A stretch of DNA of 64,000 nucleotides. It comes from Rhodosorus marinus CCMP1338. Taxonomy: Eukaryota > Plantae > Rhodophyta. The position numbers and the translations under genes are program-made. Position 1 is the first letter of the stretch, and every line of letters begins with the position of its first letter. Positions 1-64,000 of this stretch are shown piece after piece. Under the pieces are notes generated by a model. That model worked only from the letters and a program-made list of their open reading frames with translations, was not told the DNA's origin and searched no databases. Location of the stretch: contig JAMWBK010000010.1 of NCBI GenBank assembly GCA_029953675.1, positions 620,001 to 684,000 of the forward strand. The letters run 5' to 3'.

Positions 1-3000
1 CGGATTTACCAACCTGAACCATACGAGGCAGCCGCGGTGGCCATGATTCAGAGGATGCCAACCACACTCGCCGAAGGAAACTTCCACAGAGCGAGTATAA
101 ATTGTCGCTTACCGCCAGGCGATTGTCCTTTGGCTTCAAGTCTTTTGGTATGTACACACGAACAGCACTGATCCTCTCAAACATCTTCAAAGAGCACGGT
201 ATTACAGCCCACTCCCCTGCCTGCTTGGGTTCTCTAGGACGGACCCGCATTGAGGTTCCACCCAACGAGGTGGGGTCGCAGTTCAATAGTACGTCGACTA
301 TGTACCTTTCGCCATCGAACGTAAACGGACTTAGCTCAAATGCCGAAACCAGCAGCGGAGGGGAGGTCAATCAACACGAGTTTACATACCGATCTCCTTG
401 CCCAGAAGAGTTCTTGCTTGGCTTTGTTCTCTTCGTAAAGTTGATAATTACTCCCCACCCGTATTCTGACAGCGGCTCAAAGTCAGTAACCTTCACCAAT
501 CGACCTATCCAGTGCGGTTCGCATCAGCTACCCATCGAAAGCAAGAGCTATAATTTCCATCTTTGCCTACCTGGCTGCAGGAAAGGAACGATGTACTGGG
601 GTTTAAAAACATACGACCTTATCTCCTGGAAGAGCGAGTCCTTCTGTGACACCAAGCTAGTGTACTCGGAAATCTGCGTAGTCCCAACAAGAACGAATGA
701 TATACCGGCTTCAGAACAGTTTCAGTAAAACAAAAACCATGGGATTTAGCCCTCGCATATTCATAGAGGCATATTTGTGGCGTACGTCGTTCTCAAATCC
801 AGACAGATCAATTTTCGCTTTGGAATCTTCCAAGGACACGAGCTTCGCCTCCGCATCCGGAAGAGCTCTGTCAGCCTGGAACTGCGCGAACGACTTCGAA
901 ATTATGTATTGAGGGTCCGCCTCGTCTGCGCGGAGTAGATTCAGCAACATATTGTAGCCAAGATGGAAGGACGACTTCAACGGGTCGGTGTTTCCTAAAT
1001 CCAATGAAAACGTAAAGTAAGAAATGATGGTCTGCAACTGACCTGCGTTTTCGGTTCTGTTTGATGCTTACCTTTCAGAATCTTCTTTGCTTGTTCCGGT
1101 TCCATTTTTTCGTCGAACATAAGAATAGTGATACCTCTTTCGTCCAATCCACGACGACCCGCTCGACCACTCATTTGGATATACTCTCCTCCCGTAAGCC
1201 ATCGGAAAGATTCTCCGTCAAACTTTCTGGCGGCCACGAAAACAACGGTTTTTGCTGGCATATTCAGGCCCATTGAGAAAGTCTCAGTGGCAAACAGTGC
1301 TTTGATGAGACCTTCCCCGAACAAAATCTCCACGACCTAAGGCGAATGGTACGGAAATCAGTTTCTAATTCGATAATCGGAAAGACGAAATGCTCAGAAG
1401 CAAGAAATTCGTGCAACGCCTGGCCACGAACTATTGGGGAGAATTACGATATTCGAACATGACCCGAGGCGAGGCGCTCCGCGTAACCTCGGCCAGTGCC
1501 AGGCAATGTAGAAGGTGCGGCCGGACTGCCGTGCCAGTAACTCTCATTCTGGCTGGTGTAATTGCATCGCTGTCAGGCGGTCAAAAACCCGCGTTCGTGA
1601 CCAGCGTGCCATCTAGAACTAGTTTTCAATAGGACTGTTTGCCGTGCACTGCTCACCTCCTTCAGTATTGGTAACAGCCCAGAATGATGAATACCGATTC
1701 CTCGCTGAAGCAAGGGCAAGGCAGCGGTCAGCTGAGGCAGCCGTTGGTCTTCCTCCGACAGTGAATCAATCGCATGAGTGAAGACCTTCGCGAGAAAACA
1801 AGTTTAGAGTTCAAGAGAACCAGCTAATGTTAGCTTTGCCAATCGTACGCATCACGATCGTTTGGTTTTTGCAAACCTCTGCGATTAATCGTTTCTCTTC
1901 ATCATCAGTGAACTCTAGTTTCGACATCTGCAGAGCCAAACTCTCGCAATCTCGCCTCGAGAACGCGAAGACAATCACTGGATCGTAGTTTCTGTCACGA
2001 ATAAGCTTTACAACCTTGTACACATCCGATGACCCCTTCCTATTCTTCATCCTACTCTTCTTCGCAGCATCTGCATCGCCCTTCTCATTGGCCCCACCTT
2101 CAATTTGCGAAAGCGCTTTTGAAAAGTTCTCCTCCCTGAATCGACCTAGCAAACAGGCAATCAAGAAGTCGCCAATAAATTCAACGGTTTGCCGTGCTGC
2201 GATTCAGACGCATGGATCAATATCCAATGGGCATACCTTTTTCGTCCACAACGAAGTGCAGACCATCACCCCCGGCTGGAAACATGTAGTGTTGAAGAGG
2301 CACGGGTCTCATTGAAGTATAGATTGTATGGCAGGGCTCTTGCTTGATCTCAGCGATCCATTCCGAAAACTCCTGCGCGTTAGGAATTGTCGCCGACAAG
2401 AAGACGAACCTCACGTTTTTGGGTACCATGATGATTGCTTCCTCCCACACGACGCCTCTCTCTTTGTCTCTCATGTAGTGAACTTCGTCAAAGATGACCC
2501 ACGCGATCTCGCGAACTACTTCAGAGCCTCTGTAGAGCATGCTTCTGAGAATCTCGGTCGTCATTACCAGGCATGAACTGTTCGGGTTGATCGTGATGTC
2601 CCCCGTCATAAGCCCAACATCATCAAACTCTTCCTGGAGCTCTCGATACTTTTGGTTCGAAAGAGCTTTGATTGGCGATGTATAGATCACTCGTTGCTTG
2701 TTTCTTAGCGATTTTGCGATTGCGTACTCCGCAACGACAGTCTTTCCAGCTGAAGTATGCGCGGAGACGAGAACGGATTCTTCTCTCTCAATGCACTTGA
2801 CGGCTTCTGCCTGAAATGCGTCGAGCGTGAATTTGTACTTCTTCGCTGGGTCGGTGACTTTCATGTTTTCCAGGTCATCGAAGTCGTAACTGTCTTGGTC
2901 GCGACCAGAAGGCAACGACAAATCGTGCGTGCAGGTACTATTATTCTCGTACTCTGGAATCTTTAATCCATAAGACCTGGGTCTTTCTCTCGGCTTGAGG

Positions 3001-3230
3001 CTGTCATCACCGTTCTCATCAAGTTTGATAACTTTCTGTTCTTTCTCATCATCATCGTCGTCATCGATTTCCACAACCTCATCCAAATCATCGTGTTTTC
3101 TTTTTCTTTTTTCTTCAGCATCATCATCCTTAGCCAACCCGCTGCTCGCCTGCGCTGCCGTTTCCCCGGTTTCTACCCCGGTGTTTGTATCCGGGGTCTG
3201 ATCGAAAACATCAAAACTTTCTAAATCCAT
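1..3230 (-). CDS. MTR4: Ski2-like DExH RNA helicase MTR4/DOB1 (exosome/TRAMP cofactor); 3' part lies beyond the window start
   Basis: Motifs [55 protein letters not shown], and arch/KOW FLQPGRLV...YIVDVLL. Exons joined at GT-AG introns: 3230-2237, 2145-1877, 1785-1657, 1336-1072, 994-786, 673-571, 504-390, 305-113, then an intron from 112. Confidence 0.95.
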
Positions 3231-5142
3231 GTCGAATTACTCCCTTAGCGCAATGTCCATAGAAATTTTCTTCTACAAGGACACCTAGGATTCTGAATGT
3301 CCCACGTGCCCTACCAACAACCCAAGCTACCCCTTGCTGCAGGCTTTTTATCGCTTCCCAAAATGTCATTTAGCTTCAGTTCAACGACGATGACAAAGCC
3401 ACGCGGACGCGAGGGTCTTTTGACGCGCAAGAAAAAACCTGTCGAAGGAACTTTTTCCAGGGCGGAAGTTTTTTATTTGGGTTCTGAGAGGGCCTCACTA
3501 AGGCGGCCCCATTTTTTCAACGTGGACAGCGTTGGAACGAAAAGAAGCTGTGCTCGGATATCTGAAGAGAGGCTCAGTGCCTCTTCTCGCGATCGCCGCT
3601 TCAACCCAGCCATCTCAAACCTCTCGCAGGAGTTCAAAAGCGGATAGTAATCATAACTATCACTTATAACAGCAGTCTAGCTCTCTCATATACAACAAAG
3701 GAGAGTCTATGGTCTGCTTAGCTGGTCAGAAACGCCCTCTGGAAGATTGCTGGGCATCACGTCCGGAGCTCGAACCGAAGCCACCAGTTTGAGGACTCGG
3801 ATAGTCAATCAATATATAATTTTTGATTGATTTTCTATGGGTAAATTGTTTATTTCTGTACTATTCGTACTAAAATGGTTTTTCATTCGTCCTTAGAGCT
3901 TTTCTGACGCTTAGTACGGGCCGCCCTGAAAGTAGAAACCCGCTACGCTTTTTTTAGAAAAATGAATTTTTGTACATAAGAATTTTTTTTTGTTTGATGC
4001 GATGCAACAATAGGGAAACCGGAGAGGGGAGGGAGGGGGTGAGTTGTTGCCGTTAACAACTCCCGATCTACAGTGTTTCAACGTAGGGACCATAGGGGTC
4101 AAAAGTACCAACAAAAAGCGGGGTAATGTTTTGCGGCGACTTTTCTTCATAATATCGACCCAGACTGTTCTTGTCAAAAGTATCTAGGGGGTTATCACAG
4201 TCAAAGAATACTACAGGGGGACAATCGTTTTTGCAGTGGAAGGGGGGGGGGTGTAACCTCAACCAGTGCTTTTTGGTCTAAACTTTTTAAGTTTTTCCTG
4301 TACGGAAGAAGAGTTGCGAAAAGGTACATTTTAAAATAGCGTAATAATGAGCATAACAAAAACTCCAAAAAGGGCGAAAAAGAAAGATGAAATTTGTTTT
4401 AGAGGAAAATAATGTTTTAGTATTGGTAATTTTATGTATACATTTGGAGTAGGCGGAATGGAGGAGCGGACTGGAGGAAAGGCTGACTTTCTTGACATGA
4501 AGATGGGAAAACCAATATAGGAGAATTCCTTTTACACATTTTTAGTGACTCTGGTGAGGGGAAAGGGAGAGCCAACTAATGGGGGGGTGTGAAGGTTCTG
4601 AGGGGCTGACTTTCTTGAAGCGGATGAGAAAGCGATACAAGCGAATCTTCTTTCATCTTTAAGAGTGACTCGGTCCCTTTTTTTAGAAATATTGTCTTTT
4701 TGGACCTTGCTGGGCAGCCGTGTGAGGGGCGAGGGGCTTCGGAGAAAGAAGCCGCTCTTGAATTTGTTGACGGAGATTTGGTTTGTTTGGCCTCTTTTCT
4801 TTGGTTTTTTAGCTGTCCCGGGAGAATTTGTTTTTCCGAATGATTCGCACAAGTTGCTGAAGGTAGACGATCGGGCGCGAGTGCTTGACCGGCCTGGCGG
4901 CGGTCCGGTTTGACTTTGGAGGAAGTCCCCAGTCCGGGGTTTTGGGTTAGGTATGTGCGAGTGTGGACTAGTTGGGGTAGGGAAGGGTCGTCGTTTTGCT
5001 ATATAGTCGGGCGAGATGGGACCGGCAGCTATCTTTTAGTGGAGGAGGAGTAGTATTAGCGGAAAATTTTGGTACAGCTCGTTTGCTGGTTTAGACCGAG
5101 TCTGTCAGACAGTGACGATCGAGGCTTTCGCTGAAGTTAGCC

Positions 5143-6803
5143 ATGGATGGGGATAGCATCTTTCCGGATGCGCAGTCAGAGGAGTTTTACTTCAAGTACA
5201 TCGCCCTGCTCTTTCGCTTCTTCGGGACTTTGATATGCGCTACAATGATTTTGATGGGGTACTACTTGGTGAGCTGTAGGCGGCAGAGACTGACTGCAGA
5301 AGCGAAGCTTGGCGAAATTGAAAAAGAGAAACGGGAGTGGGATTCCAAGGGGAGGGAGCTCCTGCTCTCGTATACGAAACATAATAAGGATTTGGTACCT
5401 ACCAAACTCTCGAATCTGTCCGAGTCCAGCATGCCATTGGCGACTGCGGAAAGTTCGGCTTATATGGAGCAATTTGATTCTAGTGTTCTTGTTAAACCAG
5501 ACGAAGTTATAACTGTGGAGATGATTGGAAAGGGTGGCTTCGGAACCGTCTTCAAAGGAGTATGGCGGGGGACTCCAGTGGCGGTTAAGGTTATTTTTGT
5601 ACCTCAAGCCAACAAAAGCGCCCTATCAGGGATAATCAACGAAGCGGAAACTCTTTCTAGGTAAGGGATGGGGGTGGGATCTGGAGGACACGGGCGGGAG
5701 GCTGACTATATATATGCTGCCTGCGTTTTGATGAATAGGTTGCGACATCCAAATGTTGTGTTGTACATGGGAATCTCGTTTCTGGAGAACAAATCAATCA
5801 GCATAATCACCGAACTGATGGAACGAGGAAGTCTCTTCCACGTGCTCCATCAGGTTGAAACAGGGCCAGATGGCGTAGACCGGTACAAGACGGATCTGCC
5901 ACTTGGAAGGAGGATTCGATTTGCCCTGGAGGCCGCGAGGGGTCTAAACTACTTGCACAATTGTCGATATCCTGTAGTTCACAAAGATTTGAAATCGCTC
6001 AACCTGCTTGTGTCTTCTGACATGACGGTGAAGGTTGCTGATTTCGGCTTGTCTTCGATTGCGAGGGAGACGCTACTGAGCAGCCAATGTGGTGGAACTC
6101 CAGAATGGTAGGTGATTCTTAAACGATCCTTTTGTGCGTGGCCTGCGTTTTAAAGCGTCTAATGCAAACTTTTTCTTCGTCCAGGTCCGCCCCCGAAGTG
6201 CTGAGAAACGAAAAGCATGGACTACCATGCGACATATACTCCTTGGGGGTAGTGTTGTGGGAAATTATTACACGGGACGTACCGTTCAAAGGCATGAGCG
6301 GGGCGCAGATCATCTCGCACGTTGCTGTCAGCGGAGGTCGACTACCAAAGGCCGTTCCTGATTCCGAACTAGAGTTCGCTGGATGCGAAAAGTGCTTAGA
6401 GGACATGGACATGCTGATCCGGGAATGTACGGATCCTAGCCCGTCGAAGAGACCCACCTCCAGCGAGTTACTGAGCCGGCTTGAGCGACTGGGAGACGAA
6501 CTCACGAGCACAACTTCCCCATGCCACCCCGACGCTTGGAAGCAGACCGCAGGAGGGACTATGGAGGAAAGACGAAAGATCGCATCAGCGGACGGTCAGA
6601 ATCAGCAGTCAGCTGGACCTAAAAAGCACAGCGGAGCTGAATCAGAACCTGCGACTACCATTGAAGCTTCTGAAGAACTAATTCCTGCCAATGAGCCTGA
6701 CAAACCTGAAAAGGCCAAAATGTCCGGGCGCGCGAGGAGGGGGCTGGAGCCTCTTAGGTTACGACTATCCAAAATGAACGTTTCCGACCCGTCGAAGTAC
6801 TGA
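5143..6803 (+). CDS. TKL/Raf-like Ser/Thr protein kinase with an N-terminal transmembrane segment
   Basis: GKGGFGTV, VAVK, LRHPN, HKDLKSLN, DFG, GTPEWSAPE, DIYSLG. Exons 5143-5660, 5739-6107, 6185-6803. Hydrophobic IALLFRFFGTLICATMILMGYYLV followed by RRQR. Confidence 0.9.
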
Positions 6804-7251
6804 TGTGTGCGCAGGAATCCTTTGGAGATTTGGACAGATTGATACTAACATCTCTTTTTAATTAATAAAACTGGAAAGATCAAGATAAGCTTTTCTCTAC
6901 TGGCACGCCACGTGGCAGAGTTCTCCCTATCCACAGCGCTAGCCTTTCGGTGTGCAACTTGATGGGCGCCAAGCAAAGCAGCAAAAAAAAGAACTCGAAA
7001 CCCTGCAGAACCGGCTTCGTAGCAGGGGCGGGTCTGACAGTGCGAGGAGTATCCAGCTACCATATACCAATTGGTACTGGTTTAGGGGCAAACAAAACAC
7101 ACTAGGAAGTGTGGCTCACAAATACCCCAAACACTGGCTGCACACTCGCCCTAGGTTAACCAGGCTATCTACAGAACCCCAACTCCACCTCCGTCTTCAC
7201 TGTAAAGTCCTGTAAGCACCCTCAATTCCGTTCAATCCCGCTCTGTTTAGC

Positions 7252-7585
7252 ATTGGCTACTATAGACCAATTAAGCTTCTAAACCTTCATTCACCGCTAT
7301 TTGTTCCGTCTTGATTGGTTTCTATTTCGTGTCAAGCCCAAAAATTAAATTAATTGGTCTATCCCGCCACTATATCATTCACCATATCCAATAAAACAAC
7401 TTAAAACTCGTCATCCCACCTAATCATTCATGATGGGATCAAATAGCTTGTGAAGACCAATTAAAAATCTTAGCTATCGAATAAACCCTCTACTACTCTA
7501 TTATTGGTCGGAGAGGATTATGTTAAGTTCATGTTAAGACGTTTAATTGGTTTTATACGAATATTATAAACACTCTGTGTCCAAT
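7252..7585. promoter_or_regulatory. Cluster of nine CCAAT/ATTGG boxes in the AT-rich region upstream of the CCD-like gene
   Basis: CCAAT or ATTGG at 7252, 7267, 7314, 7353, 7388, 7457, 7503, 7546 and 7581; the 10-mer GACCAATTAA occurs three times counting both strands. Confidence 0.5.
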
Positions 7586-7944
7586 TAATAGCCTTATAAC
7601 CTTATTTTGCTTAATGTTGTTTTGCTTAGGATATTTCTGATCCATTCGTTTCGATGGATTGTGGGTGCATTCGGAGCTGGCGGTGGTTGGGGAGGAGTGG
7701 ATGAGATTGGTACACTGAAATTTGTCAGAGGCGAATACCGAAGGCTGGGTTGGGGGAGTAGAGAAGCAGAAGAGACAGAAATTTTTGGCAGTCATTGAGA
7801 GTTTTTCTCTTCGTGGAGGGATCTTTGTGTTTGCCGAATTGGCGTTGGAGCCTCAGGTGTTTGAGGGAGGGTGTCTTCCTGGTCCTGGTTACTGGGGAGA
7901 AGAACTGGTCTGGTCCTGTGTAGAGCGTCGCAGATAATTTCAGA

Positions 7945-10319
7945 ATGCTGGACGGTGAATGCTCGTTCGTGAGTCCGGCGTCGTGGTGCAATCGTCATTC
8001 AGCGGGTGTGGGGCATGTTCACGGTTGGTGGTTTTTTTTTCTGCTGAGGCGTGATGCCCGGTGATTTGGTTTTTGTAGGAATAGGATAGACTGATCGTTC
8101 GATTCGGGTTTCTTTATTGGTTTCTTAATCTGACTGTAGGGGCGCGACCGGGAGTTCCGCTGCATATTCGGCGAACCTCGGCAAGTCGTCTTGGTGCTAG
8201 CACATCGGAAGCGTACACAAAAGGATTCTTTTCCGTAGAAGAGGATGAGTCGTCATACGAGATCGCGGTTGATTCTGAGAACGTGTATGGACGTGTTCCT
8301 GAGGACCTGAATGGCACTTTGTTCAGAGTCATGCCCGGAAAAGTAGACTCTCACGGGGATGCACTGAAGAGCTACTACGATGGGGACGGCATGGTTAGCT
8401 CAGACTTCTGGATGAAGATCTACAAATTTTATCCAAGCTGGAAGGGCTCAGACCAGTTGCGCTTCCGTTTCTTGTGCTCTGATCGTTAGGTTGTCGGGAT
8501 CAGTTTTGGTGAGGACGCAGTGTTTGTTCGACATCGATGCATAAGAACGAAAGCATACGACAGAGAAAAGAGGAGGAAGAAGCGATTGTACAGAGGACTC
8601 TACGGTTCGGTGCTTCCCGGAGGAAACCTTGCCAATTTTGCTGTCAAGGTAGGTGGATAAGTACTGTGCGTCAAATTTTTTATCTCCGTTTTCCCGAGCT
8701 CGGCGTTTTACAGACGATGATGCCTTTAGGTGAACGCCTTGGGCGATTTTCCCGCCCTTCCTGCGACCGACAATACCGCCGTATCGGAAGTATCGCGACT
8801 CATGTTCTTGACCAGTGGGGATCAAGGATCCCACGGGGACGGACGATCAGATCTATAGATGCTATGAATGGGTCTTTAGTTTACTGACTACGAGCTCGGG
8901 TTCTCTGCGCCCGTCTCTGAAACCGCAGATTAAGCAAACTGCGAATAGATTTGGTGTGAACTACGGTGGTCGACTACTTGCGCTCAATGACTGGGGGCTT
9001 CCATATTCTGTTGATCCCGCAAGCCTTTTGACCCGTGGCAATACTAACTTGAGAACTGAACTGGACGACGGGGACAAGATGATACCTTCGTCGAGAATTT
9101 GCAAGGACAATCTCATTCTGGCATCGAAAAGTTTTACTCCCTTCGGGGTAAGCTTAGGCCGTAACCTGCAACTGAAAAAATCCGCTGGCTCAGCCATCTC
9201 ATGTGCATGCATCAGATGAGCGTCCGATTCACAGAGTTCAAAGGAGACTACAGACTTGTAGGGAGCCAGAGCGCCGCCTTAACGAGTTTTCTCACTCAAG
9301 ATTTTGCTGTGACAGAGAAGTACTTCGTCATAGTACAGCCAGCTCTAAGTCTCGACTTAAACTCACTAGTCCTCGGGTCGAAGAAAACTTATCAGGAGGC
9401 ACTTTCTCCGAAGGGCAAAACCTCGCAGATCGTTGTGGTCGATCGGAAATCTGGAGCCTCAAAGGTTGGTTGCTTTTACCAGAGTTGCATGGTTCCATTT
9501 TCGATGTCTGAATAAGGCGAACTGTCGCTTCCACGCAAAGAAAATTGATCTTCAAGATACCAACTCCGTAATCGGACGCATCGCCAACGCCTACGACGAA
9601 GTTGAGGGAAATGTTACTATAGACGCTATCAGTCACGAGAGAGTGTTCTTTGGAGATGGATTAACGAGTAATGACTACGCAAACGACGTGCCACGCTCGA
9701 AACTAGTTCGGTAGGCAGAACCAAACTCTGGACCTGAGGACTCGTAGACGAGAACCGTAAGACACGAAATCTGATACTCTACGCGAACAGAATCCGCGTT
9801 GATGTGCAGGCGAAAACTTCCGACTTGACAGTACTTAGCGACTATCATTGTGACTACCCCGTTGTAGACTCCAGTGATGGCCGGATGCACAAACATATCT
9901 ACTCTCTTTCAAACAATGAGGCGAAAATATCTCCGCCGAGAGGGATTATGAAGACAAATCCGAAAGAAAAGGTAAGAACTCAGGTTTCCTGTATTTTGGA
10001 TGGGCTTCTAGAGCTTGCTAGTCAAGAGGCCTGACATCACTTCACCAATGATGTTCACCAGACGAACGAAGTGTGGGTTCCAGAAAGTCCTTCGCAATAT
10101 TGCTCGGCACCCGCCTTCGCTCCAAGAGAAGGCGCTACTGATAGCACTGCAGGGTACATCGTGACTGTAGTATTTGATTCGGAGACCGAACAGTCATCCG
10201 TCGCAATTTTGGACTCTGAAGCATTCACAGATGGTCCTGTTTGCTGGATCAGATTGGAGTCTCCAGTACCACATGGTGTATGTTCTTCTTGGTCAAACTC
10301 GGTCTACTCGTACGTATAA
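7945..10319 (+). CDS. Carotenoid cleavage dioxygenase (CCD/RPE65 fold) homolog, probably plastid-targeted and catalytically inactive
   Basis: Family motifs GRVPEDLNGTLFR, YDGDGMV, GLPYSVDP, DFAVTEKY, ANAYDE, PAFAPR, GYIVTVV, AILD, GPVCWIRL. Exons 7945-8023, 8140-8393, 8490-8648, 8929-9147, 9216-9464, 9541-9710, 9791-9971, 10062-10319. N-terminus MLDGECSFVSPAS resembles a red algal transit peptide. Confidence 0.85.
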
Positions 10320-11199
10320 GCCAAGATACCGGAAAAGTCGCCAGTTCTCACTCCACGAAGACGGATGCTAATTGTCGTGCACCTTTTCGTCGCAGGATCA
10401 AAGACGCGAAGAAGACGAACAGCTTTGAGATATTCAAGGACAAGGGATGGAACACTGTTGATAGCGGGTTCTCTATGATAGGAATGCAGGGATTCGAGGA
10501 CGAATTCTAGGTGCCCATAGCGTCTACGCGCGTCATTTAGCTGTTGTCGTGTAATTTCGTGTCCTGGGAGCTCGACTTTATAGGCGGATCTTAAGCTTTT
10601 TGTGAGGATCATGGTTTTTGTCTCTACCGAGCCTCTATTTGCATAGCAAAGGATTCACAAGGCCAGTAGGGGAACGTTTAATCTACTGCCGATCCGCACC
10701 TTGTAAGTGCAGAATGGGAGCCTAGAGCTTTTGAATGCAGTTAAGACCTGTTCGTCGGCTACTCCGAACGGACTGCTTACCGGTGACTGAATAGCTGTGT
10801 TTATGCCTGATAGAGAGGCTGGATCTATGCGAATCCGAATCCCGCGGTTGTTGTCGAGGATCCAGTTTTTGTCGCGGTGTCTAGTCAGCCAAAGGTGGTG
10901 GTGTGTGGGGGTGGCTTGCTAACAGATCATGTCTGAATGATATGATCTGAATTAGTTTTGGAAATGCCTCTACCAACATGAAGGTCGGTGACCTCGATGG
11001 AATTCATTTTAGATTGTGATAAAACAGTACATTAAAGTTAAGCTCGCATTTTTCCGCAGTTTTCGTGAAAGTTGGGTGTGAGCCACAAGCTGCGTCCACG
11101 GACGGCTGGGGACGGTATGGACAAAAAACTAGTGGCCACAGAGTTCGAGGGAGTTCACTAACTCTCTCGAGGTCCCTTCCGTTTTCTCGAGCTATGCTT

Positions 11200-12050
11200 G
11201 TCGGGAATAGCTTCCCAACTAAGCTGCAACCCGCTTCAAAGTGATCATTCTGAAGGGCACCCTCATCTCCACTTCAAAACCGAAATTTGGACAGTTTCGC
11301 AACTCTGTGGCAAGCAAAATTTTGTCGCCGCGAACTCCAACTTACGTCGCCATGCAAAGCAGCCAGGGAATTCCCACAAGTATGCTGAATTGAACAGAGA
11401 GAAAGCCAAGGAAGTCCTCGTAAGGAAAATCTAGGCCTGATTCGACAAACAAAGACTTTGCCCTCGCACCATCTTCAAGACAGTAGTTGTCGCAGTCACT
11501 ACTACTGGGGAAGGAGCGAAGACTTGCTATTGTCCGCTTGCAAGGGAATTTGAGAATGAAACACAGCACTACGGCTGTCATGGCGTCTGAGGAAAAGAGC
11601 ATGTTAAAACAGCTCGGAGAGAGACATGAGAAGCTGAAGCATAAGATCCACACGACGAAGATCCCGATAAAGAGCAAATGGGGCAGGGTAAGCGTGCTAG
11701 ACCGCGCGAATTGTTGTCCTCTTCTACTAGTTTGCGAAATGATCTTGTGAACCAATCTGGGGTAGTTTTATACAATTGTCGCGGCACCCATGTTCTCAGC
11801 TTCTGAAGTACTGCTCGTCTTTGAACTGGTTTTCTCTGGACTCGACATGCCACGATCGCGAAACACAGTCCGCGATGGGGATGTTGTACTGCTCAATAAC
11901 TTTCGGTAAGTTCCTTCTACACGAGCAGGCGATCGTGCTTTGGAATCGGTTAAGGTGACGTAGGACGGCAGTGAAAATGGATGCCTGTTGAAGTCATCTC
12001 ATACGACAGAAAAAAGCTTTGCAGATGACTGTGTCTGTTCCGGGCACTCC
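11200..12050 (+). mobile_element. Possible highly degenerate DNA-transposon relic (IS630/Tc1-like)
   Basis: Stop-interrupted frame YTIVAA...VRDGDVVLLNNFR* (11769-11909) resembles the IS630 'TxIAA...LRPGDIVIMDNL' segment. No TIRs found; weak. Confidence 0.2.
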
Positions 12051-12598
12051 CCGCGCGTGATTTTCCGTTTACTCATCAGCGGAGAACTCCTTTCGTTCTA
12101 CAGGCGTTTGTTGGGGCTTAACTAGGAGTATGCGGGTTGAAGAGCGCGGCTATGATTTAGAAGGGTCTGCGAAAAGGCTTGGCTTGGACATGGAAGCAGT
12201 ACGTAGTCATGAAATCTTTACCGTTCCGCTTGCTCGCGACTTGAACACGTGTAAAGGGCGCCATATACTAAGAAGCGCCAATTTCGCATGTGTAATTGAA
12301 CGAAGGTGGAGGAGAAGAGGGAGAAAAGATTGCAGGTGAATGGCGGTGTACCTCAGCCAGGGTCGTTGCAAGACGTTCTGGACCAAGCAAAACGCAAGCG
12401 TGATGAAAGGCGCAACATCGGACAGTAGAATACGGACATGTTCTTAGCAAGTAAGGTCAATTGTCTCAAGTCGCTTTACTTGAAGTTACCAAAAGAGGCC
12501 AAGTCATTAACTATCCACTCCCGACATTGACAATGTGTATTAGTAAAAACAAAATGCGTTAACTGAACCGAATCACTGTCCGTTTCATCATACCAATT

Positions 12599-12859
12599 CT
12601 ATAGCCCCCGATTGCGTCGTTGGTTCAGCGCTTTCACGTTCTCGAGCGCCCGGCCGACCTTGTCCTCCCAGAAGAAACGACGCATAGTCATATACCGCAT
12701 TCTGGACACCGTCGTATGACGCCGCCAGCCTTTATGACAAATCTCAAAGTAACGGTCATTAATATACAGCCGCTCCGTCCTCGCCATTCTCCTCACCTCC
12801 TGAAGCACCTTGAAAGGCCCAGCCTTCGTCACCTTCTTGTGAATTTTAAGATGAGGCAT
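12599..12859 (-). CDS. Small basic protein of 86 aa, putative mitochondrial ribosomal protein bS21m (MRPS21-like)
   Basis: Intronless Arg/Lys-rich ORF MPHLKIHKKV...DRYFEI...RR, preceded by a GA/GT-rich leader. Length and motifs resemble MRPS21 (MAKHLKF...RRYYEKP) by eye only. Confidence 0.45.
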   Translation of the reverse strand: MPHLKIHKKVTKAGPFKVLQEVRRMARTERLYINDRYFEICHKGWRRHTTVSRMRYMTMRRFFWEDKVGRALENVKALNQRRNRGL

Positions 12860-12874
12860 TTCTTTTCGTCTCCC

Positions 12875-12914
12875 CACACACACGCACACACAAACTTTCT
12901 CTCTCTCTCTCTCT
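12875..12914. repeat. Compound (CA)n/(CT)n microsatellite in the leader of the 12599-12859 ORF
   Basis: cacacacacgcacacaca followed by ctctctctctctctct, read directly from the sequence. Confidence 0.8.
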
Positions 12915-13735
12915 ATTTCTTAATTAAATGAGAGGGCAACAGAACTTTTAGGGCTCTAGAGTACAAAATTCTTACCAAAGACATCAGAGAAAGCACCTCA
13001 GTCAGTTAACTCCCTTCCCCTCCTTCCCAACCAGCCCTGAAATGCCTCGCGAAATCCGATCCTTATCCAAAAGAAATCGATCGATCGGTATCATTAGAGG
13101 CGAACGGGGTAGGAAGTGCTCAGAGATCGTGCCTCTAGAGCCAACATTTAAGCGCCATAGAGTCAGACCGTGAAGAAGCATACAGTCTAGAAAGAGCATC
13201 AGGGCGGTAAACGGTAATGATCATGCAACCAAACACCCTTAGCGCTGTCTAAGAATCCGGGTCTTCAGCTGGTGCTACCGATTACAGAGGAGGTGGTGCT
13301 AATGCGTGAAAGAGGGAGGGTAGGATGGTTGTTGGGTCGCTCGAGGAGTTCCTCAGACGGTTACAACTGCCTTGATGTGCCAAGGTACTCACAGTGTTCA
13401 GAGGGGAGAAGGAGTCGTACCTCTCCTTCCGACTCAATGGCGTTTTTCCAGTTGGAGACTGTTTTCAAATTAAGGGGGTGGCTTCTGGGAAGCCCCTGAC
13501 GCCGAGAGAGTATATATTGCGGCGCTATTGCCGAAGGACCGGAACTAGACGTAGCGCTATCCTCGTCTGGCTGAGACCCCATGCTCGCTGATGAACTGGT
13601 TGGAAACCGAGGTCTCGGAGATGGGAGAAACAACCGGAACCGCTTCATCGAAAGAGGAGAAGAATCGGCGCGTGCTCAGCAAGACCTTGGAAGATCGCCT
13701 GGAGTACAGAGTGAGTTCCCGTAATACGACACACT

Positions 13736-13796
13736 AGACATGTCCAGTTCACATTCCTGTCACGTGTAAAAAAAGGAATGTGAACTGGACATGTCT
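13736..13796. repeat. Perfect 23-bp inverted repeat with a 15-nt loop
   Basis: agacatgtccagttcacattcct (13736-13758) and aggaatgtgaactggacatgtct (13774-13796). Confidence 0.97.
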
Positions 13797-14905
13797 GTGC
13801 GAGGACTTTGAAGGGTTATACAAATCCAAGCAAGGACTCATGCCGGGGAAGCTGGAGGATCTGGAGAAGCCGAAGGAAACTGATACGACCCAGCATCATG
13901 TCACCACGATGCAGAAGAAAAGGAAAGGGATATAGTTCTTTGGCTGTCAGAAGTTTGGACATATTCGTGCAGACTGTCCCGGGGCCAAGGGCAAAGGTTC
14001 CGCCGCGGTTCTAGGGAGGAGCCACCAAGAGAGTTCCATGCAGGAATGATGGCGAGCAACAAACGAGCACAAGCTCATCCAGGCCTGAGGATCGACGTAC
14101 CACGTCTGTACGATCGAAAGCGCGTTTCAAGCTTTCAAGCGAGTGATTGACACCGACTTCATATTCGGAGACGGTAACGTGCAGACGCTAACTCAAGCGC
14201 GAACCGTGGGGCTACGCACCGAAGGGGAGGCACCCTGGACTTCTGGGTTACAATATACCTACCAGAGGCGCTCTCAATGTCATTGGCCTGAGCCGTCTTA
14301 TGGAGAAGGAGCACAATGTTAAATCCGTACGTAGCAAGACGCTTTCAGGAGAGACGGCATGGAAATTTTTAAAAGCCACAAGAAAAAACCGATCTCTATT
14401 ATACTGATCTGGAAATTTCCCAACAGCACGGAATCATGGCACCCCCAACAGCACAGGACAGGACAACAGATGCCGTAACTCTGTGCCTTGAGAGATTTTT
14501 AGGTGGGTGTAGTATAGACCTGCGCAGCTTTAAATACTTCTATTCCGTCTATTGGAGGAGTCATCTGGTAGTGAACTCTCGAATTCGCTTGCTCTCTGCC
14601 GCCCAGCTATGGTTCTGGCCATTCTTTTGGCCATCCCGTTACTCGATGGAGTGCGCGGCGCCGTGGGGTCCCGTTTGACTTCTAGATCCTTCGACAGGGG
14701 GCTCCGCTCCTCTGTATTCAAGTGCGTTGTCACTCTTCAAGTTCTTCGCACCTGCGTCTTGTGCGAAGCATCACGAGATGTTCCCAAAACGCCTCGTTGA
14801 TCAGACCCTATGCTCCATAGCACGACAGATATCAGTGCAGCCTTCCAAGCAATGTTCGGCTGAGCTAAGTCATGCTCGGGCTGTGCTGGAACTATGATCG
14901 TTCGC

Positions 14906-15845
14906 GTAAGATGCCTTGCTTCCTTCGGAAGCCTTGTTCAGCATACTTCGCGGCCTCCGGAAATACTTCTGCAAAGTCAGGGTCCTGCAGTAAGCTAGCG
15001 AATGTTGGTGAGGTAGCATGCCCGCAAGCGCCAACTGGTTGATCGCCCCTCGACTGAGGCGAGGATCCGCCATATTCTCATTTGGCATGGATGACTCGCG
15101 ATCGATGAGGACTCCCACAGTTGCGGAGACAACGAGCAAGACTACGAAAGTGATGAAGCTGCCGGACGGGTGTCCACAGCGGGACCTCGTCGGTAGTCTG
15201 ATGTTTTAGGCAGCGAGGACACGCCGGATATTTTGTTTCTCTTCGGCCCCTACACGATTACGGGTCGGAAGATTGGAAGAAGGCCAAGAAGATGTTGCGA
15301 TCCTTACGAGGTACAACCCAGTTCAAACTTAACATGGATGGTGGAGTAGAGAGGACTCTGAAGATGGACTTGAGGTCTACGCGGATTCTTCGTGGGGCGT
15401 GTCAGCTGAGAGGACTTCGGTCACCGGGGTCGCGATATTCCTTTTCAGAGCTCTGGTGGTTTATTTCAGTAGAAAGCAGAGATCAAAGGCTACATCTTCA
15501 TCAGAAGCTCAGTATTTTGTGTTGCTGACGGGGTCAAGTCTTTGTCCTCAGACACGTTTCACAATAGCGTGGTCTCTCGAGCATCCTTTGGCCTCATCGC
15601 TGGGTGACTACACTCGGTCCGCCAGAGCTCGCAACTCCAAATGCGTTATCTCCACTGCTAGTGTACCAAACTACCAATATGCTCAGCTCCCCTCGGTCGA
15701 GGAGCGATCAACCAGTTGGCGCTTGCGGGCATGCTACCTCACTATGATTCGCGTGGAGCTTACTCGCAGGACCCTGACTTTGCAGAAGTATTTCCGGAGG
15801 CCACGGAGCGTGCGAACAAGACGATGGAAGCAAGACACCTTCTAC
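14906..15845. repeat. Diverged inverted duplication of about 150 bp (copia RNase H end plus probable PPT/LTR start)
   Basis: The reverse complement of 14906-15058 matches 15691-15845, e.g. gcgatcaaccagttggcgcttgcgggcatgctacctcac and gcaggaccctgactttgcagaagtatttccggaggcc. Confidence 0.9.
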
Positions 15846-16311
15846 TGCTGGCGGGTATGGCCTTTGCGCCCACAGCATAGTTGCAAGGTCTGACCAGATT
15901 ACCATGTTAATCAGAAAGCGCAGCTGGGATAGTAAGTTCGGTGTATAGATAGTATACTGTAGACCTGAAGTAGAATCAATGAGGACCTCACAAAAAAGGG
16001 CATCATGCATATTCAATCGCAGTATACGCGACCGCAGCATAAGGCGGAAGGAAAGAAACTCAAGAGTGACACAAGGGGATGAAATGGGACCCCCGCGCAC
16101 TATGCACCTCATCTAGCAACTGGATGGCGGACATATAGGGAGAACCGTTACGCATAAGGCGGATGTAAAGAAACCCTCTGGGCCTAAGTAATCTGTTCGT
16201 GCTACCATATGCAAACATCATCGTTCAGGCACATCCCGAGCATGATCTAGGGCAACCGGGTGTTGCTGAAAGGTTGGACTGCCGCACCGTCGCATAAAAG
16301 GACTTTCAATA

Positions 16312-16339
16312 ACAGGCTGTCCCACACATGACAGCCTGT
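16312..16339. repeat. Perfect 10-bp hairpin at the right edge of the copia relic
   Basis: acaggctgtc-ccacacat-gacagcctgt, immediately before an AT-rich island. Confidence 0.8.
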
Positions 16340-17567
16340 CGTAATTTCATCCTTTTTTGTATATTTCTTTCTCCTTGCATTTCCGATGAGGAAAAATATT
16401 CCTCTTTTTATGATTTCCAGCTTCCATTTAAATTTTCTCCATTTCTATTTTGAAGGGGTTCTTTTGTTTTGTTTTCATTGATTTTGAAAAGGAAGGGGGA
16501 GAAAAACGGGGGGGGGTGGAAATCGTTTTTTAGTTAGAAAAGTTGATTAACTGTTTATTTTCTGTTGTATTTCTAAATTTGGAAACCTTTTCATCCGGCT
16601 CGGATAGATAAGATGGCTTTTTTGTACAATAATTTAATAGTTCACGTTCAAGAATGGAAGAAATAAATAGATGAATCAGGTAAAACATTTAATCTGTACA
16701 AATAGTAAAATAAATGAATTGTGGAATAATATTTATCATTTGGCAAAAGGGAAAGGGGAGGGGAGGGGGAAGGAGGTGGTTCTAGCTTAGTGGATTGGAG
16801 CTGTGGGAAGCAAGATCCTCCCACGCTGTACGAGAGAGGAAGAACCATACCAAGATCTGGCTACGGCGGAGATCCACTTGCTATGAAGCTTTCCAGCTTC
16901 AGGAAATCGTACTTAGACCGTTGCATATCACCAGGGAGCCTCCCTCACTCGTTGATCTGCGGGTTGCTATCCATCCCCAAACCAAACGACCGAGAGGCAA
17001 AGTTCGCGGTTGAGAGCATTTTTTCCATCTTACAAACAGGCGAGAAGAACCTTATCGTATGTAGTACCTGATGATGTATATACAGAGCAGAATTCTCTCA
17101 CTCACACCGGGAGGGACATCCAAACTACACCTTCCCTTATTCACTTCCTTTTCTAATTCCACGTACATTGAAAGGAAACCAATTCGCGGATAACATAATT
17201 CCATTTATTGTACGACGAAGAGTTTTTCTTGGTAAGCCGGGGAGGAAGGAGGCCTGTTGAGCATTCTCCGATGCCAGCAGAGCATTAAAAGATGGAAAGC
17301 ATTGAGCGGAGTTGGAAGGGATGGAAGTGGAGAGATGGAGAAGGTGGAAGAAGGATCACTAAAATCAGTTTGGCACATTTCAACATTGCGTCTTGGAGTT
17401 GCGTATGTGTGCGGGGGTATTGTGGATGTAACTGTATGGTTTAGGTGAGATTGCGAGAGGTAGCTCTGCTCTTTTGGGGGGTGTTGGGTGGGTTGGGGTG
17501 GGCGGAGGGGGTGGGGTTTTTGCTTTTTTTTGCGGGGGCTTTGGAAAATTTTTGAGAGGACGATCGG

Positions 17568-19119
17568 ATGGGTGACGGCATGGCGCAGCCTCAGGTGATA
17601 ACGCGATCCCAAATGCTATCTGTTTTAGTTGCTGGAATTGCCACGGTGATGATATTCTCCGATCAGAATCTGATGGCACCGAATTTGACGATGATCGCAA
17701 CGGATTTCGGCCTGGACGCAAGTGGGCGGGATTGGTTGCTTGGTGGAATGCTCTCGACGTTGTTTTTTCTAGTCGGTGCTCCCGCGTCGATCGTCGCGGG
17801 AGTGCTTGCTGATACGCGGAGGCGGGTGCCTCTGCTCAGTGCTTTTATGTTGGTGGGCGCGATACCGTGCGTTCTCACTATGTTCGTTCAAAATTACTAC
17901 CAGCTGCTGGCGACGAGAATGTTCACTGGCATGGCGATCGGGGGTGTGATACCCATCATCTTCTCGTACCTTGGGGACATATTCCCGAACAACTTGAGAA
18001 ACTACGTTTCTGGAGGGTTTGGGTTTGTCTCCGGGGCAGGGCAGGCATTGGGCCAGTTTCTTGCGGGTGCAACGGGCGAATCCTTAGGATGGCGATTCTG
18101 CTTCCCCGCGATAGGCATACCATCGATTCTAGTTGCTCTGGTAAAGTACCTAAACATCTGCCGACTAAGGACCACTCGAGTGGCTTACCAGTCGGTTTTT
18201 TTCTCGTGCAGGGTGCGTTGCTCGTATGCGAGGAGCCTAAACGGGGTGCAGCAGATGGACAGCAAAAGTTTGGCACTGGATTCAGTTGGGACTCGGTTGT
18301 GAACATTCTTCGAATAAGGTCCAATGTGCTGATTTTTCTCCAAGCCGGTTTCGGTTGCGTCCCATGGGGTATCATCACTGCGTACCTCAACGACTACTTG
18401 GCACAAGAAGGTGGACTGGAGGTTCTCAATGCTACGTACGTCATTATGTTATTCAGCATTGGAGCAGCTCTTGGTGGAGTCTTTGGATCTGTTACTGGAC
18501 AATACCTCCAGAACAAAAATCGAGCTCTGCTCGGAATTTTTATGGGGGCTACCACCATCTTATCCATTCCACCGATCCTGGGTCTGGTCCTTATCCCCGA
18601 TGGCAAGAAGTACCTAGCCATCTTCTTTGTCCTTGCTATCGTTGGCGGATTCCTGGCAAGCCCAACTGGTGCCAACGTTCCTGCCATTGTCATTAACTCA
18701 AACACCCCGGAAACACGAGGAAGTGCGCTCGCTCTCTTCAATATGTGTAACGATGTAGGGAAAGGACTAGGACCCTTGATCGGCGCCGCCTTGATTGGAG
18801 GTAAGTTGCATACCACCGAAAAAGAGTTACTCGCAACACCAGACCTCTCTGGACTTGTGGTGTTTGCAGTCGTTGTCCACGTCACGCTTGGCGGCTCTTT
18901 GTGACTGACGAAAGCGGTTGTGTATCCCTCTTGAAAAATTGCTCAGCGTTTGGACGACGGATCGCCCTGACAATCGCGATCACTTCCTGGTTTCCATGTG
19001 GCGTGCTGTGCTTGTTGCTGGCAATAACTTACCCTGGTGATGAGGACAACATGAAGGAGCGAATCAAAACTACTCCTGATGAGGAGAACGCGGAGCTACT
19101 GGGCGTCGTAGAAGAATGA
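17568..19119 (+). CDS. Major facilitator superfamily transporter, Spinster-related (paralog 1)
   Basis: DQNLMAPNL, GVLADTRRR (motif A), GDIFP, RGSALALFN; about 12 TM segments. Exons 17568-18140, 18212-18800, 18947-19119. Confidence 0.9.
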
Positions 19120-21505
19120 TAGCACCAACAAAATGCAGTTTCGCATAGAGGCGTGTGCTTGGTGAGTTTGGCCGGTAGCCCCTAAACAGAAATACAAACA
19201 CCGTGGGGGCTTGACCACTGTTGAAACTATTGAAGGGAGGACTAGTGTCGGTTGCTGGGAGGGGAATATGGGTTGTGGACCACTGTCGGATGATTCCGGC
19301 TATCTTGCTGATCTACCAGAGTTCCAATCTAGAGTAGGCTCAGAACTCTATTGTGTTCTTCTTCAGCGCTTTGGGACGTGGTCACCAATGCCAGAGTTGT
19401 GTGGTTGCCGCGATGAATGGATTTATTCGTGGACTATGGGTTGAGCTTGGTTTGGGGATGGCGGAGGATTCACTGTATCATGGTAGACATGGAAGTCATA
19501 GATATATATGTATATAGAAGTATGTATTTATACATACACGTTTTGTGTTTATGTATGTATGTGTGTATTGCTAGAAAAAAATGGGATAAACTTATGCAAC
19601 TGTCTTAAGCGGGACTAGCTTGCAAATGGACAGCACTGAACAGCAGAAAGTTTGAGCCTGGGGAGGAGTGTCCAGATCCGATTCATGACCTGATGATGTT
19701 AAAACGTTTCACTTCAAAATACGCATGACCGTTTGGTGCTGGCAGATTTATCTGGAAGCATTCTCGATATGGGAAGACAATTGGCCAGACCAGCACCCGT
19801 CGACATTACCTAAGACCGAAACAAAATGGTGAGTAGGAAGAACTCTTCCTTTCTTTGCTGGCGCGTTTGCTGCTGGTCCGTTGGAAAGACCCCTAAATCC
19901 AGGAGCGGATAGGAGGTGCAGGAAGTTGTTGGACTCCCAATTCTGTTTCCTACTTCATCGACCAAGAATTTCCCAGCATTCTTGCTAGCATCAACATGCG
20001 ACGGAGCATGGCAAACAGAGTCGGGCAGCTTTCCCGACCGACTCACTGCTCTTTTTCCATCTACAGTTTCCTGGCAAGTCTCAAAACCATGTCGAGGCGC
20101 TCGGGCAACAAGAAAAGGAACAAACAGTATCATTACAGCAGCATCGCTGCTGGGGATGGATCCTGCTGTCGACCTTGGGACCCTAGTTTGTCAGTTTAAC
20201 CTCGCGAATAATCGGCTGAGGTTAGTACACATGAACACAGAGGGGATGCACGCGTCCGTCTTCCACCTGCTAGCGCCATGTGCAGATATGTTTCGAAAAA
20301 GAAGGCCTGCTTCCATTCTCAGCAATCCCGGCTCGAGGCGGTGTGTGGTCGTCGAGAAGCCTTCCGTCAACGTTTTCCGAATGGCGAAGCAGAGGTACTG
20401 TTCCACTCACGTACATTGGTGATTCGAACTTCACTGTCGTCTTCCTTCTCGGGAGGGTTGCAAGACTTCCAGCAGATGAGCTGCAGAGGACAATGCTCAA
20501 CAGCTAAAAAAGATGGCGTATGACTATCTACAGGTGGGCCAAGCTTAAAAAAAAGCACTCTGGTAAAACCCTAATCTACCTTTGCAGAACAGAACAATGC
20601 CGAGACGTCACAGCCGCTCCGGAGCGGCGATACTACGCAGCACAAGTCGCCCAAAGCCGTCGTGAACTACAGAAAGCACAGGCTGCGAAGAACTTGTTTT
20701 CGCCACTCAACGAAAACGGAGGGAAACCCTTTCACTCGAAGATAAGCTGCGCTCTTCTAGCTGCCCTTGTCAGCAAAAACCGAAGAATTGGACTCCAAAA
20801 TAGAAAACGACCCGACAAACGAAAATACTAAATTTAGAAACTGGAGAAGTTGCGTTTTTGGCGGAGTGTTTCGTCTTCTTCGTCAGGTTGTTTTGAGATG
20901 CCGTTTCTGAAAACAAACCAAAAGTTCAAAAAAAAACACAAATTGCTTATTCTGAGGGGTTGTCTCCTTCTAGGTCAACAACAACACTGCTCGTCTTCGT
21001 CGTCACGACGTTTTGCAGAGGTCGTGGTGTTTGTCCTGCGTGTGAAGTTGTAGCTTTTGGTGGGTGGGTGAGGGAGTGGGGTGAGTTGACCAGATTTCTA
21101 AATATTCAAAGGCTTCTTCTTCGTTGCGTTTTTTGGTTTTTTTTTATTTTGTTTTTTAGTCCCTTTGCGTTTTTCTTTGGTACAGTGTGGACGTCTGCAG
21201 TGGTCTTCCCCACTGTTGCCGAGGTTCCCATGCTCCGGCACATGGTTGTTTTGTTGCGCAAGAATATAGGATATAGCTTGTGATGAAATCAGGGAACAAA
21301 ACTTGCAAGAAGAGGCAGCGAGTTTGGTGAGGACCGAGGTAGAGGCAAGGAGCTTGGCTCTGCGTACGAGCAGACTGGTGTTCTTCTTCAAGGAATTTTT
21401 GCGAGGAAGAGTAGCGGGGTGGGGCTGTGGGGTCAAATCTGAAGTGGTTTCGTGTTTAGTGTGGAAAGTAGTTCCACTCGTTTCCCCGCTCCAAGTTTTG
21501 AGGGA

Positions 21506-23096
21506 ATGTACAATGAAATTGTTTACGCGTCCGATGAAGAATCGATAGAGTTTGAGCCGTCAGAGGCTGAAGGATATGGGGGCGTTGGCGGTCCATCCAA
21601 GTGGCGAATGTGGGCTACGTCAGCGCTGCTGGCGTTGCTTACTTTCTTTGTGTTTTCTGATCAGAGCATTGTTGCACCCAACCTGACAGCCATTGCTCGA
21701 GAGTTTGGGATGACTGATCAAGAACGCGACTGGAAACTTGGAGGGATCCTGTCCATGCTCTTCTTCATTGTCGGCGGACCTGCGTCTCTTCTCGCAGGAT
21801 ATCTCGCGGATACCGTTGGTAGGCGGATTCTTCTCATTATGGTCTTCACGGCGATGGGCGGCGTGCCTTGTGTGTGCACATTTTTCGTCAAAAATTTTGC
21901 GCAGATACTGGCTACGAGGACCTTTGCTGGTTTCTCCATGGGAGGAGCTCTGCCGATTCTCTTCTCCCTCCTTGGTGACCTCTTCCCCAGCTCACATAGA
22001 ACGTACGTCGGTGGCGCGTTCGCCCTAGTCTCTAGTACAGGACAAGGAGTGGGGCTCTTCATCGCTGGCATCACTGGGGCCAAACTTGGATGGAGATATG
22101 TTTTCCTTTTTGTTGGGATCCCAATGATTGTTGTCGCAATTGTAGGAGTTGCCCAGCCCTGCAATCTTCACTCAAGAACGAAACGGTCGTTTGTAAATTT
22201 CTGACTCTCTCGATCGGAAAATGTAGGCTACGTGGTTGTTAGTTCCTGAGCCTGAGAAAGGAGCCGCCGATGGTCGCGGACCGAGTCGAGCTGAACCGGA
22301 GGACAGAGGAAGAAGTAGAGCCCCGATGTTATCAATTTTCCGAGTTTTAACAAACAACTTGATCTATTTGCAGGCTACTTTTGGGTGTCTCCCGTGGGGC
22401 GTCATGTTCGCTTTCATGACCGACTACCTGGCGCAGGATGTAGGTCTCGGGGTTGTGAAAGCAACGACTGTCGCTACATCGTTTAGCGTTGGATATGCCA
22501 TTGGCGTCCTCTTGAACAGCATTATTGGGCAGAAACTCCAGAACTGGAAACCGAGCCTCATGGGGTTGATGATTGGGTCATCGTCAATCGTTGGGATTTT
22601 CCCCACTGTGTTCATCATCTATTCGGATGCGGCAAAAATACCGATGTGGATTCTCCAAGCCCTGGCCTGTGTCGGAGGATGCATCCTAAGTGCGCCGGGC
22701 TCCATCCTTCCCTCCATTCTAATCAACGCCAACAAGCCATCAACTAGAGGATCCGCAGCTGCAGCCTACAACCTTTTCAATGACGTCGGAAAAGGGTTGG
22801 GGCCGATCTTCGGCTCGTTACTAATCGAACGTAAGCGCTCCCTATTCCTCACCATCCTGCAGAAGATTCACAGTGTTCTGATCATCGCGCCACCCGAACA
22901 CCTGTGGATGTTCCTCTGCTTCTTCACGCTGCCTCCTACAGTCACAGGTTCTAGACGATCTGCGCTTATTTTGTCCTTCTCAGCGTGGTTACCTTGTGGT
23001 CTGATACTCCTTGGACTCATGTACTCGTACCCACGCGACTTGGAGACGGCCAAAGTGGAGAAGGTAGCAACTGAACTGCGTGATCACGGAACATAA
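21506..23096 (+). CDS. Major facilitator superfamily transporter, Spinster-related (paralog 2)
   Basis: DQSIVAPNL, GYLADTVGRR, GDLFP, RGSAAAAYNLFNDVGKGLGP. Exons 21506-22141, 22227-22830, 22942-23096; intron positions equivalent to paralog 1. Confidence 0.9.
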
Positions 23097-23612
23097 CTCG
23101 GACTGATCTGCCGTTCCCTTCCAATGGACTTTCCAACGGGAAATATTCCAGAGCTAGAAAAGGTTGTGGACTCTGTGATCCAGTTCTGTTGTTACGCTTG
23201 TTAGGAGCAGGCCTGCAAGTGCGCTCCACCTCGCATCGTCGGTGTCCAGGCCTGGGTTGGCCGTGCCGCTTGCAACGCTAAATGATCACTGAACACGTGG
23301 CGGTTGGTTAGTCTTCGTTGTCTGTATTGGTAATAATTTGCAAGGCAAAGCACATGGAATCAAAGCGTGCGCTCTCAAACCGCGCGATTTGGAAGAGAGC
23401 TCTAGCCAAGTATTGCGAAGTTCGCAAAAAGGAGAGAGAGAGAGAGGGACAGAGAGAGCCAGAGGGGTTTCACTTCGCCACAAGCGAGAGGAGCATCGTT
23501 GCGCATATCCCGCTTCTCATAAACCATCAGAGCCGTCTTGAGTCGTCGCTTATGCCGAGGATTTGATAAGGGTTTTCTGCTGAAAACGCTGTGTTCTTCA
23601 TCCTCACGTCGC

Positions 23613-24842
23613 TCATATTCGAACCATGAGATAATCAACTTCCACTTCCTTTGTCATGGGAATGATGAGGTCTTTATAGATCCTGACAAGTGCTTCTGGC
23701 TGGATTTTATATGTCTCCAGTGCCCCGTCGTCAGTGATGTCTTGGACATACGCGCTGGCCTTGTTGAATATTCTTTTGAGGAGGAGCTCTTCGACCTGCG
23801 ATGCAAACGAAAGCGGCATGGACGAAACCAAATTGAGTATTAGGTCATCGCGGACGTGGTATGCTTTATATCGGACAGCGTAGGGATTCGGTTTTTAGAA
23901 TGAACTACTATGATTACCTTGAAGTTGGATAGCTCGTTCCAAATGGCTTGTCGATCTTCGTTTCTGATGTGTTTTGAGTAGATGTCTGGAGCTTCGAGGA
24001 ACTTTGATTCCGCAATGAACTTCCCGTAATGTATTCGCTTCGAAATGGCCTGGTGTTGATATTTCAGTTGTTTTGGAGTTAAGGCAAAGGAGTTCCTTCT
24101 GTTCAGAGGTTCCGTAGAGGTAGTAGAGAGGTGCTCGTGTTCGGAACAATGTACCTGAAGACACGTGACGTCACATGTACAGCTTGACCCATAGTTTCCG
24201 TCGTCGCCAGGTTCGCATATCTGCGGGAGGATTGTTTGTGTATACGAGTCCCAAATTTTGTCGTTGACATTCACAGAGTTAGGTATTATGGTCTTCGGAT
24301 ATTCAAGGACGCCGGGCATGGTCGGCGATGGCAAATTTGCGCAGAATGGATGCTCATCTGGCGATTTATACCTCCTTACAGAAGCGTAAACCTTTCGGCG
24401 GGGAAGAGTGAAGAATAGAAACGATTGGCAAATTAAGCTGATATCAGCAGGAAACCCATGGGCCGTCACAATTTCATGCTCTAGCGCGATGCCAACGACG
24501 TAGGTGCAGTCGTACCTTCTCAAGTTCATACAGAAGGTACTGAGAAAAGCACCCGTTAAAACCAGGTACGGGAAGTTTATCAGAATCATAGACCGCATCG
24601 TTCATAGCGAACTGTGCGCGCTCCACGATCGCGAAGATTATCGTCTCCTCCTGCCGCACGAGGTTCTCCCGAAGATCATCCAGCCGCAACGGCTCGCCCT
24701 CCACCGGAGTCGGAATCCCATACTTTTCTCGATGCTCCCGATGAACCTCGCACCGAACTATATGCTTCCTCGAACAGCTCGATCCCAGTCGCAACTTCCT
24801 CCTTCCCCTCAAAACTCCTCCAGGAATCGATACATAACCCAT
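23613..24842 (-). CDS. CM: Chorismate mutase (eukaryotic AroQ class) with a plastid transit peptide
   Basis: LRLDDLRENLVRQEETIIF, VRRYKSPDEHPF, ISKRIHYGKFIAESKF, TKEVEVDYL. Exons 24842-24516, 24391-23918, 23795-23613. Confidence 0.95.
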
Positions 24843-25252
24843 AGCGTCCACCCTCTCCGGAAAAGAACAACCCCCCCCCCAAAAAAAGTCCACTACCTTT
24901 ATCTCTCTCTCTCTCTGCCTTCAATCCAGGATCCTTAAAATCTTGCAAAACCGTGCTTTCCTTAGGTTACAAGGAACTCAAACAGCTTCAGTCAATAGAT
25001 CTCATTCTCATCCATCTGTAGAGCAGTCCCTCTCCCTCCCTCCTCCCCCGGAACCGAACATTTCACATCGGATAACCAGCAACAAACCTCCTTCCCACCC
25101 CCTGTTGGTCCAGCAACATCCTGAATGAAATCTAGTTTACCTAAAATAAATTCCTCGACTTGGTTTTGAGATCGATGAAATGTTAGAAACAGTTTAAGGG
25201 GTTGGGCGAAGCGTAACGACGTGCTCATGTTGTTGGGAGTGAGCCTTTGAGA

Positions 25253-25495
25253 TTTTCAAGTAGACCGCTGTGGTGCCTCGTAATATCTACCACAGAATAG
25301 CGATCTACTTTGAAAAACTTGTCCATGAGGCTGCTGTTGTTCATGTTGTTCAGCTTGAAGCCCTCCCCAGTGGCGACATTCACGTTGACCGAACAGCCTG
25401 CGCAAGTACAGGGCACCGTACGGGTTGGGGACAGGTGCCGGCGTTGTCTTGACTGAGCGCACGGCTTGTAGGTTCTCAAGTAGATCGCTGCGGTG
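25253..25495. repeat. Imperfect 64-nt hairpin (25253-25316) plus a second copy of its 5' arm (25473-25495)
   Basis: ttttcaagtagaccgct...agcgatctactttgaaaa with inner stem gtggt/accac; the downstream copy reads ttctcaagtagatcgctgcggtg. Confidence 0.75.
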
Positions 25496-26472
25496 TGCTA
25501 GATAATACGAGAATGAACTCTTCACAGAGCTTTTTGTCATTTGAATCCCCCGTACACAAGGATAGACTGTTAAGATTATCAATGGTTTCGTCGTTTACTA
25601 CTTAGTACCGTACTAAACAGAGTAAAGAGATTCCTCACGCAGGGGATCGGTGAGTCCCGAGGATTTCGAACACAATTTGCAACCTGATGTCTCCACCGGC
25701 GTGTGAGCTTGGATTGAAACATTGCTCGAGCTAGTTCAGACATCAGGCACTATGTACGCTGTCCCTGTCACTCGATTTTCCAGCGCATTCATTCTGAAGG
25801 GTCTTCGCCAATATCTTGGAAGCAACCTGAGGATTTCGTCCTGCAAGCGGAAGTCCCAGAACGCCAGAATTGATCGATGAGAAAATTCCCCTGGGACGGC
25901 CGGACTCACAGACTTCCGGTCCAGAAGTCTGCCCTGGATTACATTCCTAGGTGTCCTAAACTGGTACTGATCATCCAGGCGCTGGACCATCCCCTTTGCA
26001 CAAAACTTGATCCATTCGAGAATCTCACAGCAGGGCGCTCGACCAATCTCTTCATGCACAGCACAGCAGCCTACTGTGTACTGCTTGTTCTGATTCGAGG
26101 AGAACGTAGTGGGAGCAGAGCAGTCGAAACGCTTCACTTCGTCAACCCTCGGAACTAGAAAGCAGACGAAGAGACCGAGCAGTTCCATCAAATCGAAGTC
26201 GGAGCCCTAGTACTCTTCCAGCGAGGTTCTTCAAGAACTTTGTCGGCAAACACATTCTTCAAGCAAAGCTCGGTTGGGATATCAGCAAACATCGATCAAA
26301 ACGTTTTCGCACCCTAGATATTGTCAAGGGAGCTGCATTCAAAATCTCAACGCCGGATAGCAACCCTTCCCATATTCTCAAAAGCCGTTCCAACAGCATG
26401 CAACATGACCCGAGTCACTTCTTCCACAGCCGTAGCTATGCTCCGTTCTGTCGCAAAACCCTCTAGAGCAAG

Positions 26473-27276
26473 TCACGCTGTTCGAGGTTTGCCGCCTCCG
26501 TCCAAGATATGTTTCCATCTCATGCGCCAGGACACTTGAATATCTGGACTTGTCTGGCCTTGCATCTTTATACAGCGCATCAAGACCAGGAGAAACAGAA
26601 GGCTACAAAACGCGACAATACCGAAGGCGTTCCTCACCGATTCGGCGTGAGTTCGCCTGTTGCCAGAAGCGGATGGTCTACGCCAAGAGCGTAGCTCGCT
26701 GCAATGTTTATAAGCAACCGAGTCGCAGATCTGGCCCTCAAGCATGGCACTTATGGAAGGGGACTTCGAGCATTCTCGAATGATGGATTTGCATATGACC
26801 GTCCGCGCATCACGCTCTTGGGGACGCTTGCACCAGCTCGGCTCGTTGAGGTTTTGCGGTGTGGCTTTACCGCCACTGAGTCGAACTTCTGTAGGTCTTC
26901 CGCAGGTAACCAGCGTGCCACAAAGATCCGCGTAGCAGAAACGAGCTTCCGGTGCGCGGTAATCCGTGTGACGAAGCTCTAGGTGCTTGTCCAAGTACCA
27001 ACTGCTCTTAAACTGCTTCCCGCAGAGGCCACACTTCCACAGCGACGAACCAAGTCTCACCTTGGAACGCTCTTGTTCTAACAGAGAGTCTCGCTCCTCT
27101 CGTAGAGGACATCCCGGGGGCAGCAATTCAATTTTGCCCAGAACCGGTAGAATAGACTTCCTAACTTCTTCCCTCGCACGCTGAGCAAGCTCGCGATCGC
27201 ATTCCGCGCTTCCGAAAGCTGGCAATCCCAAAACCCACAGGCTCACCCATAAAGTCAAAACCAAACTCCCTGCCAT
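26473..27276 (-). CDS. Secretory/membrane C2H2 zinc-finger-like protein of the conserved eukaryotic family similar to Arabidopsis At5g63280
   Basis: Signal peptide, CPL...EQE...WKCGLCGKQFKSSWYLDKHLELRH, CYADLCG, further cysteines and a C-terminal TM (FGIVAFCSLLFLLVL). Intronless. Confidence 0.75.
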   Translation of the reverse strand: MAGSLVLTLWVSLWVLGLPAFGSAECDRELAQRAREEVRKSILPVLGKIELLPPGCPLREERDSLLEQERSKVRLGSSLWKCGLCGKQFKSSWYLDKHLELRHTDYRAPEARFCYADLCGTLVTCGRPTEVRLSGGKATPQNLNEPSWCKRPQERDARTVICKSIIRECSKSPSISAMLEGQICDSVAYKHCSELRSWRRPSASGNRRTHAESVRNAFGIVAFCSLLFLLVLMRCIKMQGQTSPDIQVSWRMRWKHILDGGGKPRTA

Positions 27277-28157
27277 CGCCGAGAGACCTTCCAACGAACT
27301 TCGGATAAAGTCCAGTCAAGGCACATTTCCCATCAACGAGCTCCTGAACTAGAAACCTCTCCCAGGCCTCAAGAGCGCTCTACTTTGCTCTCATCTTGCA
27401 CTCAACTTCTCTGTGGGCTTTGCCACGTCGAACCTGTCCTCTCTCCGGAGCCAAAGTGATGTCCGCGTGAGAAACTCAAAGCTCCGTCGGCTCCGCACCG
27501 ACGGAGTTTTGCTGCGTCACGTTCGTGTGAAGGAGCCATACGAATTGTGCTTCAACCTCTTGAGAGACCGACGCCTTGTCCCAATAGCGTAAAGGACTAG
27601 TATCTGTGAGCAAACGGATGGTGATCATAAGCGACCAAGCTGCCGCAGAGACCTATAAACCTCCGTTTGCATCGCGCGGTGACGTGAGAAGCTCAAGAAG
27701 TTCTCTCACTTACTACCGCTTGCGGGTTTGGAAAGTACTGTTCCAAATGCTCATCCGCCAAAAGGCATGGCGTTTTGAAAAGGCTTCCGGAGCCACTGGA
27801 AGAGGACGTGCGGACAAGACGGTACGTACATTGTAGAGCAGGCTGGATGAATTTGGACCAAGCTGGAACATATTCTATATTATACAGGTGGACGCGATCC
27901 CGAGCACACGCTGCTGCTCTTAGGTCTTTGCATCCGTCTTTCATCGTCACCGACTATTATCTATATATAATATCTCACTTCAGTTACTACAAAGAGGGTT
28001 CAAAAGGTAGAGAACATAATCTACATGGTATTGCGTCAGGCACGGCACAGCGAAAAGCTATCCAAACTTTTGTGTGCAAGTTTTCTGGTTATCGAACACA
28101 GTATTGGGGGAGGAAGAGCCGGAGCGAATTGTCAGGGAAACTTTGCATATCTGTACA

Positions 28158-31100
28158 TCACAATTCCTCCGTCCAGATGCTCTCGTCATCCAACAGGGCT
28201 TTGGCTTTGTCGTCAACATCCTGCGCTTGGTCTACCGATGGTGTAGTTGGATCGCCCTTTCTTCTCACAGAGTCGATTCCCTCCATGCCCCGTAGGGACT
28301 CCAGCACTAGCGTGAGTGCATCGATATCTTCAATCAAGAATTCGTAGGCGAGCGTCGCGTACCCAGTCGCATAGCTTGATGACGCGGATTTGACAATCGG
28401 TTTTCCTAGTTCGGTTATGCAACTCGACACTGCCGCAAGCAGGCCAACACTATCCTTTGCCTCAATCACAGCTTGAACGGGGCACAGATCTATGTCGTCC
28501 GTATTGTTCCAGTCAAAGTCTTCTACGAGAGCTGAGCCTCCTGCTTCCAACTAGCAAAATTAACGCAACGGTAAACAGTGAGCTCTGAAATGTCAAAAAA
28601 AATTGGGCGCGATTCAGAAAGAACGCAACTTTCTAGTTAACCTCACCTTGTCCAAGCCCGAACAATGCGCTCTGTGGATGGTCAACGAATTGGGGCTGTG
28701 AACACTTCGCAACGCCTTGACTTTGTCCCCACGAACGGGCCGGCAACACGTAGCCAAGGAAGGGACGACTTCCTCATCGTCGAGATCCGCGGGAGCTTCA
28801 GTCTCTTGCAACCCGTTGTCAGTCCAGGTCGGTGACTCTGAACTATCCCGAAACACTTTAGCCCTTCGATCCCTCAGCAGATCGAGCACCACGGGCTCAA
28901 GCTCTGTATCACCACCGTCGATAACAGCGAAACTCGATAAGGCAACGTAAAGATCTTCCACGTTTCGAAGGGGTTTGCCGTTTACAGTGCTCTGAATGGA
29001 CGGAAGGATCTCGCGAATACCGGCATCCGATGGAACGGGTTCCAGCCTCGTCCGAGCGGCTTCTTTCAGAATACGCCTACCAGCCTCCATCTGCGAGCCC
29101 CGTTCCTTCTCGCGGAGCAGCTTCCTGATCTTTGATCGGGCAGTCCGGGTCTTCGCGAAGTCAAGCCAATCCAGCGACGGACCAGGCGCCGAAGGATCTG
29201 TCATAATTTCGACCAAGTCAGCGTTTTGGAGCTTGTGGTCCAGCCCAACGGTCCTTCCATTAACATGGGAACCTATCATTCTATGTCCAACCTCAGAATG
29301 TATTCTATACGCAACATCCACAGGTGTTGAATCCTTGGGCAGATCTATGATGCGACCTTTCGGAGTAAAGATATGCACCCGATTGCCAAGGAGGTCGTAG
29401 CGCACGGCGTCTACCAAGTCTCTCGAAGAATCTGAGAACTCGTGACAGTATTCTCGTATAGACCTGAGCCACAAAGTAATCCTCTGACGCCAATTTCTAT
29501 CCGACACTACCCCGCCAGACTCTGGATCAGAGGAGAATACGTCAACCGCAATACCTTCCTCGGCAATCTTGTGCATTGACTTGGTTCGGATGTGTATGTC
29601 CAACGGCACAAATCGAGTATTCGGTCCGTGTAATACTGTTGTATGCAACGATTGATACCCGTTTGGCTTTGGGAACGCGATATAATCCTTCATGCGTCCT
29701 GGAAGCGGCTGCCACAGCTCGTGAATCCTTCCCAGCACATGATAGCAAGCGTTCTTCTCGAAAGCAGACTGTTTCGACTTGTCCTCGTCATCCATCTGTA
29801 CCCCGATCACCACGACTAGTGTCGAGAGGTCGAGCATGGTTGGGAGAGCCTCGCCTCTTCGAATCTTCTGGTATATCGAATAGAGCGGCTTCATTGTCCT
29901 GATTACCTCCAGGGAGTTGACTCGTGGAGACACATTCTTCGGAATCAAAAAGTCGTCGTTCGTGAGCAGCTCGGACAAGGTCTCCTGGGCCTCCTGGAGG
30001 TAGTACTCGTGATTCGAGCGTCGGTAAAGAGATTCCACATCCTTTCGAAGCTTTTCATACTCCTCCGGATAAAGATACTTAAACGACAGTTCCTCCTAAT
30101 GTTGTCGAATCGAACACGGGAGTGAGACTCAAGAACAATCAGCTTGAAGTTCAATCAACACTGATTGCACTAGCAAACTAGAAAAGGGTCTTTCTTACCA
30201 ATTCACTTTTGATTCGGCGCATGCCCAATCGGTGGGCAAGGGGCGCGAAAAAGTCCAAAGTTTCCGCAGCGATCTTCTTCTGCTTCTCAGGTTTCATAAA
30301 CTGCAGCGTCCGCATGTTGTGAAGCCTATCTGCTAGCTTAACAATGATGACTCGTACATCTTCTGTCATTGCCAAGAACATGTTTCTTAAGTATTCAGCC
30401 TGCTTGTCGACCTCCTCCTCCTTCTTCCCCCCAACAAGAGCCCCCATCTCCATTGGAGTAAGGACGTGCACGTTCTTTCCGAAAACTTTCTCATCCTGAT
30501 CTGCGACTACTGTGGGCTGGGTACTGGTCTGCACACTTTTGTGAACTTTGCTCGCCAGCTTCGAAAACTTTGTTTCACCCTCGACTATCTTTCGCACGTC
30601 GGTACCAAATAGGCTCTATTGAAAAAGGCAAGCACAATGAGCAAAACACATGAGCACTTTCTCTCCACTCCTATACAATGACGCAAGAGACTAGGCACCG
30701 TATCCGAAAACCCGCCGCAGAAAAGCCTGGACTTCCGCCGCGCCTTCACGCTATGTTTGCCCGAAGCGAGAAGCGGATGGACGTGATTCCTCTTTCGTGA
30801 TTTCGAATCCTTACCTCGAGCTCATCCAAAGTAACTGGAGTGTCCTCCACTGTGTCGTGTAAAAGCCCGGCAACTAGCGTATCACGGTCAAGTCTTAGCT
30901 CGGCCAAAATCACTGCAACTGCTACTGGGTGAATAATAAATGGCTCGCCGCTTTTCCTTAGCTGGCCCTCGTGGGCAATATCCGCCAAAGTCAGTGCCTT
31001 GAGAATTCGCTCTCTGCATTGTGGTCGCAAGTATCCAATCCTCGGGTGAAGATCATCCATATACCTCAAAATTGCAGAATCGGAGGCGGTAATTCGCCCG

Positions 31101-31303
31101 TTGTCCCCGTTGACCTTGACATTCATGGACGTGATGCTGCCCCCTGCAATCTCCGCACCGGATTCCAGCAGGGACTCGTTCCCTAGACACATCACGGCGG
31201 TGTCTCCTGTTCTTGGACGCCATCGCTTCTCGGCATCATACCAAGTTTTTTGCCTTCTCCACCATTCCGAAGACCAGTGACAAACAAAGCCCGCACTATT
31301 CAT
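28158..31303 (-). CDS. RSH: Long-form RelA/SpoT homolog (HD-SYN-TGS-ZFD-ACT), plastid-targeted
   Basis: [58 protein letters not shown]...[22 protein letters not shown]...[18 protein letters not shown]. Exons 31303-30815, 30615-30199, 30095-28647, 28550-28158. Confidence 0.95.
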
Positions 31304-33793
31304 TTCCACGTCCTTCCGCCCTTCCCCCCCAAAAACCGCCACCTTCTTCAATCAAACAACCGGCGACCTAAATCCCTGTCCATTCCCTTTAAAAAAAATA
31401 ACGCTCAAACCGCTTCAAAAATACTGCACAAAACTTCGCTGTCTCCCCGGCACGACTGGATCAGAGCCCCAAAACCCACTGCGAACAAACTTCCAGATCT
31501 CCCCCAAATCAACAAGCTCAGTGACACCTCCCGACCAAGCTTCGCCGCCACGAAGCTAATACAACAAACCCCATATGGTTCCTACAACGACCGCACAACC
31601 CATGAAGCTCATCACCCACTCCTTTCTAAAAAAAAAAACGTCCCTCAAAGAAAAAAACAAAACCCAAGCCCGTTTCTGATCAAAAAACAACGCCCTTCGT
31701 TTCCACAAGCATTACCAGAGCATTATGTCAACGTCCTTCTGCTCTAAAATCTTCATTTCAATATCAGTTCCAACTCAACACCCCCTTCTCCTCCACCCTC
31801 CCCTCCCCCAACCCTTCTAAAAAGTAAAAAAACCACATCACCATCAGCCGCCCTCCCGCAAAACGGCTGTGGTTCCCCATCCATCGTCTTCGCGAGCTCA
31901 AAAGAGAAAATATAACCAGAAAGTAAATTCCTCCCAACCCAGAATTCACATATAAACTTTACCCCTCCTATAAAAGTTCTCTATTCCACGATCAAAACTC
32001 CACTTTTCGCCTTTGCGGAGCTGATTTGCAGTAATGAATAAAACTCCGAGAGGGGGTTAGAGATGATCGGGCTATTAGGAACGGGTAAACTAGTTGCTAC
32101 TGTACAAATAGGCAGGGAAACGGGGTATTGTTTTTAATCTATGCATTAAATAGACTTCATTATCTCACTTATTTTGATTACTTTCCGTGACACAAAGACA
32201 TGAATTATTTCTATAATATAATAATGCGCTTGTTTTAATCTGAGTAAATTATAGTTTATATTTTGCTTTTGTAGATAGTACTAGGAACGATGTTTAGTGG
32301 GCATGGCGGACGCGTAAATTTCCTCTGGCGGGTGCAAAAGGGATGCCATGACTTTTAAAGATAGTATAAATGATATAGAAATTTGGTTTGTTCAGTTGGG
32401 GTAAATTTTTTGGGGGGATTTAGGGCACACACACCGCCATAGCCAACCCCCCTGAAAAGTCTTAAGGTCAAACCGCCTCCACCGTCGGAAATTGGCTTAT
32501 GTTCATCAATATTTCAATTATTTCCCCCCTTTCCAACATTGTCCTCCGCTTTCCCCTGCTCAGACGAAAAGGGCAACAGAAAGTGCTCTCCGCGCCAAAT
32601 ATTATAATGAATCGATGAAATAGTTGACAGTCTCCTGGACAATTTAATATAAAGACGAGCCCCAAAGAGGGCCTCCTCTACCTGCGTGTGTCCCATGAGA
32701 ACGAGGGGGGTAAAGACTACCACCTCCCTCCCATCAAAAGTAACGCAAGAAAAAACGAGTTGACGAATGCTATTTATTTTCTTCCATTATAGGCGGTTTT
32801 TACTTTCATCCAATCGTTTCCTGGTCTTTTTGCTTGGTCATGGAATAGACAGACTGTCCAGCTTGATTCCGGTTTTTGTTTTACAAAAAAAGAATTTGTT
32901 GCCCACATTCGACGTCCACAACCCCTGTTTTCCGGATTTAAAATACTGTTCTTAAATGGTAAATCTAAAGTTTTTCTGCCCTTTTTTTCATTCTAGTAGG
33001 GCCTGGCTACCCCACCAGGTAGAGTTGTAACTCCTTACGGCATATACACGAAATTTTTTTGTCACATGTTTGAAACATTTTTTGAAAACAATTAGGTAAC
33101 TTACGCGTAATCACAGGTAATCAATTTCGAGGCGGCTTCATTGGACTGTTCGAAAGAGGCTGAAAATGACATATACTGTACGGCCAATTTTTCAGTATTC
33201 TGAATCTGATTGAATTTAGACCGCTCGAGTACACCGTGGCATAGTTCGGCGAGGGTTTTCTAGTGCAAACACTGGATGGCTGGATGCCTGGTGAGGTGGA
33301 GAAACTTGTGGGAACGATGACAGGACCCATTGGATCAATACCTCCCAGATTTCACGGTCCTCCCTAACGTATCAAGTCTGAGATTATCCAATTCCAGTAC
33401 ATCTGTCTCGAGCTATTGACGAAAGGCCAGACCTATGCTGTACCGATCTCGTTGTCTTGAACGTTCCAGAAGATGCTGAGTGCACTTTTGAGTTGTTTGT
33501 TGAACGAAGATTTCGCTTATGGCTTCTTCTGAGAGAATCATATCGGACCTCCTATGATAAACCCGACGCTCGCGGTTGCAAAAAGCCTCCCGTATTGTTG
33601 TACATAGTGTTTAGCGGTGGACGGCACTTGAGAGCTTCAGGGATTGCGCTGACCCACTTCCAGACATTGCAATGACCAATTTTCATTTTCGTTCTCGCTT
33701 CAGGTCTATTCGCTGTTTTCTTATGTTACACTGAAATGTACGAAGCCAATCTTGAAGAGCCCAATTTCGCACTTCCCCAGGTTGAGGCTCTAT

Positions 33794-36305
33794 CTAGGAT
33801 CGGAAGGTCATGCTCAGCAGCTGTCGGAGGGATTGGATATCCAAAAAATTCACCGCTGAATTGAAGACCCTTCCCGCTAAGTGTCTCTGCACAGGGTTGA
33901 CATCTGATCCATCGTAATCCGTCATCAGCAACATCTCCGGCTTTCCTAATTCTCCCAGGCTCATCGCTGCAACACCCGCAGGGTTGGCCGTTGATGACCT
34001 GAAAAGCCCGAGAAGACCTCCAAAACCTCGCCGACTTCTCAACTCTACGATCCTACCCGCATCCTTAATGTTCGCCTTCTCCTTCGCCAAGTTGATTGCA
34101 AGATTCAAGCCACCAATTTCATCCACAAGCCCGCGCTCCCTATTAGATTATTTAGCAGTAGCAAGACACCGCGGGTTAGATAATAAAGCAACCGCACGAC
34201 AACTTGCGGATTCGCCGTTAAGTAGATTTCGCCAAAGCGGATCCGCTTACTTGGCCTGCAAACCAGTCCACACGCGGCCCCGGGCTAACTTGTTCATTTC
34301 GTCATACGTCATGCCGCGGCTTTCGGCTGCTTTGGAAACAAAGCTCTTGTACGCGTATTGAGCGCCCTGAGCAAAGTAGTCCTCCTCTGCTTCCGTGAAT
34401 GGTCGATTATCCACCTCGAGCTCGGCGTACTTGCCGATTGAGATATTTTCTCGCACAAACCCGATTCTGTCGAACAAATCCTTCAGAGACAGCTTGGCAC
34501 TGACCACGCCAATAGATCCGGTGAGCGTTAACTCTTCCGCAACAATCTGTGGTAAAAGCAAGTACCAGCAGTGAGCTATGAATTGTCTTGTGATCTCCTG
34601 TGTACGCTGGATCTGGATTCGAAAGGTCCCAAAAACCTACCGTGTCACAAGCCATTGCAAGGTAGTAGCCTCCGCTCGCTGCTACATCAGCCATAGATGC
34701 AATCACAGGCTTCTTCTTGGCGAGAGCCTTCAGTTCGTTCCACATCACGTCCGCTGCGAGAGAGACACCGCCGGGAGAATCAACCCTTATAACGACTGCT
34801 TTAACGAAATCCGAATCGATCGCAGTCCGCACCGTCTCAATGAATGAGTCGCTACCGCAAGTCCCGCCCGTGACTGGGTTGGACCCGTTCTTTCCAAGGG
34901 TAATTGCTCCACAGGCCCTAATGACCGCAATGCAGCTTTTACCCTGCAACGCCAACGTCTTCGCCCTAACCCGAGTGTACTTTCTCCAGCCGACTGACCG
35001 CAACGGCCTTTTGAGTTTGGCCTCCGTCGTTCTGCCCTTGTTGAACCTGAAAGTGGAACTCAGAATTGACGTCAGTGCTCGAGAAAAAGAAGCTGCCCTT
35101 CTGCATTTCCATTGCTGATTTCGGATCCACTCACTCTTCCTTTAACTTGTCAACCAGCGTACTTTCGTACATGATATCCGTGACCCAGCCCCCTTCCTTG
35201 TACTCCTCCATGAGCTGAGGAGCAGCGTCGAGGATCGCCTTAACATCATCCTCTGACTTTTTCCTAACTTTGGCAACGTCATGGATGAAGCGATCGTACT
35301 GCTGCTCCATGATGGAGTTCAGTACTTCCCGCTGAGCTTCGGACATGCTTGTCCTTGCCAACTGATCGCCTGCACTCTTGTATTCGCCAATCCTTTGGAC
35401 CTACGCCACAAAAGCGAAGAAAATCGTCGTTAGCAATCTATGGTGCGTAAAGGTCGCGATTAAAACTTGCCCATTCATCACTGAACGCGATAAGGGTTGA
35501 CATGGCAATCAATCCAATGGAGGGAGCCTCTCGGTCAAGATCGTAGTTCGATTGTCATTATTGTTCCATGCTGCTCGTTCCATGGGAAGTGCATCGGACG
35601 GATTGGCCCTTCAGCCGTTCTTACCTGTGGCTCCACTCCAATCTTCTCCAAAACCCCTCGGACGAAGGTACCAGCTGCATTAAATCCTCGCAGTGAGAGA
35701 ATAGCTTCCGGGGGGACGAAAACTTCATCCGCGCTCAATGATAGGAAATACTCCTTCACTCCACCAAGCTGCGTATATGCAACCAGTTTCTTCCCACTTT
35801 GTCTGAAGAACTCCATGTGTCGGCGGACTTCCTCAAGTTTAGCATAGCCACATGCTAGAGGCTCAATTTTCAAGTATACGGCTGAAATCCGAGGATCGTG
35901 TGCAGCATGTATCAAGTTTGTGGTCAGCTCCGGTAAGGAGGGTGATTCAGGAGGTTGAGAAAAGAGCGACGTCATTGGTCTCTGATCAGGAAGGGCTCCG
36001 CTAACCGTCATACACAGTACGGATCCCTTCTTGACTCTGCCCCTTATCGCAAAGAAAAATCTTGTCGATCTGAGCAGTTTTCTCAAGGGATTCTTAACGG
36101 GCTCAAACACCAGCTCCTCCTTCACCTCCACTCCCTCAGGCGACTCCACCTCAGTTTCAATATCTAGCACAGAAGCAGCCATCCTCACGCGCCCACTGTG
36201 CCGAAACTCCACCCTGGGTCTCACAACACCACAGGAAACGGCACGCCCCCGCTGACTGTTCACACCAGGGCTTGATCCGGCAAGCGCAGGAACAAAGCAA
36301 TTCAT
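33794..36305 (-). CDS. SPPA: Signal peptide peptidase A / protease IV (67-kDa two-domain SppA), plastid-targeted
   Basis: GEYKSAGD (catalytic Lys), RVDSPGG, DVAASGGYY (catalytic Ser), TGSIGV, GRVWTGLQAK, GLVDEIGG. Exons 36305-35625, 35400-35135, 35046-34641, 34546-34251, 34139-33794. Confidence 0.93.
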
Positions 36306-37924
36306 CTTTCTCAATTTCTAAAAAGCTATAGGCGTTTTCAAACGAAAACCTCAACAGCACCTGCACTTGCCCCCAACCCCCCAAACCCCCGCCTCCCGTA
36401 AGACCTCAGACGGTAGCTTGCCCTTCACCACCTCTCCCACTTTACGCCCTCTTCCTCCGACCTCCTCCCCCCCTCTCCGTTTCCGCAACTTTGTTCTACT
36501 TCAGCGCTCAGAGAAACTTCTCCAAGCTCATCGAGATTCATATCCTCAGCAAAGAGACTTCATCCTGCGCGAACCGCCTGGATGTTCGTGGTCAGAAATC
36601 CATCCAAACGACTTTTAGCCACAAAAAACGGAATGAAAAAAATTGAAAATACAGACGAACCTCCTAGGACTTACCCACTTCTTCTTTGCGGGTGTGGAGA
36701 AGCTAGACGGGATGAAGCACCGACCGATCGCTAGTTTCGAGACCAACAAGTTCTTTGCGACTCTCGAATATATATGGTAGACTGTTGAGAGCGTTACTGT
36801 GAGGAAATTACTGGGATAGGTGGGGGAGAAGGATAGGATCATCTCCCACCAACTACCCGCCCGACGACAGCGATGTACATGTTGATCTTCTTTAAAGGTC
36901 CGATAGATTGAAGTGCTTACGGCGTTAAAGCTCTTCATAGAGCGTATGCAGTTGAGAAGAGCAAAGGTAGCTCAGTCGGAAGTATTAGAACAGTCTTCGC
37001 ACACGGACAAGATCATTCACCATCTATCCAAGAGACGGTAACCTACAACTGGTCTTTGTAGCGTCCGGTGTTCTTGATTTACAAATGGTGTTCCATGGTC
37101 TTTTATAGCCTATACGTTCTAGTAACATACAGTGACCAGCACATATCTTCTCAGCGGGAACCTATCAGACAAACGATACGGACAAGATCACCCTCCCCGA
37201 GATGCTGTTGTCAAGTACAGCTCGGTTGCTTGGACTTAACTATATCCATCGTCATTATGAACCGTATTAACACCTACCATATAATAAAACTGTAATATAT
37301 ATAGTCTATACTATAAATAAACCAATAATCGTTTACCACCTGTCACAAGCTCATTTTCATCCAATTCATATGAGAAATCATGACGCGTGGCCGAACATAA
37401 TTTGATTTAACCCCATCTATAAAGTAATTTATTATATTTTATCCATAAACATTTTCACGGGGTGCCAGACGACGGCGGGGTTTGGAAAGGATGGAAACTC
37501 GGGCATTATTTTTGCTTGTCAACAAGAATGAAGGGGGGTTGAATACAAAAGCTAAAGAATCTACTCCTCAGTAGATTGGGGGGGTATAGGTTGTGTGTGA
37601 TTGAAAATATTTGCCGCATATCATTCAATAATTCACTATTTATTTATTTTCGGGTTTTTAACAATGGGGGGTTGATTTGGGAAAGTGATACTTACGTATG
37701 TTAGATTTTAAGGGGCGGAAGTTGACTAAGTTTGGGATGGTGTCTCACGTCTGAAGGGTTTGACGCAGGACTTGTTCGGGTTTCGAGTAAGGATCGACGT
37801 CGGGAGGGAATCGTTTGGGGTTGGGGAGGGAAGGGGTTTCGGGTCTACAGTATTTTGTCGGTGCGTTCTCTTTGTTTGTTTGAGGAGGGTGTTTGGGGGG
37901 CGGGGGGGCGAGAGAGCAGAAAAA

Positions 37925-38604
37925 ATGTCTGACTCGAAGAGCTGTACGATTCGGACGAGGAAATGCGTCGTCAACAAGTTGCTGTCCCGGAAGCAGTTTG
38001 TAAGTTTTCACTTCCTCTTGCCTGTTCTACTTTTGCTTCGGTTGGCGGGACGCGAGGGTGTTTGGGAGAAGTTGTTGCCTGTTGTCGTGTGTTATGTATC
38101 TTCTTTGTTGCGTTCTTTTTGAGATCCCGTTTCGACGCGTAGTGATCTTCGATTTTTGAGCGGGATGGTTTTGGCTTGCCTATTTGTTTGTGGGCAAGAG
38201 GGGGGGGGGGCCGCAAGTTAGGTTGGGTTTGGTGTGCCCTCGATCTAAAGGCTGTGTATCTGTCCCTGTTGTTTGTTTAGATTATTGACGTGCTTCACCC
38301 TGATAGAGGGGCGGTGAGCCGGGCGGAGATTTCGGAGAAGCTGTCGAAGATGTTCAAGGTTTCGGATTTGAAGAGCATCGTGGTATTCGGATTTAGGACT
38401 CATTTTGGAGGCGGCCGAAGCACCGGATTTGGACTGATATACGACTCCGTTGATGACGCGACGAAGCTTGAGCCGAAGTACAGATTAGTGCGAGCAGGTC
38501 TTGCGACGAAGGTGGACACTTCTAGGAAGTCACGTAAGGAGAAGAAGAACAAGATGAAGAAACAGAGGGGTCTTGGCAAACGGAAGAAGGCTGCGCCGGC
38601 GTGA
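37925..38604 (+). CDS. RPS24: 40S ribosomal protein S24 (eS24)
   Basis: TIRTRK...NKLLSRKQF | IIDVLHP...[20 protein letters not shown]...EPKYRL. Exons 37925-37999 and 38281-38604. Confidence 0.97.
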
Positions 38605-38958
38605 GATGTGATTGGTTAGAACATGTGAGAAATCAAGTTTTCCATTTTCTACAGTGCAGAGTAAGGCTTTTTTCTTTTATAAACAATGTGGATGTAATCC
38701 TAACAGCATAAATTTAGTCCTTAAAAACCGCGACGAGCCGTGTCAGCGCTCACTCCTGTCTCTTTCGCATGGTTGGGGAATTGCGGACCATCATCCCAAC
38801 CCTTCTATCAGGTTTTAGTGAAGAAGGCATCTACTCCTTTTTCCGGAGCGAGCAAAGCCCAACCTTCTACATGCAGGCACTAAGCCGGAAGCACAAGGGC
38901 CAACTTGACAGACGAAGAACCTCGCCGGAGAATCTCCTCCGGGACCTGTTTTTACACT

Positions 38959-41383
38959 TTATGTACATAGATCCGAGTAGATTCGAACAGAATGATCCTC
39001 GCTTGCAATCAGTAATTGTCTGCCTGCCCCTCCCTCCTCGTCATCATCAACTGGCCTCCAATGCAAAGCCCTCACGCGTGCGCCTGGATACAGATCAGGG
39101 TTGACTGCACAAAGCGCAGTAGCGACACCATCGTCGGATACTCCAAACAGGTGCAGCTGACCATCCTCTAGTCCGACTGCTAGGGCGCTGGGACACCAGG
39201 ACAGTGCTGTCACCGGACCTGGTAACGTCAGTGACGACAATAGTACTTCGTCTTCCTTCCAGTGGTTACCTAAGATGAGCCACATTCCCTCAGCTCGCTG
39301 ATTGACTGGGCGGTTATCCTTTTCAAGCTTCCAACGCTTACCGATGGTGCCCGCATGAAGCTTCACAGTCTTGTCTCTGCTTCCCGTTGCGAACATCTTC
39401 GTGCCATGAACCCATTCGATGCAGTTGATGATGCGGCTGTGAGCATTCTTCTTGGAGTACACCAGCGCAAACCCCTGGTTCGTTGCCTGTCGGTTTTCAT
39501 AGACTCGAAAAGATCTGTCCCGGGAGACACTAGCCAGGAAGTTACAGTCCTTGGAGAACATCATAGCGGTCACTGTCAGGTCGTGGCCCTCAATCTCTTG
39601 ACGCTTGCTCCGGGAGAGCACGTCCCAGATCACTATTGCCGCCTGCTGTCTGAGTTTGGAGTTGGCAGCAGTGGCTAGAACCAGTCCATCTGGACTGCTC
39701 GCCACGCAGCTCAAATCATTGCCATGGGCATAGAGCTTGGCCATTTCTGGCCAAAGCCGTCCTACCATTGAGGGAAGAAAAAGCTTTGCGTGAGCAATCA
39801 TGAATCCACCCAACCTCGCCCAGTTCGATCAGGGACTAACCTTGCATCAATTCCTCCTCGAAAGGAGGCATCGTCATCGAATCAACGGCTTGCATGTCAG
39901 TTTGTTCTTCTTTCGAGCTCAAGCCTTCCTGGTGCTGTTCAGATGGCTTGTTGGAAAGTCCAAGCGCGGGCATGCTTGCGGCATCTGGACGAGACTCTGC
40001 GCCGGCGATTCCCATGTGCTGGTAGAACCACTTCGGCGCTTCAAACAATCTTGCCATCTTCTCTTCTGAAACGCTGACGAGGTCATGCCCATCCTTACCG
40101 ACAAAACTTACGCCGAAGACACTGTGACCATGGACTTGAGGCCTAGCAATCTCACCCCACCGTCCTTCATGCTCCGCCCATATCCTCGTGGTCTTATCAG
40201 CTGAGCACGAGACTGCGAACCGACCTGACGGATCCCATCGAGCGTCCCAAACTTCCTCAGAGTGACCACCGGGGGCAAGCACGGATACCCATTTCTGGTT
40301 ATCCAATTCACGCTGCCATCGAAACAAACCTCCTGAGAAGGAGCTGGCGAATATTTCCTCCTCATCTGCAACGGCAACGGAAAAGAACCCAAGGGCGTGA
40401 GAGTTGGCTCCTCCGAGCAGTCCGAGCCGCACTTGAGGCCGCCATTCATGGTTCTCGTCGATACTCCAGAGAGCTACTGAGCTGTCCATAGAACAGGTCG
40501 CAAGCTGAAATTTCGGCGTCCATCTCACGGCGGTGACTTGGTCCATGTGATACGCGAGGATCGCTTCCTTGGTCGCCACGAGGACTTCATCGTTGTGACC
40601 TTGAGGTATTTTGAAAGTCGTAGTGTTCTTATCGAGCACGTCACTGACTGCCATGTCGGCTTTCAAGCCAGTGCGCAACCTCCAGATCTGTGCGGTTCGA
40701 TCGTTTGACGCCGTCGCCAGAAGGATATTTCCTTCGGGAGTGAGGTCTGAGAACCTCAAACTCCTTATCCAGTCCTTGTGTCCTGATAGAACTCCCAAGA
40801 ATGTGACACTGGAAAGTTCGTGAATCAGATACAATCTGAGCTTTCTGTCGCTTCCTCCCACAGCCGCTAGAAGAGAGTTGTTGAACTGTGTCAAAGAAAT
40901 GCATTCTGGTAGGAAACCGTCTCCAAGACCGATTGCTGCCTCTTCGACCATTTCGGAATCCTTTAGACGCCATATTCTCATAACCGAATCCAGACCAGCA
41001 CTAAGAACGACGTCATCGAGAACAGATATCACAGCCGAACCAGCATCCGACCCGAGCCATTCTCGGTGTTTCAGCTCAGGGCCTCCGAAGCCCACCCGGT
41101 GAACGAGGATTGTCCCAGAAACATCTGACGATGCTAGGACGCTGCCAGCGAGCGCGATTGCTCGAACCGGAGACTTGTGAACGTTTATACATCCAACGAC
41201 CCGGTCGCTCCGAACGTCCTTCAGGACAATAATCCTTCCGGAGACGTACCCGAGTACGTCTCCTTCAACGACTAAGCCATCGGAAAGACGGCTAGCTCCA
41301 GCGGCTAGCAATTCAATCCTTCCAGACATCGCATAAAACCTTTCAGCATCCTTTTGTACGCTTGTTACATTTGTCATCCCCAT
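38959..41383 (-). CDS. ELP2: Elongator complex subunit 2 (WD40 repeats)
   Basis: GHKDWIRSL, SMDSSVALW, RLGLLGG, GGHSEEVWD, EIARPQVHGH, PALGLSNKP, LWPEMAKLYAHG. Exons 41383-39841, 39761-39342, 39269-38959 (the second intron is a stop-free 72 nt). Confidence 0.92.
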
Positions 41384-41533
41384 CCTCAGCCATCCAGTCT
41401 CATTAGATCACCTCGGATGGTGCGTGGCCGAGACGACACCGACCGTGAACAGGGTGAGCAATCGAGGAGATGTGACGATTGGATTGGAACGGAGGTGGTT
41501 TTGTTGTGAAGGAATCTGGCGTTGGACCCTTCG

Positions 41534-41760
41534 CTGATGCAGAACAGAAGGTATAGAAGTATCCGGACTTGGTTTTAAAGAGTCTCAGGTTTGAATCTAG
41601 CTGTTTACATGCACGGTGGTGAAGAGTAGATGGAAATCATGCCCCGTTCACTGGAAGATGGTCCTTGATTTGGGATGTTTACACTGATGACGAACAGAAG
41701 CACAAAACTATCCGGACCTGGTTAAAAGTCCCAGGCCTGAAATCTAGTCGTACACATTCG
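41534..41760. repeat. Two diverged copies of a 65-75-bp unit, 150 bp apart, between ELP2 and PrxQ
   Basis: ctgatg..gaacagaag...atccggac.tggtt..aaa.agtc.cagg..tga.atctag at 41534-41600 and 41684-41747. Confidence 0.75.
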
Positions 41761-42054
41761 TGGAAACGGGTTAGCTCGAGTCTCGTTCAAAGAGAGATAA
41801 TCTGAGTGACGAGTTGTTGTCCGTTCCTGTCCATGAATCCAGTTTCAAATCGTCGCGTCTTTGATGGGAAATCCGTGATTTCAAGGGGTTGTTGACTACT
41901 AAAGTTTTGCGTTTGCGGTTTCTGGCGCTTCCAGGTTCATAAGTCTTGCTTCAATGACCTGCGAGAGCACTGCTCTAGTGATTTTTAGCATAATAGATGA
42001 AAAAGCGCCAGTCGAGACCCCCACACGGTTCTTCTTTTCTACACAACTCAGGGA

Positions 42055-42810
42055 CTAAGCTTCGAGCGCCTTTTTGGCTTCTGCAATGTGTGACGAGATG
42101 TCGAACATGCTGTTGAAGATCTTCACGATCTTTCCTTCTCCGTTAATAACATACGTCACTCTTCCCGGAGCAAGGCCGAGCAAACCCTTCGGAACCTTAT
42201 AAGCCTTTCTTATCGCACCGTCGCCGTCCGCCAACAAGGAGAATCTGATATTGTTCTGCTCGGCGAAGCTCTTGTGGCTCTCCTCGGAGTCTGAGCTCAC
42301 TCCAATAATCTCCGCACCGAGCGCCTTAAAATCTTCAGAACTGTCTCTGAAGCTGCATACCTCTTTTGTGCATCCAGAGGTGAAATCCTGATCAATACAT
42401 AAGAACAAAAAGGAGAACCGGACAGAGGCCGTTCAGCAACCACCTCTCCCTCCACTCCACAGCAACCTTACAAAGGCAAAACCTACCTTCGGATAGAAGA
42501 ACAGAATCAACGACTTCTTTCCAAGTACATCTGCGAGGTCGATCTTCTTCCCGTACTGATCAACTCCACTTACAACAGGAGCCTGTTCCCCTTCCATAAC
42601 CTGCCAAAAGTCAAGACCGAAAAACTGCTCCTCTAAGCCACCCTAAAAAAAAATACAGCCTGAAAAATCCTCCCTTCCACAAAAAAATGGAACAAATCTC
42701 GAACAAACCTTTCTCACTGGTGAACTTGATATTCCTCGACTTGCAATCACCCTCGTACTTGTCCAACGCCCAACCAAAGCCCCCAACCTACCAGTCCTCG
42801 TCAGGTACAT
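42055..42810 (-). CDS. PRXQ: Peroxiredoxin Q / BCP with an organellar, mitochondria-like presequence
   Basis: FYPKDFTSGCTKEVCSFRD, IIGVSSDS, LLAD.DG, GRVTYVI. Exons 42810-42709, 42600-42487, 42387-42055. Confidence 0.9.
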
Positions 42811-43889
42811 CCTACAATCCGTACTGTTGAATTCATGTTCCCCTTTAAACGAAAAACGGCAAGAAGACCTCTTTAAAAAATAACTTGGAAGAAATCGATG
42901 GCTTCTTCCTCCTTCCGTAACAAGACAAACCAAAAAAAAAAAAACGGCGGGGGGAAAAAGTTTCGTCCCCACAAACCCACACCAGAACAAATCCACAAAA
43001 AATCGACGTCGAGGAGAGGGGACGAGGGAGCTCCGGTAAAATTACACCCCTTCGTGTTGAGAGCAGAAGATGAAGATTGTTTGTAACTGACGCCAAGAAG
43101 AATCTTCCGGTCCATTCGATTTCGAACAACTCCTCAGAAAACGTAATTTTCAACCATAAGAACATCTCACTGAGGAAGGCAGATTGAGCGCAAATTTTGT
43201 CGGGTGTGGGGAGGGGTTGGGGGGAGGTGCTTTGTTTCTCTCGCTGGCCGTGGTCATCGCCTGACTTCCGGAGCTGATGGCCAGGATGTGTTAGTTCTCT
43301 ATCAATTTTATTATTTTTTACGCGGCCGTAGGGCAGAGTTGGTTCCAACTTTCCATTTTGGCTGCTCGCTTCCATGGCGGAAGGTGTGTCCGAACTTTCT
43401 GTTTGTTGCTTGCCGAAGCTCACCTATAACCAGTTCGGATTGAGCAGTCTGGGGGTATGTTCTTTACTTTGCGAATGGGCATGACTTACTACGGGTTAAC
43501 GACTGATTGCTCAAGCACGCGAAAGGGTTGTCCTTGGACAAACTCCCTCAAGCCATAGGGACCGGTGGAGGCCATGCGAGTCCAGCGCGTGCCAACCGGT
43601 GTTCAGTGCGCGAAAAGCTCACAGCTCGTCTCCGCAAACTTTTGGGTAAGCTGGATACGAAGTGAAGTTCATTCATTTATTCAAAAGTTGCCTATACACA
43701 GATCGAGTGTAGAAAATATAGATGCATCGTCGGTAATACAAAAAACATATATCCAAAAATCCAGTTGTCTTAGGATAGTAAAACACGAAGAGCGGAACTG
43801 GCAGTTCTGGCCCGCCCCTCGCGCGGCTTTTCGTCTCCTTGAGGGGGAACAACTTCGAACTGCATTGTCGCTGACAGACGTTTTTCTCT

Positions 43890-45206
43890 TTACATATTTA
43901 ACCGCGGACGCTGTGCCAGCGCTTCATTCGCGCTGACAAATGCACTTTCGCCCAGTCGCTTTCCAATAATTGATCCCGCTCTTGAAGTCAGTAGTCCGGC
44001 GTTAGATGGTGATGGCAAGGTCAAGTATGGCGTGCCAACACCAACACCTGGATTCTCAAACAGAAACTCGCTTATTCCTCCCGGGCCGTGGAATCCTTCT
44101 CCAGTCGCCGATGGTAAGTTGGCGGTCGGAGTCCAGTTTCCCGCCCAGTTCGTGATGGAACTTGGAGTATATGCGCGCATGGTCAGCGGGAAGGTACCTG
44201 ACGGCGCCGCCATAGTCTCCGGTCGATGTTCTGGAATTTCGACTTTCAGATGGTTCAACTTCCGCTTGCTACCAACCGAGTCTTCCGGTTCGTTTGGTCC
44301 GGGGGGCATCTGCCACGGGGAGGCCTCCTGTCTACCATACGTCGCTGAGGGTCGGCGGCCCATTACATCAAACGGTGGCCCTCTTCCGACAGCTGTGGGA
44401 ACTGAAGGAATGGTCAGACTCCCGCGCTTGAGAAGACTTGTCGGTTGGGCCACGTTTGCGGTCGCTGTTGCAGCGTTTGCGTTGGCGTTGGCGTTTGCAT
44501 TTGCGTTGTTCGCTGGGAAAGAGGGCATTTGTTCCTGCCTCTTCCTCGCTGCAGCTTTGTTCCCAGGTTTAGCGCCGAATCCATTCGCCTTGCCGGTTTC
44601 AGCCACGTCGTTGTCATCGTCAGAGTCATCGGACTCCTCTTCAGGCTCCTCCTTAATCCCGGGAACCTCAATCAAATTGGACGGCGTTGGTCTATGGCTC
44701 AAAGCTGCTCGCGAAGCTCTGCGCAGTGCCTCAGACATCTCTTGGTTGCCCGACGCGAGGTCAACGTGGATTTTCTTCCCCTTGTCATTCTAAGGAAAAC
44801 CAGGCGAGAAAGAGTGCGGGAGTCAGCGCAATGCCATGGGGACAAACAATTGAGAACTCCAACCAGCGTTACTGGAATACTCACCCCATCTGCGGTCCAA
44901 ACTTCTGAAATACCTCTGTAGTTACTGTATCTCTCAAATATTTCCCCAGGCGCTTGGCTGGAAAACTCGTACAACTGGCCGTTGTTTCCGAAAATGATCA
45001 CTTCAATATTACAATCGCACAAAACAGCAAGCTCACGAGCCTTCTTCAGTAGACCCTTCTTTCTCTTCAAGAACGTGACCTAAGATGAACAGAAAAAGTC
45101 ACGGTCAGATGACTAGAATGTCCGAGCACAAATGCTAGGGCATCTTTCCTACCTGTCGGGTCTTGTCGTCCTTTATCTTTTCGATAACAATCTTTCTTCG
45201 TCCCAT
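43890..45206 (-). CDS. MADS-box transcription factor, MEF2 type, without a K-box
   Basis: [18 protein letters not shown] | [30 protein letters not shown]...LYEFSS. Exons 45206-45153, 45079-44903, 44789-43890; acidic tract and (NA)n low-complexity run. Confidence 0.93.
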
Positions 45207-47498
45207 GATTTCTTCTACCGCGTTGTAGGAGCCTCACAATACCTCTCTCCTTGACTACCAAAGCTCTAGCGGGCTTCCTCGGTTCTTTCAATCTTTCCTT
45301 TCGCTTTTGGAAAACAAGGTGTGCATGAACTCCACCTCGCAAAACCAGATTCTCAAAACCGGCTCTCCTCCTTCCCAAATACCAGACCGACTCTCACACC
45401 CTTCACTTCAATGTTCCTACAAACCAACGCTTCGCCGCTACACCTTCCACACAGTTGACCCTCTCAACAACAACCCAGCTCTTTGTCTCTCAGCTCACCA
45501 AAACACGAACAAGCAAAGTTCCAATAACACCCTTCAGGCAGTTCACAGGCTGTTGCAACCGTCAAACCTTTTGTCAACAAGCTTCGAATCCAAGATAACC
45601 AACAAAATAAAGAAATTCGCCTCCTCGCAATAAAGAAATTCCGAAAGAGGGCGCTGACTGAGGAAACCAGAACGCAAAACGTTGAAACAAAAACCAAAAA
45701 AAAACAAAACAATCAACACCTCCACCCCACACCCACCCCCCGAAAAACCCCAACGCTCGTGGTAGAGACGTTCGTCAGGAAAGTACACCCTCCAATCAAA
45801 AACAAAAACCAAACAAGAATTCCACCAACACACAAACACACACACCCCTCCCCCTTCCTTCCAAAAGACAAGCCCTACAAATTCTTTCCCAGTCCCTCTC
45901 CTCTTCCTCCCTGACTCTTTCACTATGTCAGGCGCCTCTCCTCATAAGAACCCAAAACGCCATTTTGCAGTTGAAAGCACATCAAAACTCTTCTACCACA
46001 TCCTCAGCTTACCACCCCCTTTACCAAACTCAGCTTCAAAAGTATAAACTAATAAAACAAATATTATTTCATAGTTACTATGCTCCATATACGTTTCTAG
46101 AAAACCCCTTTCTATCCCAGCTTCTTTATCCCCTGAAACCACCAAACTATTAATAGCAAAATCCATCTCCCGACTTTCCGACCCCCCCCTTTCCTCCAAC
46201 CACCGCCCGTTCCTTTTAACAACATCAATAAAACAGCGAAAACGCTTACAACCTACAAAAAAAGGAAGATCACCTTCCAAACCATCCTCCCTCCCTCCCC
46301 CTTATCCTCCCTTCACATATCGGTCTTTCAAATGTTTCCTCCAACCGAAAGCGCCATTTTTGGTCATCCCATCCAGTCCCCTTACAGTGCGAGCGTTTCC
46401 AACATCCCTTCAAAAAATTCGAATAATAACATAATAGTAGATTTTCTCGTTTGATTCTCTACCCCTCAGCCGCACCCTTGCTCTCTTGTAAGTTCAATAT
46501 TTGAGATGTCCTCGAAGGGAGAGGCCTCCTCATCCTCCGTCGCCTGTCACATGGTGAGGTCGTTTTGCTGTAACTATCCTTTTTCAAAAAATTGGGTGAT
46601 GGATGCTCAGCAGGCCTATGCAAATTGACAATATTAAAGTCTAGATTTGGTACAAGCTGAGGAGCTTCAAAGCCAGTGGGACAGCATAAAAAGCTGAAAA
46701 TGTTAATGAAATATGCATTTTTGAATCTAGGATTTCGGATGGGACACTTCATGTTGCATCCTGCGGGCCGTTTTCTGGTGGAACTTGGCGAATGGAGTTG
46801 GTTGGCTTGCTGCTGGAGAACTGATGGTGTACTTGGAGAGCAAAATCTGAATTCGATCAACTCAGGCTATTGGATAGGGGTAGGCAGGTCGATTGAGCGG
46901 TCATTGCATTTTAAAAACGGCTTGGCGGCGTCCGCAACCGTCAGAGGGACGGCTGCAGAGCCTGCTCAGCGATCGCGATGAGGAACAGAGAGAGAGGAAG
47001 ACTTGCACCCGACTCCTAGGCTGAATTATTCCAGTACATGATCGTGTGGCCGTTCTAAACTCACAAGAGGAGCGAAATTTTTTATGCACTAAGCGGTACG
47101 CCCAGTCTACGGTCTCCCATGCGAGATCAGTCAACCGCGTGGATTGGTTTACTCGCGTGACGATAGTCAGGATACAGCAACCCCCTCGACAAGAAAACGG
47201 CTCCAACGGTCCGTTCCTCGTGTCCGGTATAAGCGTTTTCACTTATGGGGTTCGGCCGCTGTGGCACAACTCGTCGGCTCGCGAACCAATGATACGGTCC
47301 CCGACTGTGTCACGCGGACGATGAATCACACTCACATTTCCTCTCTTCGTTGGGCTTTATGCTGTAGCGTTCTAATGCGGCTTGAGTCTTAGAGGCCCTT
47401 TCTCTTGGTTGGCATAGCCATTTTTCCTCTCAGGGTTGTTTTCTCTGAATAAGCGACCGCCACTCCCAATCCTTTGAGGAATCGAGTTCCCTTCCTGA

Positions 47499-50436
47499 TC
47501 ATCTGGGACAGAGATCAAGCCTCTGAACAAACTGTTGGTGTTGTTGATCAAGCCGTGCCAAATCCTATGACAGAAATGCTTCTGCTCCGCAGAGATGATT
47601 GCCTTGCGTAGCGAGGCAATCAATGGAGCTTGGAACAGAAGAACTTCGTCTCTTGAGGGCCAGCCTTGGGTCAGGCTGGTTGCACTTGGTCGGATTGAAG
47701 CGTGCAGCATCTTTGTACAGTCATAGGTTTATATGTCTCCAACTCATCAACACGTCCGGCGTTCAAATCGGCGGTCGTGGGGGGGTAAAATTAGTCGCAT
47801 CTGGTCCCCTGCTCAGTGTGGCGAGGTTCGCCCTTTCGCTCCCACAAACACATTGCCATATGGGCCAAAAAAAAAAAAAAGCTCAGCACGCCGACGTCGT
47901 GAATTTTCTCACATGAAACCAAAAACGTCCCTGCTATGAACAATCTTGAACATGAAGAGTTCAAATTAGGGACATATATATCTTTAAATAGCATAATTAC
48001 CGGAGTTTGCTCACCCAAAAACGGACGTCAGCATTCTTTTGGAGCGACCACCCCTTCGTTTTTCTTCCACAGTTTTTGAAAATTCCCCCTTCCACCCCCT
48101 TCACATTGCCGTCATCGAAGCAATCGAAGCAAGGACAAAAAGAAGTTCTGTATTCTAATAAACCTTTTTCAACCAATCATGTGCCACGCACGGAGAACCT
48201 CATCCGTTTTTCTTTTTTTGGAACCAGCCAACCACTTCAACCAAATTTATTTTGGTCGTATTTTCTTGTTCAAAGGACAGGATTTCATACAGAAATTCTG
48301 AACCAAAAAAAAAAACGGTGGAGTTTCGCTATCCGAAAATCCGCCGTTGTCTCATAATCACAAGCCCCGTAGCTTTTCCATTGGTTTAATAAAAGCTAAT
48401 AAATTTGTGTAAATACTTATTCTTGGAATACGAGAATCCCGAATTTCACTTTTACCAAAAATAACCCCCCCACCCCCCTTGCTCCCGGCCTCTCTCCGCG
48501 GGGGGAGAAGAATGAACGTCAACCATCCAACTCGCACGTTGTTCAGCAAGAGAGGAGGGGGAGTGCAGATTTATTCCATGTTCCTAACAATCTCCGAATT
48601 TATGATTGTTTCAATATAAATCTATTTTTAGAGTTGTTTTAGGTACGGGGTGAAAGGGTTAGATTACTATTCTCGAGAGAACCCTCGGTCATCATCCAAA
48701 AAGAGACAAAAATAACCATCCCGCACCCCGGGTGGGATTAGGGGGGAATCAATTTTAATTTTTTTTGCCCACGGAGGCAAAATCAATAGGTGATCAAAGT
48801 TTTGTTTTGTTAAACAGTTGTTTTTGGAGGCCTGTAAACCTAACATGGAAAACATTGGAAGATTGTTGAGCGAGTGAAAGGGTTTTTTGGGCCGCGTATA
48901 GTCGGTGTCGTGTGTTCATCTAACACACGCAGTAGATGCATAAGTGAAAGGGTTTTGAAACCTGACCCCTTTTCGGGAATCTTATCCGATGCCTTCTGGT
49001 ACATAGCAGAAACTTCGTTTTTGGATCGATTATATTGATAAGGGTCTTGTTCTCGCTTTGTCCCAAAAAGCGTCCGTTTCTGGGGGGAGTATTTTTGATT
49101 GTGTTTTTCTATGGTTATAGAATAATTTTTTTGGTGGATGTCATGTCGATTGCAGGAAAACTTTTGCCGAGGGAGCGGTGAGTGGGCGAATAGGTGGTGC
49201 AACGTGAGCGTCCAAAAATAGTAGTTCAGGTTGGGGGGACTCCAAGATGAAATTTAGTGTACAAGAGGTGGATCGTGAGGCGACAAGCTGCATCTGGTTG
49301 TTAACTTTTTGTTGTCGGCTCATTGCAGCTGTCGCTGCCTGGCTCTTGCAAGGGAGTCGTGACGAGCATTGGATGGGTTCGGTTTTCGGCTGGAGATGTG
49401 AAGAGAGCGGGCGATCGTTTTGTCGGGGGTGTGAGGACTTGGGTGGGTGCTATTTTGAGGCCACGCCCAGAGTTTCCACGGTGGATGGTATTGCTGATGG
49501 TCAAATTTCGTGGAGTGCTGTCCAGGATAAGGACCTGGCCAGACGTGATTTTAACGTCGGAGTCGTATGGAGTAAAGCGCAGCGAAAGCTGATTCTGAAT
49601 TGCCTCACCCTCGCTCGCCGTGGAGCAACGTTGCTCTTGGGCACTTCTAACTCTTCAGTCAGGTTTTTGAATTAAGAGCAGCGGTTTGACGTGTGCTTCG
49701 CTGATCACCCTGTGTCTGTCGTGCAAGTGTTCTTTTCGAGGTCGCAACGTGGCACTGAAGAAAGCATATCAGTCCTTCCAAACTCGATTGCTCGTGGTTT
49801 CAATTCTTGGCGGTGGTCTCCTCGAAATGGGCAACTCTTTGCTGTCGTCACTCTGGCAGCGTTGATGAATTAATAAATCGTACTAAAGTTATCGCCCGAT
49901 CACGTTGCATCCTCCGTTTGGATGCTGACACCCCTATCAATGCATGAGGAAGTGCAAACGTGTAGACGTCGTCAACGTTGGCCGCACGAAGAATCGCAGT
50001 GATAGATAGCGAATCTAAATTCTGGCGGTGCGCTTTTTCTTTTCTTTTGAAAGGAGATGTAGGAAGCCTTGTCACTGCCGCAGTTCGAACGAAGAGCGCC
50101 CGTATGAGTTCTCCCCATGAGAAGCGTCGTGTAACCTCGGTGTTAGGAGCGAGCTTTACGGTTGCTCCCACTGCGCAAGCGTTTGAAGTTGTTAGCTGTG
50201 TTCCTCAAAATCTAAGAGGCCGGATGGAAATCACGAGCGTTTGGTCGCCACGTTCCAGTCGGGACACCAACAAAAGGCTTTTGTAATCTGAACCCACTCT
50301 CGGGTTTGGCCCTACTGATGATCACCGAGAGCAGCTTCGACCGCAAGCGGCTTTAGAACATCGCGAAAGGTGGTAGCCTTCTAGTCCCAGACTCTAAACA
50401 AGGGCAATCATCTGGGGCAGAGATCAAGCCTCTGAA
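47499..50436. repeat. Dispersed 29-bp direct repeat, 28/29 identical, at 47499-47527 and 50408-50436
   Basis: tcatctggg(a/g)cagagatcaagcctctgaa; the flanks are not visibly similar. Confidence 0.85.
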
Positions 50437-53400
50437 TGAAGTGTAGCCGTCTCTTCTCTCAGCAGAATGCTCGTATGAAGACAGATTCGCTCATAGGCTT
50501 TTGTCAACTGGTACCAGAGCATTTGCTCGCGGATACCGGAGCTCAAGGAGAACGGAAACGGGCGATTTCTACTGTTTCATCTGTAAGCTTACTCGTGTGT
50601 CCTAGTTCCGCGCTACTACGTTAAGTAGATGGCAATCGTTGAGGGATTCATTTCTGTTGGCTCGGAAACTCTGAAGCTTGAGGTGCATGTGAGACAAGAT
50701 TAACGTTAACAAAAAAAAAGAAGCAAAGGACTAGCCCTAGAGCCGCTACTAGAGGTGCTCAAGCAAAATCTGTCTGGCTTCTACCAGGTCCCGCACATAT
50801 TTTGGTTCGATCATAATCCACCAGTTGCCTTCTTTCAGCTAGATGCAGAGCTTTCACGAGATCTTGATGGCAGTCTAAAATCTACGAAGCTTCAGACATG
50901 GAAAGTCAAGCAGTGGACTGTACCACGAGCATTTCCCTAGCGCTGATGGACTTCGCAAGGGGAAAGGCGGGATGGGCCTGCCCTGAAGAAGAAAACTCAG
51001 CCCTTAGAGGATCATGAAGTGCAGACATCTACGGTCAAGTGTCATCCAGAAAGGCACTTGGAGAACGTACCCCATGGTCGACGTATCCTGTTCTCAAGTT
51101 AGCGCTAGTACTCGAGTACTACGTTACTGATTTTCATTTGTCCTGCACTCCTGGAAAATATCCAAAAATAAGTTGTTTGATAGTCTCCCACAGACTCTAT
51201 AGTACGAACCTATTCGGTACGATCCTGTACTAAACATCTGTTGATCGAGTTGCGGGTGTGCTTGTTCAGCGACAAGCTGTGATCGCTAGATCTCGTAGCT
51301 GACTATGGTCACCGATAAAGCACGCAGATCGAGTCCGGCAGGCGATCATTAGAAGACAATTGTCAGCGGGCGGGCGCGTAAGAAGCTCCGCGTGGCCGTG
51401 ATGAGGAAGAGCTTGTACGGCCCCTGCTCAATGTGCGGGATATTTCCGGTCAGCACCTGTAGCCATGCCGATCGACGAAACGTCATATAATTCAATAAAC
51501 AAACTCTCTGTCCCAACGGATACTTTCAGTACAGAAACGGTCGCGCACGAAAGTGGTCTCCTTTCCCGAGCCACATATATTCGTTGCCGTACCCAAGATA
51601 TTTTGGGTTAGCGGCAGATGCTTGCAAAAAAAAGAAAAACCCACGGCCGTTGGTTGTGGTGCCCCAATCCATCATCGACGGACCAACTGACGCCGTGACA
51701 CAAATTTTTTTGCCCGTGAGAATCTTGTCACTTCCGCTCATATAAACGCCGACTTGTTGAACATTTATCAAATTCCCCCTTTCCCCCCGAAATTAAGTCC
51801 GGTCTTTTTTAGCCCGCGGTTTTTAGTAAGCCATTTGCATGGGTCCATTTGGTCCATTTGCGCACAAAAGAGATTTCGCGACATCGGACAACACGTTCCC
51901 CTATGCCTTTTTCAAGCCGTGTTTCTGGGCAAACCGGGCACACTATGTCCTTTCTATTTGGCCATCAAAAAAAACACAAAAACCAAACTTATTCGGAGAA
52001 GGATCTGTGGTCCCGAGTCGACGGCAACCTTAAAGATAATATATTTTCGACCAATTTGGCAAATCACAATTGACTTTTTATGAATCGACGTCACTTCATT
52101 GGATTGTGGGACGCACGTTCGCCAATGAAAGGGTCGGATGGCAATCATTTCCACGCTGGCAAGTTGTTCAGTGGTCAGTTAGAACCGTTGCTTGATGAGC
52201 CAATCATGAAACTCCAAAGCGTCCAGGCGAAACAAACACCAATAAATTCTCATAGAAACAAATACTTCATTTTCACCATACAATAGCCCTTTTTCAATGC
52301 AGAAAAAGAAAAATTCATGATAAAATTAGTTCCTGAGCGCACCCCTGAATAACGTTGACGCCTCGATTTCGTGTTCTTCAAATATAATCGAAAAAGCCGT
52401 TTTCAAAAACCTCTGAAACTCTTTCCTACTACTTCCACCCCCAAACCAAGAAAAAGAAATCTCGATCGCCGGCCTCGCTACTAGCATTTTAACCCCTTCA
52501 GCGAATACTACCCGAGATTCACCAATCGGTGCTAACCCCCGTTGCCGGCCTATCAACCTGCATTTTTGGAGCCAATTGGAAAGGTATTGATATCTATGAA
52601 AACGCGGTGGCGCATTCAGTTACCCTGGGTACACCGAAATATCACGATCTCTCAACTTTCCTGAATAGAGGGGGGGAAATAGATTTTAATCCTGAAGATG
52701 ACTTTTTTAAATATAAAACAAAAGTTGTTCTTGTTCGTCGGGTTTTTGGGGGAATGGCCGGCCACTAGAAAACGGTGCTGGAGAAAGATTCAGCAACAAA
52801 GACGTGAAAAAGTTGCTAGAAAAAAGACATCGCAACAATCTCTTCCTATCAACACGTGATCGAGGGAAGAACAAAAACACACCAATGGCAGGTAGGGGGG
52901 AAGGCAAGAAAAATACAACAAATTGCACCTCTTAAAATAGCCCCGAAAACAAACCTCCCCTCGTGGGGGATCATATTATATATACATTAATAAAACTCAG
53001 CTACCCCGTCTTGAACGCCGAAAATTGGGGTTAACCGGTCTTTTTGCGGCGTCAAGGGGGGTTGCGAAGGGTGACTATTACGGAGGAAAACGGATCTTGC
53101 CTTGATCAACTGGCAGCAAGGGGTTTACGACTTTTCCCATCGTTTTGAATGGGTATTGTCGGGCGGGGAGCACGGGGTTCCGAGATCCGGTTTTCCAGTT
53201 TTAGACGAAATTTATTACAGTACCTTTGGTGAATGGGGTTGCCAGGAAAGGGGATGGGTAAGGAATTGGATTGTTTTCTTTGCTGATCGGGGGGGCGGGG
53301 CGGGGAGAAGCTCAGTATGAAGAGTTGAGGGGTATTAGCCATGGGGACCGGTAACAGCAGTATTGAAAATCTAGTGGAACTGAAAAGAGTCGGTGGGTTA

Positions 53401-53556
53401 TTATATAAAATCCTGGTTTGGGGCGTGGCTCGGCATCTGGGGATCCGGGGAGAAGGGACGGCTAGGAGTGTGCGAAGTGAGTGAGTCGGTAGTACGACTT
53501 GTCCTTTGTTTTGCAATTTGGCGTGAGGAGGATCTGTGACGGGGGAATTCGTCGCG

Positions 53557-55455
53557 ATGGCGTTCGTGTCGGGTTTTGCGAGTGGGGTGAAGAGCTCCCG
53601 CAGCGATGTTCGGAGTCGTAAGGCACCGAGGATGACTGCCGGCGAGTCTGGTCAAGAGGTACAAAAGGTACAGGTCGAAGTGGTTGGTGCTGAAGCTGCT
53701 AGCAATGCGAAGACTACGCATGAGACTGTCGCTACGGTCGGGGCTATGCCGATGCCGCAGCAACCGATCCAGAGCGCTGGCGCTGCTGCGTCAGGGCTAG
53801 TAGCAGCCCTTGGGGCTCTGATCCTTGGAAAGAAGGTGATGAGCAAGGATGATAAGGTCAAGCCAGTCACGGTGATGAAGGCTGAAGCGACTGCTGGTGA
53901 CAATGGCACCGAGAAGAAGGGTATCCTTGGGGGCGTTGCGAGTCTAATTCCGACTCCCAGTGAGAGGAAGAAGCTCGTCCCGCTGGGGCTCATGTTTTTC
54001 GTCATCCTGTTCAACTACACTATTCTTCGTGACACAAAGGACGTGCTGGTGGTCACTGCCGCAGGTGCAGAGATCATTCCGTTCCTGAAGACGTATTGCA
54101 ACCTCCCTGGAGCGATCTTGTTCACAATCGGATACTCAAAGCTTTCGAATTATATGTCTCGTGAGGCTCTGTTCTATTCGTGCATCATTCCGTTCGTGGC
54201 CTTCTTCTTCCTGTTCGCGTTCTGGATGTATCCGAATCTGGCCACCCTCCACCCAACTGCCTGGGTGAACTCCATCGCCTCGGGTTTGCCAGCTAACTTC
54301 GCAGCGCCGCTGGGTATTATCAGCAACTGGACGTTTGCACTGTTCTACACTCTTGCCGAGCTGTGGGGGTCTGTGGTCGTATCCCTCCTTTTCTGGGGAT
54401 TCGCGAATGAGGTTACTACGGTCGATGAGGCGAAGAAATACTATCCGCTGTTTGGTTTGGGGGCCAATGTTGCCCTTATCTTCTCTGGACAATACGTGCG
54501 TTTCGTGTCCGACATTCGTCGTAATCTGCCCGCGGGTGTCGACGGTTGGGGTCTGTCTCTCAAGTACCTGATGAGCATGATCGCTTTCGGTGGCCTTCTT
54601 ATCATCGGGTGCTACTGGTACGTCTGCCGCTTTGTGTTGACCGATCCGACTGTATTCAAGCCGGGTGCCCAGAAGAAAACGAAGGTCAAGACCAAGCTTG
54701 GAATCCGTGAATCAGCCAAGTACCTTGCCAAGTCTCCGTATATCCGAAATCTCGCTCTGCTTGTCATCGCCTACGGAATGTCCATCAATATTGTCGAGGT
54801 CACCTGGAAGGGTCGCTTGCGTCAGGCTTTCCCGGACCCCAACGACTACTCCACCTTCATGGGCAACTTCTCGACTGCCACAGGAACTGTCACCTTCACA
54901 ATGATGATCATCGGCAGATGGATCTTCAACAGATTTGGATGGGGAGTGGCTGCTACCATCACCCCGGCCGTACTTGGTGCCACTGGTTTGACCTTCTTCG
55001 GTTTGTTGCTGTTCTCTAACGCGGTGAATCCGTTCATTGCTGCGATTGGAAGTACTCCGTTGATGGCTGCGGTGCTTGTCGGAGCTGCGCAGAACGTTTT
55101 GAGCAAATCTTCGAAGTACTCCTTGTTTGACCCGTGCAAGGAGATGGCATATATTCCTCTTGACGCCGAACAGAAGAGCAAGGGCAAGGCTGCAGTCGAT
55201 GTTATTGGAAACCCCCTGGGCAAGTCTGGCGGTTCCTTTATCCAGCAGGGATTGATCTTCGCCATGGGATCCTTGGCGGCGTCAACACCGTACCTCGCTG
55301 CTATCCTTGCCGTTATCATTGTAATGTGGCTTGTTGCGGCTCGCTCTCTGGACAAGCAGTTCGCTGATGCCATGGCCGCGAACGAAGCTGAAGAGGCCAA
55401 GATTGAGGAATCTATGACTGAGTCTGAAGCTGCCCCGGCAACAGAATCCTCTTAG
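53557..55455 (+). CDS. NTT: Plastidic ATP/ADP translocase (TLC/NTT family)
   Basis: FNYTILRDTKDVLVVT, ELWGS...LLFWGFAN, KYSLFDPCKEMAYIPLD, KGKAAVDVIGNPLGKSGGS. Intronless; transit peptide starts MAFVSGF. Confidence 0.97.
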   Translation: MAFVSGFASGVKSSRSDVRSRKAPRMTAGESGQEVQKVQVEVVGAEAASNAKTTHETVATVGAMPMPQQPIQSAGAAASGLVAALGALILGKKVMSKDDKVKPVTVMKAEATAGDNGTEKKGILGGVASLIPTPSERKKLVPLGLMFFVILFNYTILRDTKDVLVVTAAGAEIIPFLKTYCNLPGAILFTIGYSKLSNYMSREALFYSCIIPFVAFFFLFAFWMYPNLATLHPTAWVNSIASGLPANFAAPLGIISNWTFALFYTLAELWGSVVVSLLFWGFANEVTTVDEAKKYYPLFGLGANVALIFSGQYVRFVSDIRRNLPAGVDGWGLSLKYLMSMIAFGGLLIIGCYWYVCRFVLTDPTVFKPGAQKKTKVKTKLGIRESAKYLAKSPYIRNLALLVIAYGMSINIVEVTWKGRLRQAFPDPNDYSTFMGNFSTATGTVTFTMMIIGRWIFNRFGWGVAATITPAVLGATGLTFFGLLLFSNAVNPFIAAIGSTPLMAAVLVGAAQNVLSKSSKYSLFDPCKEMAYIPLDAEQKSKGKAAVDVIGNPLGKSGGSFIQQGLIFAMGSLAASTPYLAAILAVIIVMWLVAARSLDKQFADAMAANEAEEAKIEESMTESEAAPATESS

Positions 55456-57015
55456 TTTGTTTTACTTGTGCCATGCTATCCTAGCTTTTTTTTTTAGCGT
55501 TAGTAGTGCTGCGGCTATTTCCGAGAAAGAGTTGTAGTCAGCCCCATCTCTCCGTGGTTAATCGGGAAGATGTACTTGGTGCTCGAGCAATTACCGCGGA
55601 CGGCGCGGATATGAAAAGATGAAAATTCCAATTGTTCCTTTGCAAACTTTGCCCGTCCGTGTACTACCACATGGTAGGACGTATCCTTGCCATGTGTTCC
55701 TAGAGTTTTGGGCTAAGCTTCGACCAAGGCGGGTTTCTCAGTTCTTTGCTACGGCGACGCTCGGACAGTCCCCGCGGTGGTGCCGCAGCAATCACAGAGG
55801 TCTTCCCTGCCAATGGCGATCGGATAGCAGGGATGACGGACACGACCTCACCACTGTCCGAGGTTGGTTTGTGGCGAAGGCGCGGAGCAGAAAGTGTGAA
55901 AGTTACTTGTATGAAATCCTGCAGGCCAGAACGACTCTAGTCTTTCGAAGTCCCAGTCTGTCTCAGCATAGCCTCGAGCGTAGCTACGGAGCTACTCCCA
56001 CAACCCTCAGTCATTATCCGAAAAACCGTGATTAGTACTAACATAGTACGCATTTGACGTACTAAAAATTCCAAGTGCTTAACAACTAAAACGAGTTCGC
56101 AACTGCAAACACACCTCCACCAACCCACCCCCACCTCGCCTCACCCCTACACGCCCATTCTATTTTAACGGTTGCGCCCTAACCGCCGAAGCCTTCCCCC
56201 CCAGGTAAACATCACATCGACCGAAGCCAGCCGCAACACTACAAAAAAGAAATCACCCTATATCTAAAATCAGCAAAAACAGTAGAAACTTAAAACATAA
56301 TAAAATAACTGCTGCAAATATGACAGTGTTCGCATGTGAAAAAACTCTTACGTAAAAGGGGAATAGGGTAGTATAGAACTTCACCTGGACGAGTGTGGGT
56401 CAATAATTGAAAGGAAAGGGGGGGAACCATCGTTCGGGGGGAGGGGGTGAGGTTTTTTATTCTGTTGATCGAGCTCTTTGAGTTTGGATTGATTTTATTG
56501 AATTGTTTTTTTTTGGGATCCAGTGGACGTGAAACGGAGCTATTACTTTGTGCCTCCAACACGGGCTTTTTTCGTCTTCTCTTGGAGTGAGCGGAAAAAT
56601 CCCATCTTTTTCTTGGATATTGAGAGAACGGGTCTCTGGACGGGGTTTGGTTTGGTTCTACATAATGTGCTAGTTTGGGGAGGTCGGTGAGGGAGAGAGA
56701 AGAGTTTGATGGGCGGGTGGATGGGCTTAAGCTTGTTGGGAAGGAGAGTAAAAGAGGGTTTGGACAGAAGTTAAAAAGGTACGAAGGAGAGGGCTACATT
56801 GATTTCTTCGGTTGCGGTTGTCTTTTTGGGGGGGGAGTTGGGTGGGGAAAAGCTGGTTGTTTGTTTTTGTTGCGGAGCTTGCTTTGGGAAAGGGGCGTTG
56901 CTCGTCGTTGACTTGATTTGAGTAACCTGAGCTTGCCTGTTGCATAGAGGAGGATTCGAGCAAGAGCTGTTGGTCTGCTCGTGTTTGTTCTAGTTTTTTT
57001 CGCGGTTGGCCGTTG

Positions 57016-57076
57016 GGTTTCGTCTGTTTTGAGAGGGCTGTACGGGCTGCGGTTTCGTCTGTTTTGAGAGGGCTGT
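57016..57076. repeat. 26-bp tandem direct repeat with a 35-bp period
   Basis: ggtttcgtctgttttgagagggctgt at 57016-57041 and 57051-57076. Confidence 0.9.
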
Positions 57077-57299
57077 GCGACTGTGGAAACCGGAAACGCT
57101 GAGGATTTTTTGTTGCGGCTGGAAGTGCTTGTTATAAAGTCTCGTGGAATACCAATTCGCAGGAAAGTATAATTTTAGTTGTACAAGCAAAGGGCTCAGA
57201 CGCCCCGGTAATTCGTCCGTTTTGTGGTACCTGGGAAGAGAGCGAGTTGCGCGTGGAGAAAATGGATTAACTTATTGCGACGAACAGCTGAAAATTAGA

Positions 57300-58277
57300 A
57301 TGAAGAGGAGACGGGGTTTAGATGTGGAGGTTGGCTTTGGTACTTTATTGAGACTGCGTAGGCCAAGGGAGAGACAGGCACTTGAGACGGTCGGCATGTA
57401 TGTGTCCAGGAGGGCCGATCCGGAACGGGACGAGGTAGCATTCAAGAGGAACTGTTGTAGAGATGGTAATTCTCGATCGCTCGAGCTGTCGCGACAAGCC
57501 CTGAAGGAGTCTGAGAGCGGTGGATCGATCGTAGTGACTTTCAGTCGAGTTGCCACTCTAGGATCTGATGAACATGCTGAAAAGGTTTGTAAGTTTGTGG
57601 ACGTTGTAAGAGTACCGAGCAATGCACGAGACTCAATGGATACTGAGCGCGTATCACTTGGGACGCTGACGGTGAGATTGCATCCCAGCCAAATTAGAGC
57701 ATGGTTCATTCCTCCCCGGACCCCTTGCGTCGTTCTAATGTACGCTCTGCTATGTTCTCCATAGATTTGTTCGTCGGCTCATGGGGACGACTCGAGCGCT
57801 GACACTAGACGCAGAAATGACAACGACCATGTTTATGATATTTATCGTCCGAAGAGCACGGATTTAGGGGACCAACCGTCCTCCTGCTCGCCCTTTCCAA
57901 TGTGCGAAACCGTTTCCGAATCTTACGTTCATTTGTCCTCGGAGTCAGAAGCAACCTTTGCAGAAAGACCGGGGCGAAGGCTGGTCGCAAGTTTGGGAGC
58001 TACGTCGTCAAACTCCCCAATGGAAGAAATTCAGGTAGACCACAATCGCACACCACATGGCCCCGTCGTGTACAATGAATATTGGGAGCGGGATGGTTAC
58101 GAAAATGATGATGAAGGTATGGCTACGCACCGACTGTACTTGTACCCACAAGGACGATCAGCACCGTTGCCCCAACATCGCTTTTGAAACGCTTTTGTAG
58201 GGTACTCCGCGAATATGAGACACCAGAGAAGACACAGGCTCGTAGAGGTTGACGACGAAGATCTGACTGAGACGTAG
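57300..58277 (+). CDS. Hypothetical protein with Iwr1/RDM4-like motifs (RNA polymerase II import factor family)
   Basis: Spliced frame 57300-57650, 57765-58116, 58201-58277 with canonical GT-AG introns. N-terminal LLRLRRPR, central DHVYDIY and an acidic C-terminus; the canonical NDYPDE motif is not seen. Confidence 0.4.
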
Positions 58278-59111
58278 CAAATTGTGATCGGCGCCACTCA
58301 TAACTTGAACAAGAGTGCACCTGTATCTTGAAAGAAGTCGACGACAGATGGAGATTCTTTCCTGAGTGGTTCTTGTTCGGTTTTTTATCGAGCCATCCGA
58401 ATGCTCTGCGATGGGTATATTCCGAGAACACGACTGTATGGTGGCCAGCTCTCATTCCCGCCGAGCGCCTGTACGTCGTAAACGCAATTCTCTCCGGAAA
58501 TCCTGAAGCATCAACCCGCCAAGATCACGGTCCCAACTGCATAACGTAATATGTACAAACTACACAGAAACCAAAGTCAAAGTATCTATTCTCAATGAAC
58601 TTGTAAATGATTGAAAACGAACAACAAGATGCCTAGAAACACAGCCTTGCGAGAAAAAATCCCTCCTCGGGTCACCAATGGATACCACGTCGCCTCGAAC
58701 GCCCCGCTATGAACCCTTCGCAATCACCTTTTGAAGTCTTTGCTTAGCCACTGCCAAACACAGCTGAGCAATCGGAGAAGATCCGATAGTTTCAGTGCCT
58801 GATGGTATTCTATCGACCGGAGTACGAATATACCCTTCCTGCCATGTAGTGGTTGTTGTAGATCCATCGAAGAGCGATCACGATGAGGATCTCTCATCTA
58901 GATCTTCGTCCAAAACACATTGTTTACTAGGCAGACCCTGGTGAGGGTTCGATCACAGGTGTTCAGGACGAGTTGAGCAAGGTGAGGATGTGACACTTAT
59001 GAATATCTTCTTGGCAGCGAGGGTTGTGACAGGGCACTGTTTAACAAAGGAGGCCTGCCGATGAGTAGGCACTTCTAGGCTGAGGTTTATGGTGGACTAG
59101 GAAGACTAATC

Positions 59112-61111
59112 ATGATAAGGGTCACTTCTGGGCCCAGTTGCTGGAGACTTTTGGGACACCGTATTGGCTGTCGGGGGTATCAGACTGGGAGTCCAGGTCT
59201 AGTACCTGGCAGTAGACAAGGCAATGGCCTTTTGAACGCTGTAGTTAAAGTGTTTAGCACTCAGAATACTCCAGATTTTTCGATGCCGTGGCAGAACAAA
59301 CCTCACGAGTATACGACTGGATCCGGGTTCATCGCAAGGACCCCAGTTGGTCTCCGTGTTCTAACTAATGCCCACCTGGTAGCGGATACCACCTTCGTCC
59401 AGGTTAGAAAACACGGAAACTCGGAACGCTTCGAGGCAAGCGTGGAGGCACTAGCTCACGAGTGCGATGTCGCAATGCTGAACGTTGAGGATAAGAAGTT
59501 CTGGGCGAACTCAGACCCTCTAGTCTTCGCAGATGAACTACCACAGCTCCAGGACAGCATCTCTGTTATCGGTGGGGGGTGCTTAAAACAACTGAAAAGA
59601 GGAAGCGCTGTAAAGCGTGGGTACTGATCGTCGGCTCTGATGACGTTCGTCGGCTTAGGCTACCCCACGGGAGGCGACAACCTATCCGTCACAAGCGGTG
59701 TGGTCAGCAGAATCGAGATGCAACAATATACACACGCCGCCACCAGTCTGCTGGCGGTTCAAATTGACGCAGCAATCAACAGCGGCAATTCTGGTGGACC
59801 GGCCGTCAAGGACGGGTGGGTTTACGGTATCGCCTTTCAGAACCTAGCAGGAGCGGATGGCATTGGATTTGTCATTCCAACTCCCGTAATTCATCATTTC
59901 CTGGACAGTGTTAACTCAGAGTCGGGGTAAGTCTAGAAACGACGTTTGAGGTTACCTTTCCCCGTTCTCACCATAACCCCACCTCGCTCTGCTCTGAAAA
60001 CCAGGTACCAGAGATTCTGCGATCTGGAAGTAAAGTGTCAGGTACTCTAAGATTCAGTCTCTGCGTTCGGAGCACCTTGAAGCCTAGAATGGCCCGCTCT
60101 AACTCAAGGCTTTTGGCGAACTCTATAGGACATGGAAAATGATCATTTACGCAAGTACTACGGGATGACAGGGCATGATAGCGGGGTGCTCATCAACAAG
60201 ATTGCACCTCTGAGCTCTGTATCAGGTCTATTGAAGCCTGGAGATGTTCTGACGAGCTTCGACGATGTCCCCATCGCAAACGATGGCACTGTAGATCACC
60301 CTATCACCGGGCGGATCAACTTTCAGCACCTCGTATCGATGAAGAAGGTCGGAGAGATTGCTAGATTGGGCGCGATCAGAGACCGGAAAAAAATCCAGCT
60401 GAATGCACCCATGGCTGCACCGAACTATCTTGTGGTAGGGTTTACACATTTCAATACTCTGAGTAATGCCAACTTTTCCGGCAGCGACCAAACTTAACAG
60501 CGAGCACTCTCGTCCATACGATAGCCAGTGCACAGCTTTGATCGTGACCCACGGTACTTTGTCATCGGAGGACTCGTCTTCACTCCCCTGTCACAAGCTT
60601 TTCTGCAGGAGTATGGAGAGGACTGGGCCAACACAGCACCGAGAAGGCTGGTGAACACAGCTCTCTATGACCTTCCGAAGAAAAACTTAGCAGAAGTAAG
60701 TACAGAACAGGATAGGACACGAATTGACCCAGATGAACTGAGAATCGTACTTTTGTGCCTATGTCCTAGGCGATAGTCTTAGCAGACGTTCTCCCGCATA
60801 GAATCACCGCGGGATATCAGAAGCTGGTAGACCTGAGACTGCTGAAATTTAATGGAGTAGAAGTGCGGAACTTGAGTCACTTGGTGAAGCTCGTACAGAA
60901 GAGTACGGGACGTTTCTTCAGGTGTGTCTTCCTACGAACTCCCAACTCCTTCCTTGTAGCAGAAATCTCACGACGAGACTACCTAACCACTGCTTTCAGG
61001 TTTGAGCTTGAGGACGATAGGGAGATAGTACTCCTTGCGGACACAACACGCAGGGCAAGTCAGTCGATACTTAAACGCTATCGAATTCAAGCACCGCAGT
61101 ATGCACTATAA
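59112..61111 (+). CDS. Deg/HtrA serine protease with PDZ domains (Deg9/Deg10-like, probably mitochondrial)
   Basis: Catalytic triad [20 protein letters not shown]; AVVKVF...PWQ; PDZ region GVLINKI. Exons 59112-59571, 59659-59926, 60005-60041, 60129-60434, 60525-60695, 60770-60921, 61000-61111. Confidence 0.92.
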
Positions 61112-62266
61112 GCGAGAGTCACCAGACAAGCGGCGGACGGGGGTTATCCCCGAGTTGTAAACTAGAAATTTTGTTCATCCTGATAACCTTCCAGCATGCT
61201 ATCCTCCTAGACTCCGTCCAGGATTGGAATCCTGTTCTAAACAGAACTGTTTACGGTACCACCGTGGATGGCGTTCATGACACAGCACAGTGCAAGCAAG
61301 CTTCATCGGATCCTGGCACTGCAACGTCGGATCCGACTCTTTGTACTTTCCTGTTAGCCACAAGATGGGAGGCGCTGATATCTAAAGGACGTTTATTAGG
61401 GCCAAAGGGATCAGTAGGAAGATCGATACGAAAACTACTCGCTCAACCATCCGGTCCTCCCCATTCAATCCAGTCTAGCATAAGGACAGCCTGTACAATC
61501 GAAACCACCCAACCACCACGACTTTATAATAACAATTATTTATTTGAGGTTCAATCAACATACACAGATTTTTCCCGGGAAAACGGAATGGAATGTACTA
61601 GAATTTTCTTCTTCCGCTAAAACATAAAAAACTTAGTGTTTTCGAGTACTGTTCACATGTACTATTGAGTCTTCGGATTTAAGTAAAAAGAAAGAATTTT
61701 CCTCCATGGCGCGCTCTCACCCAAGATTTTAAAATTGGCTTCTTTTATTACGAATAAAGATGATATCATCATATTTTGGCAAATCCTTTAAAATTATATT
61801 TATAAATGGGTTTATCGAATCCAGATTTACGTAGAGATCTTCTTTTTCACAGACCCTGATCTTGGATCCACAATATGTTCCAAATTATTATTATATTGTA
61901 TAATTAGGGTCAAATATGTATATCTTAATCCCCCATCCCCACCCCCCTTTCCAAGTTAGGGGGATATAATATAGTCTTAAATTATGACCGTAAAGAAATT
62001 TCCCGTCGGAAAAAAGGAGCAAGGACAAGCATTGGTCTAGATATTGTGGCCAAGCTGATCATATTGATTTCCAAGGGTTTTGGTTTTTAAGGTGTTTGGC
62101 CTTGAAAAAGGGGGTCTTGTTTTGAAGTCAACGAGCGTTTGGGTTTTTGGGCGGGTTGGGATGAGGGGGGGGGGGGGAGAAGAGAGGAGGAGAAAGAAGG
62201 TGGGATTGAAGAAGGGTAAGGAGTGTTACTCTGAGTGTTTGTGTGTGTGAGGCAGTGAGGGAAGAT

Positions 62267-62270
<4 letters not shown>

Positions 62271-62317
<47 letters not shown>
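62271..62317. repeat. (AG)n microsatellite of about 23 units
   Basis: Uninterrupted agag run upstream of the exonuclease gene. Confidence 0.97.
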
Positions 62318-62318
<1 letters not shown>

Positions 62319-62610
62319 GGAGAAGGGAGAAGGAGAGATTACTCCTCTTTCATTTAATGTTTTGAATCCGAGGCTAGTCTTGGCCACGGGGACCTTTTTT
62401 GTAGCTCGGGTACCTTCTCGGAATGTGTTTGCGGTAGTCGTGGTGGTGTACGCGTTCGAGCTCTGGTTTTTTTTTTATATGTAGATCTGTCCTTTGTGTT
62501 TTATATCTGAGGGGTATTTTTGGGGGCTGGAGACTTGGGTTGCTGTACAGCGGATGGGGGTGGTGAAGGTTTGTAGGAGATTTTGAAGGGTTGGAAATGT
62601 TCTGGGGTCG

Positions 62611-64000
62611 ATGTACAGACGACCAGTGTATCTGTTTCTAGAAGGGCTGAAGAATGTGCTGTCCGGAGCCGAGCAGAGAGTCTCGCGGCTGGTGGACGCG
62701 TTGGAAAGCCAGTCCGCTGATGTAAGCGCGATATCAGCGGGTTCCAGCAACGGGATCAGGGCAAATGCAGAGACTGCGACTTCTCAGGCTACAGGCGCCT
62801 ATGCTTCGATCCAAATGCAGGCACAGACTGCGGTTCTTTCTAGTACTGTCCAAGAACCTCCCCCTGGACTGATTTCTACCCCGGTAAGGCCAGGCAGAAG
62901 CTGCTTTGTCTGCAACTGATTAGAGAAACTGAGCTCCATCTGGAACTTCGCTTGTGGGTCTTACCAGGCAATCGTTGGGACCAACACCCAGTCTGGATGC
63001 CATCCAGGACTGCCGAACAATTCTAAGGATCGGATGACAATTCCAATCAACCATAGCTTGGAGGCCACCATCGCTCGGAAAGCTTCGGGCGATGAGACAA
63101 TGAAACTTGGGCGCCAGGAAGCACCGGCGGAGCGGCTGAGGGCGTGAGTACTTGGTTCTTCGTGAGGATGATGATCCCGCCCCTCCAATCCAATGCTAAT
63201 AGAGTTATACTCTATTGCAGGCCCAAGCAAGTTCGTCCCAAGGAGTGGTACGTGATAGACGCCATGAACCTGATCTTCCGTTTCTACCACGCCAGAAACC
63301 TCCATTATAGAGCGAGGCCTTCTTCCTTGAATGAGACGTCGTTGGCAATGTTGTCCATGTTAATTCGTCGATTGATAAGGTTGGTGGACGACCATGCGAA
63401 AGATGGGAATCCCCTCGTCATGGTGTTTGATGCGAGACATCTTGCCACAAAGAGTGGGCAGCGTCTCGCAATCTTGCCAACGTACAAGAAAGGAAGGTAC
63501 TCGCTTTTGTTCAAGATCAAGCTCACTTTTTCTACTCTGTACACGTAGAATTTTCAAAGAACACCAAATCACCCAAAACCGGATAGGGTTTACGCTGATT
63601 AGTTCTTTTTGCGTGCTTTGTACAGACCACCAATGCCAGAGGATCTCAAGCAAATAGTTCCTGAACTCAAAGCCGCGGCGTTTGCGCTGGGCGCGAATCT
63701 GTTAGAGGTGGGCTCTACACGAACGAGGATGGACGTCGATTTGCCCTCTAACTCGTTTCTCTCTCTATTCAGCTCGGTGGCTTCGAGGCTGACGACGTGA
63801 TCGGTAGCCTGGCCACTCAAGTTCGCGACCGTGGGGAGAAGATGTATATTGTTTCCAATGATAAGGATTTTCAACAGCTTCTTGAAGATGATAAGATTTT
63901 CCTGCTTAAACCAGTCTTTAACTCAAAGGAAAAACGCTGGTCGACCATGACGGCAGAAGATTTCCGTGAATCTAACCATGGATTGGAGCCTTGCAAGTAC
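62611..64000 (+). CDS. DNA polymerase I-type 5'-3' exonuclease (flap endonuclease fold), probably organellar; continues past the window end
   Basis: WYVIDAMNL, VMVFDA, YKKGRPPMPEDL, GFEADDVIGSL, IVSNDKDFQQL. Exons 62611(start uncertain)-62883, 62968-63143, 63221-63496, 63626-63707, 63773 onward. Confidence 0.85.

What the first reader, a model, noticed from the sequence alone, without database searches (positions are those of the whole stretch)
7945..10319. CCD/RPE65-fold pseudoenzyme: all four Fe-ligand histidines appear replaced
Known: carotenoid cleavage oxygenases need a four-His Fe(II) centre (motifs xAHP, HDFxxT, FHxxNAxE, PxGxHG) plus second-shell glutamates. Seen in the spliced protein: the corresponding positions read IPSSR, TQDFAVTE, GRIANAYDE and PHGVCSSW (H to S, Q, R, C). 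The EFP and SEP glutamate motifs read DYP and SAP, and HWFDGDG reads SYYDGDG. The eight-exon frame is intact with a transit-peptide-like start, so it looks like a maintained gene. Inference: an iron-free beta-propeller acting as a carotenoid/apocarotenoid binding, scaffold or regulatory protein in the plastid. This is the best candidate for undescribed biology in the window.
Basis: partly seen in the sequence, partly recalled or inferred. Interest (0 to 1): 0.75.

Follow-up and report, generated by a model that had tools for sequence, protein, structure and literature searches.

The report
Iron-free carotenoid oxygenase relative, red alga
A red alga (Rhodosorus marinus) keeps and expresses a gene for a carotenoid-cleaving-enzyme look-alike that has lost every residue needed to hold its catalytic iron, and similar "dead" copies with the same conserved C-terminal tail occur in other red algae, a dinoflagellate and stramenopile algae, pointing to an undescribed non-catalytic role.

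Summary
The gene is R. marinus NDN08_003915, annotated "hypothetical protein". It encodes a 557-aa RPE65/CCD-fold protein (Pfam E=3e-69; AF2 model against Synechocystis ACO, TM 0.89).

The four Fe-ligand histidines read S218, Q265, R333 and C511. The three second-shell glutamates read D185, D398 and A453. In a 63-sequence alignment, 59, 59, 59 and 58 of the 59 other sequences have His in these columns.

There are nine exons, and the CDS ends at 10510, not 10319. The missed last exon encodes a conserved tail.

The gene is maintained. It is transcribed in two other Rhodosorus strains and in Bangiopsis (48% identity, S/Q/R/T). Core dN/dS is 0.21, against 0.66 in the presequence.

It belongs to a subfamily derived from cyanobacterial ACO and marked by a C-terminal tail (helix plus WN..S.FS..G). 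Some members keep all four His (Galdieria, Cyanidiococcus, Porphyridium purpureum, Pinguiococcus). Many have lost them in different combinations (Rhodochaete, P. aerugineum, Polarella, Chattonella, Chrysoparadoxa, Tribonema).

The propeller's structural motifs and the tail stay conserved, but no new shared active-site residues appear. My best reading is a non-oxygenase protein, probably plastid-located, acting by ligand binding and/or tail-mediated docking. That function is inferred, not shown. I found no description of it in the literature searched.

The parts
7859..10909 (+). Approximate transcript span (5' UTR, nine exons, 3' UTR)
   Evidence: The transcript contig L001 from another Rhodosorus strain aligns to 7859-8023 and onward to 10396-10909 in nine blocks.
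7945..8023 (+). CDS exon 1 (start codon; presequence)
   Evidence: The model translates exactly to P0001. Donor is GTTGGT.
8140..8393 (+). CDS exon 2. It holds the end of the presequence, the start of the propeller and SYYDGDG. The S104 codon (8370-8372) replaces the conserved His of HxFDGDG.
8490..8648 (+). CDS exon 3
8929..9147 (+). CDS exon 4. Key codons: R171 at 8947-8949 (ACO T136 position), D185 at 8989-8991 (ACO E150), S218 at 9088-9090 (ACO H183).
9216..9464 (+). CDS exon 5. Q265 codon at 9297-9299 (ACO H238).
9541..9710 (+). CDS exon 6. R333 codon at 9577-9579 (ACO H304).
9791..9971 (+). CDS exon 7. D398 codon at 9852-9854 (ACO E370).
10062..10309 (+). CDS exon 8. A453 codon at 10107-10109 (ACO E426) and C511 codon at 10281-10283 (ACO H484). 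The exon ends at donor GTACGT (10310).
10396..10510 (+). It encodes the C-terminal tail ...KKTNSFEIFKDKGWNTVDSGFSMIGMQGFEDEF and the stop codon. The invariant W538-N539 codons are at 10448-10453 and S543 at 10463-10465.
   Evidence: It is in phase with exon 8, present in P0001 and in the related transcript. The tail motif is conserved in 25 representatives.
7945..8201 (+). Presequence, residues 1-47 (interrupted by intron 1). Putative plastid transit peptide.
   Evidence: pLDDT is below 50 for residues 1-45. The segment is absent from cyanobacterial homologues. dN/dS for residues 1-54 is 0.66 against 0.21 in the core. The motifs CSFVSPA (Rhodosorus) and MTAFV (Bangiopsis) are present.
8223..10295 (+). 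RPE65/CCD seven-bladed propeller domain, residues about 55-515 (with introns)
   Evidence: Pfam PF03055 E=3e-69. AF2 pTM 0.85. Foldseek TM 0.89 to ACO.
8649..8928 (+). Intron 3, unusually long at 280 nt. It contains an open stretch (8730-8855) that is not an exon.
   Evidence: It is absent from the related transcript and from P0001.

Best explanation
The gene encodes a catalytically dead descendant of the cyanobacterium-derived ACO-type apocarotenoid oxygenase, probably targeted to the plastid.

What it keeps: the seven-bladed propeller and its structural signature motifs.

What it has lost: the entire Fe(II) centre. All four His ligands are replaced, none of the three second-shell Glu remains, and the His of HxFDGDG is gone. 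It therefore cannot carry out iron-dependent alkene cleavage or RPE65-type isomerohydrolase chemistry. Two arginines (R333 at the H304 position, R171 at the T136 position next to the iron) and two aspartates (D185, D398) now sit where the metal site was. I infer that salt bridges fill the old site.

The protein is under purifying selection and is expressed. It carries a C-terminal extension, an amphipathic helix followed by an invariant WN..S.FS..G motif. This extension defines a subfamily of red-lineage algae that holds both His-intact and His-depleted members. Within this subfamily the iron site has been lost in different lineages and in different residue combinations, while the tail is invariant.

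I infer from this that the subfamily has a catalysis-independent activity that depends on the propeller plus the tail. The Rhodosorus protein would work only in that mode, as a non-catalytic binder of a (apo)carotenoid-like ligand and/or a docking or regulatory subunit that engages a partner through the tail.

Shown: the fold, the loss of ligands, selection, expression, and the distribution of the subfamily. Inferred: plastid location, Arg/Asp filling of the old site, ligand binding, and tail-mediated docking.
For: - Fold and family: Pfam RPE65 E=3e-69. Best PDB sequence hit is ACO at E about 1e-44. AF2 pLDDT 83.5, pTM 0.85. Foldseek TM 0.89, rmsd 2.6 A to ACO.
- Ligand loss: residue-level pairing; column counts. 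Only two mature-region His are conserved.
- Only Fe(II) supports ACO activity, and metal-free ACO is soluble and structurally intact (PMC6060882). An iron-free propeller is therefore viable but not an oxygenase.
- Maintenance: the ORF is intact and of identical length in three Rhodosorus strains, and a Bangiopsis orthologue exists; all of these come from transcriptomes. Core dN/dS is 0.21 (Fisher p=5e-16), tail 0.19, presequence 0.66.
- Subfamily: the profile search found about 24 His-depleted representatives among the top 150, and nearly all full-length ones carry the tail. Taxa are given.
- Parallel decay: every one of the four His positions is still retained in some depleted lineage. The Porphyridium group contains both HHHH and THHG members (77% bootstrap).
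- Selective decay: 30 of 71 columns conserved in live CCDs are kept in the dead set, and these are the structural motifs. Losses cluster at the metal ligands and their flanks. The only residues shared specifically by the dead set are D284 and the tail W538/N539/S543/F545/S546/G549.
Against: - No direct evidence exists for ligand binding, a partner protein, localisation or metal content.
- I could not inspect the AF2 coordinates, so the Arg-Asp filling of the site and the persistence of a tunnel are unverified.
- The tail's WN motif lies in a low-confidence region (pLDDT about 45), so its structural role is unknown.
- S, Q, R, D, D and A are all conserved between Rhodosorus and Bangiopsis at 48% overall identity. 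This could also mean a lineage-specific new active site.
- The tail was part of the search profile, so the association between dead members and the tail in the top 150 is biased by ascertainment.
- The deep phylogeny is unresolved, so the number of independent losses is uncertain.
- I could not establish whether Rhodosorus also has a His-intact paralogue.
Confidence: 0.6

Rival explanations
1. Neofunctionalised enzyme. The old metal pocket, now Ser/Gln/Arg/Cys plus two Asp, catalyses a metal-independent reaction on a carotenoid-like substrate, such as isomerisation, hydration or lyase chemistry, or uses a different cofactor.
For: S218, Q265, R333, D185, D398, A453 and R171 are identical in Rhodosorus and Bangiopsis despite 48% overall identity. 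Arg at the H304 position recurs in Rhodochaete, P0145 and P0152. The DDA plus R171 signature recurs in Chrysoparadoxa and Tribonema. The pocket-flanking D266 (HDF motif) and N336 (NAxE motif) are retained in 94% and 88% of dead members.
Against: Across the dead lineages the four former ligand positions are highly variable (S/R/I/K/T/F; Q/R/P/A/G/T/D/S/Y; R/E/G/S/Q; C/T/Y/L/Q/R/G/S/A). No residue specific to the dead set is shared in the core apart from D284. Six of seven identical sites against a 48% background is only marginal (about p=0.05 by a simple binomial, my calculation), and buried positions are conserved anyway.
Confidence: 0.15
2. The propeller has become a pure protein-protein or membrane scaffold unrelated to carotenoids. 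The tail and the propeller surface are what matter, and the tunnel is irrelevant.
For: The tail W-N-S motif is the most conserved feature of the dead set, invariant in 16 of 16. The structural propeller motifs are kept while the pocket decays. The tail resembles no solved structure, and its distal part, including the WN motif, is predicted disordered, like a short linear docking motif.
Against: Pocket-flanking motifs (xDF, NAxE, FDGDG) are still conserved. His-intact members with the same tail exist, which ties the tail to carotenoid-enzyme biology.
Confidence: 0.2
3. A decaying or neutrally evolving gene: an expressed pseudogene on its way out.
For: The catalytic site is lost. Dead members are more diverged from cyanobacterial ACO-like proteins (26-31% identity) than live tail-bearers are (34-39%).
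Against: The 557-codon frame is intact in three strains. A Bangiopsis orthologue exists at 48% identity with the same length and tail. Core dN/dS is 0.21 with p=5e-16, three times lower than in the presequence. Splice sites are conserved and transcripts exist.
Confidence: 0.03
4. An artefact of gene modelling or alignment: the histidines are really there, in another frame, exon or register.
Against: The corrected model equals the deposited protein and is confirmed by an independent transcript. HMMER, two MAFFT alignments and the Foldseek match all agree. The mature protein has only seven His in total.
Confidence: 0.01

Closest known systems
Synechocystis apocarotenoid-15,15'-oxygenase (ACO/Diox1; PDB 2BIW, 4OU9, 5KJB)
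   Same: Same seven-bladed propeller (TM 0.89, rmsd 2.6 A). It is the best sequence match among solved structures (E about 1e-44, about 26% identity). They share the FDGDG, xDF, NAxE and PRxxxxxEDDG-type motifs.
   Different: ACO has the 4-His Fe(II) centre with three Glu behind it; this protein has S/Q/R/C and D/D/A. ACO has neither the N-terminal presequence nor the C-terminal tail.
His-intact, tail-bearing red-lineage homologues: Porphyridium purpureum 'Apocarotenoid-15,15'-oxygenase' KAA8491528 (P0140), Galdieria partita GJQ15716 (P0131), Cyanidiococcus KAF6003322 (P0141), Pinguiococcus (P0147)
   Same: Same subfamily, with the N-terminal extension and the same C-terminal helix plus WN..S.FS..G tail. 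P0140's nearest relatives are cyanobacterial ACO-type proteins at 37-38% identity.
   Different: They keep HHHH and the Glu/Asp shell, so they are presumably active oxygenases (none has been characterised, as far as I found). They are less diverged from the cyanobacterial enzymes (34-39% against 27%).
His-depleted, tail-bearing homologues: Bangiopsis (SQRT), Rhodochaete (RRRC), Porphyridium aerugineum (THHG), Polarella glacialis (TAER), Chattonella (FDSS), Chrysoparadoxa (-PSA), Tribonema minus 'carotenoid oxygenase' (RSGG)
   Same: Same fold, same tail and the same kind of loss. Chrysoparadoxa and Tribonema share the D/D/A shell and the Arg at the T136 position.
   Different: The replacement residues differ, and some retain one or two His. 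The databases name them 'hypothetical', 'unnamed' or, misleadingly, 'carotenoid oxygenase'.
RPE65 (vertebrate retinoid isomerohydrolase)
   Same: A CCD-fold protein that does not act as an oxygenase and was long regarded as a retinoid-binding protein (my knowledge). It shares Pfam family PF03055.
   Different: RPE65 keeps the 4-His iron centre and needs it for catalysis. Sequence similarity to it is weak (E=6e-8 over the N-terminal part only).
Presumptive CCD genes of Phycomyces blakesleeanus that lack the expected histidines
   Same: Precedent that CCD homologues without the His ligands exist in genomes (review PMC5133782).
   Different: They are fungal, mentioned only in passing, with no conserved tail, no distribution and no evidence of selection reported. 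Their relation to this subfamily was not tested.

Membership tests
Carotenoid cleavage oxygenase / RPE65 superfamily (Pfam PF03055) | Significant match to the family profile over the whole domain | tested here: met
   E=3e-69, 234.7 bits against a cutoff of 27; profile positions 15-468 of 469.
Carotenoid cleavage oxygenase / RPE65 superfamily (Pfam PF03055) | Seven-bladed beta-propeller fold | tested here: met
   AF2 pTM 0.85, pLDDT 83.5. Foldseek TM 0.89 and prob 1.00 to ACO, and matches to CAO1, LSD, NOV1 and NinaB.
Catalytically competent CCO (oxygenase or RPE65-type isomerohydrolase) | Four conserved His ligands of Fe(II) | tested here: not met
   S218, Q265, R333 and C511 at the ligand columns, against 58-59 of 59 His in the other sequences.
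Catalytically competent CCO (oxygenase or RPE65-type isomerohydrolase) | Second-shell glutamates (ACO E150, E370, E426) | tested here: not met
   They read D185, D398 and A453. Asp at the E370 position also occurs in His-intact members, but Ala at the E426 position does not.
Catalytically competent CCO (oxygenase or RPE65-type isomerohydrolase) | Bound Fe(II) and cleavage or isomerase activity | not testable with these tools
   This needs metal analysis and enzyme assays. The literature shows that only Fe(II) supports ACO activity (PMC6060882).
ACO-type (cyanobacterium-derived) branch of the CCOs | Closest characterised relative is cyanobacterial ACO rather than plant NCED/CCD1/4/7/8, animal BCO/RPE65 or stilbene oxygenases | tested here: met
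   ACO is the best PDB hit by about 20 orders of magnitude in E-value and the best structural hit. The closest His-intact non-clade hits (P0006-P0008, 28-30% identity) resemble cyanobacterial ACO-type proteins. The His-intact subfamily member P0140 is 37-38% identical to cyanobacterial proteins.
Tail-bearing red-lineage ACO-like subfamily (defined here) | C-terminal extension after the last propeller strand: basic amphipathic helix followed by W-N-x3-S-x-F-S-x2-G | tested here: met
   The tail reads FEIFKDKGWNTVDSGFSMIG. W and N are in register in all 25 tail-bearing representatives.
Nuclear-encoded plastid protein of a red alga | Cleavable N-terminal transit peptide (Ser/Thr/Arg-rich, few acidic residues, Phe near the N-terminus) | tested here: inconclusive
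   There are about 47 extra, disordered residues. Residues 1-54 have 11 Ser/Thr, 6 Arg/Lys and 3 acidic residues, with the motifs CSFVSPA (Rhodosorus) and MTAFV (Bangiopsis), read directly from the sequence. dN/dS is relaxed. No targeting predictor or localisation data were available.

The most novel reading that the evidence does not exclude
Red-lineage plastids (red algae and the dinoflagellate and ochrophyte lineages that inherited red plastids) harbour an old, conserved family of iron-free CCD-fold proteins. Its real function is catalysis-independent and runs through the invariant C-terminal WN..S.FS..G tail, for example as an apocarotenoid or carotenoid sensor or carrier, or as a regulatory subunit docking onto a conserved plastid partner. 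The His-intact relatives would be moonlighting ancestors whose oxygenase activity has been discarded in several lineages.
Probability: 0.4. Interest if true: 0.75.

Novelty: new variant of a known kind. Interest (0 to 1): 0.62.

Why it matters
CCD/RPE65 proteins are treated as obligate 4-His iron enzymes, and genome annotation labels all of them "carotenoid oxygenase". This shows a selected, expressed, taxonomically broad branch in which the iron centre is gone but the propeller and a lineage-specific tail are conserved.

- It flags systematic mis-annotation. Tribonema's protein is named "carotenoid oxygenase", and P. purpureum's "Apocarotenoid-15,15'-oxygenase" sits next to a degenerate orthologue or paralogue in P. 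aerugineum.
- It offers a natural experiment on what a CCD propeller can do without metal.
- It points to an unknown tail-binding partner in red-type plastids. That could bear on carotenoid or apocarotenoid handling or signalling in algae, including ecologically dominant groups.

The loss of the site in different lineages and different combinations suggests a second function already present in the active enzymes.

Tried and rejected
1. A possible extra exon at 8730-8855, an open frame flanked by AG. I rejected it because it is absent from P0001 and from the related transcript.
2. My first guess for the exon 1 donor (7972/7973). I replaced it with 8023/8024 after comparison with P0001.
3. A word-indexed homologue search with a 16-sequence profile (A4). 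It returned only 9 hits and no new named members.
4. A scan of metagenome contigs with P0001. It gave 117 pattern matches but no tblastn-confirmed relative.
5. The tail profile (A5) against PDB sequences. It gave only spurious low-complexity hits.
6. Ten literature searches for His-less, dead or pseudoenzyme CCDs in algae. No description of this family turned up. The only relevant remark was on Phycomyces CCD-like genes lacking His.
7. NJ phylogeny to count loss events. Shallow groups are robust, but deep nodes have 5-38% bootstrap, so I do not claim a number of independent losses from the tree. The argument for parallel decay rests on the retained-His patterns instead.
8. Genomic neighbourhood (helicase, kinase, MFS transporters). 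It gives no functional hint.
9. Whether Rhodosorus has a His-intact paralogue. Neither nor one search recovered one, but both searches are limited by the word index, so this stays open.
Full report
**The sequence and the gene model**

The region is eukaryotic and carries short GT-AG introns. I assembled a spliced CDS by eye and then corrected it against database proteins.

The final model has nine exons: 7945-8023, 8140-8393, 8490-8648, 8929-9147, 9216-9464, 9541-9710, 9791-9971, 10062-10309 and 10396-10510. It translates to 557 aa. The translation is identical to the deposited protein "hypothetical protein NDN08_003915 [Rhodosorus marinus]" (P0001).

An intron-less transcript contig from another Rhodosorus strain (L001, MMETSP0315) aligns to the window in exactly these nine blocks plus UTRs, roughly 7859-10909.

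That stop is reached only by reading through the GTACGT donor at 10310. The true last exon (10396-10510) adds a 42-residue tail.

**Checking the observation**

- The protein matches Pfam RPE65 (PF03055) at E=3e-69 over the whole profile.
- Its best solved relative is Synechocystis ACO, at E about 1e-44.
- In that HMMER alignment, ACO H183, H238, H304 and H484 pair with S218, Q265, R333 and C511.
- The second-shell E150, E370 and E426 pair with D185, D398 and A453.
- ACO T136, which lies next to the iron (my knowledge), pairs with R171.
- In a 63-sequence MAFFT alignment, the 59 sequences outside the clade have His at these four columns in 59, 59, 59 and 58 cases. The conserved His of HxFDGDG (His in 60 of the 63 aligned sequences) is S104 here.
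- The AF2 model is confident (pLDDT 83.5, pTM 0.85; it is low only for residues 1-45 and 532-557). It superposes on ACO with TM 0.89 and rmsd 2.6 A.
- The mature region has only seven His, and only H352 and H410 are conserved across the three Rhodosorus strains and Bangiopsis. No substitute 4-His site exists.

**Is the gene maintained?**

- Orthologues of identical length come from two other R. marinus transcriptomes (MMETSP0315 and MMETSP0011; 85-88% identity).
- A 561-aa orthologue comes from Bangiopsis sp. CCMP1999 (48% identity). It reads S/Q/R/T at the His columns and D/D/A at the Glu columns, and it has the same tail.
- Nei-Gojobori dN/dS between the window CDS and L001 is 0.25 overall. 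By region it is 0.21 in the propeller core, 0.19 in the tail and 0.66 in the first 54 codons.
- The excess of synonymous change in the core is highly significant (Fisher p=5e-16).

The gene is therefore expressed and under purifying selection. It is not a decaying pseudogene.

**The wider family**

A profile of the four clade members was searched against 1.84 billion representatives and gave 7187 hits. Among the best 150:

- 126 have HHHH at the four ligand columns.
- About 24 lack two or more ligand His.
- All the full-length depleted sequences, and a handful of HHHH ones, carry the same C-terminal extension: a basic amphipathic helix followed by W-N-x3-S-x-F-S-x2-G.

His-intact tail-bearers with a named source:

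| Organism | Pattern |
|---|---|
| Galdieria partita | HHHH |
| Cyanidiococcus | HHHH |
| Porphyridium purpureum | HHHH |
| Pinguiococcus | HHHH |

His-depleted tail-bearers with a named source:

| Organism | Pattern |
|---|---|
| Rhodochaete | RRRC |
| Porphyridium aerugineum | THHG |
| Polarella glacialis | TAER |
| Chattonella | FDSS |
| Chrysoparadoxa | -PSA |
| Tribonema minus | RSGG |

The P. purpureum member is 37-38% identical to cyanobacterial ACO-type proteins. This fits an origin from cyanobacterial ACO-type enzymes; endosymbiotic transfer is my inference. The tail resembles nothing in the PDB.

**The pattern of decay**

- For each of the four His positions, some depleted lineage still retains it: H1 in P0145; H2 in P0153, P0137 and P0221; H3 in P0153 and P0137; H4 in P0162 and P0173. 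No single His loss is therefore shared by all, and the centre decayed in parallel.
- A bootstrapped NJ tree supports Rhodosorus plus Bangiopsis (100%). It also supports a Porphyridium group containing both HHHH and THHG members (77%). Deep nodes are unresolved.
- Depleted members are more diverged from the cyanobacterial proteins (26-31% identity) than live tail-bearers are (34-39%).
- Of 71 columns that are at least 85% conserved in live CCDs, 30 are kept in 16 dead sequences. These include P80, G85, T86, D109, G110, R127, T131, N170, P189, D266, R314, N336, G468 and P507.
- The losses cluster at the ligands and their flanks: positions 104, 171, 185, 217-219, 265, 330-333, 399-400, 453 and 510-512.
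- The only residues shared specifically by the dead set are D284 and the tail W538, N539, S543, F545, S546 and G549.

There is thus no family-wide new catalytic constellation, while the tail is the most conserved element.

**How it most likely works**

The literature shows that only Fe(II) supports ACO activity, and that metal-free ACO is soluble and structurally intact (PMC6060882). A propeller with none of the ligands therefore cannot do CCO or RPE65 chemistry, but it can fold.

I infer that R171 and R333 with D185 and D398 fill the former metal site. I could not measure this because the model coordinates are not exposed.

The presequence of about 47 residues is disordered, rich in Ser/Thr/Arg and fast-evolving. 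It carries a Phe motif of the red-algal type (CSFVSPA in Rhodosorus, MTAFV in Bangiopsis). I infer that it is a plastid transit peptide.

The combination of parallel loss of catalysis, a retained propeller scaffold and an invariant tail argues that the subfamily has a catalysis-independent activity. The Rhodosorus protein would perform only that activity. The most plausible forms are binding of a lipophilic (apo)carotenoid-like ligand in the old tunnel, docking to a conserved partner or membrane through the tail, or both. I give this 0.6.

**Rivals**

| Rival | Confidence | Comment |
|---|---|---|
| Lineage-specific new enzyme chemistry in the remodelled pocket | 0.15 | S/Q/R and D/D/A are conserved between Rhodosorus and Bangiopsis, and DDA plus R171 recurs in two ochrophytes |
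| Scaffold unrelated to carotenoids | 0.2 | |
| Neutral decay | 0.03 | |
| Artefact | 0.01 | |

**Context and novelty**

The neighbouring genes are a DEAD/DEAH helicase, a protein kinase and two MFS transporters. They give no functional hint.

Ten literature searches found no description of this subfamily or of algal His-less CCDs. The only precedent is a passing remark that two Phycomyces CCD-like genes lack the expected histidines (PMC5133782).

I rate it a new variant of a known kind: a conserved pseudoenzyme branch of the CCD family with a novel C-terminal motif. I score interest at 0.62. Pseudoenzymes are common in general. However, a selected, apparently plastid-targeted, multi-phylum dead CCD with a conserved docking-like tail is unexpected for this family and can be tested directly.

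**Limits**

- I have no coordinates, no localisation predictor and no ML phylogeny.
- The tail was part of the search profile, so there is ascertainment bias in the top 150.
- dN/dS rests on one pairwise comparison.
- The presence of a His-intact paralogue in Rhodosorus is unresolved.

Noticed in passing
window 8649-8928: Intron 3 is 280 nt, two to four times longer than the gene's other introns (68-116 nt). It contains an open frame (8730-8855) preceded by an AG that mimics an exon, but this stretch is absent from the related strain's transcript.
   Followed up: yes
P0140 vs P0153/P0284 (Porphyridium purpureum vs P. aerugineum): Two congeneric red algae carry tail-bearing homologues that group together (77% bootstrap). 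One is HHHH and annotated 'Apocarotenoid-15,15'-oxygenase'. The other reads THHG with a D/G/P shell. This is either a recent loss of the iron site or an unsampled paralogue pair.
   Followed up: partly
P0338 (Tribonema minus) and P0187 (Chrysoparadoxa australica): These ochrophyte proteins share with Rhodosorus the D/D/A second shell and the Arg at the ACO T136 position. This hints at an old dead paralogue inherited with the red plastid. The Tribonema protein is named 'carotenoid oxygenase' in NCBI although it reads RSGG at the ligand positions.
   Followed up: partly
P0292 (metaclust, 1258 aa): A protein whose precomputed Pfam domains combine VHS (PF00790), GAT (PF03127) and RPE65 (PF03055). 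This is an unusual fusion of trafficking-adaptor domains with a CCD propeller.
   Followed up: no
window 17568-18904 and 21452-22204 (+): Two MFS_1 transporter paralogues lie in tandem on the + strand, with similar N-terminal sequences (…FSDQ..MAPNLT.IA.(D/E)FG…).
   Followed up: partly
window 995-3230 (-) and 5143-6803 (+): Upstream neighbours are a DEAD/DEAH-box helicase (Ski2/Mtr4-like by its motifs) on the minus strand and a membrane-anchored Ser/Thr/Tyr-type protein kinase on the plus strand. Both are split by introns.
   Followed up: partly
window 4001-6000 and 30001-32000: There are strong local GC-skew excursions (+0.27 and -0.29 in 2-kb windows) against a background near 0.
   Followed up: no
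window 10281-10283, 9297-9299, 9577-9579: Q265 (CAA) and R333 (CGC) are one nucleotide step from a His codon. C511 (TGT) is two steps away, via Tyr or Arg, and both of those residues are seen at this position in other depleted lineages (HRRY, RHHY, TAER).
   Followed up: no
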